Part shown: piece after piece, positions 1-64,000 of the stretch | Layout: every line of letters starts with the position of its first letter | Numbering within the stretch: position 1 is the first letter of the stretch | From: a virus | Taxonomy: Duplodnaviria > Caudoviricetes | DNA length: 64,000 bases | IMG/VR virus record: IMGVR_UViG_3300028025_000089 | Strand: one strand, 5' to 3' | Made by a program: the position numbers and the translations under genes | Notes under the pieces: model-generated | Seen by the model: only the letters and a program-made list of their open reading frames with translations | What the model was told of the DNA's origin: nothing | The model's database searches: none

Positions 1-1
1 C

Positions 2-637
2 ACAGCACAAATGCCCGTGGCATCTTCAGCCAAAATCACAGGTTCATTTGAAATGACAGAACCAGCTCACTCAGCGTTATTTAACCGACGAGTAGTTGGG
101 GGTGAAATTTTAATTGTGAATAAATACTTAATTAACGACTTTGAAAAAATTGGAATATGGTCAGAAGACTTGAAGAATGAAATCATCTTCAACGAAGGGT
201 CAATTCAAAATATCAATTTTAATAATTATTTAGATCCTGAAGATAAAAACTATAATAAGAAAGTTAAACGAATTGAGCATTTAATTCCTAAGTATAAAAC
301 GATTTGGGAAATCTCACAAAGAGAATTAATTGATATGGCATCCGAAAGAGCACCATTTATTGATCAATCACAGTCGATGAATATCTATATGGCAAATCCA
401 ACTTTATCAAAAATTACCTCATCACATTTTCACTCTTGGGAAAAAGGTTTGAAGACACTTTGTTATTATGTTAGAACTAAGGCAATATCGACAGGAGCAA
501 AACACTTGGCAATGGATATATCAAAAAAAGAAAAACCAAGAGTAACTCCTGAACCACCGAAAGTTGACTATTCTCACTTAAACTTACCACCAAAACCAAA
601 CAATTCTGATTTTGAATGTTTTGGGTGTTCTTCATAG
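2..637 (+). CDS. nrdA: Ribonucleoside-diphosphate reductase alpha subunit, C-terminal part (5' truncated by the window)
   Basis: Frame is open from base 2. Motifs AQMPVASSAKITG..EP, APFIDQSQSMN, GLKTLCYYVRT and a terminal CxxC (CFGCSS) are typical of class I RNR alpha. Confidence 0.95.
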   Translation, partial: TAQMPVASSAKITGSFEMTEPAHSALFNRRVVGGEILIVNKYLINDFEKIGIWSEDLKNEIIFNEGSIQNINFNNYLDPEDKNYNKKVKRIEHLIPKYKTIWEISQRELIDMASERAPFIDQSQSMNIYMANPTLSKITSSHFHSWEKGLKTLCYYVRTKAISTGAKHLAMDISKKEKPRVTPEPPKVDYSHLNLPPKPNNSDFECFGCSS

Positions 638-662
638 GACAAAAACAAATACCCAATGTGTT

Positions 663-688
663 ATCCCGAGCTAGGTCGGGATTTTTTA
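663..688 (+). terminator. Intrinsic terminator after nrdA
   Basis: ATCCCGA-6 nt-TCGGGAT stem followed by a T run. Confidence 0.8.
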
Positions 689-738
689 TTTATAGTATTT
701 TTTACTTAAAAAAAACCTAACTTATATTTATATGTGAT

Positions 739-1197
739 ATGGCAAATGGTATAACTTATGGTATTTCTTTTCCTTTTGTAGATTCTTTTACGGGAAGATA
801 TTTAGATGTGACCAATTCAACTGAAGGTGAAATAAGGTCAAGCTTAGTTCATTTAATTTTAACAAGAAAAGGATCAAGATATTTTCTACCTGATTTTGGA
901 ACAAGACTTTATGAATTTATTTTTGAACCATTAGACGGACCAACTTTTTCTGATATAGAGGCAGAGATCAAAAGTAGTGTTGGAACATACATGCCAAATT
1001 TACAAATCACTAACATATCTGTTGAACCAGGTTCTGCTGGTTTAGAAGACAAAGGTTATACGGTAAATAAAAATGGAGAAAGAGAGTTTCGTGTTACAAA
1101 CATCGGAACATTAGAACATACGGCAAAAATCAAAATAGATTATAGAATAACAGATTCGGCTTTTGAATCGAGTGATTTTATTATTATCAATATTTAA
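739..1197 (+). CDS. Baseplate wedge protein, gp25/GPW-like
   Basis: IRSSLVHLILTRKGSRYFLPDFGTRLYEFIFEP matches the gp25 family pattern; it is the first gene of the baseplate block. Confidence 0.9.
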   Translation: MANGITYGISFPFVDSFTGRYLDVTNSTEGEIRSSLVHLILTRKGSRYFLPDFGTRLYEFIFEPLDGPTFSDIEAEIKSSVGTYMPNLQITNISVEPGSAGLEDKGYTVNKNGEREFRVTNIGTLEHTAKIKIDYRITDSAFESSDFIIINI

Positions 1198-1203
1198 TAT
1201 TAT

Positions 1204-3045
1204 ATGGCAGAAAAAAAGATTTCATATACAGTAAGGGACTTTCAAGGAGTTAGAACCGAGTTAATTAATTTTACAAGAACTTATTATCCTGATTTAGTTC
1301 AAAACTTTAACGATGCCGGTATTTTCTCGGTAATGTTAGATATGAATGCTGCGGTAACAGATAATTTAAATTATCAAATTGATAGGAGTATTCAAGAAAC
1401 CGTATTACAATTTGCACAACAAAAAAATTCAGTATATAATATTGCTAGAACTTATGGTCTTAAAGTTCCGGGACAAAGACCATCGGTTGCGTTGATTGAC
1501 TTTTCAATCACGGTTCCTGCTTTTGGTGATAGAGAAGATTTAAGATATTGTGGTATTCTACGAAGAGGATCACAAGTTAATGGTGGTGGACAACCATTTG
1601 AAACCGTTTATGATATTGATTTCGCATCACCAATAAATGCCGAAGGATCTCCAAACAGAGTTAAAATACCTAACTTCGATTCAAGTGGTAAATTATTGAA
1701 TTATACAATCATTAAAAGAGAAGTTGTTGTTAATGGTATAACAAAAGTATATAAAAGAGTTATTACACCAAATGATTCTAAACCATATTTAGAATTATTT
1801 TTACCTGAAAAAAATGTTTTAGGAATTACAAGTGTATTATTAAAACCGGGAACACAATACTCCACAATACCTAATCCACAAGACTTTTTAATATTAGGTC
1901 AAGAAAGATGGTTTGAGGTTGACGCATTGGTTCAAGATAGAGTATTTGTTGAAGACCCAACTAAAACATCTGATCAACCTGGAATTAAGGTTGGAGCATA
2001 CATCACAACAACAAACAAGTTTATTTCTGAATATACACCTGAAGGTTTCTGTAAAATGACTTTTGGTGGTGGAAATATATCCGCTGATGAACAATTAAGA
2101 CAATTTGCGATTGATGGAAAAGGTTTTGATTTAAGTAGATATACTAACAATTACGCGATGGGAGCGGCTCTTCCACCAAATACAACATTATTCGTTCAGT
2201 ATAGAATTGGTGGTGGATTATCAAGTAATTTGGGTATTAACACAATTAACCAAGTTGGAACTGTGTCATTTGCCGTTAATGGACCATCTGATAGTGTAAA
2301 CCGAAGTGTAATCAATAGTTTACAATGTAATAACGTAACTGCGGCAATTGGAGGGGCAAACCCACCAACAACCGAAGATGTTAGAAACATGGTTTCATTT
2401 AACTTTGCCGCACAAAAAAGAGCGGTAACCGTAAATGACTATGATTCTATTATTAGAACAATGCCATCTCAGTTCGGAGCACCTGCTAAAGTTGCAATTA
2501 CAGAAGAAAATAATAAAATTAGAATTAAAATGTTGTCTTATGATACGACAGGAACATTAACAAATGTTGTGTCTAATACTTTAAAACAAAATGTTGCAAA
2601 TTATCTATCTAACTATAGAATGATAAATGATTACATATCAATTGAATCTGCAGATATCATTGACTTGGCGGTTACGGTAGATGTTGTATTAGATAATAGT
2701 CAAAATCAAGGAGCAATAATTTCTAAAACAATTCAAATAGTTGGAGACTTCTTTAATCCTTTAGTTAGACAATTAGGGCAAAATGTTAATATCTCTGAGC
2801 TTAGAAGATTAATACAAGCTGAAAATGGTATTGTTAGTATATCTGACATTTCATTCTTCAATCAAGTCGGAGGTCAATATTCATCAGCACAAACATCAAT
2901 GCCATATTCAGATCCTGCAACAAGACAAATCCAACCAACGGCAGATACTTTGTTCGCAACACCAACACAAATATACCAAGTAAGGTATCCAAACAAAGAT
3001 ATTAATATTAGAGTTTTGAACTTAAAATCAGTCAATTTCTCTTAG
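1204..3045 (+). CDS. Baseplate wedge subunit, T4 gp6 / baseplate J-like
   Basis: N-terminal DFQGVRTELINF..YYPD, RAVTVNDY motif in the C-terminal half, and position directly after the gp25-like gene. Confidence 0.85.
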   Translation: MAEKKISYTVRDFQGVRTELINFTRTYYPDLVQNFNDAGIFSVMLDMNAAVTDNLNYQIDRSIQETVLQFAQQKNSVYNIARTYGLKVPGQRPSVALIDFSITVPAFGDREDLRYCGILRRGSQVNGGGQPFETVYDIDFASPINAEGSPNRVKIPNFDSSGKLLNYTIIKREVVVNGITKVYKRVITPNDSKPYLELFLPEKNVLGITSVLLKPGTQYSTIPNPQDFLILGQERWFEVDALVQDRVFVEDPTKTSDQPGIKVGAYITTTNKFISEYTPEGFCKMTFGGGNISADEQLRQFAIDGKGFDLSRYTNNYAMGAALPPNTTLFVQYRIGGGLSSNLGINTINQVGTVSFAVNGPSDSVNRSVINSLQCNNVTAAIGGANPPTTEDVRNMVSFNFAAQKRAVTVNDYDSIIRTMPSQFGAPAKVAITEENNKIRIKMLSYDTTGTLTNVVSNTLKQNVANYLSNYRMINDYISIESADIIDLAVTVDVVLDNSQNQGAIISKTIQIVGDFFNPLVRQLGQNVNISELRRLIQAENGIVSISDISFFNQVGGQYSSAQTSMPYSDPATRQIQPTADTLFATPTQIYQVRYPNKDINIRVLNLKSVNFS

Positions 3046-3121
3046 AGATTTATTTTTTTCAAAATAGAATTATTTTTATCAAAATAGGAAATAAACTATT
3101 TATGAAAAAACTGATTTTTTA

Positions 3122-6100
3122 ATGCCAAAATCGTATAGAATAAGAACCGAAGTCGGTCAAGACAAATATATAAATGTAAATTTAGAACAAGATTGGGAAT
3201 CTTTAGAGATACTATCTTTAAAGATATTAGCCAACGATCTTTATACTAGATTTTGTGCTGACTACGGTGTTGTAGTCGGTCGAGTTTTTGTAAACAATGG
3301 ATTTGGTCTTCCAAATGCCAAAGTTTCCGTCTTCATACCATTGGAAGAGGCGGATGAATTAAACCCTGTAATTTCTGAACTATATCCGTATAAGAGTATA
3401 ACGGACACTAATGAGGAAGGGTATAGATATAACTTATTACCTAAATTACCATCTTATAACGGACATACATCGACAGGTTCATTTCCGAACAAGGCAGATG
3501 TTCTAATGGATAATTCTTATATTGAGGTATATGATAAGTATTATCGTTTCACTGTAACAACAAATGAAAGTGGTGACTTTATGATCTTTGGTGTTCCTGT
3601 TGGAACTCAAACAATCGTAATGGATGTTGACTTATCTGATATTGGTTGTTTTTCTTTGGCACCACAAGATTTAATACAACAAGGTTTAGCAACTGAAACT
3701 CAAGTTAATGGGGCAAGATTTAAATCATCTACAAACCTTAGAGAATTACCACAAATTAAAAATTTGGTATTTGATGTTGATGTTCGTCCTTTTTGGGGTG
3801 ACGCTGAGTTATGTCAAGTTGGTATTACAAGAGTTGATTTTGATTTAACTAAACAAGCAAATATCAATATACAACCAACCGCCATATTCATGGGATCAAT
3901 CATATCAACAACAGATGATGATGCGTTGAAAGTAAAATGTAAACCAAAAAATAACACAGGAAATCTTTGTGAATTAGTTGCAGGACCTGGTGAAATACAA
4001 GCAATTAGACAAACAATATATTCTGACGATAACGGACTTCCTATTTTAGAGAGATACCAAATAGAACAAGAAGGAAAGGTTATTGATGGAGATGGGACAT
4101 ACTTATTAAATGTCCCAATGAATTTGGATTATGTATTCACTAATGAATTTGGTCAACAAGTCATATCAAATGATCCGACAAAGGGTATACCCACAAAAGG
4201 AAAATACAGATTCAAGTTTAAATGGCAAAACGAACAAGGGCTTCAAGGGAGTTTTCTTAGAGCGGACTTTTTAGTTCCAAATGTTAAAGAATATGGGTGG
4301 GTTAATTCAAATACAGATCCTTTTGATCCTAATAACGCAGGAACATATAACTACACATTGGCTGCGGGACAGATTTCAGGATTTACGGCCGTTATTCCAC
4401 AGAATGTTGGTTTCGCGAGCCCACAAACAACAAACGTAGAATCATATCAAATATTAATTAACGGTCAAGTTTATTTAGGAAGTATTGAATCAATACAACT
4501 TAATGCGGGAGATCAGTTTCAGATTATCGCAACACCAGTTAATCCATCATCACCTCAATCAATTTCATTCACATCATACCCTCAAGATTTATTTGATGTG
4601 TATAAATCATATGCGTTTAGCACCGATTGGGATGATTATGCTAATACTCAAGATGCCATAGATTGTGAAGATACTTTTTATGAATTCAAATACAATAAAG
4701 TTTATACAACCGCAATGTTTTTGGATCGATATAAAAATGGAATCGGTAGGGCAAAACATTTGGGTATTAAAGAAATTGATAATAGAAGTTGTAAATCAAC
4801 AGTTAATACTTTTCCTGTAAACGATATTATTAGAAATTTCGATTTTATATTTTTTGTTTTTAATATTTTAATAAACATTTTAACTTTTCCGATATTAACT
4901 CTTTTATTTGTTGCACATTTAATCGCACTTCTATGGCCTGTTCTTAAATATCTTTTATTATTTTTAGGACCACTTATTGTATATTTTGGTGTTTCTGCTG
5001 GTATTGATTTAGGATATTATATATTAAGTTTAACTAACGTAACGGCAGTTGGTCCTGTAATATCACCAGCAACTGTTTTACAGATTATTGCTCAAGGAGC
5101 TAAAGTCTTATTTTTAACCGCGGCAGGATTGGCCTTCACATACTTTTATACAAAGTTTTTTATTAATAATACCGCAAATGGTAGAATAGATAACTTCCCA
5201 AGAATAGGTTTACCTATGATTGCATACCCTGACTGTACTAGTTGTGATTGTGAGTGTGGAAATGCAAGTTTAGATGATGATTTTGATGCTAATACGATAC
5301 AACAAGATATACAAGAGGCTCAGAATGGTTTGAGTGGTGGTGGCACAGGTAGTTATGATTTAGAAACAACGCAACCAAGTTCATTAATCGCACCATTAAA
5401 CACACCACAATCGTATAGTGTGTCACACCCCAACTTAGAATTAAATTCAAATGGAGATGAACCGTTTGATTGTGGATTTGGGTTTGGCGGTAAGTTTGAG
5501 TCATTTACAACATTAATTGGAAACGACGATGTTTCTAGTGACGTTGTTGTAAGGGCTGTTTTAGATTTCCAAAGAATGTTTTCAGGTTATGATGTATTAA
5601 GTTCAACAGACCCAAACAAATATATACAAAACGAAGCGTATTTGTTAAAAGCACCACAACCGTTTTTATTTTCCGCTAAGAAAAATGGGAACAATCCTGC
5701 CGATAGTAGATTTTTTGCATTCCCAACTTCAGTAACCTTGGCTCAAAAATTAAATGAGTTCAATACGAGAGATAAATATTTTTATAAAAATACATCTAAT
5801 ACTCCGAACACGGGTATTAATAAAATTAAAACTTGGGTTAACCCCACTATCAATAATTTATCAACGGCGTATTTAGATCAAGTTGTTGTTGTTTTAATGA
5901 ATCCAGGAACTACGGCAACATTGGGGGTTGGTAATTTAATTACTTTTCAAGATCCCACTTTTACAGGAACCTCATCAACTAATAGATTGGTAAACTTAAC
6001 AGGGGCAACAACAAACCAATTTAGTAATAATGCGATTACAGGAACAACAATAACAGGAACTACATCTGTTACTGTGACATATGCCAATCCATCCAACCCA

Positions 6101-8764
6101 AGTGGGGGAATACCAACAACCTTTGATATAATTTCACCGCAAGTAAGTCAAATTGCTGACCCAACAAACCCATCAGTCGAACAATCATATTTGCAATATG
6201 CAACCGACATAGAATATTTCCAACTTATAACTGGTATGACATATTCTGATTTTAACTCAATGGATGTTAATACGAGTGGTTATTTCCCTGAAACATTTTT
6301 ACGACACAACATAGATTATATTAGACCTAATTGTAATTTAAATGGGTTTATACAAGAAACTTATAGTGATGTGATAACATTCATGAGTGATTACCAAAAT
6401 TATGAAGTTTGTATTTTTGTTAGAGGTGTTGATCCGTTTACCGCTAAACAAACTATAAAATATGACTTATCACATATTTTTGGATATACAACACTAAACC
6501 AACAAGTAACAGTAGAAGGTGAATATTATTTGAATATCCCAATCCAACCTAATCAAATTAAACCACAGTCACATAACACCGTAAACAATAGTAATGCGAT
6601 TTTATATCACCCGTCTTATACATTTACGATTGACCCATCAAATTACACTGGATTTACATCTGAATTACCATATTATTACTTAAGCACCGATGATACATTG
6701 TCGTCACTATATACTCCCGTTCCATCTTTGTGGAGTAGTAATGCGAATAGCACTATAAGTTTAAACCAAACACTTATTAATGGGTCTAATATGCCGTTAT
6801 TACCACCATTTTCTTTCTATACTGTTGGTGGAACATATTTTAGATGGAATAGTGGAACAAACTATACCTTACCAACTAATATTCCACCAACACAGTTGTT
6901 TACTCAAGGAAATAGTTCAGGTTGTAATCAAGATTGTCAAAAACAACAATACTATAATCACCCATCTGCTGGAGGTAGTGGTAATGGACCTTATTTTACA
7001 TCTCAAGCGGCTTTAACGGCAACATACTCACCAGCGTACTATAGATATTCTTTATCTGGGGTTAACTTCTCGAACTCAAATAATATTGTAATGAGAAGTG
7101 ATAGACTACCAACATCAACAGGGACTCAAAATGGTGCCGGACCACAAACAGGTTTTGGTCTTCATCAAAACGATAACTTTACAATTTATGCTCCTGGCGG
7201 TAATAATGCCCCACCACAGATTTTTGCTGGAGGTGATTTGGCAAATGGTGAGTCTTTTGATTTAGATCCAAATACAGACGCATTAACAAGCACTTTAACT
7301 TGTGAGGGTATGGTTCCGTTGGCATGTTATTCTGGTTCAGGACAAAACGTTGGTGTATTACCATCAAGTTTATGTTCAGTTCCAGCAAACAGAATGATTA
7401 ATGGTTGTTATTGTTTACTTAACAAAAAATATGTTAAAGAGTATGGCGATGACGTTAGATTATTTTTAGAATGGAAAGTTCGTTTTACAATGAACTTTGC
7501 TGCGTGTAGAGGGGTATTTGCTCAAGTGTTTCAAAACAATTGGGTTAATGGTGTTTTATATATGTTTAATTTTAATAAACAAACCACTTTCAATATTCAG
7601 GCACAACCAAATTATGATTATTGTCAAGATGTAATTTTATATAATGACATATCAAATACTTTCTATTATAGATCTTCGCCATGGAATGAAAACACACAAC
7701 AATTCGTTGGTAAAAATTCACCTGCCGCTAATCCAAATTTACCTCAAAGTTTTTTAGATTTTCCTGGACTTGGATATAATCAAAAACAAATTCAGTTCCC
7801 AACAACCGTTGTGGATTTAGGACCAAGAGATTATTTTATTAATGAAATCTGTTGTTCGGGTATTGATGGTTTTGGTTCATATTATGCCGATCAATTAAAA
7901 TCTACATCATACCAAGATAATTCAGACATAATCCAATTAGGATTTTTATCTCGAATACTAAATGAAGGTGTAAGACAAAGAATTTTACCAATATCAAATG
8001 GTGGTAATAATAGTGAAGGAAAAGGGATCATTCAATTTTTTAATAGCACACGAGGTGGTTATAGAATTGATGGAGACTGGTCACAAATGTTATCAATCAA
8101 TTCAGAGTGGAAAGTTTCACCTTTCATAACTGAAAACATACCAGCACCTAACTACATCTATTTTGGTGATAACAATAATGGAACAAACCAATACTCAGGT
8201 AATGATATAAAACCAATAATGGGATTATTTTTCTCTTCAAATACTAATGAAGAAAGATATAGAAAAATAATGTCACCGGGAATTGAAACATATAGTTTTA
8301 ATCCTCTTATTGAAGAAAAATTTGGATATTCTAAATCTCAAGAAGTTCCAAATTATAGATGGACAATATCTTTACCACAAAATTCTGCTGGAACACCTAA
8401 CATATTTGGATCTGAGGATAATAATTGGTATACAGATACTTTAATTTTAACAGGACAAACAGGGTTTGGATTTACAAAAAAAAGATATCAAGACTTAGAT
8501 TTTACATCACCACAAGAAAAATACATAACACCAACAACTAAATTTGGTTTTATATCAAACTTTTTAAATAACAACCCTAACCCAAGTTCTGCGGGGGTTA
8601 TTCAAGGACAACCTGTTCCTGTTTCATCACAAGGAATCCCAACTAATCAAGATGCGCTTCAATCGGTTGTTGTTGGGGCTCCATACCACTTCTACTTTGG
8701 TTTAAATAATGGAAAAACGGCAATCAATCGTTTTTATAAACTTTACGTAGCAACAGGAGAATAA
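3122..8764 (+). CDS. Very large virion (baseplate/tail-tip) protein, 1880 aa, with a central hydrophobic segment
   Basis: Long ORF in the structural block with a late motif upstream; beta-rich N-terminus (TVTTNESGDFMIFGVPVGTQTI); ~110 aa hydrophobic stretch. Confidence 0.7.
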   Translation: MPKSYRIRTEVGQDKYINVNLEQDWESLEILSLKILANDLYTRFCADYGVVVGRVFVNNGFGLPNAKVSVFIPLEEADELNPVISELYPYKSITDTNEEGYRYNLLPKLPSYNGHTSTGSFPNKADVLMDNSYIEVYDKYYRFTVTTNESGDFMIFGVPVGTQTIVMDVDLSDIGCFSLAPQDLIQQGLATETQVNGARFKSSTNLRELPQIKNLVFDVDVRPFWGDAELCQVGITRVDFDLTKQANINIQPTAIFMGSIISTTDDDALKVKCKPKNNTGNLCELVAGPGEIQAIRQTIYSDDNGLPILERYQIEQEGKVIDGDGTYLLNVPMNLDYVFTNEFGQQVISNDPTKGIPTKGKYRFKFKWQNEQGLQGSFLRADFLVPNVKEYGWVNSNTDPFDPNNAGTYNYTLAAGQISGFTAVIPQNVGFASPQTTNVESYQILINGQVYLGSIESIQLNAGDQFQIIATPVNPSSPQSISFTSYPQDLFDVYKSYAFSTDWDDYANTQDAIDCEDTFYEFKYNKVYTTAMFLDRYKNGIGRAKHLGIKEIDNRSCKSTVNTFPVNDIIRNFDFIFFVFNILINILTFPILTLLFVAHLIALLWPVLKYLLLFLGPLIVYFGVSAGIDLGYYILSLTNVTAVGPVISPATVLQIIAQGAKVLFLTAAGLAFTYFYTKFFINNTANGRIDNFPRIGLPMIAYPDCTSCDCECGNASLDDDFDANTIQQDIQEAQNGLSGGGTGSYDLETTQPSSLIAPLNTPQSYSVSHPNLELNSNGDEPFDCGFGFGGKFESFTTLIGNDDVSSDVVVRAVLDFQRMFSGYDVLSSTDPNKYIQNEAYLLKAPQPFLFSAKKNGNNPADSRFFAFPTSVTLAQKLNEFNTRDKYFYKNTSNTPNTGINKIKTWVNPTINNLSTAYLDQVVVVLMNPGTTATLGVGNLITFQDPTFTGTSSTNRLVNLTGATTNQFSNNAITGTTITGTTSVTVTYANPSNPSGGIPTTFDIISPQVSQIADPTNPSVEQSYLQYATDIEYFQLITGMTYSDFNSMDVNTSGYFPETFLRHNIDYIRPNCNLNGFIQETYSDVITFMSDYQNYEVCIFVRGVDPFTAKQTIKYDLSHIFGYTTLNQQVTVEGEYYLNIPIQPNQIKPQSHNTVNNSNAILYHPSYTFTIDPSNYTGFTSELPYYYLSTDDTLSSLYTPVPSLWSSNANSTISLNQTLINGSNMPLLPPFSFYTVGGTYFRWNSGTNYTLPTNIPPTQLFTQGNSSGCNQDCQKQQYYNHPSAGGSGNGPYFTSQAALTATYSPAYYRYSLSGVNFSNSNNIVMRSDRLPTSTGTQNGAGPQTGFGLHQNDNFTIYAPGGNNAPPQIFAGGDLANGESFDLDPNTDALTSTLTCEGMVPLACYSGSGQNVGVLPSSLCSVPANRMINGCYCLLNKKYVKEYGDDVRLFLEWKVRFTMNFAACRGVFAQVFQNNWVNGVLYMFNFNKQTTFNIQAQPNYDYCQDVILYNDISNTFYYRSSPWNENTQQFVGKNSPAANPNLPQSFLDFPGLGYNQKQIQFPTTVVDLGPRDYFINEICCSGIDGFGSYYADQLKSTSYQDNSDIIQLGFLSRILNEGVRQRILPISNGGNNSEGKGIIQFFNSTRGGYRIDGDWSQMLSINSEWKVSPFITENIPAPNYIYFGDNNNGTNQYSGNDIKPIMGLFFSSNTNEERYRKIMSPGIETYSFNPLIEEKFGYSKSQEVPNYRWTISLPQNSAGTPNIFGSEDNNWYTDTLILTGQTGFGFTKKRYQDLDFTSPQEKYITPTTKFGFISNFLNNNPNPSSAGVIQGQPVPVSSQGIPTNQDALQSVVVGAPYHFYFGLNNGKTAINRFYKLYVATGE

Positions 8765-10563
8765 TGACAGTAGATCCAACAACAAATATTATATTATCGA
8801 CTGAAAGATTTAAAGGAGCACCAAGAACCGATCAGTTTATTAATGTTCCTTTTGCGCAGAGTAATAAAGAAATCATTGAGTTTGATAGAAGTGTTGATTT
8901 AAACTTGGCCACGGTATTTGATGAGGAAAGACAATTATCAACCACTTTTAGACCCGTAACAAAGTTTACCATTTTATTTGAAAATGCTTATACCGGATCA
9001 ACTAACTACACACCATTCAGAGACAATTTATATTATACAAACGCAGTAAACAACGCAGTTGCATATTACTATCAAGGAATTCCTTCCGTTCCACCTAACG
9101 CTACGGATCAAACAGTTTTATGGGATGGTTTTCCACAATATCCTGAATTTGACTTTATTAGAACCGACTATGATGTTTCAGGATATACTTTTGGAAATGG
9201 AAGACATTTGGATTTTTATAAAGTTAGTGCGTCCACATATAACTGGTCACATTATATAAGTTATGCTTACACCAACGATTACAATAAACAACTTTATGCT
9301 ATTGAACCACAAACAACTCTTTCTTGGAGTTGGATTGCTTCAGATGGTATACCTTTTTATATAAAGACAGGAACTGATAACTTGGTTAGAGATATTCAGT
9401 TTAAATGTCCTGTCCCACACGGATTATCAGTGGGAGAATTTGTGCAATTATCTATAAACTATAACGGTAATTCATTTTTCCAAGTCACAAGTTTGGGGGA
9501 TCCTGCATCAGGATCTGACATTTATATCTTCAACCTTAGAAACGTTGGATATACAGGAACAACTTTTTTCACGAACACTCAAGGAACTTTTAAACGAATA
9601 ATAAATTTAGCCAATTCGGCTGACACCATATCAAAATATTATATTAGAAAACATAAAATAATCACAAATTATGATTGTGCTGTTTTAACAAATGCGGGGT
9701 TTGAGCAAAATGTTTATTTTGACAAAAAGAAATGTGAAGTAAAAGTATTAACTCCAAATCAAACACAAAGAACATCGGTTAAAGAAGGATCTAGATCTTA
9801 TAATTTATCATTCAACTGTGACGTTGATATAAACGGATTAAAAGATAATCAGAATAGACCTGTGTCTAATTTATATTTTACGACAATTTGGAGAGGTTAT
9901 TTTGGGTGGACTCAAAGACTAAAACAAGGGTGGTATTTTAACACATATTTAGATAACTTCCAACCACAAACTTGGTGGGATCAAAATAACCCCGATTCAA
10001 ATACCCCGATCAATCAAAATCAATATACATCGTTAGTGGGTCAAGGTCCATTCTTTTATAATGACTTTTTAACCACAGGAGATACTATTGATGGAGATTT
10101 TTGTGAATGGAATGATTTTGAACAATTTGAAAGAGTTATTTCAGAATACCAACATAAAATAACTTATAATGCAAATTGGTTTTCATTATCAGAACCACCA
10201 CAAAGTGTTACTAATCAATTTGGATATTTTTATTCACCACATTCACAAATACAAATTAGGGCTTTTTCTGATTATATTGAAGAAGGAAGTTCTCAAAATG
10301 TGGTTGGTATTCCAGATTACGCTTATTACTCAACAACAAATGCGTTGTTTAGATGGAGGGATCTTTATCCGTATGGATTTATTGATACCGATGGGGTTGG
10401 AGTTGATTATCCGTTTTTAAACAACTCACATTATCCATATAAAAATACAATATTTAGAATAACTCCCGAAAATTATAATATACCTAGTGACTATGCAACA
10501 ATAGGTCAAGTTCCTGCGAACATAACAACAATTGCAGATCCGATTGCCGATGAATGCGAATAG
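8764..10563 (+). CDS. Putative virion structural protein
   Basis: Translationally coupled (TAATG) to the previous gene; aromatic/Thr/Asn-rich composition like its neighbours. Confidence 0.65.
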   Translation: MTVDPTTNIILSTERFKGAPRTDQFINVPFAQSNKEIIEFDRSVDLNLATVFDEERQLSTTFRPVTKFTILFENAYTGSTNYTPFRDNLYYTNAVNNAVAYYYQGIPSVPPNATDQTVLWDGFPQYPEFDFIRTDYDVSGYTFGNGRHLDFYKVSASTYNWSHYISYAYTNDYNKQLYAIEPQTTLSWSWIASDGIPFYIKTGTDNLVRDIQFKCPVPHGLSVGEFVQLSINYNGNSFFQVTSLGDPASGSDIYIFNLRNVGYTGTTFFTNTQGTFKRIINLANSADTISKYYIRKHKIITNYDCAVLTNAGFEQNVYFDKKKCEVKVLTPNQTQRTSVKEGSRSYNLSFNCDVDINGLKDNQNRPVSNLYFTTIWRGYFGWTQRLKQGWYFNTYLDNFQPQTWWDQNNPDSNTPINQNQYTSLVGQGPFFYNDFLTTGDTIDGDFCEWNDFEQFERVISEYQHKITYNANWFSLSEPPQSVTNQFGYFYSPHSQIQIRAFSDYIEEGSSQNVVGIPDYAYYSTTNALFRWRDLYPYGFIDTDGVGVDYPFLNNSHYPYKNTIFRITPENYNIPSDYATIGQVPANITTIADPIADECE

Positions 10564-11362
10564 AATTAGAATAGTAAAAGACGACATCGATAAGTTTGTT
10601 AATATACCAATTAACATGCAATGGGACTTTATGGGTCGTGATGATAGTATTTCAGAGTATGAAGTCGACGCTTTAAAACAAGTTACGGGAGCACCCGCAG
10701 ATTTTGAAATTTCAAGATTTGCACATAATATTTTTCCTAATACAGAAAGTGCAATAAATTATGAATTTAATTTTTATGATTATTTGCAACCTATAACCGC
10801 AAATACAATTCCTTTAACCGCTTGGACTAATTCATATTTGAATAATGGATTTTCAGTTCAAGACGTTTATTACTTTTCAAAACCTTTCACAAAGTCTTTT
10901 TTTAAATTGGACTTTTATGATACGACAGAAGAAAGGACACAACAAATTTATCTTTCTGTTATTTTACCAACTCAACAAGGATTAACTCAAACGGCAATAT
11001 TAAGTAATTTAGTTCCGTTAGTTGAAATCAAAAGACCATTTATGTCATTAGATTATATTGGATCAGATAAAGAAGGATTTTTTATTTATTGGTTAAGAAA
11101 TAGAGACTTTATTGATATATCGTCATTTTATATGACGGCCAAATTCTTTGATGCAAGACAAGGAGTTTTCAAACAAATGACAAATACAAGACAAGATTTA
11201 ATAACACCAAGTAAGTTCCAATTTAATAATGCGGACTATTTTTATTATAAGGTGGATATGAATTACACAAATAAAACATATGAAGTGTTTTCAACATCAA
11301 CAACTTTACGAGTTGGAGATTTGAACTCACCGATAAAATGGTATGAATACGTTAATCCATAA
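10550..11362 (+). CDS. Putative virion structural protein
   Basis: ORF track start at 10532 is TTG; the in-frame ATG at 10550 (MNANRIRI) is more plausible. Lies in the operon. Confidence 0.65.
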   Translation: MNANRIRIVKDDIDKFVNIPINMQWDFMGRDDSISEYEVDALKQVTGAPADFEISRFAHNIFPNTESAINYEFNFYDYLQPITANTIPLTAWTNSYLNNGFSVQDVYYFSKPFTKSFFKLDFYDTTEERTQQIYLSVILPTQQGLTQTAILSNLVPLVEIKRPFMSLDYIGSDKEGFFIYWLRNRDFIDISSFYMTAKFFDARQGVFKQMTNTRQDLITPSKFQFNNADYFYYKVDMNYTNKTYEVFSTSTTLRVGDLNSPIKWYEYVNP

Positions 11363-12537
11363 TGGAGTTACAAGAATATAAGTTTACGGTATCACCGGGG
11401 AATATCAAAGGTGATTTAGTTTTTGTTCCGTATACAGGTGAAACTGACGTAACAACAATTATTGATCCATGTTGTTTAACGGCATCTACGGTAAGTGCCA
11501 CAACAACAGGAACAACAGGGGTATATCTACCAATGGATTATGTTTTAAGTGGAAACACAGGTGGAACTTCATTTTTGACTGGTCTATCAGTAAACATAAT
11601 GATTACTGAGTCTACCGTTGATTTAGGTTATTATTCACCTTTTGATGGTTTAATATTACAAGCTGACGTATTAAATAACTTTATTGTTACAGCAGACACA
11701 ATAACTCCTTATTCATATACATTTTACAACACATCAGATTTAGAACTAATAAAGTTTCTACAACTTGTGACATATACGTTGGATTGGGGTGATGGAACAC
11801 CACCACAAGCCGTTTTAGGTATATCACCTATAACACACACCTATCCAAATTCAATTAATAACTATACTATAACTTTAACTGCCAACTCGCCGTGGGGTAT
11901 ATCAAAAGTTCAAAAACCTGTTATAACACCATATAGCGCAGCAACAATACCAAACCCACAAGGATCAATAACCTTTTTTCCTGCTGGGGGATCTTGGTCG
12001 GCAACCCCAATAAGTTATGATTATCTTTTTACAGGAGATTCAAACACAAATGTAAGTGATTATTATTCATATAACTACACATCTGTTCCATTTCCAATTA
12101 CAGGTATAACAGAATCAACGTTGAATGATCTAGCACAATTTGGACCCAAAGTCAATTTATCAGGAGGAAAGTTCAAGTTAGGAATACAAGTAACAGGAAC
12201 CACAGGTGCGATTGGAACTTATTATGGGCCTGACATAACTAATACATATACAGCATACACAATGAATGGTGTTATCTATCATGATTATGAAGATTTCACA
12301 ATATATTTTGCTGATTCATATGGTATTGTTTCGGGTGATACGGTATTATCAGCCCTAACAAAAAACGAAGCATTATTAAATGTTATTGACCAACCTGAAA
12401 TTATAACTAATGTTTATATAGAAAGGGGGAAATACACTCCTTTAGAAAATGTTATGAGATTGGGTGAGGTGGATAACGTTGGTGATTTAGAAAAATACGG
12501 ATACAAATATTTTACAGTAGAAAAAGTATCAACATAA
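11362..12537 (+). CDS. Putative virion protein with a PKD-like domain
   Basis: YTLDWGDG...ITHTY...YTITLTANSPWG is the PKD-type WxFGDG / HTY / Y-x-V-x-L pattern. Confidence 0.65.
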   Translation: MELQEYKFTVSPGNIKGDLVFVPYTGETDVTTIIDPCCLTASTVSATTTGTTGVYLPMDYVLSGNTGGTSFLTGLSVNIMITESTVDLGYYSPFDGLILQADVLNNFIVTADTITPYSYTFYNTSDLELIKFLQLVTYTLDWGDGTPPQAVLGISPITHTYPNSINNYTITLTANSPWGISKVQKPVITPYSAATIPNPQGSITFFPAGGSWSATPISYDYLFTGDSNTNVSDYYSYNYTSVPFPITGITESTLNDLAQFGPKVNLSGGKFKLGIQVTGTTGAIGTYYGPDITNTYTAYTMNGVIYHDYEDFTIYFADSYGIVSGDTVLSALTKNEALLNVIDQPEIITNVYIERGKYTPLENVMRLGEVDNVGDLEKYGYKYFTVEKVST

Positions 12538-12565
12538 CTATTTATAAAAAAGTAATAAAAAAAGA

Positions 12566-13471
12566 ATGGCAACTGGTAACTATGGAACTATAAGACCGGC
12601 AGATGTAAGTCCCGAAGACGTGCAGATTGTTTTGGTTTATACCGAATCAAGAGACGACACACAAAACTTTTCATTAACGACTTTGAACGCACAAGACGTT
12701 CTTAGACCTTATTTCAATAATAATGCAACGGGAGGAAACACCGTTGAGATTTTGGGTGGTTTGTATAATTTAAAACTACCTGCAGATCAATTCAACAGAT
12801 TGGGGATTTATTCTTTGATGATAAGACCGGCTGAAATTAGAACAACAATTACAGATTGTGGAGTTTTATCTTCATTACCAAATGTTAAAGGAATTGTGAT
12901 TGATTTGAATAATGTTCCTGCTCAGTCAAGAAATAAATTTGTGAATCAAGGTTTAGTTGGTTTCAGAGTTGAATATTTAAATCCAGATGGGACTAAAATA
13001 CCAAACTTCTTTAGAATTATAACATCATCTTTCTATTGTGAACCTGTTGTTCAAAACTTAACAAACACGATTCAAAAATCGATAAGATATAGATATGTTG
13101 AAGGATCAACAAACTTATTGTTTTGCACATTATCACCTTCATCGTCGCCGACTAATAAACCAAGTGCAACACCTTATATTGGTCAGCCAAATCAAAATAT
13201 TATAATAACAAATACATTTTTTAATCCAATAAGCGTGGAAATTGAAATCGTCGACCAAGACATTTCAACACTTGCAATTGCTCTTTATGGAAATCAAACT
13301 AAATCTATTGAGGATGGTATTTACACCATTTACGATTCTAATAACAATATATACAAACAATACAACTTGTATGAAATTAAAGATCAGTTTAATGCTCTTC
13401 TTTATGAAGTTAGACAAGATCGTGGTGAAAATATTGACTTCTCAAAGGCATTTAACAACATCATCGCTTAA
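12566..13471 (+). CDS. Putative virion structural protein
   Basis: Late motif at 12539; lies in the baseplate/tail block. Confidence 0.65.
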   Translation: MATGNYGTIRPADVSPEDVQIVLVYTESRDDTQNFSLTTLNAQDVLRPYFNNNATGGNTVEILGGLYNLKLPADQFNRLGIYSLMIRPAEIRTTITDCGVLSSLPNVKGIVIDLNNVPAQSRNKFVNQGLVGFRVEYLNPDGTKIPNFFRIITSSFYCEPVVQNLTNTIQKSIRYRYVEGSTNLLFCTLSPSSSPTNKPSATPYIGQPNQNIIITNTFFNPISVEIEIVDQDISTLAIALYGNQTKSIEDGIYTIYDSNNNIYKQYNLYEIKDQFNALLYEVRQDRGENIDFSKAFNNIIA

Positions 13472-16458
13472 TGGCAACAAATAAATTTACTTGTCCACCT
13501 CAAAGTAGTGCCGCTAACGAGTTCTCAAACAATTTAGTCGGAGTTCAACTTGTTACTGGTGGTGGTTTAACGCAAGCAAATTTTAATTTTACCACAGGTA
13601 TATCTGAAAAACAAAACAGGACTTTTAACATAGGGACTTTTTCAGACCCAATTAATTTAGAGTCTATTAATATAGAAAGTCAGGCTGAGGCTAATATTAT
13701 ATTAGCAAACAACTACAGGGTTTATCCGAATTATGATTTATCACAAGTTACAAATTTTACCCAATACGGGTCTTTAGTTAAAAGACTTTCAACTTCAATT
13801 ACAAAAATTATTAACTACTTTCCTGCGGGATTGGAGGTTAATTCAACAAACCCATCATTTATAACACAAGAAACCGCATTCAACATTACATTTGATTCGG
13901 TTGAAAATGACACAACATTTGAGGTTTATTTATCATCAATTCAAAACCCATTTGAAATTGATTATTCGGTTAATAGCGATATTAATATGCGTTTTAACGA
14001 AATGGATGTGTCACCATTAAGAAACATGACAAGGGAGTTCAAAAAATATGTCTTGTATGTAAATGGTAATCAATATCCTGTAAATTATTTATATCCTACT
14101 GATAGTTCATCGACAACACTAAAACTTATTGTTGATGGTGATCCGTTTAGTGGGGCGACAATATCTTTTGATTACTTAGTGATTAGACCAAGTGATTATG
14201 AAACAAATAAAGTTTTTAATTTAGATTTTGATCCTGTTGAAAACTTTTTATTAAACAGACAAATAACACCGGCTTACACCGCGCAATTTATTGTTCCAAG
14301 AGAACAAGAAGATGGGACGGTTTCGGTTACAAAAGAAACCGCGACTTGGCCAAGAGCTGGGTTATGGAATATTGATATAACATCAGTTTCGTTTGATAAT
14401 TATTTAACAAAAATTAATGACTTTGCAATTAATTTGGATCAGTATCAAACAAACATATTATCAAGGTTTTTAACGACAGGAGCATTAAAAGAATTCGATA
14501 CACCAGATCAAAGGTTTGAAAAATTACTTCAAATTTATGGAAGAAGTTTTGATGAAACAAAAACATTTATAAGTGCTTTAGGTAATATTAATAGTGTTCA
14601 CTACACGGTCAAAAATGATATACCTTCACAATTACTTAAAAATTTAGCACAGACATTAGGTTGGGTTACAAACTTTTCACCAATATCACAAGAAGAGTTA
14701 TTACAAGCGGTATTCACAACTCAACCAAATACTTTCCCTGGTCTTCAAATTGGACCAACACCTGAAGAAGTTAATTATCAATTTTATAGAAATATAATTG
14801 TAAATTCAGCATACCTTTTCAAATCAAAAGGGACAAGAAAATCTATTGAGGCTCTTTTAAGAATGATTGGAGCACCTGACGCTTTAATTGATTTTCAAGA
14901 ATATGTTTATGTTGCTGATCAACGAATTAATATGAGCGAGTTTAATCAACAATATGCTCAAATTAGTTTAGGAACTTTAACAACTCAAATACCGGTTTTA
15001 GACACCGCAGATGTATTTTCAATTCAAGGAATTCAATATACAGGATTTACAACAACATCAACAAACACAAACGTGTTGACTACAAGAAATGATTATCCTG
15101 TTGATGAATTTGGTTGTCCAAAAATGCCAACAGCGACCGAAACATATTTCTTTCAAATTGGTGGAGGTTGGTTTGAATCAACACCACAACACAGAATGCC
15201 CGAGTTTGCAATTCCAACAAATCAGGTATTCACAGGAAATAACCCAAATTATCAAACACAAATACTTCCATTTAATTATGGAGAAGAGTATCTACAAAGA
15301 TATAGACAATTTCCATATATGGATATGGGTTATGTGTTACGAAGAGTTTCAGATAATAAGAAAAGTTGGGTTGATACAAACCCAACATTAAGAACAAGTT
15401 TCGAAGGAAACTTTAACGCATACTATGAAGTTGGTGAAGAATGTTTAGTGTTGAATGTTAAAAACGTTGATATAATGTTAAACCCTGGTCAAGGATTATC
15501 ATATGACGTGTGGTATATGTCTAATCAGTATAATTTCCCAATACCAGAACAAGGTTTGTTTTATACACCACCATCACCTTGTAGTATTCCTAACCCATAT
15601 CCTAAATTAGGTGGGGTGGATTGGACAACAATAGTTCCAAAACCAAAACAAAAAACTTTCTTTGAGTTTGCGCAGACCTTTTGGAGAAATATGATTAACA
15701 CCCGAAATCGTCAATTTATTACTGATGGAAAAACTGGGGGTTACCCAACATTACAATCAATTTATTGGAGATATTTAGAATCACAAAAATTGGCAGGAGT
15801 TCCAAACAATAACTATACATACCAAACGATGATTGATTTTGTTAATGGTATGGGTGATTATTGGATTCAGTTTATAGAACAAATGGTTCCGGCAACCACA
15901 ATTTGGAACACAGGGGTTAGATTAGAAAATTCAATATTTCATAGACAAAAGTTTGTATGGAGAAGACAAGAAGGTTGTAAAATACTTCCTGTTCCTTGTA
16001 AACCATGTAGTCTTACAACACAACTTTATGTTTACGATTGTCCTGTTCAAAGTGTAACATGCGGGTTATATCCTTGGACGACAGATCCAAACACAACATC
16101 ATTTGGTGTGGTATTAAACCAAACACTCCAAGACTATTTTACATCACAAGGTATTAACCCTGGTCAGTGTCAATTGAATTCAACAGTTTCAAATTGGTTT
16201 GTTGATATAAGAGTTAATGGATTACTTATTACTCAATATGGTTTCTTTACAGGAATCGGAACTTCAGGTTATCCATCAAGTTCACAATGGTTACAAGGAT
16301 TGCAAGAAGCTTTGGATGGTTTACTAACAAGTGGTTATAGTTATAATATTGATGAAGATACAAATGAATTAGTGGTCTTTAATAATAATTGTTTACCAAA
16401 CTTTGATGACTTTGAATTGAATGTTGGAATAAACTTTGAAACTTACTGTAACGCATAA
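13471..16458 (+). CDS. Baseplate/tail protein with a wedge-type KGT motif
   Basis: YLFKSKGTRKSIEALLRMIG resembles the KGT motif of P2 gpI / T4 gp7-like wedge proteins; Cys-rich C-terminus. Confidence 0.6.
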   Translation: MATNKFTCPPQSSAANEFSNNLVGVQLVTGGGLTQANFNFTTGISEKQNRTFNIGTFSDPINLESINIESQAEANIILANNYRVYPNYDLSQVTNFTQYGSLVKRLSTSITKIINYFPAGLEVNSTNPSFITQETAFNITFDSVENDTTFEVYLSSIQNPFEIDYSVNSDINMRFNEMDVSPLRNMTREFKKYVLYVNGNQYPVNYLYPTDSSSTTLKLIVDGDPFSGATISFDYLVIRPSDYETNKVFNLDFDPVENFLLNRQITPAYTAQFIVPREQEDGTVSVTKETATWPRAGLWNIDITSVSFDNYLTKINDFAINLDQYQTNILSRFLTTGALKEFDTPDQRFEKLLQIYGRSFDETKTFISALGNINSVHYTVKNDIPSQLLKNLAQTLGWVTNFSPISQEELLQAVFTTQPNTFPGLQIGPTPEEVNYQFYRNIIVNSAYLFKSKGTRKSIEALLRMIGAPDALIDFQEYVYVADQRINMSEFNQQYAQISLGTLTTQIPVLDTADVFSIQGIQYTGFTTTSTNTNVLTTRNDYPVDEFGCPKMPTATETYFFQIGGGWFESTPQHRMPEFAIPTNQVFTGNNPNYQTQILPFNYGEEYLQRYRQFPYMDMGYVLRRVSDNKKSWVDTNPTLRTSFEGNFNAYYEVGEECLVLNVKNVDIMLNPGQGLSYDVWYMSNQYNFPIPEQGLFYTPPSPCSIPNPYPKLGGVDWTTIVPKPKQKTFFEFAQTFWRNMINTRNRQFITDGKTGGYPTLQSIYWRYLESQKLAGVPNNNYTYQTMIDFVNGMGDYWIQFIEQMVPATTIWNTGVRLENSIFHRQKFVWRRQEGCKILPVPCKPCSLTTQLYVYDCPVQSVTCGLYPWTTDPNTTSFGVVLNQTLQDYFTSQGINPGQCQLNSTVSNWFVDIRVNGLLITQYGFFTGIGTSGYPSSSQWLQGLQEALDGLLTSGYSYNIDEDTNELVVFNNNCLPNFDDFELNVGINFETYCNA

Positions 16459-18644
16459 TGAGTATAACAATTTATAATTATAGTGTAACTGGTGATTGTA
16501 GTAATACGGGGTCAGGAGCATTTTCATTTGACATTACAGGAACAACACCTCCTTTTGCCGTAACGTGTATTAGTTCAGGTTGTAGTTTACCAACCTCAGC
16601 AACCACAACTTCTTATGGTGTTTCAGGAATTACCGCTGACACATATTTTTTACAAGTCGTTGATGGATCGTCAAATAATTACGTTCAGGCTGTTTATATA
16701 TCATCAGGAACAACCGCAACGATTGATTCTGAAAATACAACGTGTGGGTTGAGTAATGGATCTATTACAGGATATACTTCAGGTGTTTATAATATTGCAA
16801 CATTTAGTTTGTATGATGGACTTAACAATTTAGTCACCTCATCACAAGTTTCGAATAATTATTATAATTTCACATCTCTTTCTGCTGGAACATATTATAT
16901 AGTTGCTGATGATGGTGGTGGTTGCACAGGAATCACAGCCTCAGTAATTGTTACACCATCAACAGGTTTTACTTTTGGTGGTTATGTTGTTGATGACGCA
17001 AGTTGTAACGGAGTTGGAAGTGGAAAAATATTTCTTACAGGTTTAACATTACCTTCATCCGCATATACAATAAATTGGTCACCAAATGTTAATGGACAAA
17101 CAGGAACAACTGTTACAGGTTTAACGGGGGGAACTTATATAGTCACAGTAACAGATCCTATTAATTGTTCTAATACACAATCATTTAATGTTCAAGCCGT
17201 TGATCCTTTGGGTTCAGGTGGTTTTATTACTATATCACAACCAACTTGTTTTGCTAATGACGGTGAAGTTGAATTTATTGTGACAGGAGGAACTCCTCCA
17301 TATTTCTTTAGCGGTTCGTCAGGTCAAGTTGATGTTACGTTTGCATCATCAGTAACATTTACTGGTTTATCATCGGGTATTTATTCGTTTTTAGTTACAG
17401 ATGCAGGACTATGCACCATATACGATTCGGTTTCAATGTTGACACCAAACTCATTCACTACGGTTGCGGTTAACACAACACCATCTTTTTGTTCTCAAAA
17501 CTCGGGATCTATTCAGGTTATAGTTGATAATGGATTGAGCACAGAACCAAGTTTATTAATTTCAATATCAGGAACAAGCGGAACACAACAAGTTGGAAGT
17601 TTAGGAAACCCAACTCAAACATTCAACGGACTTCCAAATGGGACTTATTTAATCACCGTTCAATCAACAAGTTGCACTTATACCGCAACAACTAATATAA
17701 CTTCTGTTGATTTATTTACGGTTACAGCATCAACAACAGGAACAACTTGTGGTGGTAATAATGGTATTTTAGATGTTGTAGTTTCAACAGGAGGAACATT
17801 ACCATACATATTTACTCTTACGGGACCAACTTATAGTCCTGTAACCACAACAACTTTTTTATCTACATTTACAAATCTTAAATATGGTAATTATACCTTG
17901 ACAGTTCAAGATTCAGGATCACCGAGTTGTAGTCAAACCTATAATGTTTATATTGATGATAGTCAAAATGTATTTTTTAATTTAATACCATCACAACCAA
18001 TTACAGGAAATGATGGGGCAATTACCACATATATTCTATCGGGAGTTCCGACCTTCAATCTAACATGGAGTAGTAATGTTAATGGTCAAACAGGATCAAC
18101 TGTGACAGGACTAACGGCAGGGACTTATACTTTGACGGTTGTTGATAGTGAAGATTGTTCCTTGACAAAATCAATTACATTAACGGGAACTAAAAAATAT
18201 AGTGATTACAGATACTATAATATTTGTGATAATACATTTGCAGACACGGGAACGGTAACCAAAAGAAGTATGAGAGCAATGTATTTGGAAGGTTTTTCTG
18301 ATCTTACAAGTGGGGATACAAATTGTATTATAAACGAAGCAACGTTTTCGATATATGCACAAGTTGGATCACAATCCGCTCAAACACAATTCTACACTTC
18401 AAGTGGATCAACCGATTACCCAACAGATGTTTTGTGGGCTCAAACGATTGTTGAAACCTTAGATTCATTTGTAGGTATTTCAGGAACTACCGTCGACATA
18501 GTATCAAATAGAATAACAATAACCACAACATGTGAAGACATACCAAAAGGGTGTGAAATAGTCCCTTTGAATCCATTACAAGATAATGAGATTATTGTTA
18601 AGTTAGTTATTGATTATGATATATCTTGTGTAAGCTGTAGTTAA
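16458..18644 (+). CDS. Cys/Thr-rich fibre or adhesin-like protein with SprB-like repeats
   Basis: Repeats such as TCFANDGEVEFIVTGGTPPY, TCGGNNGILDVVVSTGGTLPY and TGLTAGTYTLTVVD. Confidence 0.7.
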   Translation: MSITIYNYSVTGDCSNTGSGAFSFDITGTTPPFAVTCISSGCSLPTSATTTSYGVSGITADTYFLQVVDGSSNNYVQAVYISSGTTATIDSENTTCGLSNGSITGYTSGVYNIATFSLYDGLNNLVTSSQVSNNYYNFTSLSAGTYYIVADDGGGCTGITASVIVTPSTGFTFGGYVVDDASCNGVGSGKIFLTGLTLPSSAYTINWSPNVNGQTGTTVTGLTGGTYIVTVTDPINCSNTQSFNVQAVDPLGSGGFITISQPTCFANDGEVEFIVTGGTPPYFFSGSSGQVDVTFASSVTFTGLSSGIYSFLVTDAGLCTIYDSVSMLTPNSFTTVAVNTTPSFCSQNSGSIQVIVDNGLSTEPSLLISISGTSGTQQVGSLGNPTQTFNGLPNGTYLITVQSTSCTYTATTNITSVDLFTVTASTTGTTCGGNNGILDVVVSTGGTLPYIFTLTGPTYSPVTTTTFLSTFTNLKYGNYTLTVQDSGSPSCSQTYNVYIDDSQNVFFNLIPSQPITGNDGAITTYILSGVPTFNLTWSSNVNGQTGSTVTGLTAGTYTLTVVDSEDCSLTKSITLTGTKKYSDYRYYNICDNTFADTGTVTKRSMRAMYLEGFSDLTSGDTNCIINEATFSIYAQVGSQSAQTQFYTSSGSTDYPTDVLWAQTIVETLDSFVGISGTTVDIVSNRITITTTCEDIPKGCEIVPLNPLQDNEIIVKLVIDYDISCVSCS

Positions 18645-18647
18645 TTT

Positions 18648-18872
18648 ATGTCAAACCAAATAACAATAACTTCTGTTACAGGATTAACAACCCCATTTAG
18701 TGGATACTGTTGTGACGTATATGGAAATCAATGTTCATTTGTTGGAGTGATTAGTAGTTTACCAACAACAATAACTTTACCAAATCAGTTTAACACCGCT
18801 CCTGCGATAGGTTTAAAACTTAATGATGGTGCTGGATGTGAAACTTTAGAAACAATTTACTGTTCTTCATAA
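18648..18872 (+). CDS. Small Cys-containing protein, paralog of 26737..26955
   Basis: MSNQITITSVTGLTTPF.. aligns with MPTQITISSLSGLSPF..; both end in GC/EC-x-x-x-ET. Confidence 0.7.
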   Translation: MSNQITITSVTGLTTPFSGYCCDVYGNQCSFVGVISSLPTTITLPNQFNTAPAIGLKLNDGAGCETLETIYCSS

Positions 18873-18906
18873 TTCACTTTACATATTTTTCCTTTAATTT
18901 TTCTTT

Positions 18907-19887
18907 ATGGAAAAAATTTTATTTGTCACCGCACAACCTGACGTGCCATATTTTATTTGGCAAATCAAACTATACGTTCATAATTTCATAGAGAAAGGAA
19001 TTAACCCAAATCAAATCCACGTTATTTTTAGTTTACAAAATGAAAATAATGAACCGTCAAGAGAATCTTTACAGTTGAAAGATCTTGGGATTAATGTTCA
19101 TCACTTTGTTGATGAAAGGGTTAAAAAACATTATATACCATCAATAAAACCATTTTTAATTTCAAAGTGGATTCAAAAAAATCCTAAATACGGTGAGTTA
19201 TTTTTTCTTCACGATTCAGATATTATTTTTAACGAACTACCGAGTTTTGATCGGTTATTGAATGATGAGGTTTGTTACATGTCAGATACGATTGGATATA
19301 TTGGATATAACTACATTATGGATTGTTGTAAAAGATATGAAAGTCAAAACCCAACTTCTGAGAAAGGACAACTCATTTCTGAAATGGCAAATGTTGTTGG
19401 AGTTGATGTTGACACAATTAAACAAAATCAAAAAAATTCAGGAGGAGGTCAATACCTTTTTAAAAACACAAATTGTGAATTATGGGATAAAATGTATAAA
19501 GACTCAATAAAATTATACGATCAAATGTTAGATTATCAAAAACGTTTTCCGATCAATCCAGGTCAAATACAATTTTGGACCGCAGAAATGTGGGCAGTGT
19601 TGTGGAATCTTTGGTTATATGAATACGAAACAAAAATAATTTCAGATCTTGATTTTTCATGGGCTACTGACACCATTGAGATTTATAATTCAAAAAACAT
19701 ATTACACATGGCAGGTGTCACAGATGATCTAAAAACTACAAAATTCTATAAAGGTGATTATATTAATATTGACCCCATTTTGAAATTAAAGGAGGATGAA
19801 AACTTTTTTAATTACATAGATAAAAACAGTTCGACAATTAAATACATCGAAAACATGAAATCATATATAAAAAAATACGAAAATTGA
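18907..19887 (+). CDS. GT-A glycosyltransferase resembling plant SERGT1 (GT96) / HPAT (GT95) protein O-glycosyltransferases
   Basis: Collinear motifs YFIWQ..VHNF, YIPSIKP..KWI, LHDSD (DxD), GGG, WTAEMW and ILH match the recalled SERGT1 motifs YFDWQ..MHSF, YPAINKP..YWL, ILDAD, VGG, WISEMY and LMH. Confidence 0.7.
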   Translation: MEKILFVTAQPDVPYFIWQIKLYVHNFIEKGINPNQIHVIFSLQNENNEPSRESLQLKDLGINVHHFVDERVKKHYIPSIKPFLISKWIQKNPKYGELFFLHDSDIIFNELPSFDRLLNDEVCYMSDTIGYIGYNYIMDCCKRYESQNPTSEKGQLISEMANVVGVDVDTIKQNQKNSGGGQYLFKNTNCELWDKMYKDSIKLYDQMLDYQKRFPINPGQIQFWTAEMWAVLWNLWLYEYETKIISDLDFSWATDTIEIYNSKNILHMAGVTDDLKTTKFYKGDYINIDPILKLKEDENFFNYIDKNSSTIKYIENMKSYIKKYEN

Positions 19888-19903
19888 TTATTTATAATAT
19901 TAT

Positions 19904-21976
19904 ATGATTGAAAACTGTTATATACTATATTCTTGTGATGGAGGTTACCAACCGATCATTTCTAATTACAGTGGATTAAGCGCTTATTCTGAAAGTTACG
20001 TATCCATTAACATTATTGATTTGGGTGAAACTCCTGACACTTGTTTTTATGTTTTAAGTTTAGGTGAAATAGAATGTGATATAACCTATGATATTGACAT
20101 AAACACAGGAACAACATGTTCTTGTCAGTGTTATTGTTATTTTATAAGAAGTTTAGAAACAAATGTTGATGTGACTTATGTAGATTGTAATGATCTTATT
20201 GTTGTTGAAACATTACAAGAAGGACAAACATATAATATTTGTAGTAAAGTATTTCCTCAATTTGATGGAGAATCTCAAATACCAATTAAAATAACGGATA
20301 TTTGTCAAAACAACCAATGTCCTCCAACAATACCAACAGTAAAACCACCTAACGAATGTGATGTTATTACAATATTTCCAATGGACGTTGAGTGTATTGT
20401 TCAAAACCCATCCAACGACAGATCTTTTGATGGGGCTGCGACATTAGCAATTACAGGAGGAACACCACCTTATACCATATTTTGGGAAATCGGAAGTTTT
20501 GCTCCAGCCCTTAATAATTTAGGTGTTGGTGAGTATTCAGCAACTGTGACTGATTACTATGGTGATTTTACTGCGAACACCACTTGTGTTTTAACGGCAG
20601 AAACATTAACCATATCTGGTATGTGTTTTGTTATGACGGGAATTACAGGTGAAGTTTTAACTTATATTTCAGCCGAAAGTCTTGGACTTAAAAACGGAAA
20701 ACCATATTATGAAATACAATATTTGGGTGAAACGTATGGTTATGTATTTTGGAATACAGAATATGAAACTTGGTATTTTTGTCAAACATTAGATTGTCAA
20801 AATATAAGCCCATATAACACTTATACAGGAACAACTTATTATCCTTCAGGTGCTACAGGTGATTGGGTTATTGAATCTGATACACAATATCAAATAATTG
20901 AATCTTATGTTGGTCCATGTCAAATACCTGCAATTGTTAAAGGAGACACCAATCTTTGTGTTACGTTAATTATAAATACAGGAAATTCAGACTCACCAAC
21001 AGATACTTTAAATATTGGATTAGACCCAAGTAATGAAATTAATGGACAACCAAGTTGGTCATCATCAACGGGACAATATGTGATTTATTGGAATACAGGA
21101 TCAACACCTAATCAATGGGTTATGACGGGATATACTAATCCATATGTTACATTAACAAACAATGATCCATCAGATCCACCTATTAGTAATTGGGTTGTTA
21201 ATGGTGAACCTGAAGTTTTAGAAATGTTTGTTTTGACTGGTGATTGTTCCACTGGTTATACAATAAATGTCAATGCTGCAATAAATGATGCCTTATGTGA
21301 AGAAACGGGAAGTATAACACTAACCGCAAGTGGAGGTATTGCACCATACGAATATTCTGTTGATGGGATTAATTTTCAACCATCCCCAATATTCAACGGA
21401 CTAACACCGGGGTCTTATATAGTTTATGCGAAAGATTCATTAAATAATATTGGGTTATATTCACCTGTTGTGATAAATAATACACCACCTGTATCATATT
21501 CAGTCGTGTTGAATGTAAACTATAGCACGGGATTATTTACTATAACGGCACCTACTTTACCTGCAGGTGTTACAATAGATCTTAATTTGGTGATGACTTC
21601 AACGTTTAGTTATTACCCAACAACACTTTCACCACAACCAACTTATAATAATTTTACAACAATTATTGGAACAGGACTTATGACTTTGACAAATACTATG
21701 TTAAATATAACTCCGTTGACAGGTCCTTGTGTTAGAACAGGTTCTATTGGAGTTGCACAAACAACAAATACTTATACAAATACAATTACTTTGGTGAGTA
21801 ATCAAGTTGTTAGTGGAACAACCACAAATAACATTATCAATGACCCAACTGGAAATTGTAAAAATGCTATTGGTTCATATAACTTAACAATGACAAACCC
21901 TACGATAAATAATTGTCAGTGTTGTTCGGTATTTCTTCTTAACCCAAGATTAAACCCAGCACCTCCAATTACATAA
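19904..21976 (+). CDS. Cys-rich fibre-like protein with SprB-like repeats
   Basis: FDGAATLAITGGTPPYTIFW and CEETGSITLTASGGIAPYEYSVDG repeats; late motif at 19889. Confidence 0.65.
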   Translation: MIENCYILYSCDGGYQPIISNYSGLSAYSESYVSINIIDLGETPDTCFYVLSLGEIECDITYDIDINTGTTCSCQCYCYFIRSLETNVDVTYVDCNDLIVVETLQEGQTYNICSKVFPQFDGESQIPIKITDICQNNQCPPTIPTVKPPNECDVITIFPMDVECIVQNPSNDRSFDGAATLAITGGTPPYTIFWEIGSFAPALNNLGVGEYSATVTDYYGDFTANTTCVLTAETLTISGMCFVMTGITGEVLTYISAESLGLKNGKPYYEIQYLGETYGYVFWNTEYETWYFCQTLDCQNISPYNTYTGTTYYPSGATGDWVIESDTQYQIIESYVGPCQIPAIVKGDTNLCVTLIINTGNSDSPTDTLNIGLDPSNEINGQPSWSSSTGQYVIYWNTGSTPNQWVMTGYTNPYVTLTNNDPSDPPISNWVVNGEPEVLEMFVLTGDCSTGYTINVNAAINDALCEETGSITLTASGGIAPYEYSVDGINFQPSPIFNGLTPGSYIVYAKDSLNNIGLYSPVVINNTPPVSYSVVLNVNYSTGLFTITAPTLPAGVTIDLNLVMTSTFSYYPTTLSPQPTYNNFTTIIGTGLMTLTNTMLNITPLTGPCVRTGSIGVAQTTNTYTNTITLVSNQVVSGTTTNNIINDPTGNCKNAIGSYNLTMTNPTINNCQCCSVFLLNPRLNPAPPIT

Positions 21977-22003
21977 AATTAAAAGAATAATATTTATTCA
22001 ATA

Positions 22004-24523
22004 ATGGCCTACATAATTAAAAATACATCAGGTTTGGTTAACACCCGAGTTACTGACACGGGAAGACAAAGATTGTCTGAAGGTAGATTCAATATCACAT
22101 ATTTTGCTATTGGTGATAGTGAAATATCTTATAATCAATTACCCAACACTTATAACCAATCAAACACCGTTGTATTGGAACCTCAATTTAATGCTCAAAA
22201 TAGTTCAGGCGTTCCTGAATCAAATAGACAATATATTAAATATCCTTATTTGGTTGATGAAGGTCAAACAAACCTTTATGGTATTCCATTTATGGATTCG
22301 CAAATTGAATCTGTTTATAATAGAGCTGCAATGAGAGGATTTTTTACAGGAAACACAACAGCGTCAACTGTAAATTGGAAGGCTCTTGTTAATAATTCAT
22401 ATGTTGTGACACCAAATTATGTTGTTAATATGTCAACGTTAAATGGGTCAAATGAAATCAACGTATATCGATTAGATTGTAATAGTCAAAATAATAATAC
22501 ACCACAAGTTGGTGATTTTATTACAATATATTATGATGGGTTTGCAAAAAATGATTGTTCTTGTTCTAATTTCCCGACACCAACACCATCGGCATCGGTA
22601 GGACAAACACCAACACCTACACCAACTCCATCGGCAACATTATCAAACCCTTGTGCGTCACCAACACCGACACCAAGCCCAACTCAAACACCTTGTATAT
22701 CACCTACACCAAGTGCTCAATGTCCTTTACCACCACCACCTGATTGTTTGAAAAATGTTAATTCTTGTTTTTCAATATTAACATATAGAATCGTTGCGGT
22801 ATGTAATGATAAATTAACATTAGATAGACCAACACCCGACTTTACCAATCTTTCAAGTGATTGTATTGCAAGAACATTAATATATCCACCACAAATGGTT
22901 CCTTTGTATGATAGTTTTACACCTGAACCGCATTGGGCTCAAAGTGTTATTGATTTTGAATCAGTTTGTGATACGGATCAATTTGATGTTAAAATTTGGA
23001 ACATGAATATTCCGTGGACTGAAAGTCCGGCAGGTTTATTGCCATCACAATACCAAGACTATACCAAATTTGGATCAATTAATTATATCGGTCAAAAAGA
23101 ATACTTTGGTTATACAACAAGTGCTCAAACATCTACAGACGATGTTTATTATTATAACTCTTTTGGTGAAAAACAAGTTGTGACACCGCAAGATCAAAAG
23201 GCTATTGCAATTATTCATTATACTAATCAAACAATAGATTTCTTTTATGGTGAAAAATTTGCTTTAGAACCATATGACACACAAAACCCTGAAAACACAC
23301 AAGGTCAAGCAAGAAACTTTAAGTTACACATGCCAACAATAATGTGGCATAAAAACCCTGAATGTTGTTTTGGTCAAACATTCTATGTTGATCCTCCAGG
23401 GTTCGAAGGTAAAAACTTGTTTACAGTTCAATATACAAAATCAAATATTTCGTCCAACATGAATAAACCTGGATTGAGATATTATAATTTATGGGACACA
23501 TTTGCACAACCAAATGGACTTCCAAGTAGAATTGGAAAAGTATATCCTGATTCTAAAATGATAATAATAGATGACGAAGAATTGGTTGCTGCACTTTCAT
23601 ATAAGTCAAATCGAAATTGGACTTTACCGGCACCTCAAGTTTCGTTATTAACACCAAACACTTGTGGTGTTTCTAATACTACAGGAGTTTTAACTGGTGG
23701 CAGTGAAACAATGTGGGTGACTTATAGATTAACAAACACTAATTACTTTACTAATTCATTACATTGTAATTACTATGTGAACGTAGTTGGAACTGAAAAT
23801 GTTTGTTCACCTGAAACACCAAAAAATGTTGCGGTTAGATTCGGAGGAGATTTCCCTTGTTTAGTTCAACCAGGTTTTACACCAACAACCACAACCACAA
23901 CAATTCCTTTTACAACAACCACAACTACAAGTCCATTAACAACAACTACAACTACAAGTCCATTAATTACAACCACAACAACTATTTGTCCAACTTGTGT
24001 TGTTCCTGCAGGTTTTTACGCGACTGAATTCCAAGTATTAGCTCAAAGAGTTCCTACGGGACAAAGACCAACCCCTGAAAGTTGGAAGATGATTGATTTT
24101 ACACAACAAATAAGTAGTTTATTTATTAATGGATATGTAACACAAGAATCATTAACGGCAACAACATTTACAATTACTGCTGAAAATTATGACAGCGCTC
24201 CATTCTACAATCTAAATGATTATGTTACACTTGTTCCTAATGGTGCGACAGGTCAACAATTAAACTTTGGTGATGAATATTATTTCTATGGAAATTTAGA
24301 GACAGATATTCAAGCAACGATCTACGAAATGAAATATAAGATAAACTTGAATTCTTCTGAATTTTTGGTGTCTCAAAACCCAACATGGACAAAAGGGACT
24401 CAATCTTATGTTACGGAAATTGCGTTATTAGATGAAAATGAAGATATTCTTGTTATGTCAAAATTACAATCACCTGTTTTACGACAAGGAATACAACAAT
24501 ACGTGGTAAAATTAGATTTCTAA
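22004..24523 (+). CDS. Tail collar/fibre-attachment-like virion protein with Pro-Thr and Thr linkers
   Basis: N-terminal TDTGRQRL..ITYFAIGDSEI and C-terminal VTEIALLDENEDILVMSKL resemble fibre-attachment domains; PTPTPS and TTTTT tracts. Confidence 0.65.
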   Translation: MAYIIKNTSGLVNTRVTDTGRQRLSEGRFNITYFAIGDSEISYNQLPNTYNQSNTVVLEPQFNAQNSSGVPESNRQYIKYPYLVDEGQTNLYGIPFMDSQIESVYNRAAMRGFFTGNTTASTVNWKALVNNSYVVTPNYVVNMSTLNGSNEINVYRLDCNSQNNNTPQVGDFITIYYDGFAKNDCSCSNFPTPTPSASVGQTPTPTPTPSATLSNPCASPTPTPSPTQTPCISPTPSAQCPLPPPPDCLKNVNSCFSILTYRIVAVCNDKLTLDRPTPDFTNLSSDCIARTLIYPPQMVPLYDSFTPEPHWAQSVIDFESVCDTDQFDVKIWNMNIPWTESPAGLLPSQYQDYTKFGSINYIGQKEYFGYTTSAQTSTDDVYYYNSFGEKQVVTPQDQKAIAIIHYTNQTIDFFYGEKFALEPYDTQNPENTQGQARNFKLHMPTIMWHKNPECCFGQTFYVDPPGFEGKNLFTVQYTKSNISSNMNKPGLRYYNLWDTFAQPNGLPSRIGKVYPDSKMIIIDDEELVAALSYKSNRNWTLPAPQVSLLTPNTCGVSNTTGVLTGGSETMWVTYRLTNTNYFTNSLHCNYYVNVVGTENVCSPETPKNVAVRFGGDFPCLVQPGFTPTTTTTTIPFTTTTTTSPLTTTTTTSPLITTTTTICPTCVVPAGFYATEFQVLAQRVPTGQRPTPESWKMIDFTQQISSLFINGYVTQESLTATTFTITAENYDSAPFYNLNDYVTLVPNGATGQQLNFGDEYYFYGNLETDIQATIYEMKYKINLNSSEFLVSQNPTWTKGTQSYVTEIALLDENEDILVMSKLQSPVLRQGIQQYVVKLDF
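22574..22742 (+). repeat. Pro-Thr/Ser dipeptide repeat tract (coding)
   Basis: PTPTPSASVGQTPTPTPTPSATLSNPCASPTPTPSPTQTPCISPTPSAQCPLPPPP. Confidence 0.9.
23881..23985 (+). repeat. Thr-run tandem repeat (coding)
   Basis: PTTTTTTIPFTTTTTTSPLTTTTTTSPLITTTTT; the DNA unit acaactacaagtccattaa occurs twice. Confidence 0.9.
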
Positions 24524-24580
24524 CCAAAAACTTTAATTTTAATTCTTTTCACTTATAATAATTTAATACAAACAATTTTT

Positions 24581-25189
24581 ATGGCAAAAAATCTGAAAAA
24601 CACACCAAAAGTCTTGGGACTTGATATATCAACCAAAACAATTGGTTGGGCGTTATTCGACATCCAAACTCAAGAGTTATTAGAACTTACCCATGTTTCA
24701 CCAAGACCTAAAATGGATAAAGATGACGATGATAAATTAAAAGAGTTATTACTTAAATCAGAAATTTTTTCAGAGAAGTTAAAACAATATAAAAATCTTG
24801 GAATTGTAAGAATCGTAATTGAAGAGCCTTTATTAAATTCTAACAATGTATATACAATTCAAACCCTATTAAGATTTAATAGTTTTGTTTTCAAAGAGAT
24901 ATACAACATATTTGGAATTGTTCCCGAATTTATTTCAACATACAATTCAAGAAAGTTTGCATTTCCCGAATTAGTCCAAGAAAACGATAAAAAGAAACAC
25001 GTTCTATTTGGAGGTCTTCCAAAAGATGTGGATAAGAAAATGATAATTTGGGAAAAGGTTGCAAAAAGAGAACCTCAAATCAAATGGTTATATACCAAAA
25101 ATAATACACTTAAAAAGGAAAACTTTGACCAAACTGATGCTTATACTTGTGCGTTAGGTTTTATGAGGTCTAAAGGTATTTGGGAATAA
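24581..25189 (+). CDS. ruvC: RuvC-like Holliday junction resolvase
   Basis: VLGLDISTKTIGWA, IVIEEP and DQTDAY give the RNase H-fold D/E/D/D catalytic set. Confidence 0.85.
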   Translation: MAKNLKNTPKVLGLDISTKTIGWALFDIQTQELLELTHVSPRPKMDKDDDDKLKELLLKSEIFSEKLKQYKNLGIVRIVIEEPLLNSNNVYTIQTLLRFNSFVFKEIYNIFGIVPEFISTYNSRKFAFPELVQENDKKKHVLFGGLPKDVDKKMIIWEKVAKREPQIKWLYTKNNTLKKENFDQTDAYTCALGFMRSKGIWE

Positions 25190-25214
25190 TATTGTATAAT
25201 ATATTGATAATTTG

Positions 25215-25246
25215 AAATATCGTCTTTTTAGACGATATTTTTTTTT
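25215..25246. terminator. Bidirectional intrinsic terminator between convergent genes
   Basis: AAATATCGTCT-TTTT-AGACGATATTT 11-bp stem followed by a T run on the + strand. Confidence 0.85.
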
Positions 25247-26735
25247 AACAAGAAAATCCTGTATTTGTTATTAGAGTGTTTTGAGGGTTGTTGGATACTG
25301 GTGTTGTTGATGAACACAAATAAATTGAAGTATTTGGATTCATAGATATTGAAGAAGGACCATTTTCACAACTAAAATAAGATATTGATATTTTAGATGG
25401 ACTGTCATTAACAATCGAATATTCAAACTGAACACATGGTGTAGGACTTGGAGTCGGTGTTGGTGTTTGAGTTGGAGTTTGTGTTGGAGTTTGTGTTAAT
25501 TCAGGAACGCAGTTTAAACAAGCGCCATCTGTAGTTGATCCTATTTCTGTTAATAACTGAATTGTATCCACACCACTTATATTTTCAAATAACCCATCAT
25601 AAATAACACAATATCCTTGTCCGTTAATTATTGCGTTATATACATAACCTTCTTTTGGTGATGTAGTTCCTGAAACCAAAACCAAATCTGATGTAAAATA
25701 TTGAATACCTGTAAAGCAATCTCTGAATTTTTTACTATTTGCACATTGTATAATTTCAGAAAATGTATTAAATATAACTTCACCCGAAAAATTGCAAGGT
25801 CTATCAACTTGTGGTGTTGGAGTTGGTGTCGGTGTAAACGAAGGCGTTGGAGTTGGTGATATACCTAATTTTGAAACTACCATTGATACACCACCACAAA
25901 TTGCCGAACTTGTCGGTGTCATTGTTGGTGTGGGGGTTGGTGTTTTTGGTGGTGTTGTAGAAGGTGTTGGTGGTATATAACAATCAAAAACCGCTTCCAA
26001 ATCTAACGTAGAACAAGGATTAATTGTTGTTGTAGTTGTTGTGCATGGACCAAAATAAAGAACACTATCATCTAAATCAGGACAAGAGGATGCGCTACCA
26101 TATGGTCCGAATTGATCACAAGGATCACCAAGATTTTGAGCTAAACACCATCTTGTTTCACCTGTAGAGTAATAAATCACAAAACTTGTAGATTCACCTG
26201 TATAATATGATTGACCATCAAAAGTTCCTGCAATTTCATATGTGTCGTCGTATGTTGTATCATTTTGAATACAAAATGTTCCTGTGCAAGTGCAGGCAGA
26301 TATACCTAATATTTCACCAGCACTATCAACATCATAAACATCAACACCGTCAGAATAGTAAGAAATTAATGCTGTAGTTGTGCAAGCAGAATCTGTGTAT
26401 ACAATAGACCCAATGTTTAAATCAGAACCATACAAGATATAATCTAATGGTGATAAACAAGAAAGTTCAGGATCTGAAGCCGATGAAAAATTTCCTAAAA
26501 AATTACAAGAACAACCTGAAACTCCGGTAATTTCTCCCGAACCATTTGTTGAATATAAATTAGACCCGTTACTCAAATATATTGATGCTAAAGGCATCGT
26601 GCAACCTGAATCAATATACATCTCTTCACCAATTACCAAACTATCTCCGTATACCGTAGTTGTAAGTGCAGATAAACACAAATCCAAACTAGCGGATGTG
26701 TCAAGAGCAAATAAACCTAAATCATTACAAGCCAT
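25245..26735 (-). CDS. Cys-rich fibre-like protein with internal repeats and Pro-Thr/Thr linkers
   Basis: Two similar N-terminal units (..LCLS..TVYG..L.IG...Y.DSGCT..), plus PTPTPTPTP and TTTTT tracts. Confidence 0.7.
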   Translation of the reverse strand: MACNDLGLFALDTSASLDLCLSALTTTVYGDSLVIGEEMYIDSGCTMPLASIYLSNGSNLYSTNGSGEITGVSGCSCNFLGNFSSASDPELSCLSPLDYILYGSDLNIGSIVYTDSACTTTALISYYSDGVDVYDVDSAGEILGISACTCTGTFCIQNDTTYDDTYEIAGTFDGQSYYTGESTSFVIYYSTGETRWCLAQNLGDPCDQFGPYGSASSCPDLDDSVLYFGPCTTTTTTINPCSTLDLEAVFDCYIPPTPSTTPPKTPTPTPTMTPTSSAICGGVSMVVSKLGISPTPTPSFTPTPTPTPQVDRPCNFSGEVIFNTFSEIIQCANSKKFRDCFTGIQYFTSDLVLVSGTTSPKEGYVYNAIINGQGYCVIYDGLFENISGVDTIQLLTEIGSTTDGACLNCVPELTQTPTQTPTQTPTPTPSPTPCVQFEYSIVNDSPSKISISYFSCENGPSSISMNPNTSIYLCSSTTPVSNNPQNTLITNTGFSC

Positions 26736-26736
26736 A

Positions 26737-26955
26737 TTATGTTAAAGTTTCAGTTACCACACATTCATTACTATCAACCACTTTCACACTAAAAGATCCC
26801 ATACCCTCCAATATAATTGGAAGATTGAAAACGTAAGGTATATCTCCCGAAGTGATTGTTGCAACATAAACACAAGTTGTGAAACCTGTATCACATGTAT
26901 ATACATCAAAAGGGGAAAGACCCGAAAGTGAGGAAATTGTAATTTGCGTTGGCAT
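26737..26955 (-). CDS. Small Cys-containing protein, paralog of 18648..18872
   Basis: Similar to 18648..18872; late motif 6-7 nt before the ATG. Confidence 0.7.
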   Translation of the reverse strand: MPTQITISSLSGLSPFDVYTCDTGFTTCVYVATITSGDIPYVFNLPIILEGMGSFSVKVVDSNECVVTETLT

Positions 26956-26994
26956 ATCAGTAATAAATATAAATGAAGAGAAAACTTTGTGTAG

Positions 26995-27023
26995 TTGATT
27001 AAGTAAAAGATGTTTTTTATATT
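26995..27023 (+). promoter_or_regulatory. -35/-10 promoter (TTGATT-N17-TATATT); probably leaderless transcript
   Basis: Exact 17-nt spacer; ATG at 27030 lies 6 nt after the -10 box. Confidence 0.65.
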
Positions 27024-27029
27024 TTAGGT

Positions 27030-27284
27030 ATGACAGAAAAAGAAATACAATTACTGGGTTTTCAAAGAGAAGAGTCCACTGAAGGGTTTGACGAACCTTT
27101 TTACTATTACACTTACAGAATTGCTGACGGATTGGAATTTATCAGTTGTGCTAACGATGAGGTAAAAGAAGATGAAGAGTGGTATGTTGACATATTCAAT
27201 ACAGATCCCCATATTAGATTTACCGAGTTTGGTGATGTTCAGGGTTTAATCAATATTTTAGAAAAAAGAAAGGTAAAAAAATAA
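27030..27284 (+). CDS. Hypothetical protein
   Basis: ORF with a promoter directly upstream, coupled to the primase gene. Confidence 0.7.
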   Translation: MTEKEIQLLGFQREESTEGFDEPFYYYTYRIADGLEFISCANDEVKEDEEWYVDIFNTDPHIRFTEFGDVQGLINILEKRKVKK

Positions 27285-28183
27285 TGGATGAAAATGAAGC
27301 GTTAGTTGAATTATTAGAGGAGGTTCTTGGAGATCACGGACTTCACTATCCTAATCGCGGTCAAATATCCTTCAATTGCCCTGTTTGTGATGATGATAGA
27401 AACAAACATAATTTAGAGGTTAATTACATAGACAACGTATATAAATGTTGGAGTTGTGGTGATAGTGAGGGAACACACGGACCTTTGGGTAGAATTTTTG
27501 ATAAATACGGAAATAAAAAACATAAGAAATTATATAATGTTTTAAAACCTGAAACTGTTGTAAAACGAGAAAGACCTAAAAAAACCCTTAAACTTCCTGA
27601 CTCTTTCACTTTATTCAAAGACTCAAGTCCGGTATATCCCGTTAGAAGACAAGCCATGAATTATTTAAAAAGTCGTGGTATTACAGATGAGATGATTGAA
27701 AGGTATGGTATTGGATTTTGTGATAAAGGTGATCACTCAGGTCGTATTGTGGTTCCGTCTTATAATAAAAATGGTGAGTTAAACTATTATATTGCAAGAA
27801 GTTGGAATCCAATGTCAAAAGCCAAATATAAGAATCCTGAGGCAGAAAAAGATAAAATCATATTTTGGGAAAACCTTATTGATTGGAATAAAGACATCTT
27901 TTTAGTTGAGGGTGCTTTTGACGGATTGTTTTTAGAAAACTCAATACCGATGCTTGGAAAACATATGTCCGAACTATTGTTTGAGACATTATATATGAAC
28001 GCGAAAGGTAACATAACAATATGTTTAGATAGTGACGCTTGGGAAAATGCTGTAAAACTTTACCACGAGTTAAATGGTGGTGAAATGTGGGGTAGAATTA
28101 AATTAATCAAATTACCTGATGATAAGGATATTGCCGATCTTCGAGGTGAAATAAAAGATGAATATTATCGTATAATAAAATAA
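27284..28183 (+). CDS. DNA primase (Zn finger + TOPRIM)
   Basis: CPVC...CWSC zinc finger, LVEGAFD and ICLDSDA TOPRIM motifs, terminal KDIAD. Confidence 0.9.
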   Translation: MDENEALVELLEEVLGDHGLHYPNRGQISFNCPVCDDDRNKHNLEVNYIDNVYKCWSCGDSEGTHGPLGRIFDKYGNKKHKKLYNVLKPETVVKRERPKKTLKLPDSFTLFKDSSPVYPVRRQAMNYLKSRGITDEMIERYGIGFCDKGDHSGRIVVPSYNKNGELNYYIARSWNPMSKAKYKNPEAEKDKIIFWENLIDWNKDIFLVEGAFDGLFLENSIPMLGKHMSELLFETLYMNAKGNITICLDSDAWENAVKLYHELNGGEMWGRIKLIKLPDDKDIADLRGEIKDEYYRIIK

Positions 28184-29046
28184 TGGAGTTAAAAAAAATC
28201 GCGGAGGAGATTAGACAAATCATATCCGAAAAACAGAAAGAATTACAACTAACCTTCGAAGAGGAAAGTCACAAATATACAATGTTGGATAAAGACGGAA
28301 ATCTAAGAAGTGATTTTCCATCTGTTTCAAAAGTGATGAAACTTTTTTATGACGAGTTTCCAACTGAACAAGCGGCCTTTAATAAAGCCGGTGGTGATCC
28401 TGATGAAGCCGAAAGATTAATTAATGAATGGGCTGAATTAGGAAGAAAATCAACAAATCTTGGATCTCGTTGTCATTACTTGTTAGAGGAACACACATTA
28501 AAAGAATTTGGTATTGAAAAAGAAGTTCGTCAACCAATATTTGATTGTGACGCCGAACAAATAGTCAAAAGTGATTCGATGATCATGGCCGGAAAACACT
28601 ATATTGAACTTCTTAAAGAGAGGGGATGTGAATTGATTGATACTGAAATGGTTTTGGGACATCCTGAATTGGAATATACAGGACAACCCGATAAGGTTTG
28701 GTTGGTAGTTGGAACAAATGGTAATTTAGGTATTTTAATAACAGACTGGAAAAGTAATAAACCAAAAAACTTTGTGGTCACACGTTATACCAAAAAAATG
28801 AAAAAACCATTTGAAGATCTACCTGATAATGCGTTGGGACACTACAACACACAATTACCTTTTTATGGTAAATTACTTTTAAAAATGTTGGAGGGAACCA
28901 AATATGAAAACATACAATTATTAGGATGTATTGTGGTGTTGATTACTGATGAGAGGGAATATCACGAATATCGAGTATCTAAAAAAACAATCAACACAAT
29001 TTTAGAAATGGATATGAAACAATATTTGACTAAACTTAAAAAATAA
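28183..29046 (+). CDS. PD-(D/E)xK exonuclease (Cas4/RecB-like superfamily)
   Basis: SVSK, GQPDKVW, DWKSNK and YNTQLPFY motifs. Confidence 0.8.
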   Translation: MELKKIAEEIRQIISEKQKELQLTFEEESHKYTMLDKDGNLRSDFPSVSKVMKLFYDEFPTEQAAFNKAGGDPDEAERLINEWAELGRKSTNLGSRCHYLLEEHTLKEFGIEKEVRQPIFDCDAEQIVKSDSMIMAGKHYIELLKERGCELIDTEMVLGHPELEYTGQPDKVWLVVGTNGNLGILITDWKSNKPKNFVVTRYTKKMKKPFEDLPDNALGHYNTQLPFYGKLLLKMLEGTKYENIQLLGCIVVLITDEREYHEYRVSKKTINTILEMDMKQYLTKLKK

Positions 29047-29054
29047 ACTATAAT
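29026..29054 (+). promoter_or_regulatory. -35/-10 promoter (TTGACT-N17-TATAAT); probably leaderless
   Basis: Near-perfect sigma-70 consensus; ATG at 29060 is 5 nt after the -10 box. Confidence 0.75.
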
Positions 29055-29059
29055 TAGGT

Positions 29060-29149
29060 ATGGAAACTACATTTACACCCATTTATTATACTAATACTAC
29101 TTGGGACAACGAAACAATTAAAATAAACATAAATTATATTATAAAATGA
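29060..29149 (+). CDS. Small 29-aa protein missing from the ORF track
   Basis: METTFTPIYYTNTTWDNETIKININYIIK; fills the gap, has a promoter, and overlaps the next gene by ATGA. Confidence 0.55.
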   Translation: METTFTPIYYTNTTWDNETIKININYIIK

Positions 29150-29364
29150 GCGACGATATTATCAGACCAAAAATCGACTTACGACAACAAGAAACAATTA
29201 AATGTGAAAAGTGTGAGTCAAAGTTCTTCAAAGAAATCACAATGTTGAAGAAAGTTCCAAAATTATTAACAGGAAGTCATGAAGACACGATTGTTCCATT
29301 CCCAACTTACATGTGTATTGATTGTGGTCATGTGAATGCAGACTTCGAATTGTTTATTGACTAA
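29146..29364 (+). CDS. Small zinc-ribbon protein
   Basis: CEKC...CIDC. Confidence 0.7.
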   Translation: MSDDIIRPKIDLRQQETIKCEKCESKFFKEITMLKKVPKLLTGSHEDTIVPFPTYMCIDCGHVNADFELFID

Positions 29365-29510
29365 TGGAAACAAGAAAAATGACTATTACTGAGGCGTATC
29401 CACACCTTCAAAGTATTGCAACTCTTTATGGTTTAAAACTTAATAGAGCGAAAGAATTCAAATTGGCAAGGACTATTTTAATTAATCTTTATTGTAGAGA
29501 ATTAGTATGA
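29364..29510 (+). CDS. Small 48-aa protein missing from the ORF track
   Basis: METRKMTITEAYPHLQSIATLYGLKLNRAKEFKLARTILINLYCRELV; TAATG and ATGA coupling at its two ends. Confidence 0.65.
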   Translation: METRKMTITEAYPHLQSIATLYGLKLNRAKEFKLARTILINLYCRELV

Positions 29511-29746
29511 CACACAAAGAATTTTATATTTGGTTACAAGGTTACCTTCATGGAAAATTAGAAGATAAGAACATCGATATTGCACCAATTCTTGAAAAGA
29601 TGGATTTGGTAAAAGAAAGTAGCAAGATTGATATTTCTGAACCATTTAGAATTCCAATACCGGTGAATCCTTTTCCAATTCAAGACGACCCATATAAACC
29701 ACCATTTGAGGTATATTGTAATGATAAACAACAATTAAATGATTAA
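29507..29746 (+). CDS. Hypothetical protein
   Basis: Coupled ORF in the operon. Confidence 0.65.
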   Translation: MTHKEFYIWLQGYLHGKLEDKNIDIAPILEKMDLVKESSKIDISEPFRIPIPVNPFPIQDDPYKPPFEVYCNDKQQLND

Positions 29747-29921
29747 AATTATGAAAAGAATACCAGCATTATTTGTAAAATGGTTAGCAAACCTTTTTGG
29801 ATATAAAATTGTTATGTTAAAGGCAAAAAATGGAACAACAACAATTGAAGGCGATAAGGAAGTTATGAAATATACTGATATTTCAGGATACTTTTTTAAA
29901 AAAGAACCACTTCGTAGATGA
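29739..29921 (+). CDS. Hypothetical protein
   Basis: Coupled ORF in the operon. Confidence 0.55.
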   Translation: MIKIMKRIPALFVKWLANLFGYKIVMLKAKNGTTTIEGDKEVMKYTDISGYFFKKEPLRR

Positions 29922-30703
29922 TTATGATTAAAAAACTAATACATTTTTCTGACCTACACATCCGTCTTTTTAAAGACCACGATTTGTATAAATCAATTTT
30001 GGAAACTGCCATTGAACAATGGAGAGAGTTAGAACCTGATCGTATTGTATTTACGGGAGATCTTGTTCATTCTAAAAACCAAATGACACCTGAACTTATT
30101 GAGATGGTTAGATGGTTATTGACCGAATGTTCGTTTGTTGCAAAGACAATCATTATACCTGGAAACCACGACTTCTTGGTAAATAACACCGAAAGAATGG
30201 ATGCATTATCACCAATCATTAGTTCTTTGAATAGTAAAAACATTTATTATTACAAAGACAGAGGTGTATATGAAGATGAAAACATCAGTTGGTGTGTGTA
30301 TTCACAATATCAAGGAAATATTCCACCTGACATTACAGAATCAAAAGGTAAAAGAATTGGATTATTTCACGGACCAATTCAAGGAATGAAAACCGATCTT
30401 GGATTTGACTTTGGTGAAGAGGCATACGATGTTGAAAAGTTTGATGGACTTGAAACCGTATTATGTGGAGATATTCACAAAAGACAAGAATTCAAATTCA
30501 AGACTGGTAAAGGTTATATGATCGGATCGCCAATTCAACAAAACATTGGTGAGAGTATTGGAAAACATGGTTATGGTATTTATGATGTTGAAACAAAAGA
30601 ATATTCTTACGTTGATTTACCAAACCCAAAACCATTTTTGAAGTTCTCCATAAAATCATTTGAAGATATTGAAAATGGATTCGAAAAACTCCAAAATATT
30701 TAA
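29918..30703 (+). CDS. SbcD/Mre11/T4 gp47-like recombination nuclease (metallophosphoesterase)
   Basis: SDLH, GDLVH, PGNHD, LFHG and GDIH motifs; a Rad50-like partner lies downstream. Confidence 0.9.
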   Translation: MIMIKKLIHFSDLHIRLFKDHDLYKSILETAIEQWRELEPDRIVFTGDLVHSKNQMTPELIEMVRWLLTECSFVAKTIIIPGNHDFLVNNTERMDALSPIISSLNSKNIYYYKDRGVYEDENISWCVYSQYQGNIPPDITESKGKRIGLFHGPIQGMKTDLGFDFGEEAYDVEKFDGLETVLCGDIHKRQEFKFKTGKGYMIGSPIQQNIGESIGKHGYGIYDVETKEYSYVDLPNPKPFLKFSIKSFEDIENGFEKLQNI

Positions 30704-31559
30704 TAAGGAAACAATGCAGGCGGTGTCTGCATTTTGTGAATCACAAGAAATTAAGGATATTGATAATTTCATATACCTATGTTTCAAACAAGGATTCGAT
30801 ATTAAAAAATATGGTTTTTTGGGAAAAACGGATAATGAAGAGGAAAAACGGGTAGAAATTGAGGTAATCCGTGAAAAACGTGTTGAGGTTCCTGTTGAAG
30901 TCATCAAAGAAGTTGAGGTAATTAAAGAAGTTGAAAAGATCGTTGAGGTTCCTGTGGAAATAATAAAGGAAGTTGAAAAGATAGTTGAGGTTCCGATTGA
31001 GATAATCAAAGAAGTTGAGAAGATTGTTGAGGTTACAAAAGAAATACCCGTTGACAGGGTAGTTGTTAAGGAAGTTATTAAAGAAGTTCCGGTTGATAGA
31101 GTGGTTGAGAAAATAATCTATACCACCGATGACAACCAAATAAACGAACTTGGCGAAAAAAACGCCAAGTTGGAAATTGAACTATTAAGAAATTCCGAAC
31201 AGTTGAACGAATTGTTGTCAAAAATACAACAGTTAAACGGAGAAATTTCGATCAAGACAGCAGAAATTGACAACATTAGACAAGAACATTCTTCTAAAAC
31301 AGAAGAAATAGAAAGTAATTTTCAAACTACATTGTCTATGAAAGAAGTTGAATTACAACAACTTAAAATAAGTTTAGAAGAAAACCTAAACAACGAAAAA
31401 TTGAAACTTCTTCAACAGACAATACAAAATCTTAGAGGGGAACTTCAACAAAAGAATGAACAAATAAAAGAGTTAGAAAAAATAAACCGAGAACTTTTGA
31501 ATGGTAACCAAAATCAGGCTTATCTTCTTAGGGGATCAAATTTAAATAGAAGATTATGA
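30675..31559 (+). CDS. Coiled-coil protein with EKIVEVPV-type repeats
   Basis: The track start is TTG at 30660; ATG at 30675 preferred. Repeats followed by a heptad-rich C-terminus. Confidence 0.75.
   Translation: MDSKNSKIFNKETMQAVSAFCESQEIKDIDNFIYLCFKQGFDIKKYGFLGKTDNEEEKRVEIEVIREKRVEVPVEVIKEVEVIKEVEKIVEVPVEIIKEVEKIVEVPIEIIKEVEKIVEVTKEIPVDRVVVKEVIKEVPVDRVVEKIIYTTDDNQINELGEKNAKLEIELLRNSEQLNELLSKIQQLNGEISIKTAEIDNIRQEHSSKTEEIESNFQTTLSMKEVELQQLKISLEENLNNEKLKLLQQTIQNLRGELQQKNEQIKELEKINRELLNGNQNQAYLLRGSNLNRRL
30852..31117 (+). repeat. EKIVEVPV / EVIKEV coding repeats
   Basis: Five VPV/VPI/IPV units in alternating charged-hydrophobic sequence. Confidence 0.9.
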
Positions 31560-31909
31560 TAATTTTAATGTGGATTTTAGCGTCATACGGAATGACAACA
31601 ATATTGGTCTATGGGTCAATATTTAATGGATTAAGAAATTGGATACATAGAAATGCAGAACCGAATATCGGGTGGGTAATTTTTACTCCTGTATTTAAAT
31701 TTATTTCAGGGTTGATACAATGTATGTTATGCACATCAACATGGGTTGGGTTTTTTCTTTCTTACGCACTTTATTCACCATGGCACGAAATTATTGGACT
31801 TAATCAATATATTTCCATATTCTTTGATGGAATGTTATCGGCAGGTGCCGTTTGGGCATTGAATGGTATAATAGAGTGGTTTGAAGAAAATAGACCTAAT
31901 AACAATTAA
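31556..31909 (+). CDS. Membrane protein with CxxC (DUF1360-like)
   Basis: Three hydrophobic segments and LIQCMLCTSTWVG. Confidence 0.65.
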   Translation: MIILMWILASYGMTTILVYGSIFNGLRNWIHRNAEPNIGWVIFTPVFKFISGLIQCMLCTSTWVGFFLSYALYSPWHEIIGLNQYISIFFDGMLSAGAVWALNGIIEWFEENRPNNN

Positions 31910-31919
31910 AAATAAATAA

Positions 31920-32072
31920 ATGGAAACAAAAAAAGTTATCGAAGTAAATCTCGGAGTTGGAATGGACCAATTATTTCCAAGACCAATTCAAATCGTAGTT
32001 AATGACGAAGTTGAAGAAACTAATGAAGAAAATAATAATTTAAACACACAAGAAAATGGGGAAGAACGCTAA
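31920..32072 (+). CDS. Small acidic 50-aa protein missing from the ORF track
   Basis: METKKVIEVNLGVGMDQLFPRPIQIVVNDEVEETNEENNNLNTQENGEER; fills the gap and has an A-rich leader. Confidence 0.6.
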   Translation: METKKVIEVNLGVGMDQLFPRPIQIVVNDEVEETNEENNNLNTQENGEER

Positions 32073-32349
32073 AGAACACAAAAAAAGAGTTGCAAAACGT
32101 AACGCAAGATTGGCACAACAAAAATCAGGAATGCAAAAAGCATTTGACATGTTAGTTCAACAACAACTTGCAAAGTTGAAAGAAGATGAATTAAAAGTTC
32201 AAACAAATGGACAAGAAATAAACTATGATGTTGTTCAAGATAAAATTGTCGATACTGCATTTAGTTTCATTCCAAATGATGAAGAGTCATCAAAAATTAA
32301 CAAAGAGTTTGAAGAAACGACAGAGGAACAATCAGAAGTAGAAAACTAA
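32056..32349 (+). CDS. Hypothetical protein with a basic N-terminus
   Basis: ORF in the operon. Confidence 0.65.
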   Translation: MGKNAKEHKKRVAKRNARLAQQKSGMQKAFDMLVQQQLAKLKEDELKVQTNGQEINYDVVQDKIVDTAFSFIPNDEESSKINKEFEETTEEQSEVEN

Positions 32350-32350
32350 A

Positions 32351-34723
32351 ATGGATTTATTTAATCCGCCAAAATTATTCAATTATAATATTATGATAAA
32401 AGATTTGGACTTTTCAAAATTTGAAAATCCCATCATACAAGTTGTTTGGGAAGATTTACCAGAAAACTTTACACAAGATAAAATCAAAAGTGTAAAGCAT
32501 TATTTTTCCAAAAAGTATAATACAACAAACGTTAATGTTTTAACAAAGGCAAAGAACGTTGAAAGTGAAACTATGCAAAGTATTGATGTGTCGGTGAATA
32601 TTACTGACACACAATACCAACTTGATCTTATTACCAATTACCTTAAATCAAAAGGACATGAAGACAAAACTGATGATGTGTTAAACATCAACAGAATGGT
32701 TGAAAATAAAATGTCTGGTGATGAAGAAACTTCGGCACAATTCAAGAAATGGTATATCAGAAATATTGAGTTTTCAAACTTTTTATCATACGGTGAAAAT
32801 CAAAAATTAAATTTTGATGCGTTGAATGGTATCGTGGTGGTTGAATCTGATCCTCCTAATTTTGGTGGTAAAACTGTATTAACGGTGGATCTTTTAATGT
32901 TTTTGTTTTTTAACGAAACAACAAAAACAACAAAGGCCGAAGAAATATTTAACCGATTTTCAAACAAAGACAAAGTTCATGTTAAAGGTGAAATCACAAT
33001 TGATGGTGAAGATTATGTTATTGTTAGAAACATCGAAAGAAAGATGTCCAAAAAAGGTGAATGGAATGTCAAAACCGAATTGGACTTCTTTAAAAAGTTG
33101 TCAGATGGTTCTTTATTAAATTTCACAGGAGAACAAAGAAGGGAAACAGAAGCCTTCATTAAAAACTCAATTGGAACAAAGGAGGACTTTTTAATGACGA
33201 TCCTTACAACAGGATCAAACCTTGAAGATTTATTAGAATCAAAACCAACGGCAAGAGGTCAGGTGTTGTCAAGATTTATGGGTCTTGAGTTTTTGAAAAG
33301 AAAAGAAGAAGTTGCAAAAGAAATCTATTCAGAGTTTTCAAAACAAAAAATGTCAAATTTATATTCTTCAGAACAATTAAAAAATGATATTGAAACACAC
33401 CAAACCTCAATCATAGAATTAAAGAACACAATCGCCGAAAGCAAAAAAAGTTTATCTGAAGTTGATGAGGCAATTGTAAAAGGAAAAACATATCGTGATG
33501 ATATGTTAAAAAGAAAACATACCAACATTGATCAAGAATTAAGTTTATTAAATCCTGATAAAACCAAAGATGAAATAAAAGAAATTGAACGTGAGAAGTC
33601 AGGTTATTTAACAAAAATATCTGAAATCAAAGTCGTTGAACCATCTGAGTTTTACCATGAGGATAAACATGATGAGGTTAAAGAACAATATAACAACGTT
33701 TATAAAGAAGTTATTCAAATTGACACTGAAATCGCATCAATCAACAAACTAAAATCTTCCGTTGAAGGTGGAATCAAATGTGAGCACTGTGGAATTGAGT
33801 TAATGAACGCAGCAATCACAAATTCGAAAATCGCAGAATTAGATGGACTTATCGTGCAAAAAAACACAAAAACAACACTTATGACGGATTTATCCAACAA
33901 AGAACAAAGTTTTGTGAAACTTAAAAAAGAGTTTGATGAATATGAAAAAAATAAGTTGGTTAAAGAGAAATATGAAATTTCGATTGAAAGTTGTGATTTA
34001 AAGATCGGTTCATTAAACGATAAGATTAAACGTTGGGAAGAAATACAAGATAAGATTTCTGAAAACCAAAAGATTGATTCGTTGTTGATTAAAGCTGACG
34101 TTAGATTAGATGAATTGGAACTTCAAAGAAGAACGATCAGTAATTCAATTTTAACAAACGAGGGATCGATTAAATCACTTGATGAAAAGATTGATAACAA
34201 CAAAAAAATGATTGTTAAAATTAAAGAGGAAGAAGAGAAAGAAAAAATCTTTAAGATCTATTTGGAACTTTATGGTAAAAATGGAATTTCAAAAATGATT
34301 ATGAAAACTATGATGCCTTTAATCAATACAGAACTTCAAAGACTTATGGAAGATTCATGTTATTTCAAAATGGAAATAAGAATTAACGACAAAAATGAAG
34401 TTGAGTTTATGATGATTGATAATGGAACTGGGGTTGAAAAACTAATGACATCGGGAAGTGGATATGAGAAGACTTTATCGTCATTAGCGTTAAGAGCGGT
34501 ATTAACAAAAATATGTAGTTTACCAACTCCCAACCTGGTCGTATTAGACGAAGTCTTTGGTAAAATATCTCCTGAGAACTTAGATATGGTTTATGAATTC
34601 TTTGTAAAGATTAAAGATTATTTTGAAAAAGTGTTTGTTATATCGCATAATAGCGCAGTGTCATCATGGGGTGACCATGTGGTGAAAATTAAAAAAGAAA
34701 ATAATTTGTCAAAAGTTTTGTAG
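32351..34723 (+). CDS. SbcC/Rad50/T4 gp46-like ATPase with an N-terminal extension
   Basis: NFLSYG, Walker A GGKT, zinc hook CEHC, signature SGYEK, Walker B VVLDEVFG, ISH; ~130 extra N-terminal residues. Confidence 0.92.
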   Translation: MDLFNPPKLFNYNIMIKDLDFSKFENPIIQVVWEDLPENFTQDKIKSVKHYFSKKYNTTNVNVLTKAKNVESETMQSIDVSVNITDTQYQLDLITNYLKSKGHEDKTDDVLNINRMVENKMSGDEETSAQFKKWYIRNIEFSNFLSYGENQKLNFDALNGIVVVESDPPNFGGKTVLTVDLLMFLFFNETTKTTKAEEIFNRFSNKDKVHVKGEITIDGEDYVIVRNIERKMSKKGEWNVKTELDFFKKLSDGSLLNFTGEQRRETEAFIKNSIGTKEDFLMTILTTGSNLEDLLESKPTARGQVLSRFMGLEFLKRKEEVAKEIYSEFSKQKMSNLYSSEQLKNDIETHQTSIIELKNTIAESKKSLSEVDEAIVKGKTYRDDMLKRKHTNIDQELSLLNPDKTKDEIKEIEREKSGYLTKISEIKVVEPSEFYHEDKHDEVKEQYNNVYKEVIQIDTEIASINKLKSSVEGGIKCEHCGIELMNAAITNSKIAELDGLIVQKNTKTTLMTDLSNKEQSFVKLKKEFDEYEKNKLVKEKYEISIESCDLKIGSLNDKIKRWEEIQDKISENQKIDSLLIKADVRLDELELQRRTISNSILTNEGSIKSLDEKIDNNKKMIVKIKEEEEKEKIFKIYLELYGKNGISKMIMKTMMPLINTELQRLMEDSCYFKMEIRINDKNEVEFMMIDNGTGVEKLMTSGSGYEKTLSSLALRAVLTKICSLPTPNLVVLDEVFGKISPENLDMVYEFFVKIKDYFEKVFVISHNSAVSSWGDHVVKIKKENNLSKVL

Positions 34724-34747
34724 ATTGAAATATTATTGTTAGATTTG
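34717..34747 (+). promoter_or_regulatory. Bacteroidota-type housekeeping promoter (TTTG-N19-TAGATTTG)
   Basis: Matches the -33 TTTG / -7 TAnnTTTG consensus with canonical spacing. Confidence 0.7.
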
Positions 34748-34764
34748 TTATATAAATAAAAAAA

Positions 34765-35367
34765 ATGACTAATAAAAATAAGTATACAATTGACGATGTT
34801 ATTGCAATTTTAGAAAATAAATTCATTAACACTTTAAAACCGGTTGATTATGGTAAGGCAATACAGAGTGCCGCAGAAAGTTATGTGGAGTTGAAAGTAA
34901 ACGAAATTTTAGGTGAAAATTGTATTATTGATGTAACTGAAAATGATGATTTAATTGAAAAATATAATTACGTAAATAATGGGCCTGGTTTTGATAGATT
35001 GGTCACACAAAGTAATACTCGACTACAAATAAAATTTAGACAAGTGGAAGGAGTGCACCCATATAGTCGACAAACACACTTTTCTAATACTAGACGACAT
35101 AGTAAAAAAAATAAAGGAAATGGTGATTCTACAGGTAATATTGCTTATCGTTGTGATGAATTTGATTATGTTTTAGTTGTTCTTTGTCATATAAAAAATA
35201 AAGTAAGAACTACATTTGATAAATGGTGTTTCTCATTAATCCCGACCTGTGAATTGGTTGATGTTAACAATACAGAATATTGTTCTCCAAATATATCGTC
35301 AGATAAACTTTACAAATATAAATTAGATGATATTTATATGTTAACAAAAAAACTAAAATCATTATGA
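34765..35367 (+). CDS. Putative type II restriction endonuclease (PD-(D/E)xK)
   Basis: E..V..PGFD..LQIK arrangement; overlaps (ATGA) a DNA methyltransferase gene. Confidence 0.55.
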   Translation: MTNKNKYTIDDVIAILENKFINTLKPVDYGKAIQSAAESYVELKVNEILGENCIIDVTENDDLIEKYNYVNNGPGFDRLVTQSNTRLQIKFRQVEGVHPYSRQTHFSNTRRHSKKNKGNGDSTGNIAYRCDEFDYVLVVLCHIKNKVRTTFDKWCFSLIPTCELVDVNNTEYCSPNISSDKLYKYKLDDIYMLTKKLKSL

Positions 35368-36287
35368 ACGAATATGTTGTAGGAGATAATTTAAATGAAT
35401 TATGCAAATTAAAAGAAGAAGGTAAAAAAATTAATTTAATTTATTTTGACCCACCATATAACACTGGGAGAGATTTCGATGATTTTGATGATAAATATAA
35501 ATCATATGAATCCTATCGAAATGATTTTATAAAACCAAGATTAGAAATTATGTATGATTTGTTGGTTAGTTCTGGTGTTATAGTTGTTCATGTCGAACCT
35601 TCAGTTTCACACCATATCAGAATAGTATTGGACGAAGTTTTTGGTGAAAAAAATTTTAGAAATGAAATAGTTTGGAAAAGCGGAGGAAATAAAAAATCAA
35701 CAAAAAAATTAATGAGATTTCATGACACCATCATCGTCTATTCAAAATCTTCAAAATATACCTATAACCCACAATATTTACCTTATAATGAGGATTATAA
35801 GAAAAAAAATAATCTTAAAAAAGACGATATAGGTGAATATACCACTAGCGCCGCCCACAACTCACAACCTAATGTTGTACAAAGACCTAATCTAAGATAT
35901 GAATGGAAGGGACACTTCAAGCAATGGTGGTGGTCGATAGAAAAAATGAAAGAATTGGATTCTCAGAAAAGATTGGAATATAATTCTAATGGAATACCAA
36001 GAGTTAAAAAATATCTACATGAAATGGATGGAATACCGGTAAGAGATTTGTGGGTGGATATTAATCAAATACAGGGAAATGAAAAATTAGATTATGCAAC
36101 TCAAAAACCTGTTAAATTACTTGAAAGGATTGTTAAAATGTTTTCTAATGAGAATGATTTGGTTTTAGATCCTTTCGGTGGATCAGGTACGACAGGTAGG
36201 GCTTGTATTAATTTAAACAGAAATTTTATATTATTAGATATAAATGAAAAAGGTAAAAAAATTTTTTTACAATCATTAGAAAAATAG
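35364..36287 (+). CDS. DNA methyltransferase (N6-A/N4-C, beta class)
   Basis: IYFDPPYN near the N-terminus; YATQKP and VLDPFGGSGTT near the C-terminus. Confidence 0.92.
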   Translation: MNEYVVGDNLNELCKLKEEGKKINLIYFDPPYNTGRDFDDFDDKYKSYESYRNDFIKPRLEIMYDLLVSSGVIVVHVEPSVSHHIRIVLDEVFGEKNFRNEIVWKSGGNKKSTKKLMRFHDTIIVYSKSSKYTYNPQYLPYNEDYKKKNNLKKDDIGEYTTSAAHNSQPNVVQRPNLRYEWKGHFKQWWWSIEKMKELDSQKRLEYNSNGIPRVKKYLHEMDGIPVRDLWVDINQIQGNEKLDYATQKPVKLLERIVKMFSNENDLVLDPFGGSGTTGRACINLNRNFILLDINEKGKKIFLQSLEK

Positions 36288-36308
36288 AACAAATCCCAAC
36301 TTTATTCG

Positions 36309-36316
36309 TATATTTG
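36309..36316 (+). promoter_or_regulatory. Bacteroidota -7 element (TATATTTG); -33 box not canonical
   Basis: TAnnTTTG 22 nt upstream of ATG 36339. Confidence 0.5.
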
Positions 36317-36338
36317 TAGAACAATTAAAAACACACAT

Positions 36339-36863
36339 ATGAATTACTTACTTTTTGCATATTACAACGACACAGTAGAAAACACAGAAGAAAAAACACA
36401 AGAAATCGGAACCAAATTAGCAGAACACATGACTAGCGGTCAAGTTAAGTTCATGTATGGTGAAAGACACGCAATTTTCCATTTTGCATACAAAGGAGAT
36501 TTCCAAGACGTGTCAGATGTAATGTTTTTTATTCATGAAGAACTTGAAGGATTTGAATACTTCATCACAAAAAAATCAAAAGATTACTCTTCAAACTTTG
36601 ATGAAGACAACTTAAATCATTTAATGTCGTTAAGAAACACAACACCAAAAAAACGTAAACCAACACCACCAAGATTAAGAACAAAAGATCTAAATGGTGA
36701 AGACACATTTATGGACCTTTCTGATTTATTTTTACATTTCAAAAAACCAAATGTTTGCAATCTAACTCTTGATGAATTACTTGATAAGATTAGCGAACAA
36801 GGTATGGAATCGTTATCTGAAATCGAAAAAGAAAAATTAGAAGAATACTCAAAATCACTTTAA
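36339..36863 (+). CDS. Hypothetical protein with a C-terminal DUF6576-like helical motif
   Basis: LDELLDKISEQGMESLSEIEKEKL resembles the C-terminal motif of Bacteroidota rhomboid-family proteins (recalled). Confidence 0.55.
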   Translation: MNYLLFAYYNDTVENTEEKTQEIGTKLAEHMTSGQVKFMYGERHAIFHFAYKGDFQDVSDVMFFIHEELEGFEYFITKKSKDYSSNFDEDNLNHLMSLRNTTPKKRKPTPPRLRTKDLNGEDTFMDLSDLFLHFKKPNVCNLTLDELLDKISEQGMESLSEIEKEKLEEYSKSL

Positions 36864-36872
36864 AACAAATAT

Positions 36873-37673
36873 ATGAAGGACAAAAACACAGGAGCACCTA
36901 TTAATCAGGAGGAAATTTCGCACTACCTTAAAGACATTCGAAAAATTAAGGTAATGACCGCAGAACGGGAGCGTGAACTGGCTAAAAAAATGAAGTCAGA
37001 AGATACGCCAATGTCCGAAAGACGAAGAATCGAACAAGAGTTAATTGAAGGAAATCTTCGTTTTGTTATTACGGTGGCAAAACAATATCAAAATCAAGGT
37101 CTTGATTTATCAGATCTAATTGCTGAAGGAAATCTTGGTCTTATGAAAGCTATTAAAAACTTTGATTGGAACAAAGATCTTCGATTTATATCTTACGGCG
37201 TTTGGTGGATAAAACAATCTATCATTCAGTCTTTAAATGATAATTCAAGAACCATTCGACTACCAGTCAATGTTGTTCAGGATCTACAAAGAGCGAAAAA
37301 AGAAGTTGAACAATCAGGTAAAAAACTTGAAGACAAGTTTGCATCACTACCTTCAATGGTAGACTTAGATATGAATATCAATGAAGACGGAGATACTTTA
37401 TTGGATATGATTTCAAATAAGGATGCTGAATTACCTGATGCGGTATTTGACACCAAAGACATTTTAAAAGATAAAATGTTAAAACTTCTAAACGTATTGG
37501 ATGATCGTGAAAAGTCGATTGTTGGAGATTACTTTGGTCTAACAGGGACTCCAAGAACATTGGAAGATATCGGATCTGATTTTGGTCTTACAAAGGAGCG
37601 TGTTCGTCAGATCAAAGAAAAGGCTCTACGTAGACTTAGAAATGATTCTTCAGAATTATTCGATTATTTATAA
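36873..37673 (+). CDS. RNA polymerase sigma-70 factor, Bacteroidota RpoD-like (no region 1.1)
   Basis: NLRFVITVAKQYQNQGLDLSDLIAEGNLGLMKA, FISYGVWWIKQSI, RTIRLP, and region 4 TLEDIG..FGLTKERVRQIKEKAL. Confidence 0.95.
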   Translation: MKDKNTGAPINQEEISHYLKDIRKIKVMTAERERELAKKMKSEDTPMSERRRIEQELIEGNLRFVITVAKQYQNQGLDLSDLIAEGNLGLMKAIKNFDWNKDLRFISYGVWWIKQSIIQSLNDNSRTIRLPVNVVQDLQRAKKEVEQSGKKLEDKFASLPSMVDLDMNINEDGDTLLDMISNKDAELPDAVFDTKDILKDKMLKLLNVLDDREKSIVGDYFGLTGTPRTLEDIGSDFGLTKERVRQIKEKALRRLRNDSSELFDYL

Positions 37674-37679
37674 AAAAGT

Positions 37680-37710
37680 TTTGGCGGTTTAAAAAAAACA
37701 ATTATCTTTG
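37680..37710 (+). promoter_or_regulatory. Bacteroidota-type promoter (TTTG-N19-TATCTTTG) with no downstream ORF
   Basis: Canonical spacing; points into a 250-nt non-coding structured region. Confidence 0.75.
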
Positions 37711-37714
37711 TATC

Positions 37715-37963
37715 ACAAACGACGAAAGATATGGTCAATCAAGTTTGTCGGGAAGCTTACTCCTGGGGTCGTAAGTCGTCGTGACACCGCGGTTAGTGTG
37801 TCGGGTTTAAATTCCTCGAATCGGACCGAAAAATGGGTAAAGGTCAGAATGATATCTAACTGACTGGATGAGTAGAAGTGGCTTGGGATTAAAGAGTCTT
37901 AAGTTGATAGGAGAATGGGAAACGATTAAGATACTAAATAACTATCCTACTCAATCCACCCAA
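37715..37963 (+). ncRNA. Unidentified multi-stem structured RNA
   Basis: GC-enriched and ORF-free, with its own promoter. Helices by eye: ACAAAC/GTTTGT, GCTTAC/GTAAGT, GACAC/GTGTC, GGTCAG/CTGACT, TTGGGAT/GTCTTAA, GATAG/CTATC, GGATGAGTAG/CTACTCAATCC, TGGGT/ACCCA. Confidence 0.7.
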
Positions 37964-38373
37964 ATTACAAATTGATTTTTAGAAACCCTAAATGGGTTTG
38001 TTAAACTTTCCCTCCATAAAGTTCCGATATTCATAACCCAATACGATCCTTCTTGATGTTCAGGATATATTGGAAATGCTAACTCCCACTTTAAAGATTT
38101 TACCACAAATGGTTGACCATTTATTATTGATTGATTGATAATACCTTCGGCAATCTGATATTTTACAAAATTCTCAATAAAAAATTTTAGTTCTTTATTT
38201 GAAATTTCCCTTTGATTGTATCCCTCACCCTGTTCAGGTCTTGTTTTTCTTGATGAAGCGTGACTACCTGTAAAGAATTCAAAATTAAATTTGACATCCA
38301 TATTGGTAATAATTTGTGCGATCTTCTTTTCTAATAATAAATGTTTCCTTATTATTTCAGTTATTAGACTCAT
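37951..38373 (-). CDS. Hypothetical late protein
   Basis: TATTTAC motif just upstream; N-terminal leader ending LLLE. Confidence 0.7.
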   Translation of the reverse strand: MSLITEIIRKHLLLEKKIAQIITNMDVKFNFEFFTGSHASSRKTRPEQGEGYNQREISNKELKFFIENFVKYQIAEGIINQSIINGQPFVVKSLKWELAFPIYPEHQEGSYWVMNIGTLWRESLTNPFRVSKNQFVIWVD

Positions 38374-38419
38374 ATATGTAAATATTATGTTTTGATATTT
38401 ATATTATAAAACAAATTAA

Positions 38420-39763
38420 ATGAATAGAAAATTATTACCCTGGTTATTGTTATTTTGTGCGTTAGGTCTTTCGGGAACTGCGGCTTATTATAGTGTTTAT
38501 GGTTTATCCATCATATTTTCAGGAGTTGCAATTCCTGTAATCATAATGGGTAGTTTTTTGGAAGTATCCAAATTATCAATTGCCACTTATCTTCATAATA
38601 GTTGGAAAAACATTTATGGATCGTTAAAGATCTATTTAACTTTTGCAATTGTAATCTTATCGATTCTAACATCTGTTGGTATATATGGACTCTTATCTAC
38701 AGGATTTCAAAAAAGTATTGCAGGACTTGAGATTCAAAACAAAAAAATTGAAAACATCGAAGTAAAAAAGAAAAGGTTCGAACAAATCAAAAAAGAAACT
38801 CAAAAAGAAAAATCCGTTTTAGATAAAGACATAACAAGTCTTAGAATGGCACTTTCAACAAATACCACAACACAATCTGTTGATAGACAAACGGGAATTG
38901 TTATTACTAGAGCAAATAATCAAAATAGAAGATCTTTTGAAACCCAATTAAAAATTGCTCAACAAAACAGAGATACTTTATCAAAAAAAATAGACAACAT
39001 AAATGATAGTATTACAAGTTTGGACACAAAGATCTTGGATATGGCATCAAAAGAAATTGAGTCTGGTGAGTTAGGATCTATTAAATATTTAAGTGAGATC
39101 ACAGGATGGAACATTAAAACAACTGCCAACTTTTTTATTCTAACTTTAATATTCGTATTTGACCCATTGGCAATTGCCCTTGTTATATCCACAAATCAGG
39201 CATTTATTGCATATAGAAGAAAAAAAGAAGAGGAAGAAGAGAATAAACCGGTTATTGAAGAAATTTTTGAAGAGGATGAAATTGAAATACCTGAAAGTTA
39301 TTTAACACATCATACACCCCAAGTTGAACCCGAAGTAATTGAAACAATCGTTGAAGTAGAAAAGATCGTTGAAGTTCCTGTGGATAGAATCGTTGAGGTT
39401 CCTGTAGAGGTAATTAAAGAGGTTGAGAGAATCGTTGAGGTTCCCGTTGATAGATTGGTTGAAGTTGTTCGTGAAGTTCCCGTAGATAGAATTGTTGAGG
39501 TTATTCGTGAGGTTCCTGTTGAGGTGATCAAAGAAGTGGAGAAGATCGTTGAGGTTCCTGTTGAAGTTGAAAAAATAATTCATGTTCCTGTTGAGGTGAT
39601 CAAAGAAGTTGAAAAGATCGTTGAGGTTCCAGTAGATAGAATTGTTGAGGTGATCAAAGAAGTAGAAAAGATTGTTGAGGTTCCCGTTCAAATTGAAGAA
39701 CAAAAAGAGAATAGTGTTGACTCTTCTGAAGAAAATGTTAGAGTTTTATCTTATAAAAAATAA
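38420..39763 (+). CDS. Multi-pass membrane protein with a coiled coil and a C-terminal EKIVEVPV repeat tail
   Basis: About three N-terminal TM segments, a coiled coil, a TM with FVFDPLA, then repeats. Confidence 0.8.
   Translation: MNRKLLPWLLLFCALGLSGTAAYYSVYGLSIIFSGVAIPVIIMGSFLEVSKLSIATYLHNSWKNIYGSLKIYLTFAIVILSILTSVGIYGLLSTGFQKSIAGLEIQNKKIENIEVKKKRFEQIKKETQKEKSVLDKDITSLRMALSTNTTTQSVDRQTGIVITRANNQNRRSFETQLKIAQQNRDTLSKKIDNINDSITSLDTKILDMASKEIESGELGSIKYLSEITGWNIKTTANFFILTLIFVFDPLAIALVISTNQAFIAYRRKKEEEEENKPVIEEIFEEDEIEIPESYLTHHTPQVEPEVIETIVEVEKIVEVPVDRIVEVPVEVIKEVERIVEVPVDRLVEVVREVPVDRIVEVIREVPVEVIKEVEKIVEVPVEVEKIIHVPVEVIKEVEKIVEVPVDRIVEVIKEVEKIVEVPVQIEEQKENSVDSSEENVRVLSYKK
39325..39695 (+). 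repeat. EKIVEVPV / DRIVEV / EVIKEV coding repeats
   Basis: Nine VPV units; DNA words such as aaagaagttgaaaagatcgttgaggttcc are shared with the 30.9 kb tract. Confidence 0.9.
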
Positions 39764-39766
39764 AAT

Positions 39767-40360
39767 ATGGACATTATTGAATCAAAATTTGATGTTGACT
39801 ATTCACACGTAGACAAAAAAACACAAATAATTTTGATTCATACCTCAAGACCATTGATTGATTTCATGGTGTCATTAAAACATCGTTTTTTAGGTAAACC
39901 ACCAAGATTACCGCATTATTTAATATCAAGAGATGGGAAAATACTTCAAACTCTTGATGACAATATGGATAGTAATTATTTCAATAGTGTTACAATTAAC
40001 TACAAATCTATCGTCATTAGTTTAGAAAATTTAGGTTGGTTAGAAAAAGTTCCTTTAAGAAAGTATCACATTAATTGGATTGGCAATATTTATAAAGACA
40101 AAGTGGTGGAGAAAAAGTGGAGGGATAATTATTTTTGGCAACCTTATACTGAAGTTCAATATGAAAAAGCAGCTGAACTTTGTATAGAATTGTCAAAAAA
40201 ACATAACATAAATTTAAATTTTGTTGGACATAATACAAAAATAAAAGGGATTGAAACTTTTATGGGTATTATAACAAGAGCAAATTTTGATTCAAAAGCA
40301 ACGGATTTAAGTCCGGCATTTGACTTTGAAAAGTTTAATAAATTATTGAAAAATGAATAA
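39767..40360 (+). CDS. N-acetylmuramoyl-L-alanine amidase (Amidase_2), probable endolysin
   Basis: IILIHT, PHYLISRDGKI, SIVISLEN, VGHN and TDLSP. Confidence 0.8.
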   Translation: MDIIESKFDVDYSHVDKKTQIILIHTSRPLIDFMVSLKHRFLGKPPRLPHYLISRDGKILQTLDDNMDSNYFNSVTINYKSIVISLENLGWLEKVPLRKYHINWIGNIYKDKVVEKKWRDNYFWQPYTEVQYEKAAELCIELSKKHNINLNFVGHNTKIKGIETFMGIITRANFDSKATDLSPAFDFEKFNKLLKNE

Positions 40361-40940
40361 CTACGAAGAAATAAAAAATTTAATTGAAGCATCAAGAAGG
40401 GCTCTTTCTAAAAACATTAATGAAAGTTCAAAAAAACAAATCAGAAAACAATATGGTTTATTAATTGAACAAAAAGAAGAAGAGGTTGATGTGGACATCG
40501 ACGCTGACGTATCTTTTGATGAAAAAAAACCTAAAAAAGACTCTGATGAGATTGGAAAACCAAAAGACAAACAAAAAACATATAAAATTCAAGGTAACCT
40601 ATTGGTTTTAAACGGGAAAACAGAGGCAGATATTCAATTAACAACAGATGAAAAAAATGCGTTTGTAGAAACTGTTGATGAATTTAGAAATGATGTTGCC
40701 GAATTGGCGGAGTTTGATAAGTTAAAAGTTTACCAAGATAATGTTGAATGGTCAGGTAAAATTTTGGAATTAGATTTGGAGTTTTTCTACACTATTAAAG
40801 AACCAAATGGAATCTATATCAATGGTGAAATGATGAAATTGGATGAGAAATATTTGGAGATGATTCCCAAGATTCAATCATTCTACGAAAAATTTAAAAA
40901 TAAATGGAGTAAAATTGTCTCATCAAGACTTGAAGATTAA
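40353..40940 (+). CDS. Hypothetical acidic protein (possible virion protein)
   Basis: ORF in the late operon; leader-like N-terminus (LIE, INE). Confidence 0.65.
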   Translation: MNNYEEIKNLIEASRRALSKNINESSKKQIRKQYGLLIEQKEEEVDVDIDADVSFDEKKPKKDSDEIGKPKDKQKTYKIQGNLLVLNGKTEADIQLTTDEKNAFVETVDEFRNDVAELAEFDKLKVYQDNVEWSGKILELDLEFFYTIKEPNGIYINGEMMKLDEKYLEMIPKIQSFYEKFKNKWSKIVSSRLED

Positions 40941-41293
40941 TGAAGGACTTTTTTGTATATAATTGGAAAACAATCACTCTTACAATATTGGGAGTGATTT
41001 TTGTGTATTTATTAGTTCGAGTTTTTACACCAACACCAGATCATAGTGAATTGAATAAATATAAGTTGGACCAAATTGATCAAAAGGTTAAGGATATTGA
41101 AAAACTTCAAAAAGATATTAAAGATTCTATAAAATTATATAGATCACAAATTAAAGATATTGATACAAAAATTTCAAAGATTAAATTACAACGAAACGAA
41201 ATTAATAATTACTATACTATCAAGGAAGACGAAATTAAAAGTGCGGACAAAAAAAAAATTGATAGTTTGTTTAAAAAAAGATATAACTTTTAA
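40940..41293 (+). CDS. Membrane-anchored coiled-coil protein (i-spanin-like)
   Basis: Single N-terminal TM followed by heptads; near the amidase. Confidence 0.5.
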   Translation: MKDFFVYNWKTITLTILGVIFVYLLVRVFTPTPDHSELNKYKLDQIDQKVKDIEKLQKDIKDSIKLYRSQIKDIDTKISKIKLQRNEINNYYTIKEDEIKSADKKKIDSLFKKRYNF

Positions 41294-41294
41294 T

Positions 41295-41708
41295 ATGAAA
41301 AAAAATATATTACTTATCATTTTTACTTTTTTGTGTTTAGGGTTTCTTTCACAAAAGAATAACTCCGACACCTCTCAAATGTGTATTCCTTATCCTGTGG
41401 CAAAACAAATACTATTGGATTTAAATAACTACGATAAGTTGCAAGAGGTTGTAAAAACTTATAAAGAGGAGATTTATGAACTTAACAAAAAAACACAAGT
41501 TCTACAAAAAGAAAACGATTCGTGGGAAAAAGAAGATAGTCTTAATAGAGAAATCATTAGTGAAAAAAACAAAGCAATTGAAATCATTAAAGAAGAGAAT
41601 AAAGGTCTTAGAGAAGAAAATAAAAGAATCAAAACTAAAAATACTTTATATAATATAATCTCTGCGGTAATCATAGCACCATTAACCTACATAGCACTTT
41701 TAAAATAA
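41295..41708 (+). CDS. Signal-peptide coiled-coil protein with a C-terminal TM (spanin-like)
   Basis: The track start TTG 41160 overlaps the previous gene; ATG 41295 gives MKKNILLIIFTFLC.. and a terminal hydrophobic helix. Confidence 0.5.
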   Translation: MKKNILLIIFTFLCLGFLSQKNNSDTSQMCIPYPVAKQILLDLNNYDKLQEVVKTYKEEIYELNKKTQVLQKENDSWEKEDSLNREIISEKNKAIEIIKEENKGLREENKRIKTKNTLYNIISAVIIAPLTYIALLK

Positions 41709-41953
41709 TGGCACTGACACAAACAGATAAGAATGAAATTGAAGTGATGATCAGAAAAGAAATAAAAAGTTTTCTTGACTCCAACACGTCTAAACAATTT
41801 GAAGATAAACTAATGGATAAAATATCCACAGAACTTCAAAGAGGAAAATATAAAAATCACGTAAAAGACATTGTCATAAAATCTTTTCAAGAATACTTTA
41901 ACATGATGTATCATCAAAAAGGATATTGGGAGTCTAAATTTAGAAACATGTAA
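41708..41953 (+). CDS. Hypothetical protein
   Basis: TAATG-coupled ORF. Confidence 0.65.
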   Translation: MALTQTDKNEIEVMIRKEIKSFLDSNTSKQFEDKLMDKISTELQRGKYKNHVKDIVIKSFQEYFNMMYHQKGYWESKFRNM

Positions 41954-42696
41954 TGGAAGATATAATACAAAAACTTCAGTCAGGTTTGGTTAGTGGTGGT
42001 GTTAGGCCGAAACAAAGATACGAAATCAATAAACTGATTGATGCTGAAATGAAAGAAGGTAAAAACAAAAAAAGAGATTATTTAAGTTTTTTAAAAGACG
42101 AGGACGATCTTCTTCAGATTTATAACTTGATAAAAAATAAAAAATTATCAAATAACCAAATTAGAAAAAAAATTAAAGAGTTTTTAAATGACCCTGAAGA
42201 CTTGAATGATTTTTTAAAATCAATTTTATCTGAAAAAGGAAAAAAAGAAGAAAACACCGAAGCAACAGGTGCAGGATCTGCGGGTGGATATTCTATGCCA
42301 TTATTCTCAACAACAAAGGGTGATATTACAAAAAATGTGAAAACAGTAAGAGAAAGTTTAGATGTAGAAGATTCTGAATTGAAAAAAACTGAAACTAAAG
42401 AAGCCACTACATCAGCGTCTTCAGGACAATATTCACAACCCGCAATTTGGGCAAAATCACTAAAGAAAAAAGATTTTGCTGGTTATAAAAAACCACTATA
42501 CAAAGGAGGAAAATTTGTTCAAGTAAAAAAGAAATGTAAAACGTTCCCGTATTGTAATCAAGGTGATATTGGATCTTTAAACATTTTTGAAAATGAATCA
42601 GTAAAAAGTGCGGTTGACAGTGTCTCGAAAAACTATGGGTTGGATAAGAACTACATTTTCGAATTACTTTATCAAGAAATGACTAAAACAAAATAA
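41953..42696 (+). CDS. Hypothetical (possible head) protein with two EAT..S.G.YS.P motifs
   Basis: TEATGAGSAGGYSMP and KEATTSASSGQYSQP. Confidence 0.7.
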   Translation: MEDIIQKLQSGLVSGGVRPKQRYEINKLIDAEMKEGKNKKRDYLSFLKDEDDLLQIYNLIKNKKLSNNQIRKKIKEFLNDPEDLNDFLKSILSEKGKKEENTEATGAGSAGGYSMPLFSTTKGDITKNVKTVRESLDVEDSELKKTETKEATTSASSGQYSQPAIWAKSLKKKDFAGYKKPLYKGGKFVQVKKKCKTFPYCNQGDIGSLNIFENESVKSAVDSVSKNYGLDKNYIFELLYQEMTKTK

Positions 42697-42723
42697 TAAG
42701 ATATTTATAAAATAAAAAGAAAA

Positions 42724-44364
42724 ATGAATCAAAAACAATATATCCGATCAAGATTTGAAAAAATACTTAAAGAAAGTATTCACGAAAAAGCAGAATCTAT
42801 TATGAATAGATTGAACCTTAAAAAGGAAACAGATTTGTATGACACAAACGAGTTTGATTATGTTCAAGAGGGTGAAACATGTGAACAATGCGGTTCATCA
42901 GAAGTGACAGAAAAAGAGTGTATGGAATGTGGTTGGAAGGGTTCATCTGAAGTTATGGAATTTGAAGATGATATTGACTATGGTAATACTAAATATGGTT
43001 TAGGTGATGATGACGATGAAGAATTCGTAAATTATGATGATATTAATTATGACGATGAAGAAGAATATTATCCTGAACTAAGAATGCCTCGTGACATGCC
43101 ATCATACAAAACTAAATATAGACATAGTGATGATGAAGAAGAAATAACAGAAAAACTTCATGGTAAACAACGTAAATTAGACAAAAACAAAAATAATAGG
43201 ATTGACTCCGAAGATTTAAAAATGTTAAGAAAACAACAAGATGAAACAGAACAACTTTATGAAGTAGAGTTTGAAAAAGAAGTAGGAGAAGGTGAAACTG
43301 ATGAAAGTAAAGAATTCGCCTATGCCGCTATGATGGCTAAAAAGAAAGGTAAAAAAACTTTTGAGTTGGATGGGGAAACATTTGATGTTAAAGAATCATA
43401 CATAACTGAAAAATGGAAAGGTGATGTTGAGGTTGAACAAACTGGTGAATATTCAGACATGTCTATTGCTGAGTTGAATGCAGCAATCAAAAAACAAAAG
43501 GCTAAAAACGATAGAACAAAAGAGGCTGGTAAAAAAGTCTCTCATGCAGATAAAACAAAAATGAGTCAATTATATTTTGCTAAAAGAGCAAAACAAGGTT
43601 GGAAAGGTAAAGGAAAGGCAAAAGTTAATGAAAGTATTTTGTTTACTGAAACAGACTTAATCGACTTTATCGAAAAAATCGTAAACGAAGATAAAAAATT
43701 CAGAAAATCAGAATCTAAAGGTTTTAGAGAATATGAAAGAGTTCACAAAGCAGACAAGAAAGAAAATGAAGATTATTTGAAAAGTGTTGCTAAAAAAATG
43801 ACTGATTATTTGAAAGGTATGAACGACGAAAGTTCAAAATATGAGATGAAAGAAACTCAAAAATTCCCAACTGAAAATGGTGGATTAAAAAAGGGTAATA
43901 GAAAAAAATACACACCATCGGATGCAGTCGACGAATACATTGATGCTTTTTCATATCCAGGTCAAACTAATTTAGTTTATGATGAAATAAAACCTAATGA
44001 GGAGTGGATAGAAGATTTAATAAAAGGGTCTTCAAGAACAGGAAACGCTCAAGTTGACAAAGATGGAAATGCTTTGGGTAATGTCGTTCCAAGTAAAACA
44101 GGAGAAAAGTTCTTTAAAAATTATAAAGACAATCTCTATGGTCAAGAACAACAAGAAGCATCTTATAAAAGACAACCACAACCTGTAGACCAAGCTGGTG
44201 AACACACTGAAAGAGGATCTTTAAAATCAAGAAAAGGAAAAAAGACTTCACAATCAGTTCTAAATAAGTTAGAAGAAAATGTAAATGAGAAAGAAAGTAA
44301 AAAGTTGAACGAAGAGTTTGATCGAATTCAAGATTTAATGGGATACAATAGAAAAACTCAATAA
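42724..44364 (+). CDS. Large acidic late protein (possible internal head protein)
   Basis: Late motif at 42702; very E/D/K-rich; internal FTETDLIDFIEKIVNE motif. Confidence 0.7.
   Translation: MNQKQYIRSRFEKILKESIHEKAESIMNRLNLKKETDLYDTNEFDYVQEGETCEQCGSSEVTEKECMECGWKGSSEVMEFEDDIDYGNTKYGLGDDDDEEFVNYDDINYDDEEEYYPELRMPRDMPSYKTKYRHSDDEEEITEKLHGKQRKLDKNKNNRIDSEDLKMLRKQQDETEQLYEVEFEKEVGEGETDESKEFAYAAMMAKKKGKKTFELDGETFDVKESYITEKWKGDVEVEQTGEYSDMSIAELNAAIKKQKAKNDRTKEAGKKVSHADKTKMSQLYFAKRAKQGWKGKGKAKVNESILFTETDLIDFIEKIVNEDKKFRKSESKGFREYERVHKADKKENEDYLKSVAKKMTDYLKGMNDESSKYEMKETQKFPTENGGLKKGNRKKYTPSDAVDEYIDAFSYPGQTNLVYDEIKPNEEWIEDLIKGSSRTGNAQVDKDGNALGNVVPSKTGEKFFKNYKDNLYGQEQQEASYKRQPQPVDQAGEHTERGSLKSRKGKKTSQSVLNKLEENVNEKESKKLNEEFDRIQDLMGYNRKTQ
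43018..43066 (+). repeat. 49-bp dispersed repeat, copy 1 (EEFVNYDDINYDDEEE)
   Basis: 47/49 identical to 52833..52881. Confidence 0.9.
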
Positions 44365-44406
44365 TTTACAATAAAATACCTTAACCTATATTATCCATAG
44401 TTAGTA

Positions 44407-44880
44407 ATGACTATGGATAATTTTTTTAACTATATCACCAAAAATTTAAATCCTGAAGACGTTGATACGTGGTTTAGGGCCAATAATATAATTTCTGAAA
44501 AAATGGAGTTGTATTATGATTTTTCTTATAGTCTACATCTACTAATTAAAAGCACGTATTTAGGGTCAAAAAATGAAAAAAATGAAACCTTAGTTAAAAT
44601 GACTAATGAGGATGATATTAATCATTTTGATTGGTGTTGGAAAAAAACAGTAGAAAACTTTAAAAAAGAAAGTATTATCTTCAGAACGGATGGAGATCAT
44701 TACAAATACTTTTTTACTTTATTTGATGAAATATTCTATAAACAAGAAAAGGAACAAATTAGAGAATCGATAGACGTTTTTTTTAACGACTTGTTTAACA
44801 AAGACAAACCATTTACACAAGTTGATTTAGACCTTATTTATAATATATATAAATCTTTGGATAATAATCTTATTATCTAA
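44407..44880 (+). CDS. Hypothetical protein
   Basis: ORF with a TTTACA..TATATT promoter-like site upstream. Confidence 0.7.
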   Translation: MTMDNFFNYITKNLNPEDVDTWFRANNIISEKMELYYDFSYSLHLLIKSTYLGSKNEKNETLVKMTNEDDINHFDWCWKKTVENFKKESIIFRTDGDHYKYFFTLFDEIFYKQEKEQIRESIDVFFNDLFNKDKPFTQVDLDLIYNIYKSLDNNLII

Positions 44881-44882
44881 AC

Positions 44883-44911
44883 TTTACTAATATAATATTG
44901 AATGGTATTAT
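44883..44911 (+). promoter_or_regulatory. -35/-10 promoter (TTTACT-N17-TATTAT)
   Basis: 17-nt spacer, upstream of the Hc1-like gene. Confidence 0.55.
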
Positions 44912-44943
44912 TTAGTGAAATAAACTATAATTTTTAATAACAA

Positions 44944-45114
44944 ATGGAAACATTAGAGAAAATTAAAGAGCTTACTGAACAATTGAGCTTAGATGTTACA
45001 AAGTTTTATTCTGGAAACAAAAGTGCCGGAACAAGAGCAAGAAAATCATCTCAAGACCTTAAAACTCTTTTACAACAATTAAGAAGCGAAATTCTTGAAG
45101 AAAGAAAAAAATGA
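44944..45114 (+). CDS. Histone H1-like (Hc1-family) nucleoid protein, 56 aa, missing from the ORF track
   Basis: METLEKIKELTEQLSLDVTKFYSGNKSAGTRARKSSQDLKTLLQQLRSEILEERKK; GNKxAGTRARK is the family hallmark. Confidence 0.85.
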   Translation: METLEKIKELTEQLSLDVTKFYSGNKSAGTRARKSSQDLKTLLQQLRSEILEERKK

Positions 45115-45311
45115 TTATGATTAGTTTGGATATTTTTTCCCTTTTTATTTTTATCCTTTCAACACTCTATGTGATGAACGGAATTTTTAGAATTATTAAA
45201 AACATTTTAAGTCAGAACCCTTCTGAAATGAGATACTCAATTTGGGAAAAAATATCCAACTATTTTTTCATCACTTATCTAATAACCTATATTTTAACAA
45301 AATATCTATAA
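45111..45311 (+). CDS. Small membrane protein
   Basis: Two hydrophobic helices; ATGA coupling. Confidence 0.65.
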   Translation: MIMISLDIFSLFIFILSTLYVMNGIFRIIKNILSQNPSEMRYSIWEKISNYFFITYLITYILTKYL

Positions 45312-45312
45312 T

Positions 45313-45741
45313 ATGTATAACGAACTCAAAGATATATTCGAATATTTAGTTTCAGTTAGAAAACTAAAAAATTATTTAACTGTGGATATTGAATTTCCTA
45401 ATCATTGGAAAATACCAAAAAGATATGTTCAAGAAGACAAAATAATTGAAAATCAAAAGGTAAATGAAAACAAAAGATTTTTTTCATTTGTAAGTGAGTT
45501 TAATGAAGATGTTTTAAACAAAACCGTTGAAAACATTAAAAATATTATAGCATACAATAAAGAAATTGAAATGAAAGAAAGTTTATTGAAACAAAAAATC
45601 GATGAACTTAAAAAGATTTTTGAAAAGGAAAAGTTAGAAAGTTTACAATTATTAAAATTTGATATTTTTGAAGAAAAATTAGACGATGGAGAAGAAATTA
45701 TTGACACGAGAAGAACAAGCGGTGGGTTGGTTGAAGAGTGA
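45313..45741 (+). CDS. Hypothetical protein
   Basis: ORF in the operon. Confidence 0.65.
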   Translation: MYNELKDIFEYLVSVRKLKNYLTVDIEFPNHWKIPKRYVQEDKIIENQKVNENKRFFSFVSEFNEDVLNKTVENIKNIIAYNKEIEMKESLLKQKIDELKKIFEKEKLESLQLLKFDIFEEKLDDGEEIIDTRRTSGGLVEE

Positions 45742-45886
45742 AATGGAAAAAGATAACAAAGAGCTTGAAAATGAGAAAAAACGAATCATTGACTCATTGA
45801 AACAAATTAAAAAGGATGAAATTATACCAACAAAAGAAGAGTTATCATTATGGAAGAGGATAAAAAGAGTGTTGATGGGATCTTAG
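45686..45886 (+). CDS. Hypothetical protein
   Basis: Overlapping ORF with a plausible charged helical sequence. Confidence 0.55.
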   Translation: MEKKLLTREEQAVGWLKSEMEKDNKELENEKKRIIDSLKQIKKDEIIPTKEELSLWKRIKRVLMGS

Positions 45887-46158
45887 AGAACATTGCCCTT
45901 ATCACTGATGGACTACAGTCATTGTTTCCTGATGGAAAGATGATATGTGTCTACGAACTCAATAATGACGATTACAAAAAAGTCCAAACTAATTTTAGAA
46001 AAATTGATCACCAACATAAAAGGTTTTCAATTGATATATCTGGTGTGGAACATGTTTTTATTCACGAAGATTACCAAACACCATTACCCAAAGAAGAGGT
46101 TGAGATCCCCAAAAAAACTTTAAAAGAGAAGTTATCTTCTTTCTTTAAACGTAGTTGA
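45850..46158 (+). CDS. Hypothetical protein
   Basis: ORF in the operon. Confidence 0.6.
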   Translation: MEEDKKSVDGILENIALITDGLQSLFPDGKMICVYELNNDDYKKVQTNFRKIDHQHKRFSIDISGVEHVFIHEDYQTPLPKEEVEIPKKTLKEKLSSFFKRS

Positions 46159-46773
46159 TTTCCGGTATAAGATTTTCTTATCTATACCCATATTATTTAA
46201 CAAATCATATAAATATTTTTTTTGTTCTTTAGAACTTTCACTAACTAAAATGGTGTCCGATCTATTTTGAGAAATCATATAGTTAGATAATGACATTAGA
46301 AATCTTTCAGATTCAAATTCATTCTTCAAAGAAAACAAATTAACATCACTATCATTTTGAAGGACTATTTTGTTATTTAAACAAGAAATAAGTTTAATTG
46401 AATTTTTTGGTAGATACTTTTTTATAAAAAAATCGACAGAAATCTTTTTATTTAAAGATACGTCAAACAACATCTCTTCAAGTTTATAGTTTGAAATTTT
46501 TATAATCTTATATTCAGGATCGTCAATTTCAACTTTAACTTGTCTACCCATATTGTCTTTAACAAACAACGAATCAAAGTTGGAATCAGTCTTTTCTAAT
46601 AAACCAAGTTCAAATACACATTCTTTTGTGTTTTCAATTTTTTTATCAAAAATAACAGACTCGTTGTTTTTCAATAAGTTATTATAAAATTCATTACACC
46701 TTTCAAATGTCTGAAACTTATTGATTATTTTTTTTCTTTCTTTATTTTTAAACAATACTACTAAATAGTTCAT
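46132..46773 (-). CDS. Hypothetical protein
   Basis: The track start 46779 is TTG; ATG 46773 preferred. Late motif at 46795-46801. Confidence 0.7.
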   Translation of the reverse strand: MNYLVVLFKNKERKKIINKFQTFERCNEFYNNLLKNNESVIFDKKIENTKECVFELGLLEKTDSNFDSLFVKDNMGRQVKVEIDDPEYKIIKISNYKLEEMLFDVSLNKKISVDFFIKKYLPKNSIKLISCLNNKIVLQNDSDVNLFSLKNEFESERFLMSLSNYMISQNRSDTILVSESSKEQKKYLYDLLNNMGIDKKILYRKSTTFKERR

Positions 46774-46802
46774 ATACAAAATATACCCTTTTTAATAAAT
46801 AA

Positions 46803-47729
46803 ATGAATAATGAAAACTTTTATGACGTTTTAGGTGTTAGCGAAACCGCAACACAAGATGAAATCAAAAAAACGTATCGAAAATTAGCAAAAGAAAATCA
46901 TCCCGATATTGGAGGGAATGAAGACCTGTTTAAAAAAATATCATCGGCTTATGATGTATTGGGTGATGAACAAAAAAGACAACAATACGACCAACAAAGA
47001 AAAAATCCATTTGGTGGGGGAGGGTTTAACTTCAACGAAATGTTTAATGACTTATTTGGTCAAAAACAAAGACCGCAAAATCGACAAGCTCACGTTACAA
47101 ATATCACCGTCAATATTGGTGTTTTGGATTCTTATTTATCAAAAAAACATAACCTAACTTATAAAAGACAAACTAAATGTGATCCTTGCAATGGATCAGG
47201 TGGTGATAAGAGAACCTGTGTGTCTTGCAATGGATCTGGTGTGATTTTAAGACAATTTGGATCAGGAATGTTCACCCAAGTTGCGCAATCGGTTTGTGAG
47301 TCATGTCAAGGTAAGGGTCACATTTTAATAAATGCTTGTTTTTTATGTTCTGGTGTTGGATCAAGACCTGAAATGAAAACAATTGAAGTGGGACTTCCAC
47401 ATGGAATTGATAATGGACAATTTTTAAGATTATCTCAAATTGGTGATTTTAAAAATGGAATGTATGGTGATCTAATAATTAGAGTTGATCTAAAACCACA
47501 AAACGGATTCAACAAAGTTGGAAATCATTTGGTGTATGATTGTTTTATGAATATTGATGAGTTAAAAAGTGGGACAATAACCATTCCACATCCTGAAAGT
47601 AGTTTGAATATTAAACTACCAAAAAACATTGACACGTCAAAACCTTTAAGAGTGAAATCAAAAGGATTCAAATTAGATAGTGTTGGTGATTTAATTGTAA
47701 ATCAGTTTGTTAAATTTGATCGGGATTAA
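46803..47729 (+). CDS. dnaJ: DnaJ co-chaperone
   Basis: J domain with HPD, G/F linker, four CxxCxGxG repeats, and a C-terminal domain with GDL motifs. Confidence 0.95.
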
Positions 47730-47887
47730 AAAAGGGAGATAATGTCTTTAATAAACGATACAATACCGTATACACCAAAAAAGAAAAATATCCCACCAAA
47801 AAATAAAACAAATCTTTGGGTATTTTTAACTTGTCTACTATCTTCACAAGCTTTACACTTAACTTCTGTTGCTTTTTGTTCTTCCAT
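47726..47887 (-). CDS. Small membrane protein with CxxC, 53 aa, missing from the ORF track
   Basis: [53 protein letters not shown]; TTTATT-N17-TAAATT ends 6 nt before the ATG. Confidence 0.7.
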
Positions 47888-47911
47888 ACCTATAATTTAA
47901 TTACTATTCAG

Positions 47912-47940
47912 TTGAAAATAAATAATAAAAAAACTATAAT
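47912..47940 (+). promoter_or_regulatory. -35/-10 promoter (TTGAAA-N17-TATAAT); probably leaderless
   Basis: ATG 47947 lies 6 nt after the -10 box. Confidence 0.7.
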
Positions 47941-47946
47941 TATATC

Positions 47947-48786
47947 ATGTTAAGCTATATCGGAGGTAAGAGTAAAATTGGTAAATGGATTGTTCCATTC
48001 TACGACAAAAATATGGAGGTCTATTTAGAGACTTTCGGAGGAATGTTTTGGTGTTTTTATAATATGGACCTAAAACAATTTCCTAATTTAAATAAAGTGG
48101 TTTATAACGACTTTAACCCACTAAACTATAACCTATTCAAGTGTGTTCAAAACCCAACTGAATTGTTAAGAGCAATCAACTCAATTGATTGTCAAAAACA
48201 AGGTGAGGATCTTACACCTGAAATATACAAACAACAATTTATCAGTTTTCAAGCTGAAGTTTTTAATGAAGGTTTCAGCGTAGAACCTGGCGATTATGAG
48301 GTGGCAGCCAAATACGTTTATATTCTAACACAAGTTTTCAGTGGATCAAAACCTGAAACATCTAACTTTATTGACCTTAAAGGAAAATACAAATCAAAAT
48401 ATCTTACGTTTAGAGATAAGTTATCTAAACCTGATTGGGTGGATCACTTTTTAAAGATTACCGATGTTGAAAATATGGATTTTGCAGATGTGATTAATAA
48501 GTATGACTCACCATCGACTTACATTTATTTGGATCCACCGTATTGGAAAACTGAAAATTATTACTCCAACCACGACTTTGATCGTCAAGACCACGAGAGA
48601 TTGGCAAATGTATTACATGGAGTTAAAGGTAAGTTTTCATTATCTTATTATGACTTTGAACTTCTTCACCAATGGTTCCCCGAAGATCAATACACTTGGG
48701 TTAAAAAAGAGTTTGCAAAAGCAGCTTCCGCCAAGAAAGGTGAGAAACAAAATATGGGGGAAGAATTATTGATTATGAATTATTAA
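47947..48786 (+). CDS. Dam/D12-class DNA adenine methyltransferase
   Basis: YIGGKSK, ETFGG, VYNDFN and IYLDPPY. Confidence 0.9.
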   Translation: MLSYIGGKSKIGKWIVPFYDKNMEVYLETFGGMFWCFYNMDLKQFPNLNKVVYNDFNPLNYNLFKCVQNPTELLRAINSIDCQKQGEDLTPEIYKQQFISFQAEVFNEGFSVEPGDYEVAAKYVYILTQVFSGSKPETSNFIDLKGKYKSKYLTFRDKLSKPDWVDHFLKITDVENMDFADVINKYDSPSTYIYLDPPYWKTENYYSNHDFDRQDHERLANVLHGVKGKFSLSYYDFELLHQWFPEDQYTWVKKEFAKAASAKKGEKQNMGEELLIMNY

Positions 48787-48827
48787 TTTTTTACTATTTA
48801 CGAATATTTATTAATAAAAAAATTATT

Positions 48828-50210
48828 ATGTCACTTAGATTCACTAGTCTATTACGAGATCTTATTGTTGAAAGTTCAAGATTTCAAGTATTATTCGATA
48901 AGTTCGTAAAACCAAAGGAAAGAGGTCAAAGAGGTATTATGCCTTTTGAAACATTATTCGCACTTATCGCAGCCGACCCAACCACAAAAATTCCAGAAGG
49001 AATGGATATTGATAATGTTAAACCTGAACAAATGGAAAAGGTTAAAATTGGAAAATATGCTCAGTGGTTATTAAAAAACTTTGTTACACCTAAGTTACCG
49101 GCAGATCACCCATTAATGATTACTGATCCACAATCAGGTCAATATAAGGCGGCATTAAAGTCATTTCAAGATCTTTTTATGGAAGACTTATATAAAGTCA
49201 CAACAAACCTTCAAAAGTTTGAAAGATTTAAAAATAGATTACCTCAAGAGTTTAGAGATATTAATAAACTAACTCCTGAGACTTTATATGATCAAGTTAA
49301 AGATTTCAGTTTAGAAAAAACTAAGGCAACTGCTGCTGAGAAAAAAGAGGCTTCTCAGACATTTGCTCACCCTGGTGCTGACATCGTTTATAGAGGTCAA
49401 GATTGGACGGTTGCTAAAATCTCAAACACAGGACCATTAGGAAAAGAAGCTGCTTGTTTCTACGGTGGATCACATAATGAGGCAAGAAGAGGAGAAACCA
49501 ATTGGTGCACCTCATCACCAGGATATACTTGGTTTGAAAGATATATTGCTAAAGGACCTTTATATGTTGTAATCCCAAACAAACCAACATCTTTCAAAAC
49601 TTATGGTAAGGAAACTGGTGAGGTTTCAGGACTTCCAGCAAATCGTTATCAATTCCACTTCCCTGATAATCAATTCATGGATGCTGACGACAGACAAATC
49701 AACTTGATTGAATTTCTAAACACAAATGAAGAAGGGTTAAAACAATTCTTCAAACCTGAATTCATGAAGTCATTGGCAGGTGATAAAGGAGAAAAAGTTG
49801 TTATTGACTATCCAAGTGATTCAGCATCTAAGTTCATTGCACTTTACGGATTTGATGAGTTCTTCTCAACTCTTCCTACAACTTTAAAAAGACTTACATT
49901 TAAAAATACATCAAGAGACAAGATCTCACTTAATATTCCTAACGACATTGGAAGATTCAAACAGCTAAACGCAATTAACTTCGTTGGATGTGTTGCATCT
50001 CTACCTGAAGCGATCTGTGGTTTAGAAAACCTACAATATTTATCGTTAGTTAATAACCCTGATTTACAAATGTTACCTGAATGTATTGGTGACATGCCAA
50101 ACCTTATGGTTTTAAACTTAGGAGGAAGTAATCCACAACAAGTTCTACCTGAATCAGTGTTCAGAAGAGCTGAAGAGGATGAGGACTTCAACTTATTTAC
50201 ACATAGTTAA
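48828..50210 (+). CDS. Late protein: conserved phage domain plus C-terminal leucine-rich repeats
   Basis: TNWCTS..FERY..GPLY..RYQFHF domain, then LPEAICGLENLQYLSL and LPECIGDMPNLMVLNL LRRs. Confidence 0.75.
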   Translation: MSLRFTSLLRDLIVESSRFQVLFDKFVKPKERGQRGIMPFETLFALIAADPTTKIPEGMDIDNVKPEQMEKVKIGKYAQWLLKNFVTPKLPADHPLMITDPQSGQYKAALKSFQDLFMEDLYKVTTNLQKFERFKNRLPQEFRDINKLTPETLYDQVKDFSLEKTKATAAEKKEASQTFAHPGADIVYRGQDWTVAKISNTGPLGKEAACFYGGSHNEARRGETNWCTSSPGYTWFERYIAKGPLYVVIPNKPTSFKTYGKETGEVSGLPANRYQFHFPDNQFMDADDRQINLIEFLNTNEEGLKQFFKPEFMKSLAGDKGEKVVIDYPSDSASKFIALYGFDEFFSTLPTTLKRLTFKNTSRDKISLNIPNDIGRFKQLNAINFVGCVASLPEAICGLENLQYLSLVNNPDLQMLPECIGDMPNLMVLNLGGSNPQQVLPESVFRRAEEDEDFNLFTHS

Positions 50211-50231
50211 TATTAAATCAAATAAAAACAT

Positions 50232-50260
50232 AACCCCACCCTTTAAAGTGGGGTTTTTTG
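50232..50260 (+). terminator. Intrinsic terminator (CCCCAC palindrome, copy 1)
   Basis: AACCCCAC-CCTTTAAA-GTGGGGTT followed by a T run. Confidence 0.85.
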
Positions 50261-50281
50261 TTTTAATAGATATTTATTATT

Positions 50282-50617
50282 ATGAAAAATATTATAAGAC
50301 TAACAGAAACAGATTTAGTAAAATTAATTCAAAGAGTTATTCAAGAGGGTAAGACCGATAAAGGGGTTAAAGAAAAAGACCTTGATGTGAAACTTGAAAG
50401 ATTCCAAGACACTATCGAAAACTTTATTAAATCACACGATGGTAAAGTAAAAAGAGTTGGTAATGATTTTGAAATTCATTTTGATGGGGATCATATCGCT
50501 CAAGTTATGTTTAGAAAAGATGGTATCACCGTTAAAAAAGAAGGTAGTAGATTTGGTAAAGAATTTGACTTCAATGAACTTGGTAAAGTAAAAAGTGAGA
50601 TTAAAAAATTCTTTTAA
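50282..50617 (+). CDS. Hypothetical late protein with the shared N-terminal leader
   Basis: MKNIIRLTETDLVKLIQRVIQE; late motif at 50271. Confidence 0.7.
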   Translation: MKNIIRLTETDLVKLIQRVIQEGKTDKGVKEKDLDVKLERFQDTIENFIKSHDGKVKRVGNDFEIHFDGDHIAQVMFRKDGITVKKEGSRFGKEFDFNELGKVKSEIKKFF

Positions 50618-50620
50618 CAA

Positions 50621-50995
50621 ATGAAAATCATTGTAACCCAACATCAACTTGATTTAATCAACGAAACTTATAAAAGGGATCGTTTTGATGCTGAGTATGC
50701 TGATGAATACCCAAAATATAAGAAGTTGTTTTTAAAGACCATTTCTAAAGATGTTAAAAGTTGGGGTGAATGGCCAGGATCAATTTATCTAATGAACGAA
50801 ACTGGGGAACCTTTATTTGTATATAGAATACCATCAAAAACCGTATATTACGATTATTCAATAGATAGTGAGATGGAGGATTATATACCTTCTCATATAA
50901 TATCAAGACACTTGAAAAACGCTGTTTATGATTATTTCAAAGGACTTTTTCCTGATGTTGAAATAAAAGAGGTAAGCGGGGCTAATATTGTATAG
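50621..50995 (+). CDS. Hypothetical late protein with the shared N-terminal leader
   Basis: MKIIVTQHQLDLINE. Confidence 0.7.
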   Translation: MKIIVTQHQLDLINETYKRDRFDAEYADEYPKYKKLFLKTISKDVKSWGEWPGSIYLMNETGEPLFVYRIPSKTVYYDYSIDSEMEDYIPSHIISRHLKNAVYDYFKGLFPDVEIKEVSGANIV

Positions 50996-50997
50996 TT

Positions 50998-51549
50998 ATG
51001 AAAGTAATAATATCTAATAAACAATATAGTCTTATTAAAGAATCTTATCGAAATAAAGGGATTGGTGCGGTTATTAAGTATTGGAAAAAAGAGTTAGAAA
51101 AAGGTAACAAAATTAGATTTGATAGAGATGAACTTGAATTTTGGGGTATAACCGAATTTACCGATAAGTTACATGCTCAAATAGAATTTCAAGAACTTGT
51201 AGGGGATGAGGTATTTGTTAAAAAATTTATAAATACATTAAAAAATAAAAAATTTTCAACGAAAGATTTTAGTGAAAGATTAGTTGGTGGTTATGATTTT
51301 GAGTGGGAAATCACTAATATGGAATATAGAGATTATGATTTTTTTCTATATGGAAAAACTCTACCTGGGGGTTCCGTAACACTTATGGAGGATGGAAGAC
51401 ATCTAACCTTAGATCAAGCCTTGGAGGATGAAGATATAGGTTGGGAAATCCAAGAAGAAGTTAATGATGTTGTTCAAGATTGTATGAATGAAATAATTTT
51501 ACCTGTTACAGGATATGATGTAACGGTTCCTTTGGTTACTATTTATTAG
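50998..51549 (+). CDS. Hypothetical late protein with the shared N-terminal leader
   Basis: MKVIISNKQYSLIKE. Confidence 0.7.
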   Translation: MKVIISNKQYSLIKESYRNKGIGAVIKYWKKELEKGNKIRFDRDELEFWGITEFTDKLHAQIEFQELVGDEVFVKKFINTLKNKKFSTKDFSERLVGGYDFEWEITNMEYRDYDFFLYGKTLPGGSVTLMEDGRHLTLDQALEDEDIGWEIQEEVNDVVQDCMNEIILPVTGYDVTVPLVTIY

Positions 51550-51551
51550 AA

Positions 51552-52139
51552 ATGAAAATAATAATTACAGAATCACAATATAACAAACTAACTGAAGAAA
51601 AACTTCAAAAACTTTGCTATACGGTATGGAATAAACAAAAAAAGATGGGTGAAGAACCACATCTTGATGAAGTGATTTATGATATATCTGGAATTAGAAA
51701 AAATACAAACGAAGACTTCCAACTCATTAGACCCATTTGGTATGAATACAACGGTGGATTTAACAATTTAGTTGAAAAACTGAAAAATGAAATTGAAGAT
51801 AAAACATATGATCTGAAAAGTAGTTGGGGTAATCTTGATACAAGAATTGAAGTTATTGAAGTAAATCAGTTTGGTAGATTAGGAGAAGATTTTGGGGTTG
51901 ATATTTTTGTGTATGTTGATGATCAAGGAACAATGGACTTCAACGTGTTTGAAGAAGGAACTGATAATGAAATAGAAGTAAATGATACGATTGAAGCTGC
52001 TTATTTAGAGGCTCAAGGTAATTATGAGACTGGAGATCTTCTTGCTTATTTAAGAAGTGAGGTTTATGACTTTTTTTATAAAAAGTTAGAAAAATACGGA
52101 ATTCCAATTGATGTGGATCTTGATCTAAAAGAAATTTAA
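51552..52139 (+). CDS. Hypothetical late protein with the shared N-terminal leader
   Basis: MKIIITESQYNKLTEE. Confidence 0.7.
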   Translation: MKIIITESQYNKLTEEKLQKLCYTVWNKQKKMGEEPHLDEVIYDISGIRKNTNEDFQLIRPIWYEYNGGFNNLVEKLKNEIEDKTYDLKSSWGNLDTRIEVIEVNQFGRLGEDFGVDIFVYVDDQGTMDFNVFEEGTDNEIEVNDTIEAAYLEAQGNYETGDLLAYLRSEVYDFFYKKLEKYGIPIDVDLDLKEI

Positions 52140-52158
52140 ATTTATAATTATTATCACT

Positions 52159-52398
52159 ATGGGACCAATTGAAAAAAAAATATTAGAATTATCTAAAACT
52201 GAAGGACTTTCAGAAGAAACAAAGTTGGCATTAACTATAATTAAAAATCAGATCAAAGAAGACGAGAAACGAATTGTTAATGAAGCTTATCACAAAGGGT
52301 TTTATGATAAAGAAATGAATAGAAAACCCTCTTGGAACTACTTTGATAGTAAATACAAATGTTATTTTTCAAATACCACATTTGGCCAAATCAAATAA
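52159..52398 (+). CDS. Hypothetical protein
   Basis: ORF fills the gap. Confidence 0.6.
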   Translation: MGPIEKKILELSKTEGLSEETKLALTIIKNQIKEDEKRIVNEAYHKGFYDKEMNRKPSWNYFDSKYKCYFSNTTFGQIK

Positions 52399-52412
52399 TT
52401 TTCATATCTTTG
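52381..52412 (+). promoter_or_regulatory. Bacteroidota-type promoter (TTTG-N20-TATCTTTG); probably leaderless
   Basis: ATG 52417 is 4 nt after the -7 box. Confidence 0.7.
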
Positions 52413-52416
52413 TGGT

Positions 52417-52701
52417 ATGGAAGACTTAAACAAACTCGAATTACCCGAAATTAAATCACTTTGCAAACAATATGGTATTAGTGTTGTGGGTGATAAAAAA
52501 ACTTTAGTTAAAAAACTCAAATACTATTTGGACCCTGTTGAAGATGTGTTAAACACGCATCCTGGAAGAAAATTACCAAAGGATAAAAAAATTGTTGGTG
52601 TTAAAGTTGATAATCAAGAAAATATAAATAATGTTTTAAGAAAAAAAGGTCAATTTTTGTATTATTCTTTGGGTCATCAATATTATATGGTGCCAGAATA
52701 A
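52417..52701 (+). CDS. SAP/HeH-domain DNA-binding protein
   Basis: LNKLELPEIKSLCKQYGISVVGDKKTLVKKL fits the SAP consensus. Confidence 0.65.
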   Translation: MEDLNKLELPEIKSLCKQYGISVVGDKKTLVKKLKYYLDPVEDVLNTHPGRKLPKDKKIVGVKVDNQENINNVLRKKGQFLYYSLGHQYYMVPE

Positions 52702-52733
52702 AAAACCTTGATATTTATAATAAAAAAATATCT

Positions 52734-53195
52734 ATGAAAAATAAATTAAATGAAGAATTAAAGGATATTAAATATCTTTTTAATTACAATAGAGGTCGTG
52801 TAATTTCTGAACAAGAAAGATTTGACGATAAAGAAGAATTCGTAAATTATGATGATATCAATTATGATGATGAAGAAGAATTCGTAGATTATGAGGATAT
52901 TCACTCTAGAACTCCTGAAGCAAGTGACGATTTTTATCCTAGAACTCCTGAAGAAAGAGAAGGGGATATGAGAGACATAGATATGGAAATTGACGAAGAA
53001 ATGGATTTGCCTGTAATGTTACCGGGAACAAAAGAAAAGGAAAGAACAAAGGTAACTCCTGGAACCAAACCTAAAACTCCAAGCACACCTTATAAACCAA
53101 AACCTGGACCAAAACCGGATCCTAAAGCGAGAAAAAGAAAAGGTGACATGCCAACTTGGTTAACCTTTGATGAACTTGGAATTGATTTTGAATAA
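52734..53195 (+). CDS. Acidic/Pro-Lys-rich late protein
   Basis: Late motif at 52712; acidic repeats, then KPKTPSTPYKPKPGPKPDPK. Confidence 0.7.
   Translation: MKNKLNEELKDIKYLFNYNRGRVISEQERFDDKEEFVNYDDINYDDEEEFVDYEDIHSRTPEASDDFYPRTPEEREGDMRDIDMEIDEEMDLPVMLPGTKEKERTKVTPGTKPKTPSTPYKPKPGPKPDPKARKRKGDMPTWLTFDELGIDFE
52833..52881 (+). repeat. 49-bp dispersed repeat, copy 2
   Basis: 47/49 identical to 43018..43066. Confidence 0.9.
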
Positions 53196-53196
53196 G

Positions 53197-54432
53197 ATGA
53201 GAAATATTAGAAAAAAATTATATACTGAGGGTATATCCAAAAAAGACTTATTAAGACTTATGGAAGCCCCAATCGACTACGAAGGACCTGAAAGGATGGC
53301 CGGAGATGTCGAGAGAAAGATTACAGGAAAACAAACACCGTTTCATAATTTTCCTGCTATGCCAGAAATGGATAGAGACTTTATTGAGTTAATATCTTCT
53401 AAAAGATTCAAAGACTCAGTTGATAAAGTTAGAATGGCAATGGGAGACACAAGAACCATTCAAGGATCAAATGCTCTTATGCAGTTGATGGGAACCGTAG
53501 GTCAAGCGATGCAAAGACTTATAATGATCCAATCACAAAACAAAGAAGAACTTGAAGCACTTGCAGTTAAACTTGTTAAAGAAGAATTGGGTATTCCTGA
53601 AGGAGCTATGCAATTCGATGCTCAACTTGTGATGCAACCTATGGGTGCTGCTGAAGGAATGAAAAGTGAGCCTGAAATGCCAAGTGAAGAAGAAGTTGAA
53701 GAACTTATGGGAGACATTGAAAACTTTAACTTGGAAAGAGCAAAAAGAAGATTTATCAATTCATTAATTCAAGGAGCGGCTTTTAAAGGTGGTCATATGT
53801 ATGTTATGGTTAGAGATGAGATTAACGACATTAATCCACAATTAATGAATCTATACGCAGTAACTCAAGCTTTAATGGAACACGCTTATTGGATATTTCC
53901 TGATATGGAAGGAATGGCCGGAGGTGGTGGTGGTCAAATGGGACAATCTGAATTTGACCCTGAAACAGATCCACCAACAGTAAAGGCGAGAGCCGTTACA
54001 TTCCCATTACTTGTTCATGAGTTAGTTAAAGGGGTTTACGAGGTATTTGGAACACACGGATTACCTGATGACCCAAGACAAGCTGAAATGGTGTTAAGTG
54101 CTGAAGATTCATTACCATCAGAAATTTGGGATTCTCGTTTAGGTCCAATTTTTTGGGAAAAGTTTGTTGCAACATATCCAATGGAGTTATTCGAAGATGA
54201 TATGAAACATATCCAACATTATTTATTTATGCGTTTTTCAGCGTTAAACGCTGAGGAGTTCATGACGTTGGCTAAAAAGATTCTTAAAGGAGAACCTGAA
54301 GGGCAGAGAATCATTCAAAGAATGGTTGATGATATTGTTAAAGAATTAAAAGAACAAGATTACAAAGATGCGATGGGTGGTGAAGATGATGAAGATTTTG
54401 ATGATGTTGATTTAAGCGATTTGGGACTTTAA
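53197..54432 (+). CDS. Hypothetical helical late protein
   Basis: The track start TTG 53167 overlaps the upstream gene; ATG 53197 follows its TAA directly. Confidence 0.75.
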   Translation: MRNIRKKLYTEGISKKDLLRLMEAPIDYEGPERMAGDVERKITGKQTPFHNFPAMPEMDRDFIELISSKRFKDSVDKVRMAMGDTRTIQGSNALMQLMGTVGQAMQRLIMIQSQNKEELEALAVKLVKEELGIPEGAMQFDAQLVMQPMGAAEGMKSEPEMPSEEEVEELMGDIENFNLERAKRRFINSLIQGAAFKGGHMYVMVRDEINDINPQLMNLYAVTQALMEHAYWIFPDMEGMAGGGGGQMGQSEFDPETDPPTVKARAVTFPLLVHELVKGVYEVFGTHGLPDDPRQAEMVLSAEDSLPSEIWDSRLGPIFWEKFVATYPMELFEDDMKHIQHYLFMRFSALNAEEFMTLAKKILKGEPEGQRIIQRMVDDIVKELKEQDYKDAMGGEDDEDFDDVDLSDLGL

Positions 54433-54435
54433 TTT

Positions 54436-54464
54436 TTGACTTAGTTTCATAAATATATTATTAT
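54436..54464 (+). promoter_or_regulatory. -35/-10 promoter (TTGACT-N17-TATTAT); probably leaderless
   Basis: ATG 54472 is 7 nt after the -10 box. Confidence 0.65.
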
Positions 54465-54471
54465 TGAACTT

Positions 54472-54753
54472 ATGGGAAATATTGACTGCGAAATCTACAT
54501 AAGCCAACTTATAACTTTTTTTGAAAACAATCCTAATGATTTAATGTCATTGATCGGTGAGGTCCAAAAGGAACAGTTTTACGATGCGTTACGAGAACAG
54601 TGCGAAACAAATTCAAAAAAAGGTGAAGATCATATAATCTCAAGAGATCAAATGATTAAAATCGTTTTAAATTTGAAAATACCTGAACTAAGTGAAGAAA
54701 GTGTTGAATCTTTTATTCAGACCACAAAATGGGGACAAATTAATTTGAATTAA
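54472..54753 (+). CDS. Hypothetical protein
   Basis: Flanked by a promoter and a terminator. Confidence 0.7.
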   Translation: MGNIDCEIYISQLITFFENNPNDLMSLIGEVQKEQFYDALREQCETNSKKGEDHIISRDQMIKIVLNLKIPELSEESVESFIQTTKWGQINLN

Positions 54754-54774
54754 TTGTCAGAATACGATTAATTG

Positions 54775-54805
54775 AACCACAGTCAGAAAACTGTGGTTTT
54801 TTTTT
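54775..54805 (+). terminator. Intrinsic terminator
   Basis: AACCACAGT-6 nt-ACTGTGGTT followed by a long T run. Confidence 0.85.
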
Positions 54806-54814
54806 ATAAAAATG

Positions 54815-54845
54815 TTTGGTATTTATTAAAAGTTATTTATCTTTG
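54815..54845 (+). promoter_or_regulatory. Bacteroidota-type promoter (TTTG-N19-TATCTTTG)
   Basis: Canonical spacing, directly after a terminator. Confidence 0.75.
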
Positions 54846-54868
54846 TAATGTGATAAACAAGAAACAAA

Positions 54869-54985
54869 ATGAAAACAGTTGAACTTACTATGAAAGAAAT
54901 ATGGGCGGCAACTAGACCGGTCGTTCAAAAAAGTAAGAAAACGTATTCACGAAAACAAAAACACAAAAACAAGGAAAATAATTAA
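54869..54985 (+). CDS. 38-aa basic peptide, ArfA-like motif, missing from the ORF track
   Basis: MKTVELTMKEIWAATRPVVQKSKKTYSRKQKHKNKENN; first ORF after a promoter, with an A-rich leader. Confidence 0.7.
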   Translation: MKTVELTMKEIWAATRPVVQKSKKTYSRKQKHKNKENN

Positions 54986-54987
54986 AT

Positions 54988-55749
54988 ATGATATACACAC
55001 CAGAATTAATCAAATCAATTGCCCCGGCAGTATTCGCAACATCACCATCTTCAAAAATGACAAACAAGTATGAGTTTGTTCCAACACACGAGGTTATGGA
55101 AATGTTCGATCGTGAAGGTTGGCAACTTTCATCTGTAAAACAAACAGGTAGAGGAATTCATAACGTTCATGAATTAAAATATCGTAACGGACAACTACCC
55201 AAAGTTGGTGATACGGTTGTTGAAGCAATTATCCGTAACTCTCATGATGGATCGGCAACATTCTCTATGGCGGCTGGATTATTCAGGCTTTGTTGTTCTA
55301 ACGGACTCACAGTTCCAACATCAGTTGCAGAACGTTTTTCACTTCGTCATAACCACTTCTCTTTAGATGAGGTTAAAGGATTAGCAGAAGACTTCTCTAA
55401 AAAACTTCCAAAGATAGAGGCTTCGGTTTCTCGAATGATGGAAAAAGAAATGACCGAGAAAGAAAAACTTCGTCTAATCAAAAGGGCGGTTGAGATTCGA
55501 TGGGCTTTGGGTAGTGCTCCTTCAGCACTTGACATCAACGACCTTCTAACACCATTTCGACCTGAAGATGAAGGAAGTGATCTTTGGACCGTATTTAACG
55601 TGATCCAAGAGAAAATGATGAAGGGTGGATTCTCTTATCAAACACCACGAGGTCGAACAACTAAACTACGAGGAATTAAAAGTATTCAAGCATCCCACCG
55701 ATTAAACACTAAACTTTGGGAAGCGGCTGAAGAATTAGTTTTGGTATAA
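54988..55749 (+). CDS. DUF932/DUF945-family protein
   Basis: IIRNSHDGS, FRLCCSNGL and SDLWTVFNVIQE motifs. Confidence 0.85.
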   Translation: MIYTPELIKSIAPAVFATSPSSKMTNKYEFVPTHEVMEMFDREGWQLSSVKQTGRGIHNVHELKYRNGQLPKVGDTVVEAIIRNSHDGSATFSMAAGLFRLCCSNGLTVPTSVAERFSLRHNHFSLDEVKGLAEDFSKKLPKIEASVSRMMEKEMTEKEKLRLIKRAVEIRWALGSAPSALDINDLLTPFRPEDEGSDLWTVFNVIQEKMMKGGFSYQTPRGRTTKLRGIKSIQASHRLNTKLWEAAEELVLV

Positions 55750-55755
55750 CAAATA

Positions 55756-55782
55756 AAAACGGGGGTCAGTGACCCCCATTTT
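55756..55782 (+). terminator. Probable intrinsic terminator
   Basis: GGGGGTC-AGT-GACCCCC with A and T flanks. Confidence 0.7.
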
Positions 55783-55787
55783 AGATT

Positions 55788-56123
55788 ATGGAAAAATTTA
55801 AACACGAAGAAAGATTTTTAAATATGATCACCGAAAAAACAGGTGAGTTATATTCAACAATAAACTTAAACGACTCTCACGGTCTGAGTCCACAAAACCT
55901 ATTTGATAAACCAAAGTTTTTTGAATTCATGTTGGATGGTATTGAATACTCAAGTGGGGTGTCATATACGGATGCTATTTTCTTATATGATAATAACATT
56001 TATATATATTTGTCTAAAACAGAACCAATGATTTCTACATTTTTTTGTAAGATTTATTATCCTGTTAATAGAAAAAAAGACGTTGAGTTCTTTATCTTAA
56101 ACTTAAAAAAATTAAAAAAATAA
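55788..56123 (+). CDS. Hypothetical protein
   Basis: ORF fills the gap. Confidence 0.65.
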   Translation: MEKFKHEERFLNMITEKTGELYSTINLNDSHGLSPQNLFDKPKFFEFMLDGIEYSSGVSYTDAIFLYDNNIYIYLSKTEPMISTFFCKIYYPVNRKKDVEFFILNLKKLKK

Positions 56124-56164
56124 TTTTTTATGCTAATTGGTGATATTTATAATAAAACACCAAG

Positions 56165-56821
56165 ATGTCTGAAAAAGGTTATATATACGTAATTAAAAAT
56201 TTGGTTAACAATAAAGAATATGTTGGGTGCACAATTCACCCAATCAAAAAAAGATTTGAAGAACATATTTGGAGGTGTATTAATACCGATTCAAATACAA
56301 AATTTTGTAACTCAATTAGAAAATATGGTGTTGAAAATTTTATTATTGAAATGATCGAAGAGTGTGATGTTAAAATAATATATCAGAGAGAAAAATTTTA
56401 CATAAACGAAAGAAAGACATTTGAAAAAGGATTAAACACAACAATTGGGGGTGAGGGTTGTTTGGGTTATAAACACTCAAAACAAATTAGAGAAAAAATT
56501 TCCTCAATAATTAAAGATGGTAGATCACATAGAGGTAAAACTTATGAACAAATATATGGTGATAGGGCCAATGAAGAAAAATTAAAAAGGAAAAAATCTA
56601 ATGTTTGGAATAATATATCTGAAGAAGATAAAAAAATACGAGTCGATAATCTTAAATCTGCAGTTCGAAAAAAATCGAAATATGGGGTTGAATTAGTTAA
56701 AGAGATTAAACAAAAAATAAAAGAAGGTGTTAAGATCAAAGAACTAAAAAAAATGTATCCCCAAGTTTATGATAATTTTTTTTATGACATAAAAAATGGT
56801 AGAAGATGGTCGGACATATAA
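56165..56821 (+). mobile_element. Free-standing GIY-YIG homing endonuclease gene
   Basis: GYIYVIKNLVNNKEYVG, conserved R and E, GLN..IGGEG, NUMOD3-like HSKQIREKIS; neither neighbour is interrupted. Confidence 0.85.
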
Positions 56822-56842
56822 ACAATAAAAAAAATAAAAAAG

Positions 56843-57157
56843 ATGGAAATTAGTAGTGTAGAATTACAAAAAAAAATAAATGCCGGTGAAAAATTAATGA
56901 TTGAATTTCATGGTGTTTGGTGCGGACCCTGTAAATTAATGAAACCAATTTTTGAAAAAATTGCAAAAGAAAATACATCTGATGTTCAAATGTATACTAT
57001 GGATATTGATGAAAATAGAGAGGTTGCAATTAGTCTTGGGATTAGAAGTATCCCAACAATTAAAATGTTCAATTCAGGAGAAGTCGTTGAAACAAAAGTT
57101 GGACTTTTAAATGAAGGACAGATAAATAATCTTTTAACGGAATTGATCAATGGATAA
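56843..57157 (+). CDS. trxA: Thioredoxin
   Basis: WCGPC and IRSIPT. Confidence 0.92.
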   Translation: MEISSVELQKKINAGEKLMIEFHGVWCGPCKLMKPIFEKIAKENTSDVQMYTMDIDENREVAISLGIRSIPTIKMFNSGEVVETKVGLLNEGQINNLLTELING

Positions 57158-57437
57158 GATAGCAGTTATTTTTACTATGAAATCATGTCCTTTTTGTAGT
57201 ATGTTAAAAGAGATGTTAGATAAAGAAGACATAGGTTATATTGATCGAGACATTGAAGAATTTGAAGAAGAATATGATATGTTTGTTGAAGCAACAGGTA
57301 ATGATTTTGTTCCTGCGTTTATGTTAATCGAAAATTATGATAGCGAAACCCCAACAACAAGTTTATTTGCTCCTGATCGTGATTTTGAAGATATTGATCA
57401 CGGACTTAAAATAATCAAAGAGTTTTACGAAAGATAA
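57150..57437 (+). CDS. Glutaredoxin/NrdH-like redoxin
   Basis: CPFC and FVPAF cis-Pro loop. Confidence 0.85.
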   Translation: MDKIAVIFTMKSCPFCSMLKEMLDKEDIGYIDRDIEEFEEEYDMFVEATGNDFVPAFMLIENYDSETPTTSLFAPDRDFEDIDHGLKIIKEFYER

Positions 57438-57441
57438 TAAA

Positions 57442-57473
57442 AAACCCCACCTTTAAAGGTGGGGTTTGTTTTT
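57442..57473. terminator. Bidirectional terminator (CCCCAC palindrome, copy 2)
   Basis: Perfect 26-bp palindrome AAACCCCACCTTTAAAGGTGGGGTTT between convergent genes. Confidence 0.85.
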
Positions 57474-58168
57474 TATACTAATACTATGTCTTTTAGTCGG
57501 TCTTGAACCAAGTATGGTTTCTCTGTGGTTTGATTCGTCACATCGTTTGTGAAGTCATAATTAGATAGTCTTTCGTTGAACTCAGTTAGATCCATATCAA
57601 AACAATCTAAAACAAGACTTTCAATGGAAGTCTTTGAAAGTCGAGAATCACAAATTACTTTAATTTTATAATCTTCATTTTCATTAAGATCGTTTGAGTA
57701 ACGAAAGTATAATTGATTCACTCCCAACAAAGAATACATTTGATTAAAGATATAATGTGAATAATAGAAGATTGATCTTCCACATCCTAAACTATGTCCA
57801 TAAGGAAACTCTGATGAAATGTTAATTTCTGAAATGGGTTCGTATTCTGTAACATAAAGAGATTTATTAACCGTGATCCATGACTTTGAAAAATCTGTAA
57901 TTTCTTGATCATATTTGATTATATCAATAATGTTAAGATCTTCTTTGTTTAAAGATTCGAATAATTCTTTGTTTGATTTTATGAACTCCACTTTAAGTGT
58001 GTTAAGTTCCAAAACATTACCACTTGTGGTTTGACCATTTACAACAACAAAGGTTTCAAAATCTGTTACTTGAATAATGGTATTTTCTTTCTTATCGAAT
58101 TGCGATAAGATGTAGTCTGCAAATAGATTTACAAAATACCGTCTTGTGTTTTTTTCTAATTTTCTCAT
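57473..58168 (-). CDS. Hypothetical protein, possibly a degenerate S-adenosylmethionine synthetase fold
   Basis: FVNLFADYIL..FVVVNGQTT resembles the MetK N-terminal segment ICDQISDAIL..VLVGGEITT; the catalytic signatures are not visible. Confidence 0.4.
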   Translation of the reverse strand: MRKLEKNTRRYFVNLFADYILSQFDKKENTIIQVTDFETFVVVNGQTTSGNVLELNTLKVEFIKSNKELFESLNKEDLNIIDIIKYDQEITDFSKSWITVNKSLYVTEYEPISEINISSEFPYGHSLGCGRSIFYYSHYIFNQMYSLLGVNQLYFRYSNDLNENEDYKIKVICDSRLSKTSIESLVLDCFDMDLTEFNERLSNYDFTNDVTNQTTEKPYLVQDRLKDIVLV

Positions 58169-58218
58169 ATTCTTGGTTTTGTATAATGAATATGAGAATT
58201 AAATGAAACTATAAAGAG

Positions 58219-59331
58219 TTAAATATAATCTAAAAACATTTCGTTTATGTTTCTTATTGTTCTATCCCAATCAGGATATTCAGGGATTCTAATATCAATA
58301 CATTCTACTTCATCATTATAAATCATACCATTAATAAGTGATGTATATCCACCAAAATACTCTAAAAATGAATCACTCCAAGTTGCACCCTTATTATTTT
58401 CTAAAAATGTTGTTATATTTCCAATAAAATCTCTGATTTTAATATATTGGTCGTATTTGGTTTTTTCACCAACCTTTCTTGGAACCTCATCAACATGACC
58501 TTCAAAGTATTCACTAAGACCATTATAAACATATTCATAAACTTCATCTTCATATGCTTGATTTTCAGAGTTATAATAGATTCTTCTTAGTTCATCACCA
58601 ATATCTTCTAAATCATTTATGAAAAGTTCGTTTGATGCGTCACTATCTTTTAATAGGTCATTTAAATCTTCAGGTCTTATTCTAAAATAACCTTCTGTCC
58701 CTTGTATTTCAGATAAATGTTCAAAAAAGTCGGAATTATAATCCTCTAATGGTAATTCTTGATTTCCTATTTTTTTATAAATAACATCTTTGAGATGTGT
58801 AATATTAGAATCATTTAAAACATCTACTGTATCGTGTGGCATCATATCAGAATTATAATACCAATCGTGACCTAAACCTTCTTCACTTAAAATTAGTTTT
58901 GCAACATATCTAGGATCACTACTACCTCTTGGATTACTACAAAAATAATCACCTAACTCTTCTCTATCTCTTAATCTTAGATAAAAACCACCATTTCTAA
59001 TTTCAACATCAGTTATTAGATTTTTAATTATAAAATAAACTGTGTCTGCGTAGTTGTCTTCTAAACCTATTAAAAGTAATATGTTTTTAAGTTCCTCAGG
59101 TGCACTATCATAACTAAGATTTTTTAATACACCATTCTCTTCTAAAAAATTAAATAGTTCATTATCCCAATTACGATAACCTATTTCGTCTAAATCAATT
59201 TCATCTAAAAGATTATATTTTTTAACAAACTTAAAGAAAGTAATAAGGTCATTAAAATATGGCTCAATTTCATCTTCAAATTCACCATTATTAAATGAAT
59301 CAACTAATTGTCTTGCTCTATCTAAACTCAT
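58219..59331 (-). CDS. Hypothetical acidic late protein
   Basis: Late motif 5 nt before the ATG. Confidence 0.75.
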   Translation of the reverse strand: MSLDRARQLVDSFNNGEFEDEIEPYFNDLITFFKFVKKYNLLDEIDLDEIGYRNWDNELFNFLEENGVLKNLSYDSAPEELKNILLLIGLEDNYADTVYFIIKNLITDVEIRNGGFYLRLRDREELGDYFCSNPRGSSDPRYVAKLILSEEGLGHDWYYNSDMMPHDTVDVLNDSNITHLKDVIYKKIGNQELPLEDYNSDFFEHLSEIQGTEGYFRIRPEDLNDLLKDSDASNELFINDLEDIGDELRRIYYNSENQAYEDEVYEYVYNGLSEYFEGHVDEVPRKVGEKTKYDQYIKIRDFIGNITTFLENNKGATWSDSFLEYFGGYTSLINGMIYNDEVECIDIRIPEYPDWDRTIRNINEMFLDYI

Positions 59332-59350
59332 ATGGTATAAATATCAATTA

Positions 59351-59381
59351 AATAAAAAAGGTGTCCCAAATAGAACACCTT
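59351..59381 (-). terminator. Intrinsic terminator for the small minus-strand gene
   Basis: On the minus strand AAGGTGT-10 nt-ACACCTT followed by TTTT. Confidence 0.7.
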
Positions 59382-59402
59382 ATTTTCGATGATACGCAAA
59401 TA

Positions 59403-59564
59403 TTATCTTCTGTAGTATTTGCTAATTACTTTTTTTACCGACTCTTGAACATTAGTTCTATTTTGAGCGGCACTTGCACCTTGTTGAGCTTGTTGAGTTT
59501 GCTGACCTTGTTGAGTCTGTTGCCCTTGTTGCGCTTGTTGTTTTTGCTTGCATCCACACCCCAT
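59403..59564 (-). CDS. 53-aa MGCGCK / Gln-repeat protein, missing from the ORF track
   Basis: MGCGCKQKQQAQQGQQTQQGQQTQQAQQGASAAQNRTNVQESVKKVISKYYRR; own late motif (59596-59602) and terminator. Confidence 0.85.
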   Translation of the reverse strand: MGCGCKQKQQAQQGQQTQQGQQTQQAQQGASAAQNRTNVQESVKKVISKYYRR

Positions 59565-59671
59565 CTTAATTTTTTTTTTAGTGGTTTATTTGTTTATAAA
59601 TATCAACTAACTAAACTTTAATCACTAAATAAAAAAAATCAATTATTTTTATTTTGTTATATTTATCAAGT

Positions 59672-60877
59672 ATGAGAGACTTTCTAAAAAATTTCATATT
59701 AGAACAAGATGAGAATCTTGTCACATTAACTCCTGAACAATATAAAGATGTGTTAGAAGATGTTGGAGGTATTGCGGCAAGAGTGTCAATGTTAAAACCT
59801 TACAGAGGTAAGGGTATTGTAATTAACGGTGATTTAGATCTTAGAAAATTTAAAACTGTTGGACCACTTACAGGTATTGTAAGAGTTATGGGAAGATTAG
59901 ATATTTCTGGAACCAATGTCCCACATCTTGATGGTGTTACTGTTGATCGATACATTAGTGATTGGGGATCGACAATGCATACAATAAATCTAAAAAAACA
60001 AAGAGATTATAAAATTTCGCAACTTGATGGTTACAGAGAAGATGATGAGTGGAATATTGAAAATAATGATGATGAGTCTGAAAGAACTGAAGCGTTATAT
60101 AAATTCTTAGTTCAAGAAGGTATTCCTACTTTATATGAAGACGACAATGGTGAAGAAGTGGAAGAAGATAAGTATTTTATTTATCCGACTGGTCGTGGAA
60201 GTCATGGTGTTGGAAAACAATACGAATGGTTGGGTGGTGATACTTTACAACCAGACACATATGATGTTTATGCTCAAGAAGAGTTAGATAGTGCCGCAAG
60301 ACAATATGTTGAAAATGCGGTTGATGACATGGGTTATGAAGCATTTACAAGTTGGGTATGGGATCAAGCAATTGATAGAGAACAGTGGAATAGTTGGCTA
60401 GAAAGTTTTTATGAAGATATTATTAGAGACGATCCCGAAAATTATGATATACCACTTCAACTATCTGTAAATCAACAACATCAAGTTAATCAATTAACAA
60501 AAACTATAGAAAATCTAAATAACAGATTAAGAAACGAGGAATTGTCTGACGAAGAATACGAAAAAATTGAAGGAAAAATAGAAGGGTTGGAAGAGACAAT
60601 AGAAGAGATCAAAGAAGATCCACAAGGTGATTATGATGAAGATATGATTGAACAAGAAGTTGCCGATAGAGTTAGTGAATATATTGATGACATAGATGAT
60701 TTTATTAAACACTATGGTTTTGATAAAGATTTTATCATGGATTTTGTTGATTTAGATGAGGTTACGGATATTGTCGTGAATAGTGATGGATATGGTAATC
60801 TATTAAACTCTTATGACGGAGAAATGTTTGAAACACAGGTAAATGGTGATTGGTATTTTGTGATGAGAGCGAGTTAG
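59672..60877 (+). CDS. Hypothetical acidic late protein
   Basis: The track start 59654 is TTG; ATG 59672 follows the late motif at 59660 and gives MRDFLKNFILEQ. Confidence 0.75.
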   Translation: MRDFLKNFILEQDENLVTLTPEQYKDVLEDVGGIAARVSMLKPYRGKGIVINGDLDLRKFKTVGPLTGIVRVMGRLDISGTNVPHLDGVTVDRYISDWGSTMHTINLKKQRDYKISQLDGYREDDEWNIENNDDESERTEALYKFLVQEGIPTLYEDDNGEEVEEDKYFIYPTGRGSHGVGKQYEWLGGDTLQPDTYDVYAQEELDSAARQYVENAVDDMGYEAFTSWVWDQAIDREQWNSWLESFYEDIIRDDPENYDIPLQLSVNQQHQVNQLTKTIENLNNRLRNEELSDEEYEKIEGKIEGLEETIEEIKEDPQGDYDEDMIEQEVADRVSEYIDDIDDFIKHYGFDKDFIMDFVDLDEVTDIVVNSDGYGNLLNSYDGEMFETQVNGDWYFVMRAS

Positions 60878-60920
60878 GACTTTATTTGTTCATCTTTTTG
60901 TATTACTTTTTAACACAGAG

Positions 60921-61664
60921 ATGGCAAGAAGAAAAAAAATAGAATTTTTATTAAATACCGATTGGATGTTTGAAAAACCAATCGATCGAGAATATAAAGA
61001 ATACAAATTACTTTCTTATTTTCAAAAGATGGGAGAAAAACTCGACAAGTTAGAGTTATACCCGGGATTCATTGAGTTGTCATTACATTTAATGAATGTT
61101 CAGGCTTTAATGAGAGATCAAAAAATTGTTTATACCGATAAAAAACTAAACAATATTGATGATGAATTATTAGTTAAAGACCTCAAAGTCAAAGAAATTC
61201 CAAAATTAACAGAAGAAGAACAAAAAGAATTCATTTCCATTTTAAGTTATTCGGCACCAAGAATTATGGAATACTTCAACATCGCAAAATCTGTATGGAC
61301 AATTGTTTTTGATTCATTGGATATGAAAATTAGACGAAACAAGAAAAATGTCGTAAATCCCAAAGGTTACTTTTACTTTATCGACAATTCAAAAAAACAT
61401 TATGTTTGGGAATACACGATAAAAAAACAAACAAAATCTAATCCCCAACAAATGACAAACGTAAATTTGGTTTATTCTGACCAAGTAAATGATTTGACTA
61501 TTTCAAAAATAATAAATAACTTTTCAACATTCACGGTTGAAGAGAGAAGATCCGCACCAATCTTTCAAATGACATGTTCAGGTGAGTTTCCAATAGAAGA
61601 AACTTTACTTCCAATGTTTAAAAGAAGAATATCAGGATTTATTTCACAATCAAAAACTTTATAA
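60921..61664 (+). CDS. Hypothetical protein
   Basis: Long ORF. Confidence 0.7.
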   Translation: MARRKKIEFLLNTDWMFEKPIDREYKEYKLLSYFQKMGEKLDKLELYPGFIELSLHLMNVQALMRDQKIVYTDKKLNNIDDELLVKDLKVKEIPKLTEEEQKEFISILSYSAPRIMEYFNIAKSVWTIVFDSLDMKIRRNKKNVVNPKGYFYFIDNSKKHYVWEYTIKKQTKSNPQQMTNVNLVYSDQVNDLTISKIINNFSTFTVEERRSAPIFQMTCSGEFPIEETLLPMFKRRISGFISQSKTL

Positions 61665-61686
61665 AAGAAAATTTAATTAAATTGTT

Positions 61687-62808
61687 ATGAAACTGAAACT
61701 AGAATATGTATGGCTAGATGGGTATAAGCCAGAACCAAATTTAAGAAGCAAAGTTAAAATTGTTGATTATGATTCTGTTTCCACAGCATTTCTTGACGGA
61801 AATTTTCCAATGTGGAACTTTGATGGATCATCCACATCACAAGCAAATACGGGAAATTCAGATCGTTTGTTGAAACCTGTTAGACATTATGTTCAAGACA
61901 TGCAATCAACAATCTATATTTTATGTGAGGTGTTAAACCCAGATGGAACACCACACGAATCAAATAAAAGATCTAGTATTGGTGAAGGATTTGAAGACCT
62001 TTGGTTTGGTTTTGAACAGGAGTATTTCATTCGAGAAGAAGTCAATGGAAACATCTTGGGTCACAAAAGAAATATTCTAAAAGGTCAAGGTGAATATTAT
62101 TGTGGTGTTGGACATAATGTTGTTGGTCGTGAGTTTGTTGATGAACATTTAAATATGTGTTTGAACTACGGTATTAACATCACAGGAATAAACGCCGAGG
62201 TTGCTTTAGGTCAGTGGGAATATCAAGTATTTTCGCAAGGTAAATTACAAGGTGGAGACGATCTTTGGATGACAAGATATTTTCTATTCAAGATTGCAGA
62301 AAAATATGGTTATCATATTGAATTACACCCAAAACCAATCACACACGGAGAATGGAACGGATCAGGTCTTCATACAAACTTTTCAACAGACATGATGAGA
62401 TTTGATGGAAACGAAGAATACTTCATGGCATTATTCAACGCATTTGAATCAAGACATGAAGATCATATCAAAGCATACGGATCAAATAATCATTTGAGAT
62501 TAACAGGACAATACGAGACTCAGGCGATTGATAAGTTCAGTTGGGGCGTATCTGATCGTGGAGCGTCAATTAGAGTTCCACAGGACACCGCAAAAGAATG
62601 GAAAGGATATGTTGAAGATAGAAGACCAGGGTCAAATGCTGATCCATACAAGATCATTTGTGAAATTGTTAAATCATTGGATGTTACGCAACTACTTTAT
62701 GATACAAAAACTATGATCAATAAAGATGTTGATTTGAATGGCCTTAGTGAAAAGTATGGAACTATGTCTAATGATGAATTGTTAAAAGAATATAGAGAAG
62801 AAGAATAA
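61687..62808 (+). CDS. glnII: Glutamine synthetase type II
   Basis: EYVWLDG, WNFDGSST, WFGFEQEY, YYCGVG, NAEVALGQWEYQ, HPKP..WNGSGLHTNFST, RLTG, DRGASIRVP and EDRRP. Confidence 0.93.
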   Translation: MKLKLEYVWLDGYKPEPNLRSKVKIVDYDSVSTAFLDGNFPMWNFDGSSTSQANTGNSDRLLKPVRHYVQDMQSTIYILCEVLNPDGTPHESNKRSSIGEGFEDLWFGFEQEYFIREEVNGNILGHKRNILKGQGEYYCGVGHNVVGREFVDEHLNMCLNYGINITGINAEVALGQWEYQVFSQGKLQGGDDLWMTRYFLFKIAEKYGYHIELHPKPITHGEWNGSGLHTNFSTDMMRFDGNEEYFMALFNAFESRHEDHIKAYGSNNHLRLTGQYETQAIDKFSWGVSDRGASIRVPQDTAKEWKGYVEDRRPGSNADPYKIICEIVKSLDVTQLLYDTKTMINKDVDLNGLSEKYGTMSNDELLKEYREEE

Positions 62809-63158
62809 TGGTTAATGGATGGGCGTTATTAGTGGGGATAGTTTTTGGATTTTTAGCTCAAATTGGAACGTTCTTCCAACTTCAAGGACCTTTGAAATAT
62901 GAATGGATTAAAAATCATTATTGGATAATGGTAATGATGGGTATTCCAATATCAATGTTGTTTATGTATTCAGTTAAGAATATGATAATCGCATACAATG
63001 GTCAAATGTGGCCTTCAAGGTTGATTGGGTTTAGCATTGGAGCGGTTGTTTTTACATGGTTAAGTTGGTTGATTTTTAAAGAACCCTTAACATTAAAAAC
63101 CATAGTTTGTTTGATTTTAGCGATAGGAATTTTAATAATACAATTATTTTGGAAATAG
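62808..63158 (+). CDS. Small four-TM membrane protein (DMT/EamA-like)
   Basis: Four hydrophobic helices; E-x-L-T-L motif before the last TM. Confidence 0.55.
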   Translation: MVNGWALLVGIVFGFLAQIGTFFQLQGPLKYEWIKNHYWIMVMMGIPISMLFMYSVKNMIIAYNGQMWPSRLIGFSIGAVVFTWLSWLIFKEPLTLKTIVCLILAIGILIIQLFWK

Positions 63159-63159
63159 A

Positions 63160-63405
63160 ATGGAAAATAAAGAACATGTAAATCACCCACAACATTATGG
63201 GGGATCAGAAAACATTTACGAAGCCATCAAAGTGATTGATGCTTGGGATCTAGGGTTTAGTTTAGGAAATACAATAAAATATATAAGTCGTGCAGGAAAA
63301 AAAGGAAAAAACAAAGAATTGGAAGATCTACAGAAAGCCTCGTGGTATCTCCAACACCACATCGAACAACTCAAACAAAAAATCGAGTCTGAATCAAGAG
63401 ATTAA
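63160..63405 (+). CDS. DUF3310-family protein
   Basis: VNHPQHY, FSLGNTIKYISRAGKK and EDLQKASWYL. Confidence 0.88.
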   Translation: MENKEHVNHPQHYGGSENIYEAIKVIDAWDLGFSLGNTIKYISRAGKKGKNKELEDLQKASWYLQHHIEQLKQKIESESRD

Positions 63406-63685
63406 CATCTTAGATGCGATCACCACACCAAATGAATTAATTCGTGAAACCCTTATCAACTTTACTTGGGGGTTCTTAGGAAATTCTATTGTTGTTTTTG
63501 TTGCAAAAGAACTGGACTTTTTAGTTTTAATAAACTATATTGTTTATTACATTTTAATTTCTTATATTGTGAATAGAAATAAGTATGAAACTATATTAGG
63601 TAAGTTTATTATTCTTCCCGGATCAGCAGCGGCAGGTGCTTTTACGGGATATAAATTGGCTCAAATAATATCGAATTTTTTATAA
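63290..63685 (+). CDS. Membrane protein, start uncertain
   Basis: The last ~90 codons look like a real three-TM protein, but there is no in-frame ATG; the track start (GTG) overlaps DUF3310 by 116 nt. Confidence 0.55.
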   Translation: MQEKKEKTKNWKIYRKPRGISNTTSNNSNKKSSLNQEINILDAITTPNELIRETLINFTWGFLGNSIVVFVAKELDFLVLINYIVYYILISYIVNRNKYETILGKFIILPGSAAAGAFTGYKLAQIISNFL

Positions 63686-63686
63686 C

Positions 63687-64000
63687 ATGAACTATTACAA
63701 AATTACACTTGGTGGTCGAGGATCCGAAGTTTATCCTTTTGAATTGAATGAAGAACAATATGAGAGTCTTTTGGAAGGAAATGTTGAGACCGATGGTTTA
63801 GATTATGACGATATATGTCAAATTTTAAATGTTGAATCATATTTTGATTGTATAAATGAAACCATAATGGGGCCATATACAGAAACAATTTATATGACAG
63901 TTGAAGATTCAAATGGTGTAATCATATATGAAACTGAAAGTGTTGATTATGACAAGTGTAGTCATAGAGAATTATATAATGAAAATAAAAAATATCTCTT
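63687..64000 (+). CDS. Hypothetical acidic protein (3' truncated by the window), missing from the ORF track
   Basis: MNYYKITLGGRGSEVYPFELNEEQYESLLEG.. is open to the window end. Confidence 0.7.
   Translation, partial: MNYYKITLGGRGSEVYPFELNEEQYESLLEGNVETDGLDYDDICQILNVESYFDCINETIMGPYTETIYMTVEDSNGVIIYETESVDYDKCSHRELYNENKKYL

Follow-up and report, generated by a model that had tools for sequence, protein, structure and literature searches.

We conclude that this phage probably encodes an enzyme that O-glycosylates threonine-rich and proline-threonine-rich tracts in virion proteins of the phage itself. Behind this conclusion stand an open reading frame (ORF) with a predicted GT-A fold and conserved catalytic-type residues, a remote kinship to the plant HPAT/SERGT1 glycosyltransferases, and, in other phages, the shared presence and shared loss of the enzyme and poly-threonine tags, all of them computed. 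A preliminary description of the same DNA had proposed a SERGT1/HPAT-like O-glycosyltransferase that modifies Ser/Thr/Pro-rich (S/T/P-rich) stretches of proteins in the phage's own particle, and fold ranking, profile-profile alignment (hhalign), and the co-occurrence of Thr tracts support that proposal.

The window, that is, the whole stretch of DNA that was analyzed, is 64 kb in length, and its relevant features are collected in Table 1. The 326-aa GT-A reading frame described earlier is real, and its segment FFLHDSDIIF holds the two aspartates D103 and D105 of the DxD motif. Fibre-like genes were said to stand on both sides of it, and they do: SprB repeats are found in the products of the 728-aa gene (Pfam E 6e-6) and the 690-aa gene (E 1.1e-11), the latter of which also matches phrog_26672 ("virion structural protein"; E 5.6e-6). 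The 74-aa ORF directly before the enzyme gene has no family match in Pfam or phrog searches. Near the start of the window, matches to baseplate wedge families (phrog_261/43, E 1e-16; phrog_219, E 1e-20) point to a contractile-tail module. The phage is a large freshwater jumbo phage with a genome of roughly 290 kb, of which the window covers a minor part; a megablast search of GenBank phages with 20 kb of the window found no nucleotide relative.

Table 1. Features of the 64-kb window that bear on the enzyme and its candidate acceptors.
Feature	Coordinates	Strand	Basis
Glycosyltransferase gene	18907..19887	+	ATG-started ORF, 326 aa; predicted soluble GT-A fold; phrog_4417 member
DxD codons, L101-H102-D103-S104-D105	19207..19221	+	Putative metal and nucleotide-sugar motif
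H267 codon (ILHMAG)	19705..19707	+	Invariant His
728-aa SprB-repeat fibre-like protein, 5' of the enzyme gene	16458..18644	+	Pfam SprB and Y_Y_Y
74-aa ORF immediately 5' of the enzyme gene	18648..18872	+	ORF call
690-aa SprB-repeat protein, start 16 nt past the enzyme gene	19904..21976	+	Pfam SprB
Baseplate wedge genes, gp25-like and gp6-like	739..3045	+	phrog matches
Terminator-like hairpin, 12 pairs and T run	25214..25241		Sequence scan
839-aa conserved protein, best candidate acceptor	22004..24523	+	PT and poly-Thr tracts
Cys-flanked PT tract of the 839-aa protein	aa 189-247, about nt 22568-22744	+	Tract scan
Poly-Thr tract of the 839-aa protein	aa 626-660, about nt 23879-23983	+	Tract scan
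496-aa Cys-rich protein, second candidate acceptor	25245..26735	-	T6 run and three long PT tracts

The enzyme belongs to phrog_4417, a family labeled "unknown function"; the match (E 3.7e-68) joins residues 6-319 to positions 3-290 of the 293-position profile. A Pfam search with the protein returned no match, and PDB searches by sequence and by profile gave chance-level matches only. The AF2 model (pLDDT 97.6) begins with a beta-strand at residue 5 and has no N-terminal helix suited to membrane anchoring. When the PDB was searched by structure, 416 matches were obtained at E<=0.001, and the best 50 are almost all GT-A glycosyltransferases; the predicted fold, the DxD motif, and a distal His place the protein in the same class. 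Among solved structures, the closest folds belong to Mn-dependent retaining GT-A enzymes, several of them protein-acting: glycogenin (Z 15.5), LgtC (14.7), Skp1 galactosyltransferase (14.3), UGGT (14.2), and GlyE (13.8). The protein-acting GT8-type enzymes among these (glycogenin, GlyE, Skp1 alpha-galactosyltransferase, and UGGT; Z 13.8-15.5) superimpose with an rmsd of 3.3-3.9 over 211-242 residues at 7-14% identity, and their Mn-binding DxD and distal His have matching counterparts in the phage enzyme. By analogy with these neighbors, the mechanism is probably retaining (alpha-linking). GlyE is the glycosyltransferase of serine-rich-repeat adhesins.

Eight residues (D103, D105, Q182, W224, M228, W229, H267, and K282) do not vary among 65 diverse homologues, and H267 is likely the third metal ligand, as judged from GT-A enzymes generally. 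It could be argued that the protein is a noncatalytic structural or assembly component that merely retains a GT-A fold, as one homologue, phiFL2B gp49, is labeled "major tail protein" in GenBank. However, the true tail protein of phiFL2B is the adjacent 218-aa gene, and the DxD, His, Lys, and pocket residues are invariant in homologues that are only 28-53% identical to the window's protein. Homologues are also fused to other glycosyltransferase domains of active type (Pfam "GlcNAc" PF11397, O-FucT, GT6, GT2, Glyco_transf_7C, and GT25), which argues for an enzyme rather than a structural protein. We therefore regard a purely structural role as very improbable.

Among AlphaFold/Swiss-Prot models, the best structural neighbors beyond the enzyme's own family are those that the preliminary description had named. 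SERGT1 (Foldseek E 1e-10, TM 0.62) and seven HPAT-family proteins (TM 0.55-0.63) occupy ranks 1-7 and 9, Chlamydomonas SGT1 is at rank 11, and GT8 galactinol synthases trail behind (TM 0.46-0.48). GT8-type enzymes reach TM 0.41-0.48 against 0.55-0.63 for the HPAT/SERGT1 models, and Pfam GT8 gives no match. In the afdb_clusters and ESM Atlas sets, HPAT-domain clusters rank directly behind the enzyme's own family, with an algal ShK-HPAT protein at TM 0.73 and a bacterial PqqD-HPAT protein at TM 0.72. Alignment by hhalign against 28 true PF23452 proteins gave Prob 82.5% and E 9.9e-6 over 247 columns, which is moderate and not decisive. In that alignment, the motifs YF.WQ, Y.PS.KP, DxD, W..(D/E)M(W/F), and I.H co-align with those of true Pfam-HPAT proteins, as does the Lys; D103/D105 stand opposite the invariant D96/D98, and H267 stands opposite the invariant His of the HPAT family. 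Neither polysaccharide nor DNA glycosyltransferases are the best matches in the fold and profile-profile comparisons.

The formal cutoff for HPAT membership is the Pfam PF23452 gathering score of 23.9 bits. The Pfam HPAT model finds nothing at E<=1 in the enzyme, matches 1 of 65 homologues (E 0.38), and has no match in the nearest viral record, the genomes of four carrier phages, or 401 Pseudomonadota genomes; the kinship is therefore remote. The earlier assignment to a GT95/GT96-type enzyme thus holds as a distant relationship, seen in fold ranking and hhalign, and does not hold as membership at the Pfam HPAT threshold.

The known relatives differ from the phage enzyme in several ways. With HPAT1-3, RDN1/2, PLENTY, and NOD3 (GT95; PF23452) and SERGT1/SGT1 (GT96), it shares the GT-A fold and the ordered motifs at an identity of only 12-14%. 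The plant enzymes are Golgi membrane proteins, whereas the phage model lacks an anchor-type N-terminal helix. They are established to act on peptide hydroxyls within low-complexity tracts rich in Pro, Ser, and Thr, namely Hyp or Ser in Ser-Hyp motifs, whereas the acceptor of the phage enzyme would be poly-Thr. In extensin-type repeats, the plant enzymes add L-arabinofuranose to Hyp (GT95) or galactose to Ser (GT96). Bacterial PqqD-fused HPAT proteins are both structural neighbors (TM 0.72) and profile-profile homologues, yet the phage enzyme is a single domain without the PqqD peptide-binding domain. Two-domain bacterial homologues lie in RiPP-like clusters, adjoining double-glycine-leader peptides (one with a Thr/Pro-rich C-terminal tail), LanC-like proteins, radical-SAM enzymes, and thiol-disulfide proteins. 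No leader-bearing precursor peptide and no maturation or export genes were found at the phage enzyme gene, where the neighbors are large SprB-repeat proteins. SunS, a glycocin enzyme, is a GT2 protein and is comparable to the RiPP-type glycosyltransferases by analogy only.

The central result is the distribution of the enzyme across phages. A tblastn search of 50,697 phage records matched 77 of them. Cultured carriers of the enzyme include prophage bIL285 of Lactococcus lactis IL1403, Lactococcus phage 1706, Enterococcus phages phiFL1/2 and VPE25, Staphylococcus Sextaecvirus phages, and Chryseobacterium phage MA9V-3. Of 14 representative GenBank phages, which span about 11 lineages, 12 have an ORF with at least five consecutive threonines no more than 6 kb from the homologue; the exceptions are the Herelleviridae SAC12B and LP65. 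Most of the neighboring runs in these GenBank phages tag the C terminus of the major capsid or major tail protein encoded immediately upstream. Within the bIL285 tail-protein family, all 14 tagged loci carry the enzyme and none of the 66 untagged loci do. In the capsid family of Enterococcus 4995_1, 70 loci have both tag and enzyme, whereas 7 loci whose capsid protein is 84-85% identical have neither. Across GTDB genomes, a poly-Thr ORF is nearby in 25 of 35 single-domain loci compared to 2 of 45 multidomain loci; some of the remaining 10 single-domain loci are on very short contigs. When 55 IMG/VR loci were chosen solely by an in-frame run of at least seven threonines, the enzyme was present in 4, always directly adjacent. 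Thus, the co-occurrence with S/T/P-rich virion genes that the preliminary description had suggested checking is strong across unrelated phages, in the form of Thr-rich tracts. The relatives show the genomic pattern of a virion-glycosylation system, in which the enzyme and dedicated acceptor segments are adjacent and are lost together. The tags are placed at the exposed C termini of the most abundant surface proteins, and because they consist of Thr only, every residue offers a hydroxyl.

The same distribution bears on two other roles that a phage glycosyltransferase might have. Phage GT-A enzymes often modify host envelope glycopolymers or their lipid-linked precursors (teichoic acid, cell-wall polysaccharide, or O-antigen) and thereby block superinfection or change the receptor, as seroconverting prophage glycosyltransferases do, and some solved neighbors of the enzyme (LgtC and WbbM) act on LPS or polysaccharide. 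However, in at least 10 lineages, strictly lytic phages included, the gene is located within head or tail morphogenesis modules and not near integration, immunity, or lysis genes, and its gain and loss go together with those of poly-Thr tags on capsid and tail proteins. The closest relatives are peptide-modifying enzymes, the model offers no N-terminal helix able to anchor in a membrane, and a Pfam tally of the 47 other ORFs of the window includes no flippase-type or other glycosylation partner. An envelope target is therefore unlikely. Glycosylation of the phage's DNA, with sugars placed on hydroxymethylated bases to evade restriction, might be considered on the grounds that large phages often encode such enzymes and that several DNA methyltransferases are present in the window. 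Yet temperate siphophages of 35-40 kb commonly carry the family, and in them the homologues sit between capsid, tail-tube, and tape-measure genes and covary with protein tags. No DNA glycosyltransferase is among the structural matches listed, and a base hydroxymethylase is absent from the Pfam tally of the window, itself a minor part of the genome. We give this role hardly any credence.

In the window itself, tracts of the kind mentioned in the preliminary description (PTPTPSP-type and TTTTTT) are present, located in the 839-aa and 496-aa proteins. Among the plausible genes of the window, only these two have runs of at least five threonines or long S/T/P tracts; the product of the 728-aa gene has one TTTT only. 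In 67 orthologues of the 839-aa protein (46-87% identity), both tracts are kept in place, while their lengths vary (18-115 and 11-56 aa); at a given position, one orthologue may have a PT tract and another a poly-T tract. The Thr codons in the tracts are mixed (ACA/ACC/ACT). S/T/P or poly-T tracts are retained in neighboring genes of 77 of the 80 closest related contigs, which form a single lineage and are not independent of one another. Most of these 80 loci have a minus-strand orthologue of the 496-aa protein with S/T/P tracts at the same relative position. An AF2 model of the 839-aa protein built from 32 orthologues (pLDDT 46.9) was too poor for a fold search, and an ESM Atlas feature search gave no usable match. 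From gene position, we infer that both proteins are virion components.

The window differs from the Firmicutes phages in one respect. Its Thr/Pro tracts are internal linkers of fibre-like proteins, encoded 2-5 kb downstream of the enzyme gene, rather than tags at the C terminus of an adjoining capsid or tube gene product; what is seen in the Firmicutes phages therefore applies to this phage by analogy. For the extensin-like linkers proposed earlier as the acceptor, the S/T/P-rich tracts are there, whereas the comparative signal is one of poly-Thr and not of Ser/Hyp motifs. One might then suppose that the enzyme glycosylates another protein or a small molecule, such as a host factor or a nonvirion phage protein, and that the tracts are plain flexible linkers. 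Co-occurrence is the sole ground for assigning the acceptor, the tracts of the window do not adjoin the enzyme gene, and no tract lies within 6 kb of the enzyme gene in SAC12B and LP65, both Herelleviridae. Still, such an acceptor seems unlikely, as the co-loss of tag and enzyme within close capsid and tail families (84-98% identity) is hard to account for otherwise, and the Thr-only tags sit at the exposed C termini of the most abundant surface proteins.

Glycosylation of the virion proteins by the phage's own enzyme would have parallels in other viruses. According to the account in PMC12619734, glycosyltransferases of the mycobacteriophages Che8, Corndog, and Myrna modify the phages' own capsid and tail-tube subunits at the C termini; virion glycosylation in mycobacteriophages is the subject of Freeman et al. 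(2023, Cell Host Microbe 31:1216), as cited in PMC12619734 and PMC13313380. At the genome level, the Firmicutes relatives match this, with C-terminal tags on the same two proteins. The hosts of the carrier phages are different (Bacillota and Bacteroidota), the tag is a simple poly-Thr run, and the jumbo phage, with internal tracts in fibre-like proteins, departs further from C-terminal modification. No Mycobacterium phage is among the 77 records matched by tblastn, so the enzyme family is a different one at BLAST sensitivity. A second parallel is A64R of PBCV-1, a virus-encoded cytoplasmic GT-A enzyme that acts on the major capsid protein, much as proposed for the phage enzyme. However, A64R is from a eukaryotic virus and is a far weaker structural match (Z 11.1) than the GT8 and HPAT types. 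It builds atypical N-linked glycans.

The preliminary description had also placed the synthesis of the enzyme ahead of that of its substrates, and for this we find no support. Codirectional genes lie 34 nt before and 16 nt after the enzyme gene, and the sole clear terminator-like site, also the only one with a long stem in the intergenic gaps within 16000-27500, is the hairpin that separates the plus-strand gene array from the convergent minus-strand gene. A sigma-70 scan found 79 sites compared to 61.5 expected in this AT-rich DNA, which is near background and uninformative on timing. In one lake metatranscriptome, short contigs of relatives cover the flanking genes and none covers the enzyme gene, although neither expression level nor transcript starts are readable from contigs.

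We infer catalytic activity, acceptor, donor sugar, and benefit as follows. A soluble, metal-dependent GT-A enzyme would be produced in the infected cell alongside the tail and fibre genes. It would transfer sugar from a host nucleotide sugar to threonine hydroxyls, possibly also to serine hydroxyls, of Thr-rich and Pro/Thr-rich tracts in the 839-aa and 496-aa proteins and perhaps in the SprB-repeat fibres. Neither another glycosyltransferase nor a sugar-nucleotide gene was found in the 64-kb window. The resulting particle would bear mucin-like glycosylated linkers, and these may be stiff or protease resistant or may shield the particle from host or immune recognition.

More broadly, the most likely reading is that the phage particle is sugar-coated by the phrog_4417 enzyme family. 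On balance, we lean toward the view that this one family is the basis of a "poly-threonine tag plus transferase" system that is widespread, with a short, portable, encodable signal and an enzyme whose ancestry is shared with GT95/GT96 and RiPP-type glycosyltransferases. The phages using it would infect Bacillota and Bacteroidota and range in size from temperate siphophages of 35 kb to freshwater jumbo phages of roughly 290 kb, and its targets would be capsids, tail tubes, and fibres, all O-glycosylated. A full-text literature search found no paper on the phrog_4417 family, on poly-Thr tags of phages, or on HPAT-like phage enzymes. To our knowledge, virion glycosylation in tailed phages has been shown experimentally only for mycobacteriophages. 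If our reading is correct, a glycosylated virion would be a common trait among the phages that infect lactic acid bacteria, enterococci, staphylococci, and clostridia, and among abundant freshwater jumbo phages. This would bear on phage therapy (immune recognition and clearance), on dairy phage biology, on the sensing of capsid and tail proteins by host defence, and on the stability of particles in the environment. The enzyme and its tag would also be a minimal pair for O-glycoprotein production in bacteria, and a clade of peptide glycosyltransferases from prokaryotes and viruses would be linked to the enzymes that glycosylate plant cell-wall proteins.

The glycosyltransferase ORF singled out in the preliminary description is real, with an ATG start and a DxD motif in FFLHDSDIIF. 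In the AT-rich window (~31% G+C), T4-type baseplate wedge genes (phrog_261/43 and phrog_219) are followed by an array of large genes in one orientation. The enzyme gene belongs to this array, beginning 34 nt past a 74-aa ORF and ending 16 nt short of the next gene. The enzyme has no Pfam match, and no solved structure is related to it by sequence; in PHROGs it falls within phrog_4417 ("unknown function") with a full-length match (E 3.7e-68). The family is large (1,323 clusters at 90% identity; 833 representatives at 50%), and W18, Y76, D103, D105, Y131, Y136, G180, Q182, W224, M228, W229, F250, H267, G270, and K282 are invariant in an alignment of 65 diverse members. The AlphaFold model from this alignment is excellent (pLDDT 97.6, pTM 0.94). 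The solved structures closest to it are those of Mn-dependent, retaining GT8-type GT-A enzymes (glycogenin, Z 15.5; LgtC, Z 14.7; Skp1 alpha-galactosyltransferase, Z 14.3; UGGT, Z 14.2; GlyE of serine-rich-repeat adhesin glycosylation, Z 13.8), and Foldseek concurs. Homologues occur fused to Pfam "GlcNAc" (PF11397), O-FucT, GT6, GT2, Glyco_transf_7C, and GT25 domains. We are confident that the enzyme is a GT-A glycosyltransferase, one that probably retains configuration, by analogy with its GT8-type neighbors; that it is a noncatalytic structural protein is hardly credible. As the model opens with a beta-strand from residue 5 and has no N-terminal helix able to serve as a membrane anchor, the enzyme looks soluble.

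The resemblance to peptidyl-serine alpha-galactosyltransferase (SERGT1, GT96) and hydroxyproline O-arabinosyltransferases (HPAT, GT95) had been proposed from motifs in the same order, and kinship was tested in three ways. Among AlphaFold/Swiss-Prot models, Arabidopsis SERGT1 is the top fold match (E 1e-10, TM 0.62), followed by seven HPAT-family proteins (RDN1/2, PLENTY, NOD3, and HPAT1-3; TM 0.55-0.63), with GT8 galactinol synthases ranking lower (TM 0.46-0.48). Beyond the enzyme's own family, HPAT-domain proteins also head the matches in afdb_clusters and the ESM Atlas, among them an algal ShK-HPAT (TM 0.73) and a bacterial PqqD-HPAT (TM 0.72). The Pfam HPAT model (PF23452) matches neither the enzyme nor its homologues nor the carrier phage genomes, so true family members were gathered for profile-profile comparison: 28 homologues of a 377-aa HPAT-PqqD protein from a Myxococcales genome, itself above the Pfam threshold and with PF23452 in all homologues listed for it. 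Against these, hhalign aligned 247 columns of the enzyme family (82.5% probability, E 9.9e-6), with YF.WQ, Y.PS.KP, DxD, W..(D/E)M, I.H, and K..Y in register. We conclude that the enzyme is distantly related to the HPAT/SERGT1 clade, that no other characterized family comes as near to the enzyme in fold, and that it lies outside the HPAT family by curated sequence threshold.

Thr/Pro tracts had also been noted in flanking genes, and this observation stands. The large genes on either side carry SprB repeats. When every ORF in the 64 kb was scanned, runs of at least 5 Thr or long S/T/P-rich tracts occurred in only two plausible genes, those for the 839-aa and 496-aa proteins, which are 2.1 and 5.4 kb past the enzyme gene. 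Near-identical DNA is present in freshwater and lake metagenomes from about ten studies. The nearest viral record, 57.7 kb long, is rated 20% complete, which would put the genome at roughly 290 kb. The same gene arrangement, with enzymes 60-80% identical, recurs in the 80 related IMG/VR loci listed, and 77 of these have S/T/P or poly-T tracts in neighboring genes (of the other three, one stops at the enzyme gene itself and two no more than 1.6 kb past it). In 67 orthologues of the 839-aa protein (46-87% identical), both tracts hold their position between conserved cysteines while varying in length (18 to 115 residues for the first, 11 to 56 for the second), and PT-type and poly-T-type sequences interchange in the first. 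The tract's Thr residues are encoded by mixed codons. Lake metagenome contigs carry indels, some of 3 bases, within the poly-Thr tract, which suggests that its length may be polymorphic in natural populations.

Coordinates of the features discussed, in the window unless a locus is named
Feature	Location	Strand	Remarks
Ribonucleotide reductase large subunit, C-terminal part	11-637		Directly 5' of baseplate wedge genes (phrog_84, E 7e-23)
Large upstream neighbor	16458-18644		SprB repeats; one TTTT only
Enzyme gene	18907..19887	+	ATG start, 326 aa
Large downstream neighbor	19904-21976		SprB repeats; match to phage "virion structural protein" family
839-aa protein	22004-24523	+	Candidate acceptor
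Poly-Thr tract with indels	23904-23933		Within the 839-aa protein
Terminator-like site	25214-25241		Sole clear one in intergenic gaps of 16000-27500
496-aa protein	25245-26735	-	Candidate acceptor
Other ORFs, Pfam tally	27284-63682		Glutamine synthetase, full DnaJ, sigma-70-type factor, thioredoxin, three DNA methyltransferase-type hits, DUF932, amidase, SbcC/Mre11-type pair; as expected in a jumbo phage
phiFL2B gp49	L002:6995-7903		Enzyme homologue of an Enterococcus phage
RiPP-like clusters	L007:3312-11325; L009:1-7931		Metagenomic contigs; two-domain family members
Double-glycine-leader Cys-rich peptides	L007:6263-6556; L009:5-211		The latter with Thr/Pro-rich tail
HPAT-PqqD protein and 464-aa protein encoded upstream	L457:1006-3567	-	Myxococcales MAG

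Full-length homologues (24-37% identity, tblastn) are found in 77 GenBank phage records, with hosts in Enterococcus, Lactobacillus, Lacticaseibacillus, Staphylococcus, Lactococcus, Clostridium, Arcanobacterium, and Chryseobacterium. In the siphophages examined, the homologue lies immediately 3' of the major tail protein or shortly downstream of the major capsid protein, and the proteins encoded upstream terminate in Thr-only tails (the phage 1706 tail protein in ...TTTTTTTTTTHHD, the iLp84 capsid and tail proteins in ...TTTTTTTSK, and the 4995_1 capsid protein in ...TTTTTTKPTTTTTTTQA). The phiFL2B homologue is labeled "major tail protein" in GenBank; the true tail protein is the adjoining 218-aa gp48, with a C-terminal poly-Thr tag. 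Among cultured relatives, the Chryseobacterium phage is closest by host; it has internal T6 repeats in the two genes immediately upstream. ORFs with runs of at least 5 Thr lie within 6 kb of the homologue in 12 of 14 representative phages (~11 lineages), the exceptions being the Herelleviridae SAC12B and LP65. These two Lactobacillus phages have not even a run of at least 4 Thr within that distance, and their homologue lies near recA, sigma factor, and lysis genes; acceptors, if any, must be elsewhere in the 130-kb genomes. That the enzyme acts on another protein or on a small molecule is, overall, unlikely.

The expected co-occurrence with T-rich virion genes is also borne out within protein families, where counts over the 80 IMG/VR loci listed for each are phylogenetically nonindependent: for the bIL285 tail protein, 14 loci have tag and enzyme and 66 neither, and for the Enterococcus 4995_1 capsid protein, 70 have both and 7 neither (3 further tagged loci, on contigs that stop at the capsid gene, were set apart), with no locus in either family having one alone. 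The tag-less bIL285 set includes a 98%-identical tail protein with its tail reduced to TTT. The 7 tag-less 4995_1-family proteins are 84-85% identical to tagged ones, and downstream sequence extends for at least 2.6 kb in 5 of their loci. In GTDB genomes, a poly-Thr ORF is nearby in 25/35 single-domain loci (Bacillota prophages and Bacteroidota phage-like contigs) versus 2/45 two- or multidomain loci. Conversely, among 55 IMG/VR loci chosen solely for an in-frame run of at least 7 Thr, the enzyme occurs in 4, each time immediately beside the tagged ORF. Enzyme and poly-Thr do recur together in many virion gene sets that are unrelated to one another. It seems improbable that the enzyme modifies the host envelope.

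In four phage-like loci labeled Bacteroidota or Gammaproteobacteria (L379, L390, L412, and L435), poly-Thr tracts are located inside large proteins of 356-842 aa. These proteins terminate in a short Cys-Pro motif (...GTCP, ...SDCP, ...SSCP, ...IPCP), and fiber-like proteins may have a C-terminal module of this kind in common. Contig CAYGYN010000024.1 (L377), 5.3 kb long and binned as "Candidatus Woesearchaeota archaeon", carries a 66%-identical enzyme copy adjoining a poly-Thr ORF; it most likely comes from a phage of the window's lineage and was mis-binned into an archaeal MAG.

We consider it probable that the enzyme, produced along with the structural genes, O-glycosylates Thr-rich tracts of structural proteins. 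Sugar would be linked to Thr in the cytoplasm, before or during assembly, with a divalent metal bound by the DxD and His267. The Pfam tally of the 47 other window ORFs includes no second glycosyltransferase and no sugar-nucleotide gene, so the donor is likely a nucleotide sugar of the host. Glycosylation of DNA by the enzyme is very improbable. The suggestion that the enzyme is made before its substrates finds no support. Its gene shares one tightly spaced array with its neighbors, and the sole clear terminator-like site in an intergenic gap of 16000-27500 lies farther downstream, at 25214-25241.

Mycobacteriophage virions are glycosylated, the glycans being carried C-terminally on capsid and tail-tube subunits, as summed up in PMC12619734. 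The enzymes of that system are unconnected to the phrog_4417 enzyme by BLAST. By comparison, phrog_4417 carriers have another enzyme clade, another and very simple tag, and other host phyla, and the window's jumbo phage has, in place of terminal tags, predicted internal mucin-like linkers. We found no paper on phrog_4417, poly-Thr tags, or HPAT-like enzymes in phages.

Two-domain homologues of ~580 aa, a type common in chromosomes of Chitinophaga, Pedobacter, Mucilaginibacter, and Sphingobacterium, are located in Bacteroidota in RiPP-like clusters with double-glycine-leader peptides, a radical-SAM enzyme, a LanC-like protein, and a C39-VKOR-thioredoxin protein. One precursor peptide has the Thr/Pro-rich tail ...KTTTAAPAPTNPTPSVE, and the clusters look like an undescribed glycosylated-peptide pathway. 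The Myxococcales protein joins its HPAT-type domain to a C-terminal PqqD peptide-binding domain, as do more than 100 homologues with both Pfam domains. Immediately upstream is encoded a 464-aa protein that, by the look of its sequence, may be a prolyl-4-hydroxylase-type 2OG oxygenase; the pair would be a candidate bacterial system for hydroxylating and then glycosylating proline in a peptide. Based on the RiPP-like clusters and the PqqD-fused HPAT relatives, we place the whole clade among peptide- or protein-modifying glycosyltransferases.

Follow-up and report, generated by a model that had tools for sequence, protein, structure and literature searches.

The window analysed here, a 64,000-nt stretch of viral DNA (IMG/VR record IMGVR_UViG_3300028025_000089), comes from a large myovirus that encodes a baseplate wedge protein and an SbcC-like protein. 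On its plus strand lies an ATG-started, TAA-ended ORF for a 38-aa peptide (Table 1), and the sequence RPVVQKSKKTYSRKQKHK that the initial annotation had read within it is present letter for letter. The feature in that annotation began at position 54815, which is the first letter of the −33 TTTG of a TTTG-N19-TATCTTTG element, a motif that we take to be the Bacteroidota sigma-A promoter consensus. Between the −7 box and the ATG of the ORF lie 23 nt, so the leader would be about 15–17 nt long and the mRNA not leaderless; for this gene, the earlier remark on leaderless mRNAs is not supported. Of 63 unique regions upstream of members of the peptide's family, 23 contain the strict promoter motif, and in the window's clade it is kept at a fixed 23-nt distance from the gene. 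Promoter matches in the whole window number 14, vs. 6.4 expected. Three more matches, to TTTG-N17-22-TAnnTTTG, lie just 5′ of plus-strand ORFs, and two of them share the −7 box TATCTTTG with the promoter of the peptide.

A hairpin followed by a T-run, spanning 54774–54799 and resembling an intrinsic terminator, appears to close the upstream transcription unit. Downstream of the peptide gene, a DUF932 gene is followed by another terminator-like hairpin. The upstream terminator and promoter, the DUF932 gene 2 nt on and the closing terminator together define a bicistronic unit with the peptide gene first, in line with the original description of the peptide as the first gene of an operon. Flavobacterium phage immuto is the closest GenBank relative for genes of the peptide/DUF932 region. 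A megablast search of this region against the phage collection gave no match, and the nearest virus record (G001) contains neither a copy of the peptide gene nor an ArfA. Further along, a GIY-YIG homing endonuclease gene separates a 111-aa gene from the thioredoxin gene. Only one of about 28 related contigs (L025) has a homologue of it, and in most of the others thioredoxin lies about 700 nt earlier. The endonuclease gene looks like a mobile insertion. The thioredoxin and glutaredoxin-like genes, which stand side by side, are kept downstream in the window's clade.

Table 1. Positions of the peptide gene, its parts and its surroundings in the window.
Feature	Position	Strand	Details
Further promoter match	34717-34747		TTTG-N17-22-TAnnTTTG
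Further promoter match	37680-37710		TTTG-N17-22-TAnnTTTG
Further promoter match	52381-52412		TTTG-N17-22-TAnnTTTG
Intrinsic-terminator-like hairpin and T-run	54774-54805	+	10-pair stem GAACCACAGTCAGAAAACTGTGGTTT, then TTTTTTTAT
Bacteroidota-type promoter, TTTG-N19-TATCTTTG	54815-54845	+	−33 TTTG 54815-54818; −7 TATCTTTG 54838-54845
ORF for 38-aa peptide	54869-54985	+	stop codon counted in coordinates; translation MKTVELTMKEIWAATRPVVQKSKKTYSRKQKHKNKENN
Predicted helix, codons 8-15 (MKEIWAAT)	54890-54913	+	AlphaFold2; aligns to J2-1 ArfA helix region
Basic tail, codons 16-37 (RPVVQKSKKTYSRKQKHKNKEN)	54914-54979	+	aligned to ArfA R26-R48
KH motif, K31-H32	54959-54964	+	aligned to ArfA K44-H45
DUF932 gene	54988-55749	+	PF06067, E 1.9e-29; starts 2 nt past peptide stop
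Terminator-like hairpin closing two-gene unit	55756-55782	.	scored on both strands
GIY-YIG homing endonuclease gene	56165-56821		PF01541; PHROG 314
Thioredoxin and glutaredoxin-like genes	56843-57437		PF00085; PF00462

The 38-aa ORF is a real gene under purifying selection. An exhaustive phmmer search returned 68 representative clusters at E ≤ 1e-3, each of about 35–80 aa with one chance exception, while a profile search gave a family of 959 protein clusters. In IMG/VR, a family copy is carried by at least 86 contigs. The median dN/dS is 0.15 (168 pairs), and pN/pS between the window peptide and its nearest relatives is 0.10–0.26. Forty-seven members yield the consensus MKxIExTMQEIWxATRPxVxKNKKxYxRKxKHK, in which Y26 is invariant and K24, R28, K29, and K31 are conserved at ≥ 90%. 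The N-terminal 15 residues are conserved as strongly as the tail (consensus MKTIEVTMQEIWxATRP), and the full alignment of the 47 members is too diverse for pattern scans. Just 38 codons in A+T-rich DNA could be a chance open frame and no gene; this reading, to which we give a negligible probability, is already refuted by the hundreds of homologues, the mostly synonymous change, and the promoter at a fixed distance. The immuto homologue is annotated as a hypothetical protein, and many family clusters of 49 aa consist of proteins ending in GPSFLSKAFL. An NCBIfam search with the window peptide gave no match. A tblastn match in Pantoea phage AAS21 (E 9) was rejected as chance, as it runs antisense to an annotated gene.

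DUF932 lies directly downstream of the peptide gene in about 28 contigs of the window's clade, as well as in L031 and L036 (DUF932 56% identical), and the 2-nt spacing or an overlap is kept in all of these. Such spacing would suit a leader ORF, whose translation tunes DUF932 and whose peptide is itself functionless. We regard this as very improbable, given that the amino acids are under strong purifying selection and that some members are nowhere near a DUF932 gene, standing alone with a terminator of their own, in tRNA arrays, or on a bacterial chromosome. In more distant phages the peptide gene and DUF932 are 1–3 kb apart, and many family members have no DUF932 nearby. Shared early-region synteny may explain the link between the peptide and DUF932 as well as a functional tie would.

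All 80 of the IMG/VR family loci fetched are on viral contigs, which reach 290 kb. A scan of 185,579 species genomes for the pattern KKYTRKxKH gave 13 confirmed loci, all in MAGs and mostly from Bacteroidota; a preceding scan for the window-clade pattern had confirmed no locus, and no family copy turned up when another 400 genomes of the same phylum were searched by HMM. A truly chromosomal copy, rare in the family, is located at 4001–4132 of a 413-kb contig of a Bacteroidia MAG (L108), 77 nt 3′ of recA and adjoining a ParE toxin gene/toxin–antitoxin pair and ABC transporter genes. Viral loci in IMG/VR together with few MAG copies indicate that the family is overwhelmingly phage-borne and no core host gene.

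ArfA (YhdL; PF03889) is an RF2-dependent alternative rescue factor of Gamma- and Betaproteobacteria, in which a helix, F25, and the strand Q27–E30 recruit and activate RF2. The E. coli ArfA sequence had been given correctly in the initial annotation, and BLASTP against it gave 9/18 identities (E 6e-5 for this single comparison). The basic tail of the window peptide aligns to ArfA with one 3-residue gap, at G35-K36-G37 (GKG). K, K, Y, R, K, K, and H are identical between the two tails and the order K-K...Y-x-R-K-x-K-H is intact, which agrees with the early observation that the R..V.K.KK and Y.RK.KH anchors are kept and GKG is missing. In ArfA and BrfA alike, the KH motif is reported to dock in a pocket of the mRNA entry channel (PMC8012679). 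Two clusters of the family are named ArfA by the JGI pipeline, one of them (P0261) close to the window peptide, and the nearest named clusters in the ESM Atlas, which serve as a lead only, include a DUF7230 cluster and an ArfA cluster.

In hhalign comparisons, a set of 16 bacterial and 6 phage ArfAs, gathered from plasmid-collection and phage matches, gave a probability of 83% (P 8.6e-6, score 29.7). The values were 55% with bacterial ArfA alone (P 1.2e-4, score 24.9), or 40% in a second tool setup (E 3e-4, score 24.8), 56% with all ArfAs combined (P 1.1e-4, score 25.5), and 17% with 37 viral mini-ArfAs alone (P 1.5e-3, score 20.1). Two composition-preserving nulls of 200 runs each, shuffling either all columns or the tail columns alone, had mean scores of 8.6 and 9.7 (s.d. 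about 2, maximum 16.5), and 0/200 of either reached 24.9. Since no shuffle reaches the observed score, Lys-richness is not the cause of the match, which disposes of the concern, voiced at the outset, that composition alone might explain it. The similarity of the tail to ArfA exceeds chance and composition.

The aligned stretch spans just 22–25 residues, so convergence on a ribosome-binding motif is possible. Pfam ArfA (PF03889, gathering 25.5 bits) gave no match to the window peptide at E ≤ 0.1 and matched 0/47 family members at E ≤ 1; the positive controls passed (phages J2-1, RXM, CRP-212, XM05, pf16, and Arash, and E. coli). A phmmer search against PDB chains gave no match at E ≤ 10. The KGKGS motif is missing from the window peptide; according to the ArfT paper, none of these tail residues is essential for ArfA activity (PMC6299226). 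P17–Q20 of the window peptide align with the ArfA β-strand Q27–E30. L24 and F25, the latter an RF2-specific hydrophobic contact, have no counterpart in the window peptide, and A18 has no clear one. The hhalign alignment stops short of the N-terminal region (in ArfA, helix 15–24 with A18).

The sole Pfam match of the window peptide is DUF7230 (PF23876), with 19.9 bits, below the 27-bit gathering cut-off (E 8.3e-4, residues 16–37). Of the 47 family members, 38 match DUF7230 (best E 4.2e-6), and a few relatives (P0007, P0068) have a precomputed PF23876 assignment. A literature search found DUF7230 unmentioned in the searched library of papers. Two rumen Bacteroidales MAGs carry 54-aa variants (L112:3899-4063 and L113:3938-4102) with a KKKYTRKxKH tail and a different, longer N-terminus (…DNILLALKAARKQ…) that partly recalls the DNALKAL helix of ArfA; DUF7230 matches the L112 variant weakly and the L113 variant not at all.

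The ArfA of Pseudoalteromonas phage J2-1 (ATN93434; C-terminus …RVERDKTKYRRKKKHKNREEG / …LFRTRVERDKTKYRRKKKHKNREEG) also lacks GKG. Its scores exceed the cut-offs of two Pfam models, ArfA (41.3 vs. 25.5 bits) and DUF7230 (28.6 vs. 27 bits), and precomputed annotation agrees. BLASTP between J2-1 ArfA and the window peptide gave 41% identity over 37 residues (window 2–36, E 2e-6), with window residues 2–15 on the J2-1 helix region and a 2-residue gap at L-F. By these scores and alignments, J2-1 ArfA is a bridge between ArfA and the window peptide's family. It is the single bridging sequence found, and a search with it returned itself alone.

Canonical ArfA is carried by phages in at least 44 IMG/VR contigs (L119–L162) and six GenBank phages. 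Many of the ArfAs in L119–L162 are 35–40 aa long, start at the helix, and have a direct stop soon past the KH region. Because canonical ArfAs of this length with a direct stop are common in phages, a pre-truncated phage ArfA is an existing pattern. The one mention of a phage ArfA in the literature examined is an annotation remark on Citromicrobium phage RXM (PMC8953757). Salmonella phage Arash gp99c (L085:1417-1641) is labelled 'ribosomal protein L2', yet scores 67.8 bits with Pfam ArfA, and its gene adjoins three tRNA genes.

In bacteria, arfA contains an in-frame terminator or RNase III site that produces a stop-less mRNA and places the gene under repression by tmRNA (PMC8012679). A sister subfamily of the window peptide, the immuto-like members, has the core LQERWAAS[KR]H...KSKK.YTRK.KHK. 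At 10/10 immuto-like loci, a GC-rich hairpin of 6–8 bp starts 6–8 nt past the KH codon and is followed by a T-run, with 14–26 more codons between the T-run and the stop. These hairpins comprise four unrelated sequences at the same place, and no stop occurs in frame before the hairpin. As a positive control, the same script found in-frame hairpins in arfA of Pasteurella, Vibrio, Neisseria, Pseudomonas, and Proteus. Judged by position and form, the immuto-like terminators match the published arfA design, and a tmRNA-type repression design appears to be kept in the sister subfamily by way of the in-frame terminator. In the window itself, the gene lacks such a hairpin and stops directly at TAA; in phage mini-ArfAs, too, the in-frame hairpin is mostly missing. 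The annotated 49-aa 'hypothetical protein' immuto26A_124 (L001:6001-6150) reads through the terminator hairpin AAGGGCTCCAGTCAGGGCCCTT + CCTTTTT, and translation of the terminated transcript would probably leave out its last ~12 residues.

These results also bear on whether the product is instead a small basic protein that has nothing to do with stalled ribosomes, for example one that binds DNA, RNA, or tRNA or that acts together with DUF932, and whose ArfA-like motif arose by convergence. A similarity this short, the unmatched Pfam ArfA model, and the probability down to 17% with one ArfA set are what such a protein could show, and the tight DUF932 coupling in about 30 contigs (within 1–3 kb in more distant phages) and the chromosomal copy beside recA and the ParE toxin–antitoxin pair would fit it as well. 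We nevertheless consider this rather unlikely: the shuffles exclude composition, the order K-K...Y-x-R-K-x-K-H is exact with KH included, J2-1 ArfA lies above both Pfam cut-offs, and many members are without DUF932. In-frame terminators would, moreover, have no obvious reason in a DNA-binding protein.

Some family members sit among genes of the translation apparatus. In a 290-kb contig (L061; L062 is alike), a 22-tRNA array at 138–6330 holds a family member (4001–4117) between tRNA-Leu and tRNA-Met, and in L054 a member lies directly 3′ of a tRNA-like sequence in a 5-tRNA array. In a 165-kb IMG/VR contig (L028), the family member at 3986–4114 is preceded, at a distance of 1.7 kb, by a gene for a phage SmpB (1849–2283, 144 aa, Pfam SmpB E 4.3e-52); ARAGORN detected no tmRNA in 8 kb of this contig. 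Neighbourhoods with tRNAs or SmpB account for only 3–4 of about 40 distinct loci.

AlphaFold2 run on the 38-mer gave a helix at residues 8–15 and an extended remainder (mean pLDDT 78.5). In this model, the short helix and extended tail correspond to the layout reported for ribosome-bound ArfA (PMC8012679).

The best-supported interpretation of the sequence comparisons is that the window gene encodes a divergent, phage-borne peptide of the ArfA type in an always-on form. We assign a probability of about 0.6 to the ORF being a pre-truncated, minimal ArfA-type ribosome-rescue factor without tmRNA control, from a large myovirus of Flavobacterium-type Bacteroidota; the phage would then probably bring its own ribosome-rescue tool. 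In the proposed mechanism, the target would be a ribosome that has reached the 3′ end of a broken mRNA without a stop codon and has stalled there. The basic tail R16–N37 (Y26, R28, K29, K31, H32) would enter the empty mRNA entry channel, and P17–Q20 together with helix 8–15 would offer a docking surface to a host class-I release factor; once recruited, this factor would hydrolyse the peptidyl-tRNA and free the ribosome. What we infer here is that the peptide binds ribosomes, recruits a release factor, and benefits the phage. The ordinary stop codon and host-type promoter, in a gene that stands first in an early unit, suggest that the peptide is made constitutively, without the tmRNA-dependent repression of bacterial arfA. 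The initial proposal of an ArfA-like rescue function is thus partly supported, by selection, the shuffle-proof tail, the J2-1 bridge, the terminators of the sister subfamily, and the tRNA/SmpB context; the failure of Pfam ArfA, hhalign probabilities of 17–83% over 22–25 residues, and the missing equivalent of F25 count against it.

The same tail could also act as a ribosome plug or competitor that sits in the empty mRNA channel and recruits no release factor, so that tmRNA–SmpB or ArfB is blocked on stalled ribosomes, or ribosomes are parked, to the phage's gain. The conserved tail and KH, combined with an RF2-activating N-terminal part of ArfA that is not detectably kept and with the missing F25 equivalent, lend themselves to this idea, and the published ArfA(A18T) mutant demonstrates that such a peptide can bind without activating (PMC8012679). 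It seems to us quite unlikely, however. The N-terminal 15 residues are conserved like the tail, which suggests a specific partner; the subfamily with in-frame terminators copies the logic of a back-up rescue factor; and a phage with its own SmpB nearby (L028) is unlikely to carry a tmRNA blocker too.

Within the preferred reading of a release-factor-dependent rescue peptide, the missing F25, GKG, and clear A18, and the distinct N-terminus, mean that the release-factor contacts, if any, must differ from those of E. coli ArfA. A tentative possibility is that the family forms a distinct phage-borne class of minimal release-factor-recruiting peptides, adapted to Bacteroidota, that exists in always-on and tmRNA-gated forms and by which phages would free their ribosomes whenever host RNases or RNA-targeting defences cleave phage messages. 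Such peptides may work with RF1 and RF2 or with another partner, possibly DUF932; recruitment of RF1 as well as RF2, or of the other partner, may follow from the missing F25 contact and GKG. The tmRNA-gated form would be that of the immuto-like phages, and the always-on form that of the window's copy.

If the family is active, phages of Bacteroidota and of other phyla would widely carry release-factor-dependent rescue peptides, and Pfam DUF7230 would gain a function. Phage ribosome-rescue tools would then stand beside phage tRNAs and SmpB, with a bearing on how phages cope with mRNA- and tRNA-cleaving defences. The occurrence of always-on and terminator-gated forms in one family offers a natural experiment on why tmRNA gates arfA, and the length of 38 residues makes a synthetic peptide feasible for direct tests.

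Among known systems, ArfA resembles the window peptide in the size of its active form (52–55 aa vs. 38), in having a short helix, predicted for the window peptide, and an extended basic tail, and in the tail motif R-x-x-V-x-K-x-K-K...[ST]-Y-x-R-K-x-K-H, KH included. It shares with the immuto-like sister subfamily a terminator in frame, from which a stop-less mRNA would result, whereas the window copy has a normal stop codon and would thus be without tmRNA control. Further differences are the failed Pfam model, the absence of counterparts to GKG (G35–G37) and L24-F25, and the N-terminal 15 residues, which are another conserved sequence (MKTIEVTMQEIW). The hosts differ as well: the window family belongs to phages of Bacteroidota and ArfA to Gamma- and Betaproteobacteria, and a survey of 1,956 FCB-group genomes recorded arfA in none and arfB in 1,426 (PMC11633108). 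The DUF7230 profile (PF23876; PHROGs 6310, 2701, and 1359; ~42 positions) has its basic motif at positions 16–37, corresponding to window residues 16–37, and leaves the N-terminal 15 residues of the window peptide without a match.

BrfA of Bacillus subtilis is likewise a small basic peptide with its C-terminal tail in the mRNA channel and has the KH motif in common with the window peptide; it follows the stop-less-mRNA design and is likened to the window peptide by the KH motif and by description only. ArfT of Francisella tularensis, like BrfA a release-factor-dependent rescue peptide that is basic and places its C-terminal tail in the mRNA channel, resembles the window peptide in being small (40 aa) and in ending at an ordinary stop codon; no match in sequence was seen. 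The KKGGSTNKK / KGG-type motif of ArfT (the KGG motif and ArfT family are described in PMC6299226 and PMC6514570) is missing from the window peptide, for which no KGG-type Pfam match was found at E ≤ 0.1. The phage mini-ArfAs (J2-1, Citromicrobium RXM gp10, Roseobacter CRP-212, and Pseudomonas pf16) pass Pfam ArfA and keep the helix/strand region N-P-[IV]-A-K...F-R-Q-R-V, neither of which holds for the window's family, but like the window peptide they are short, at 35–51 aa, and have a direct stop soon past KH.
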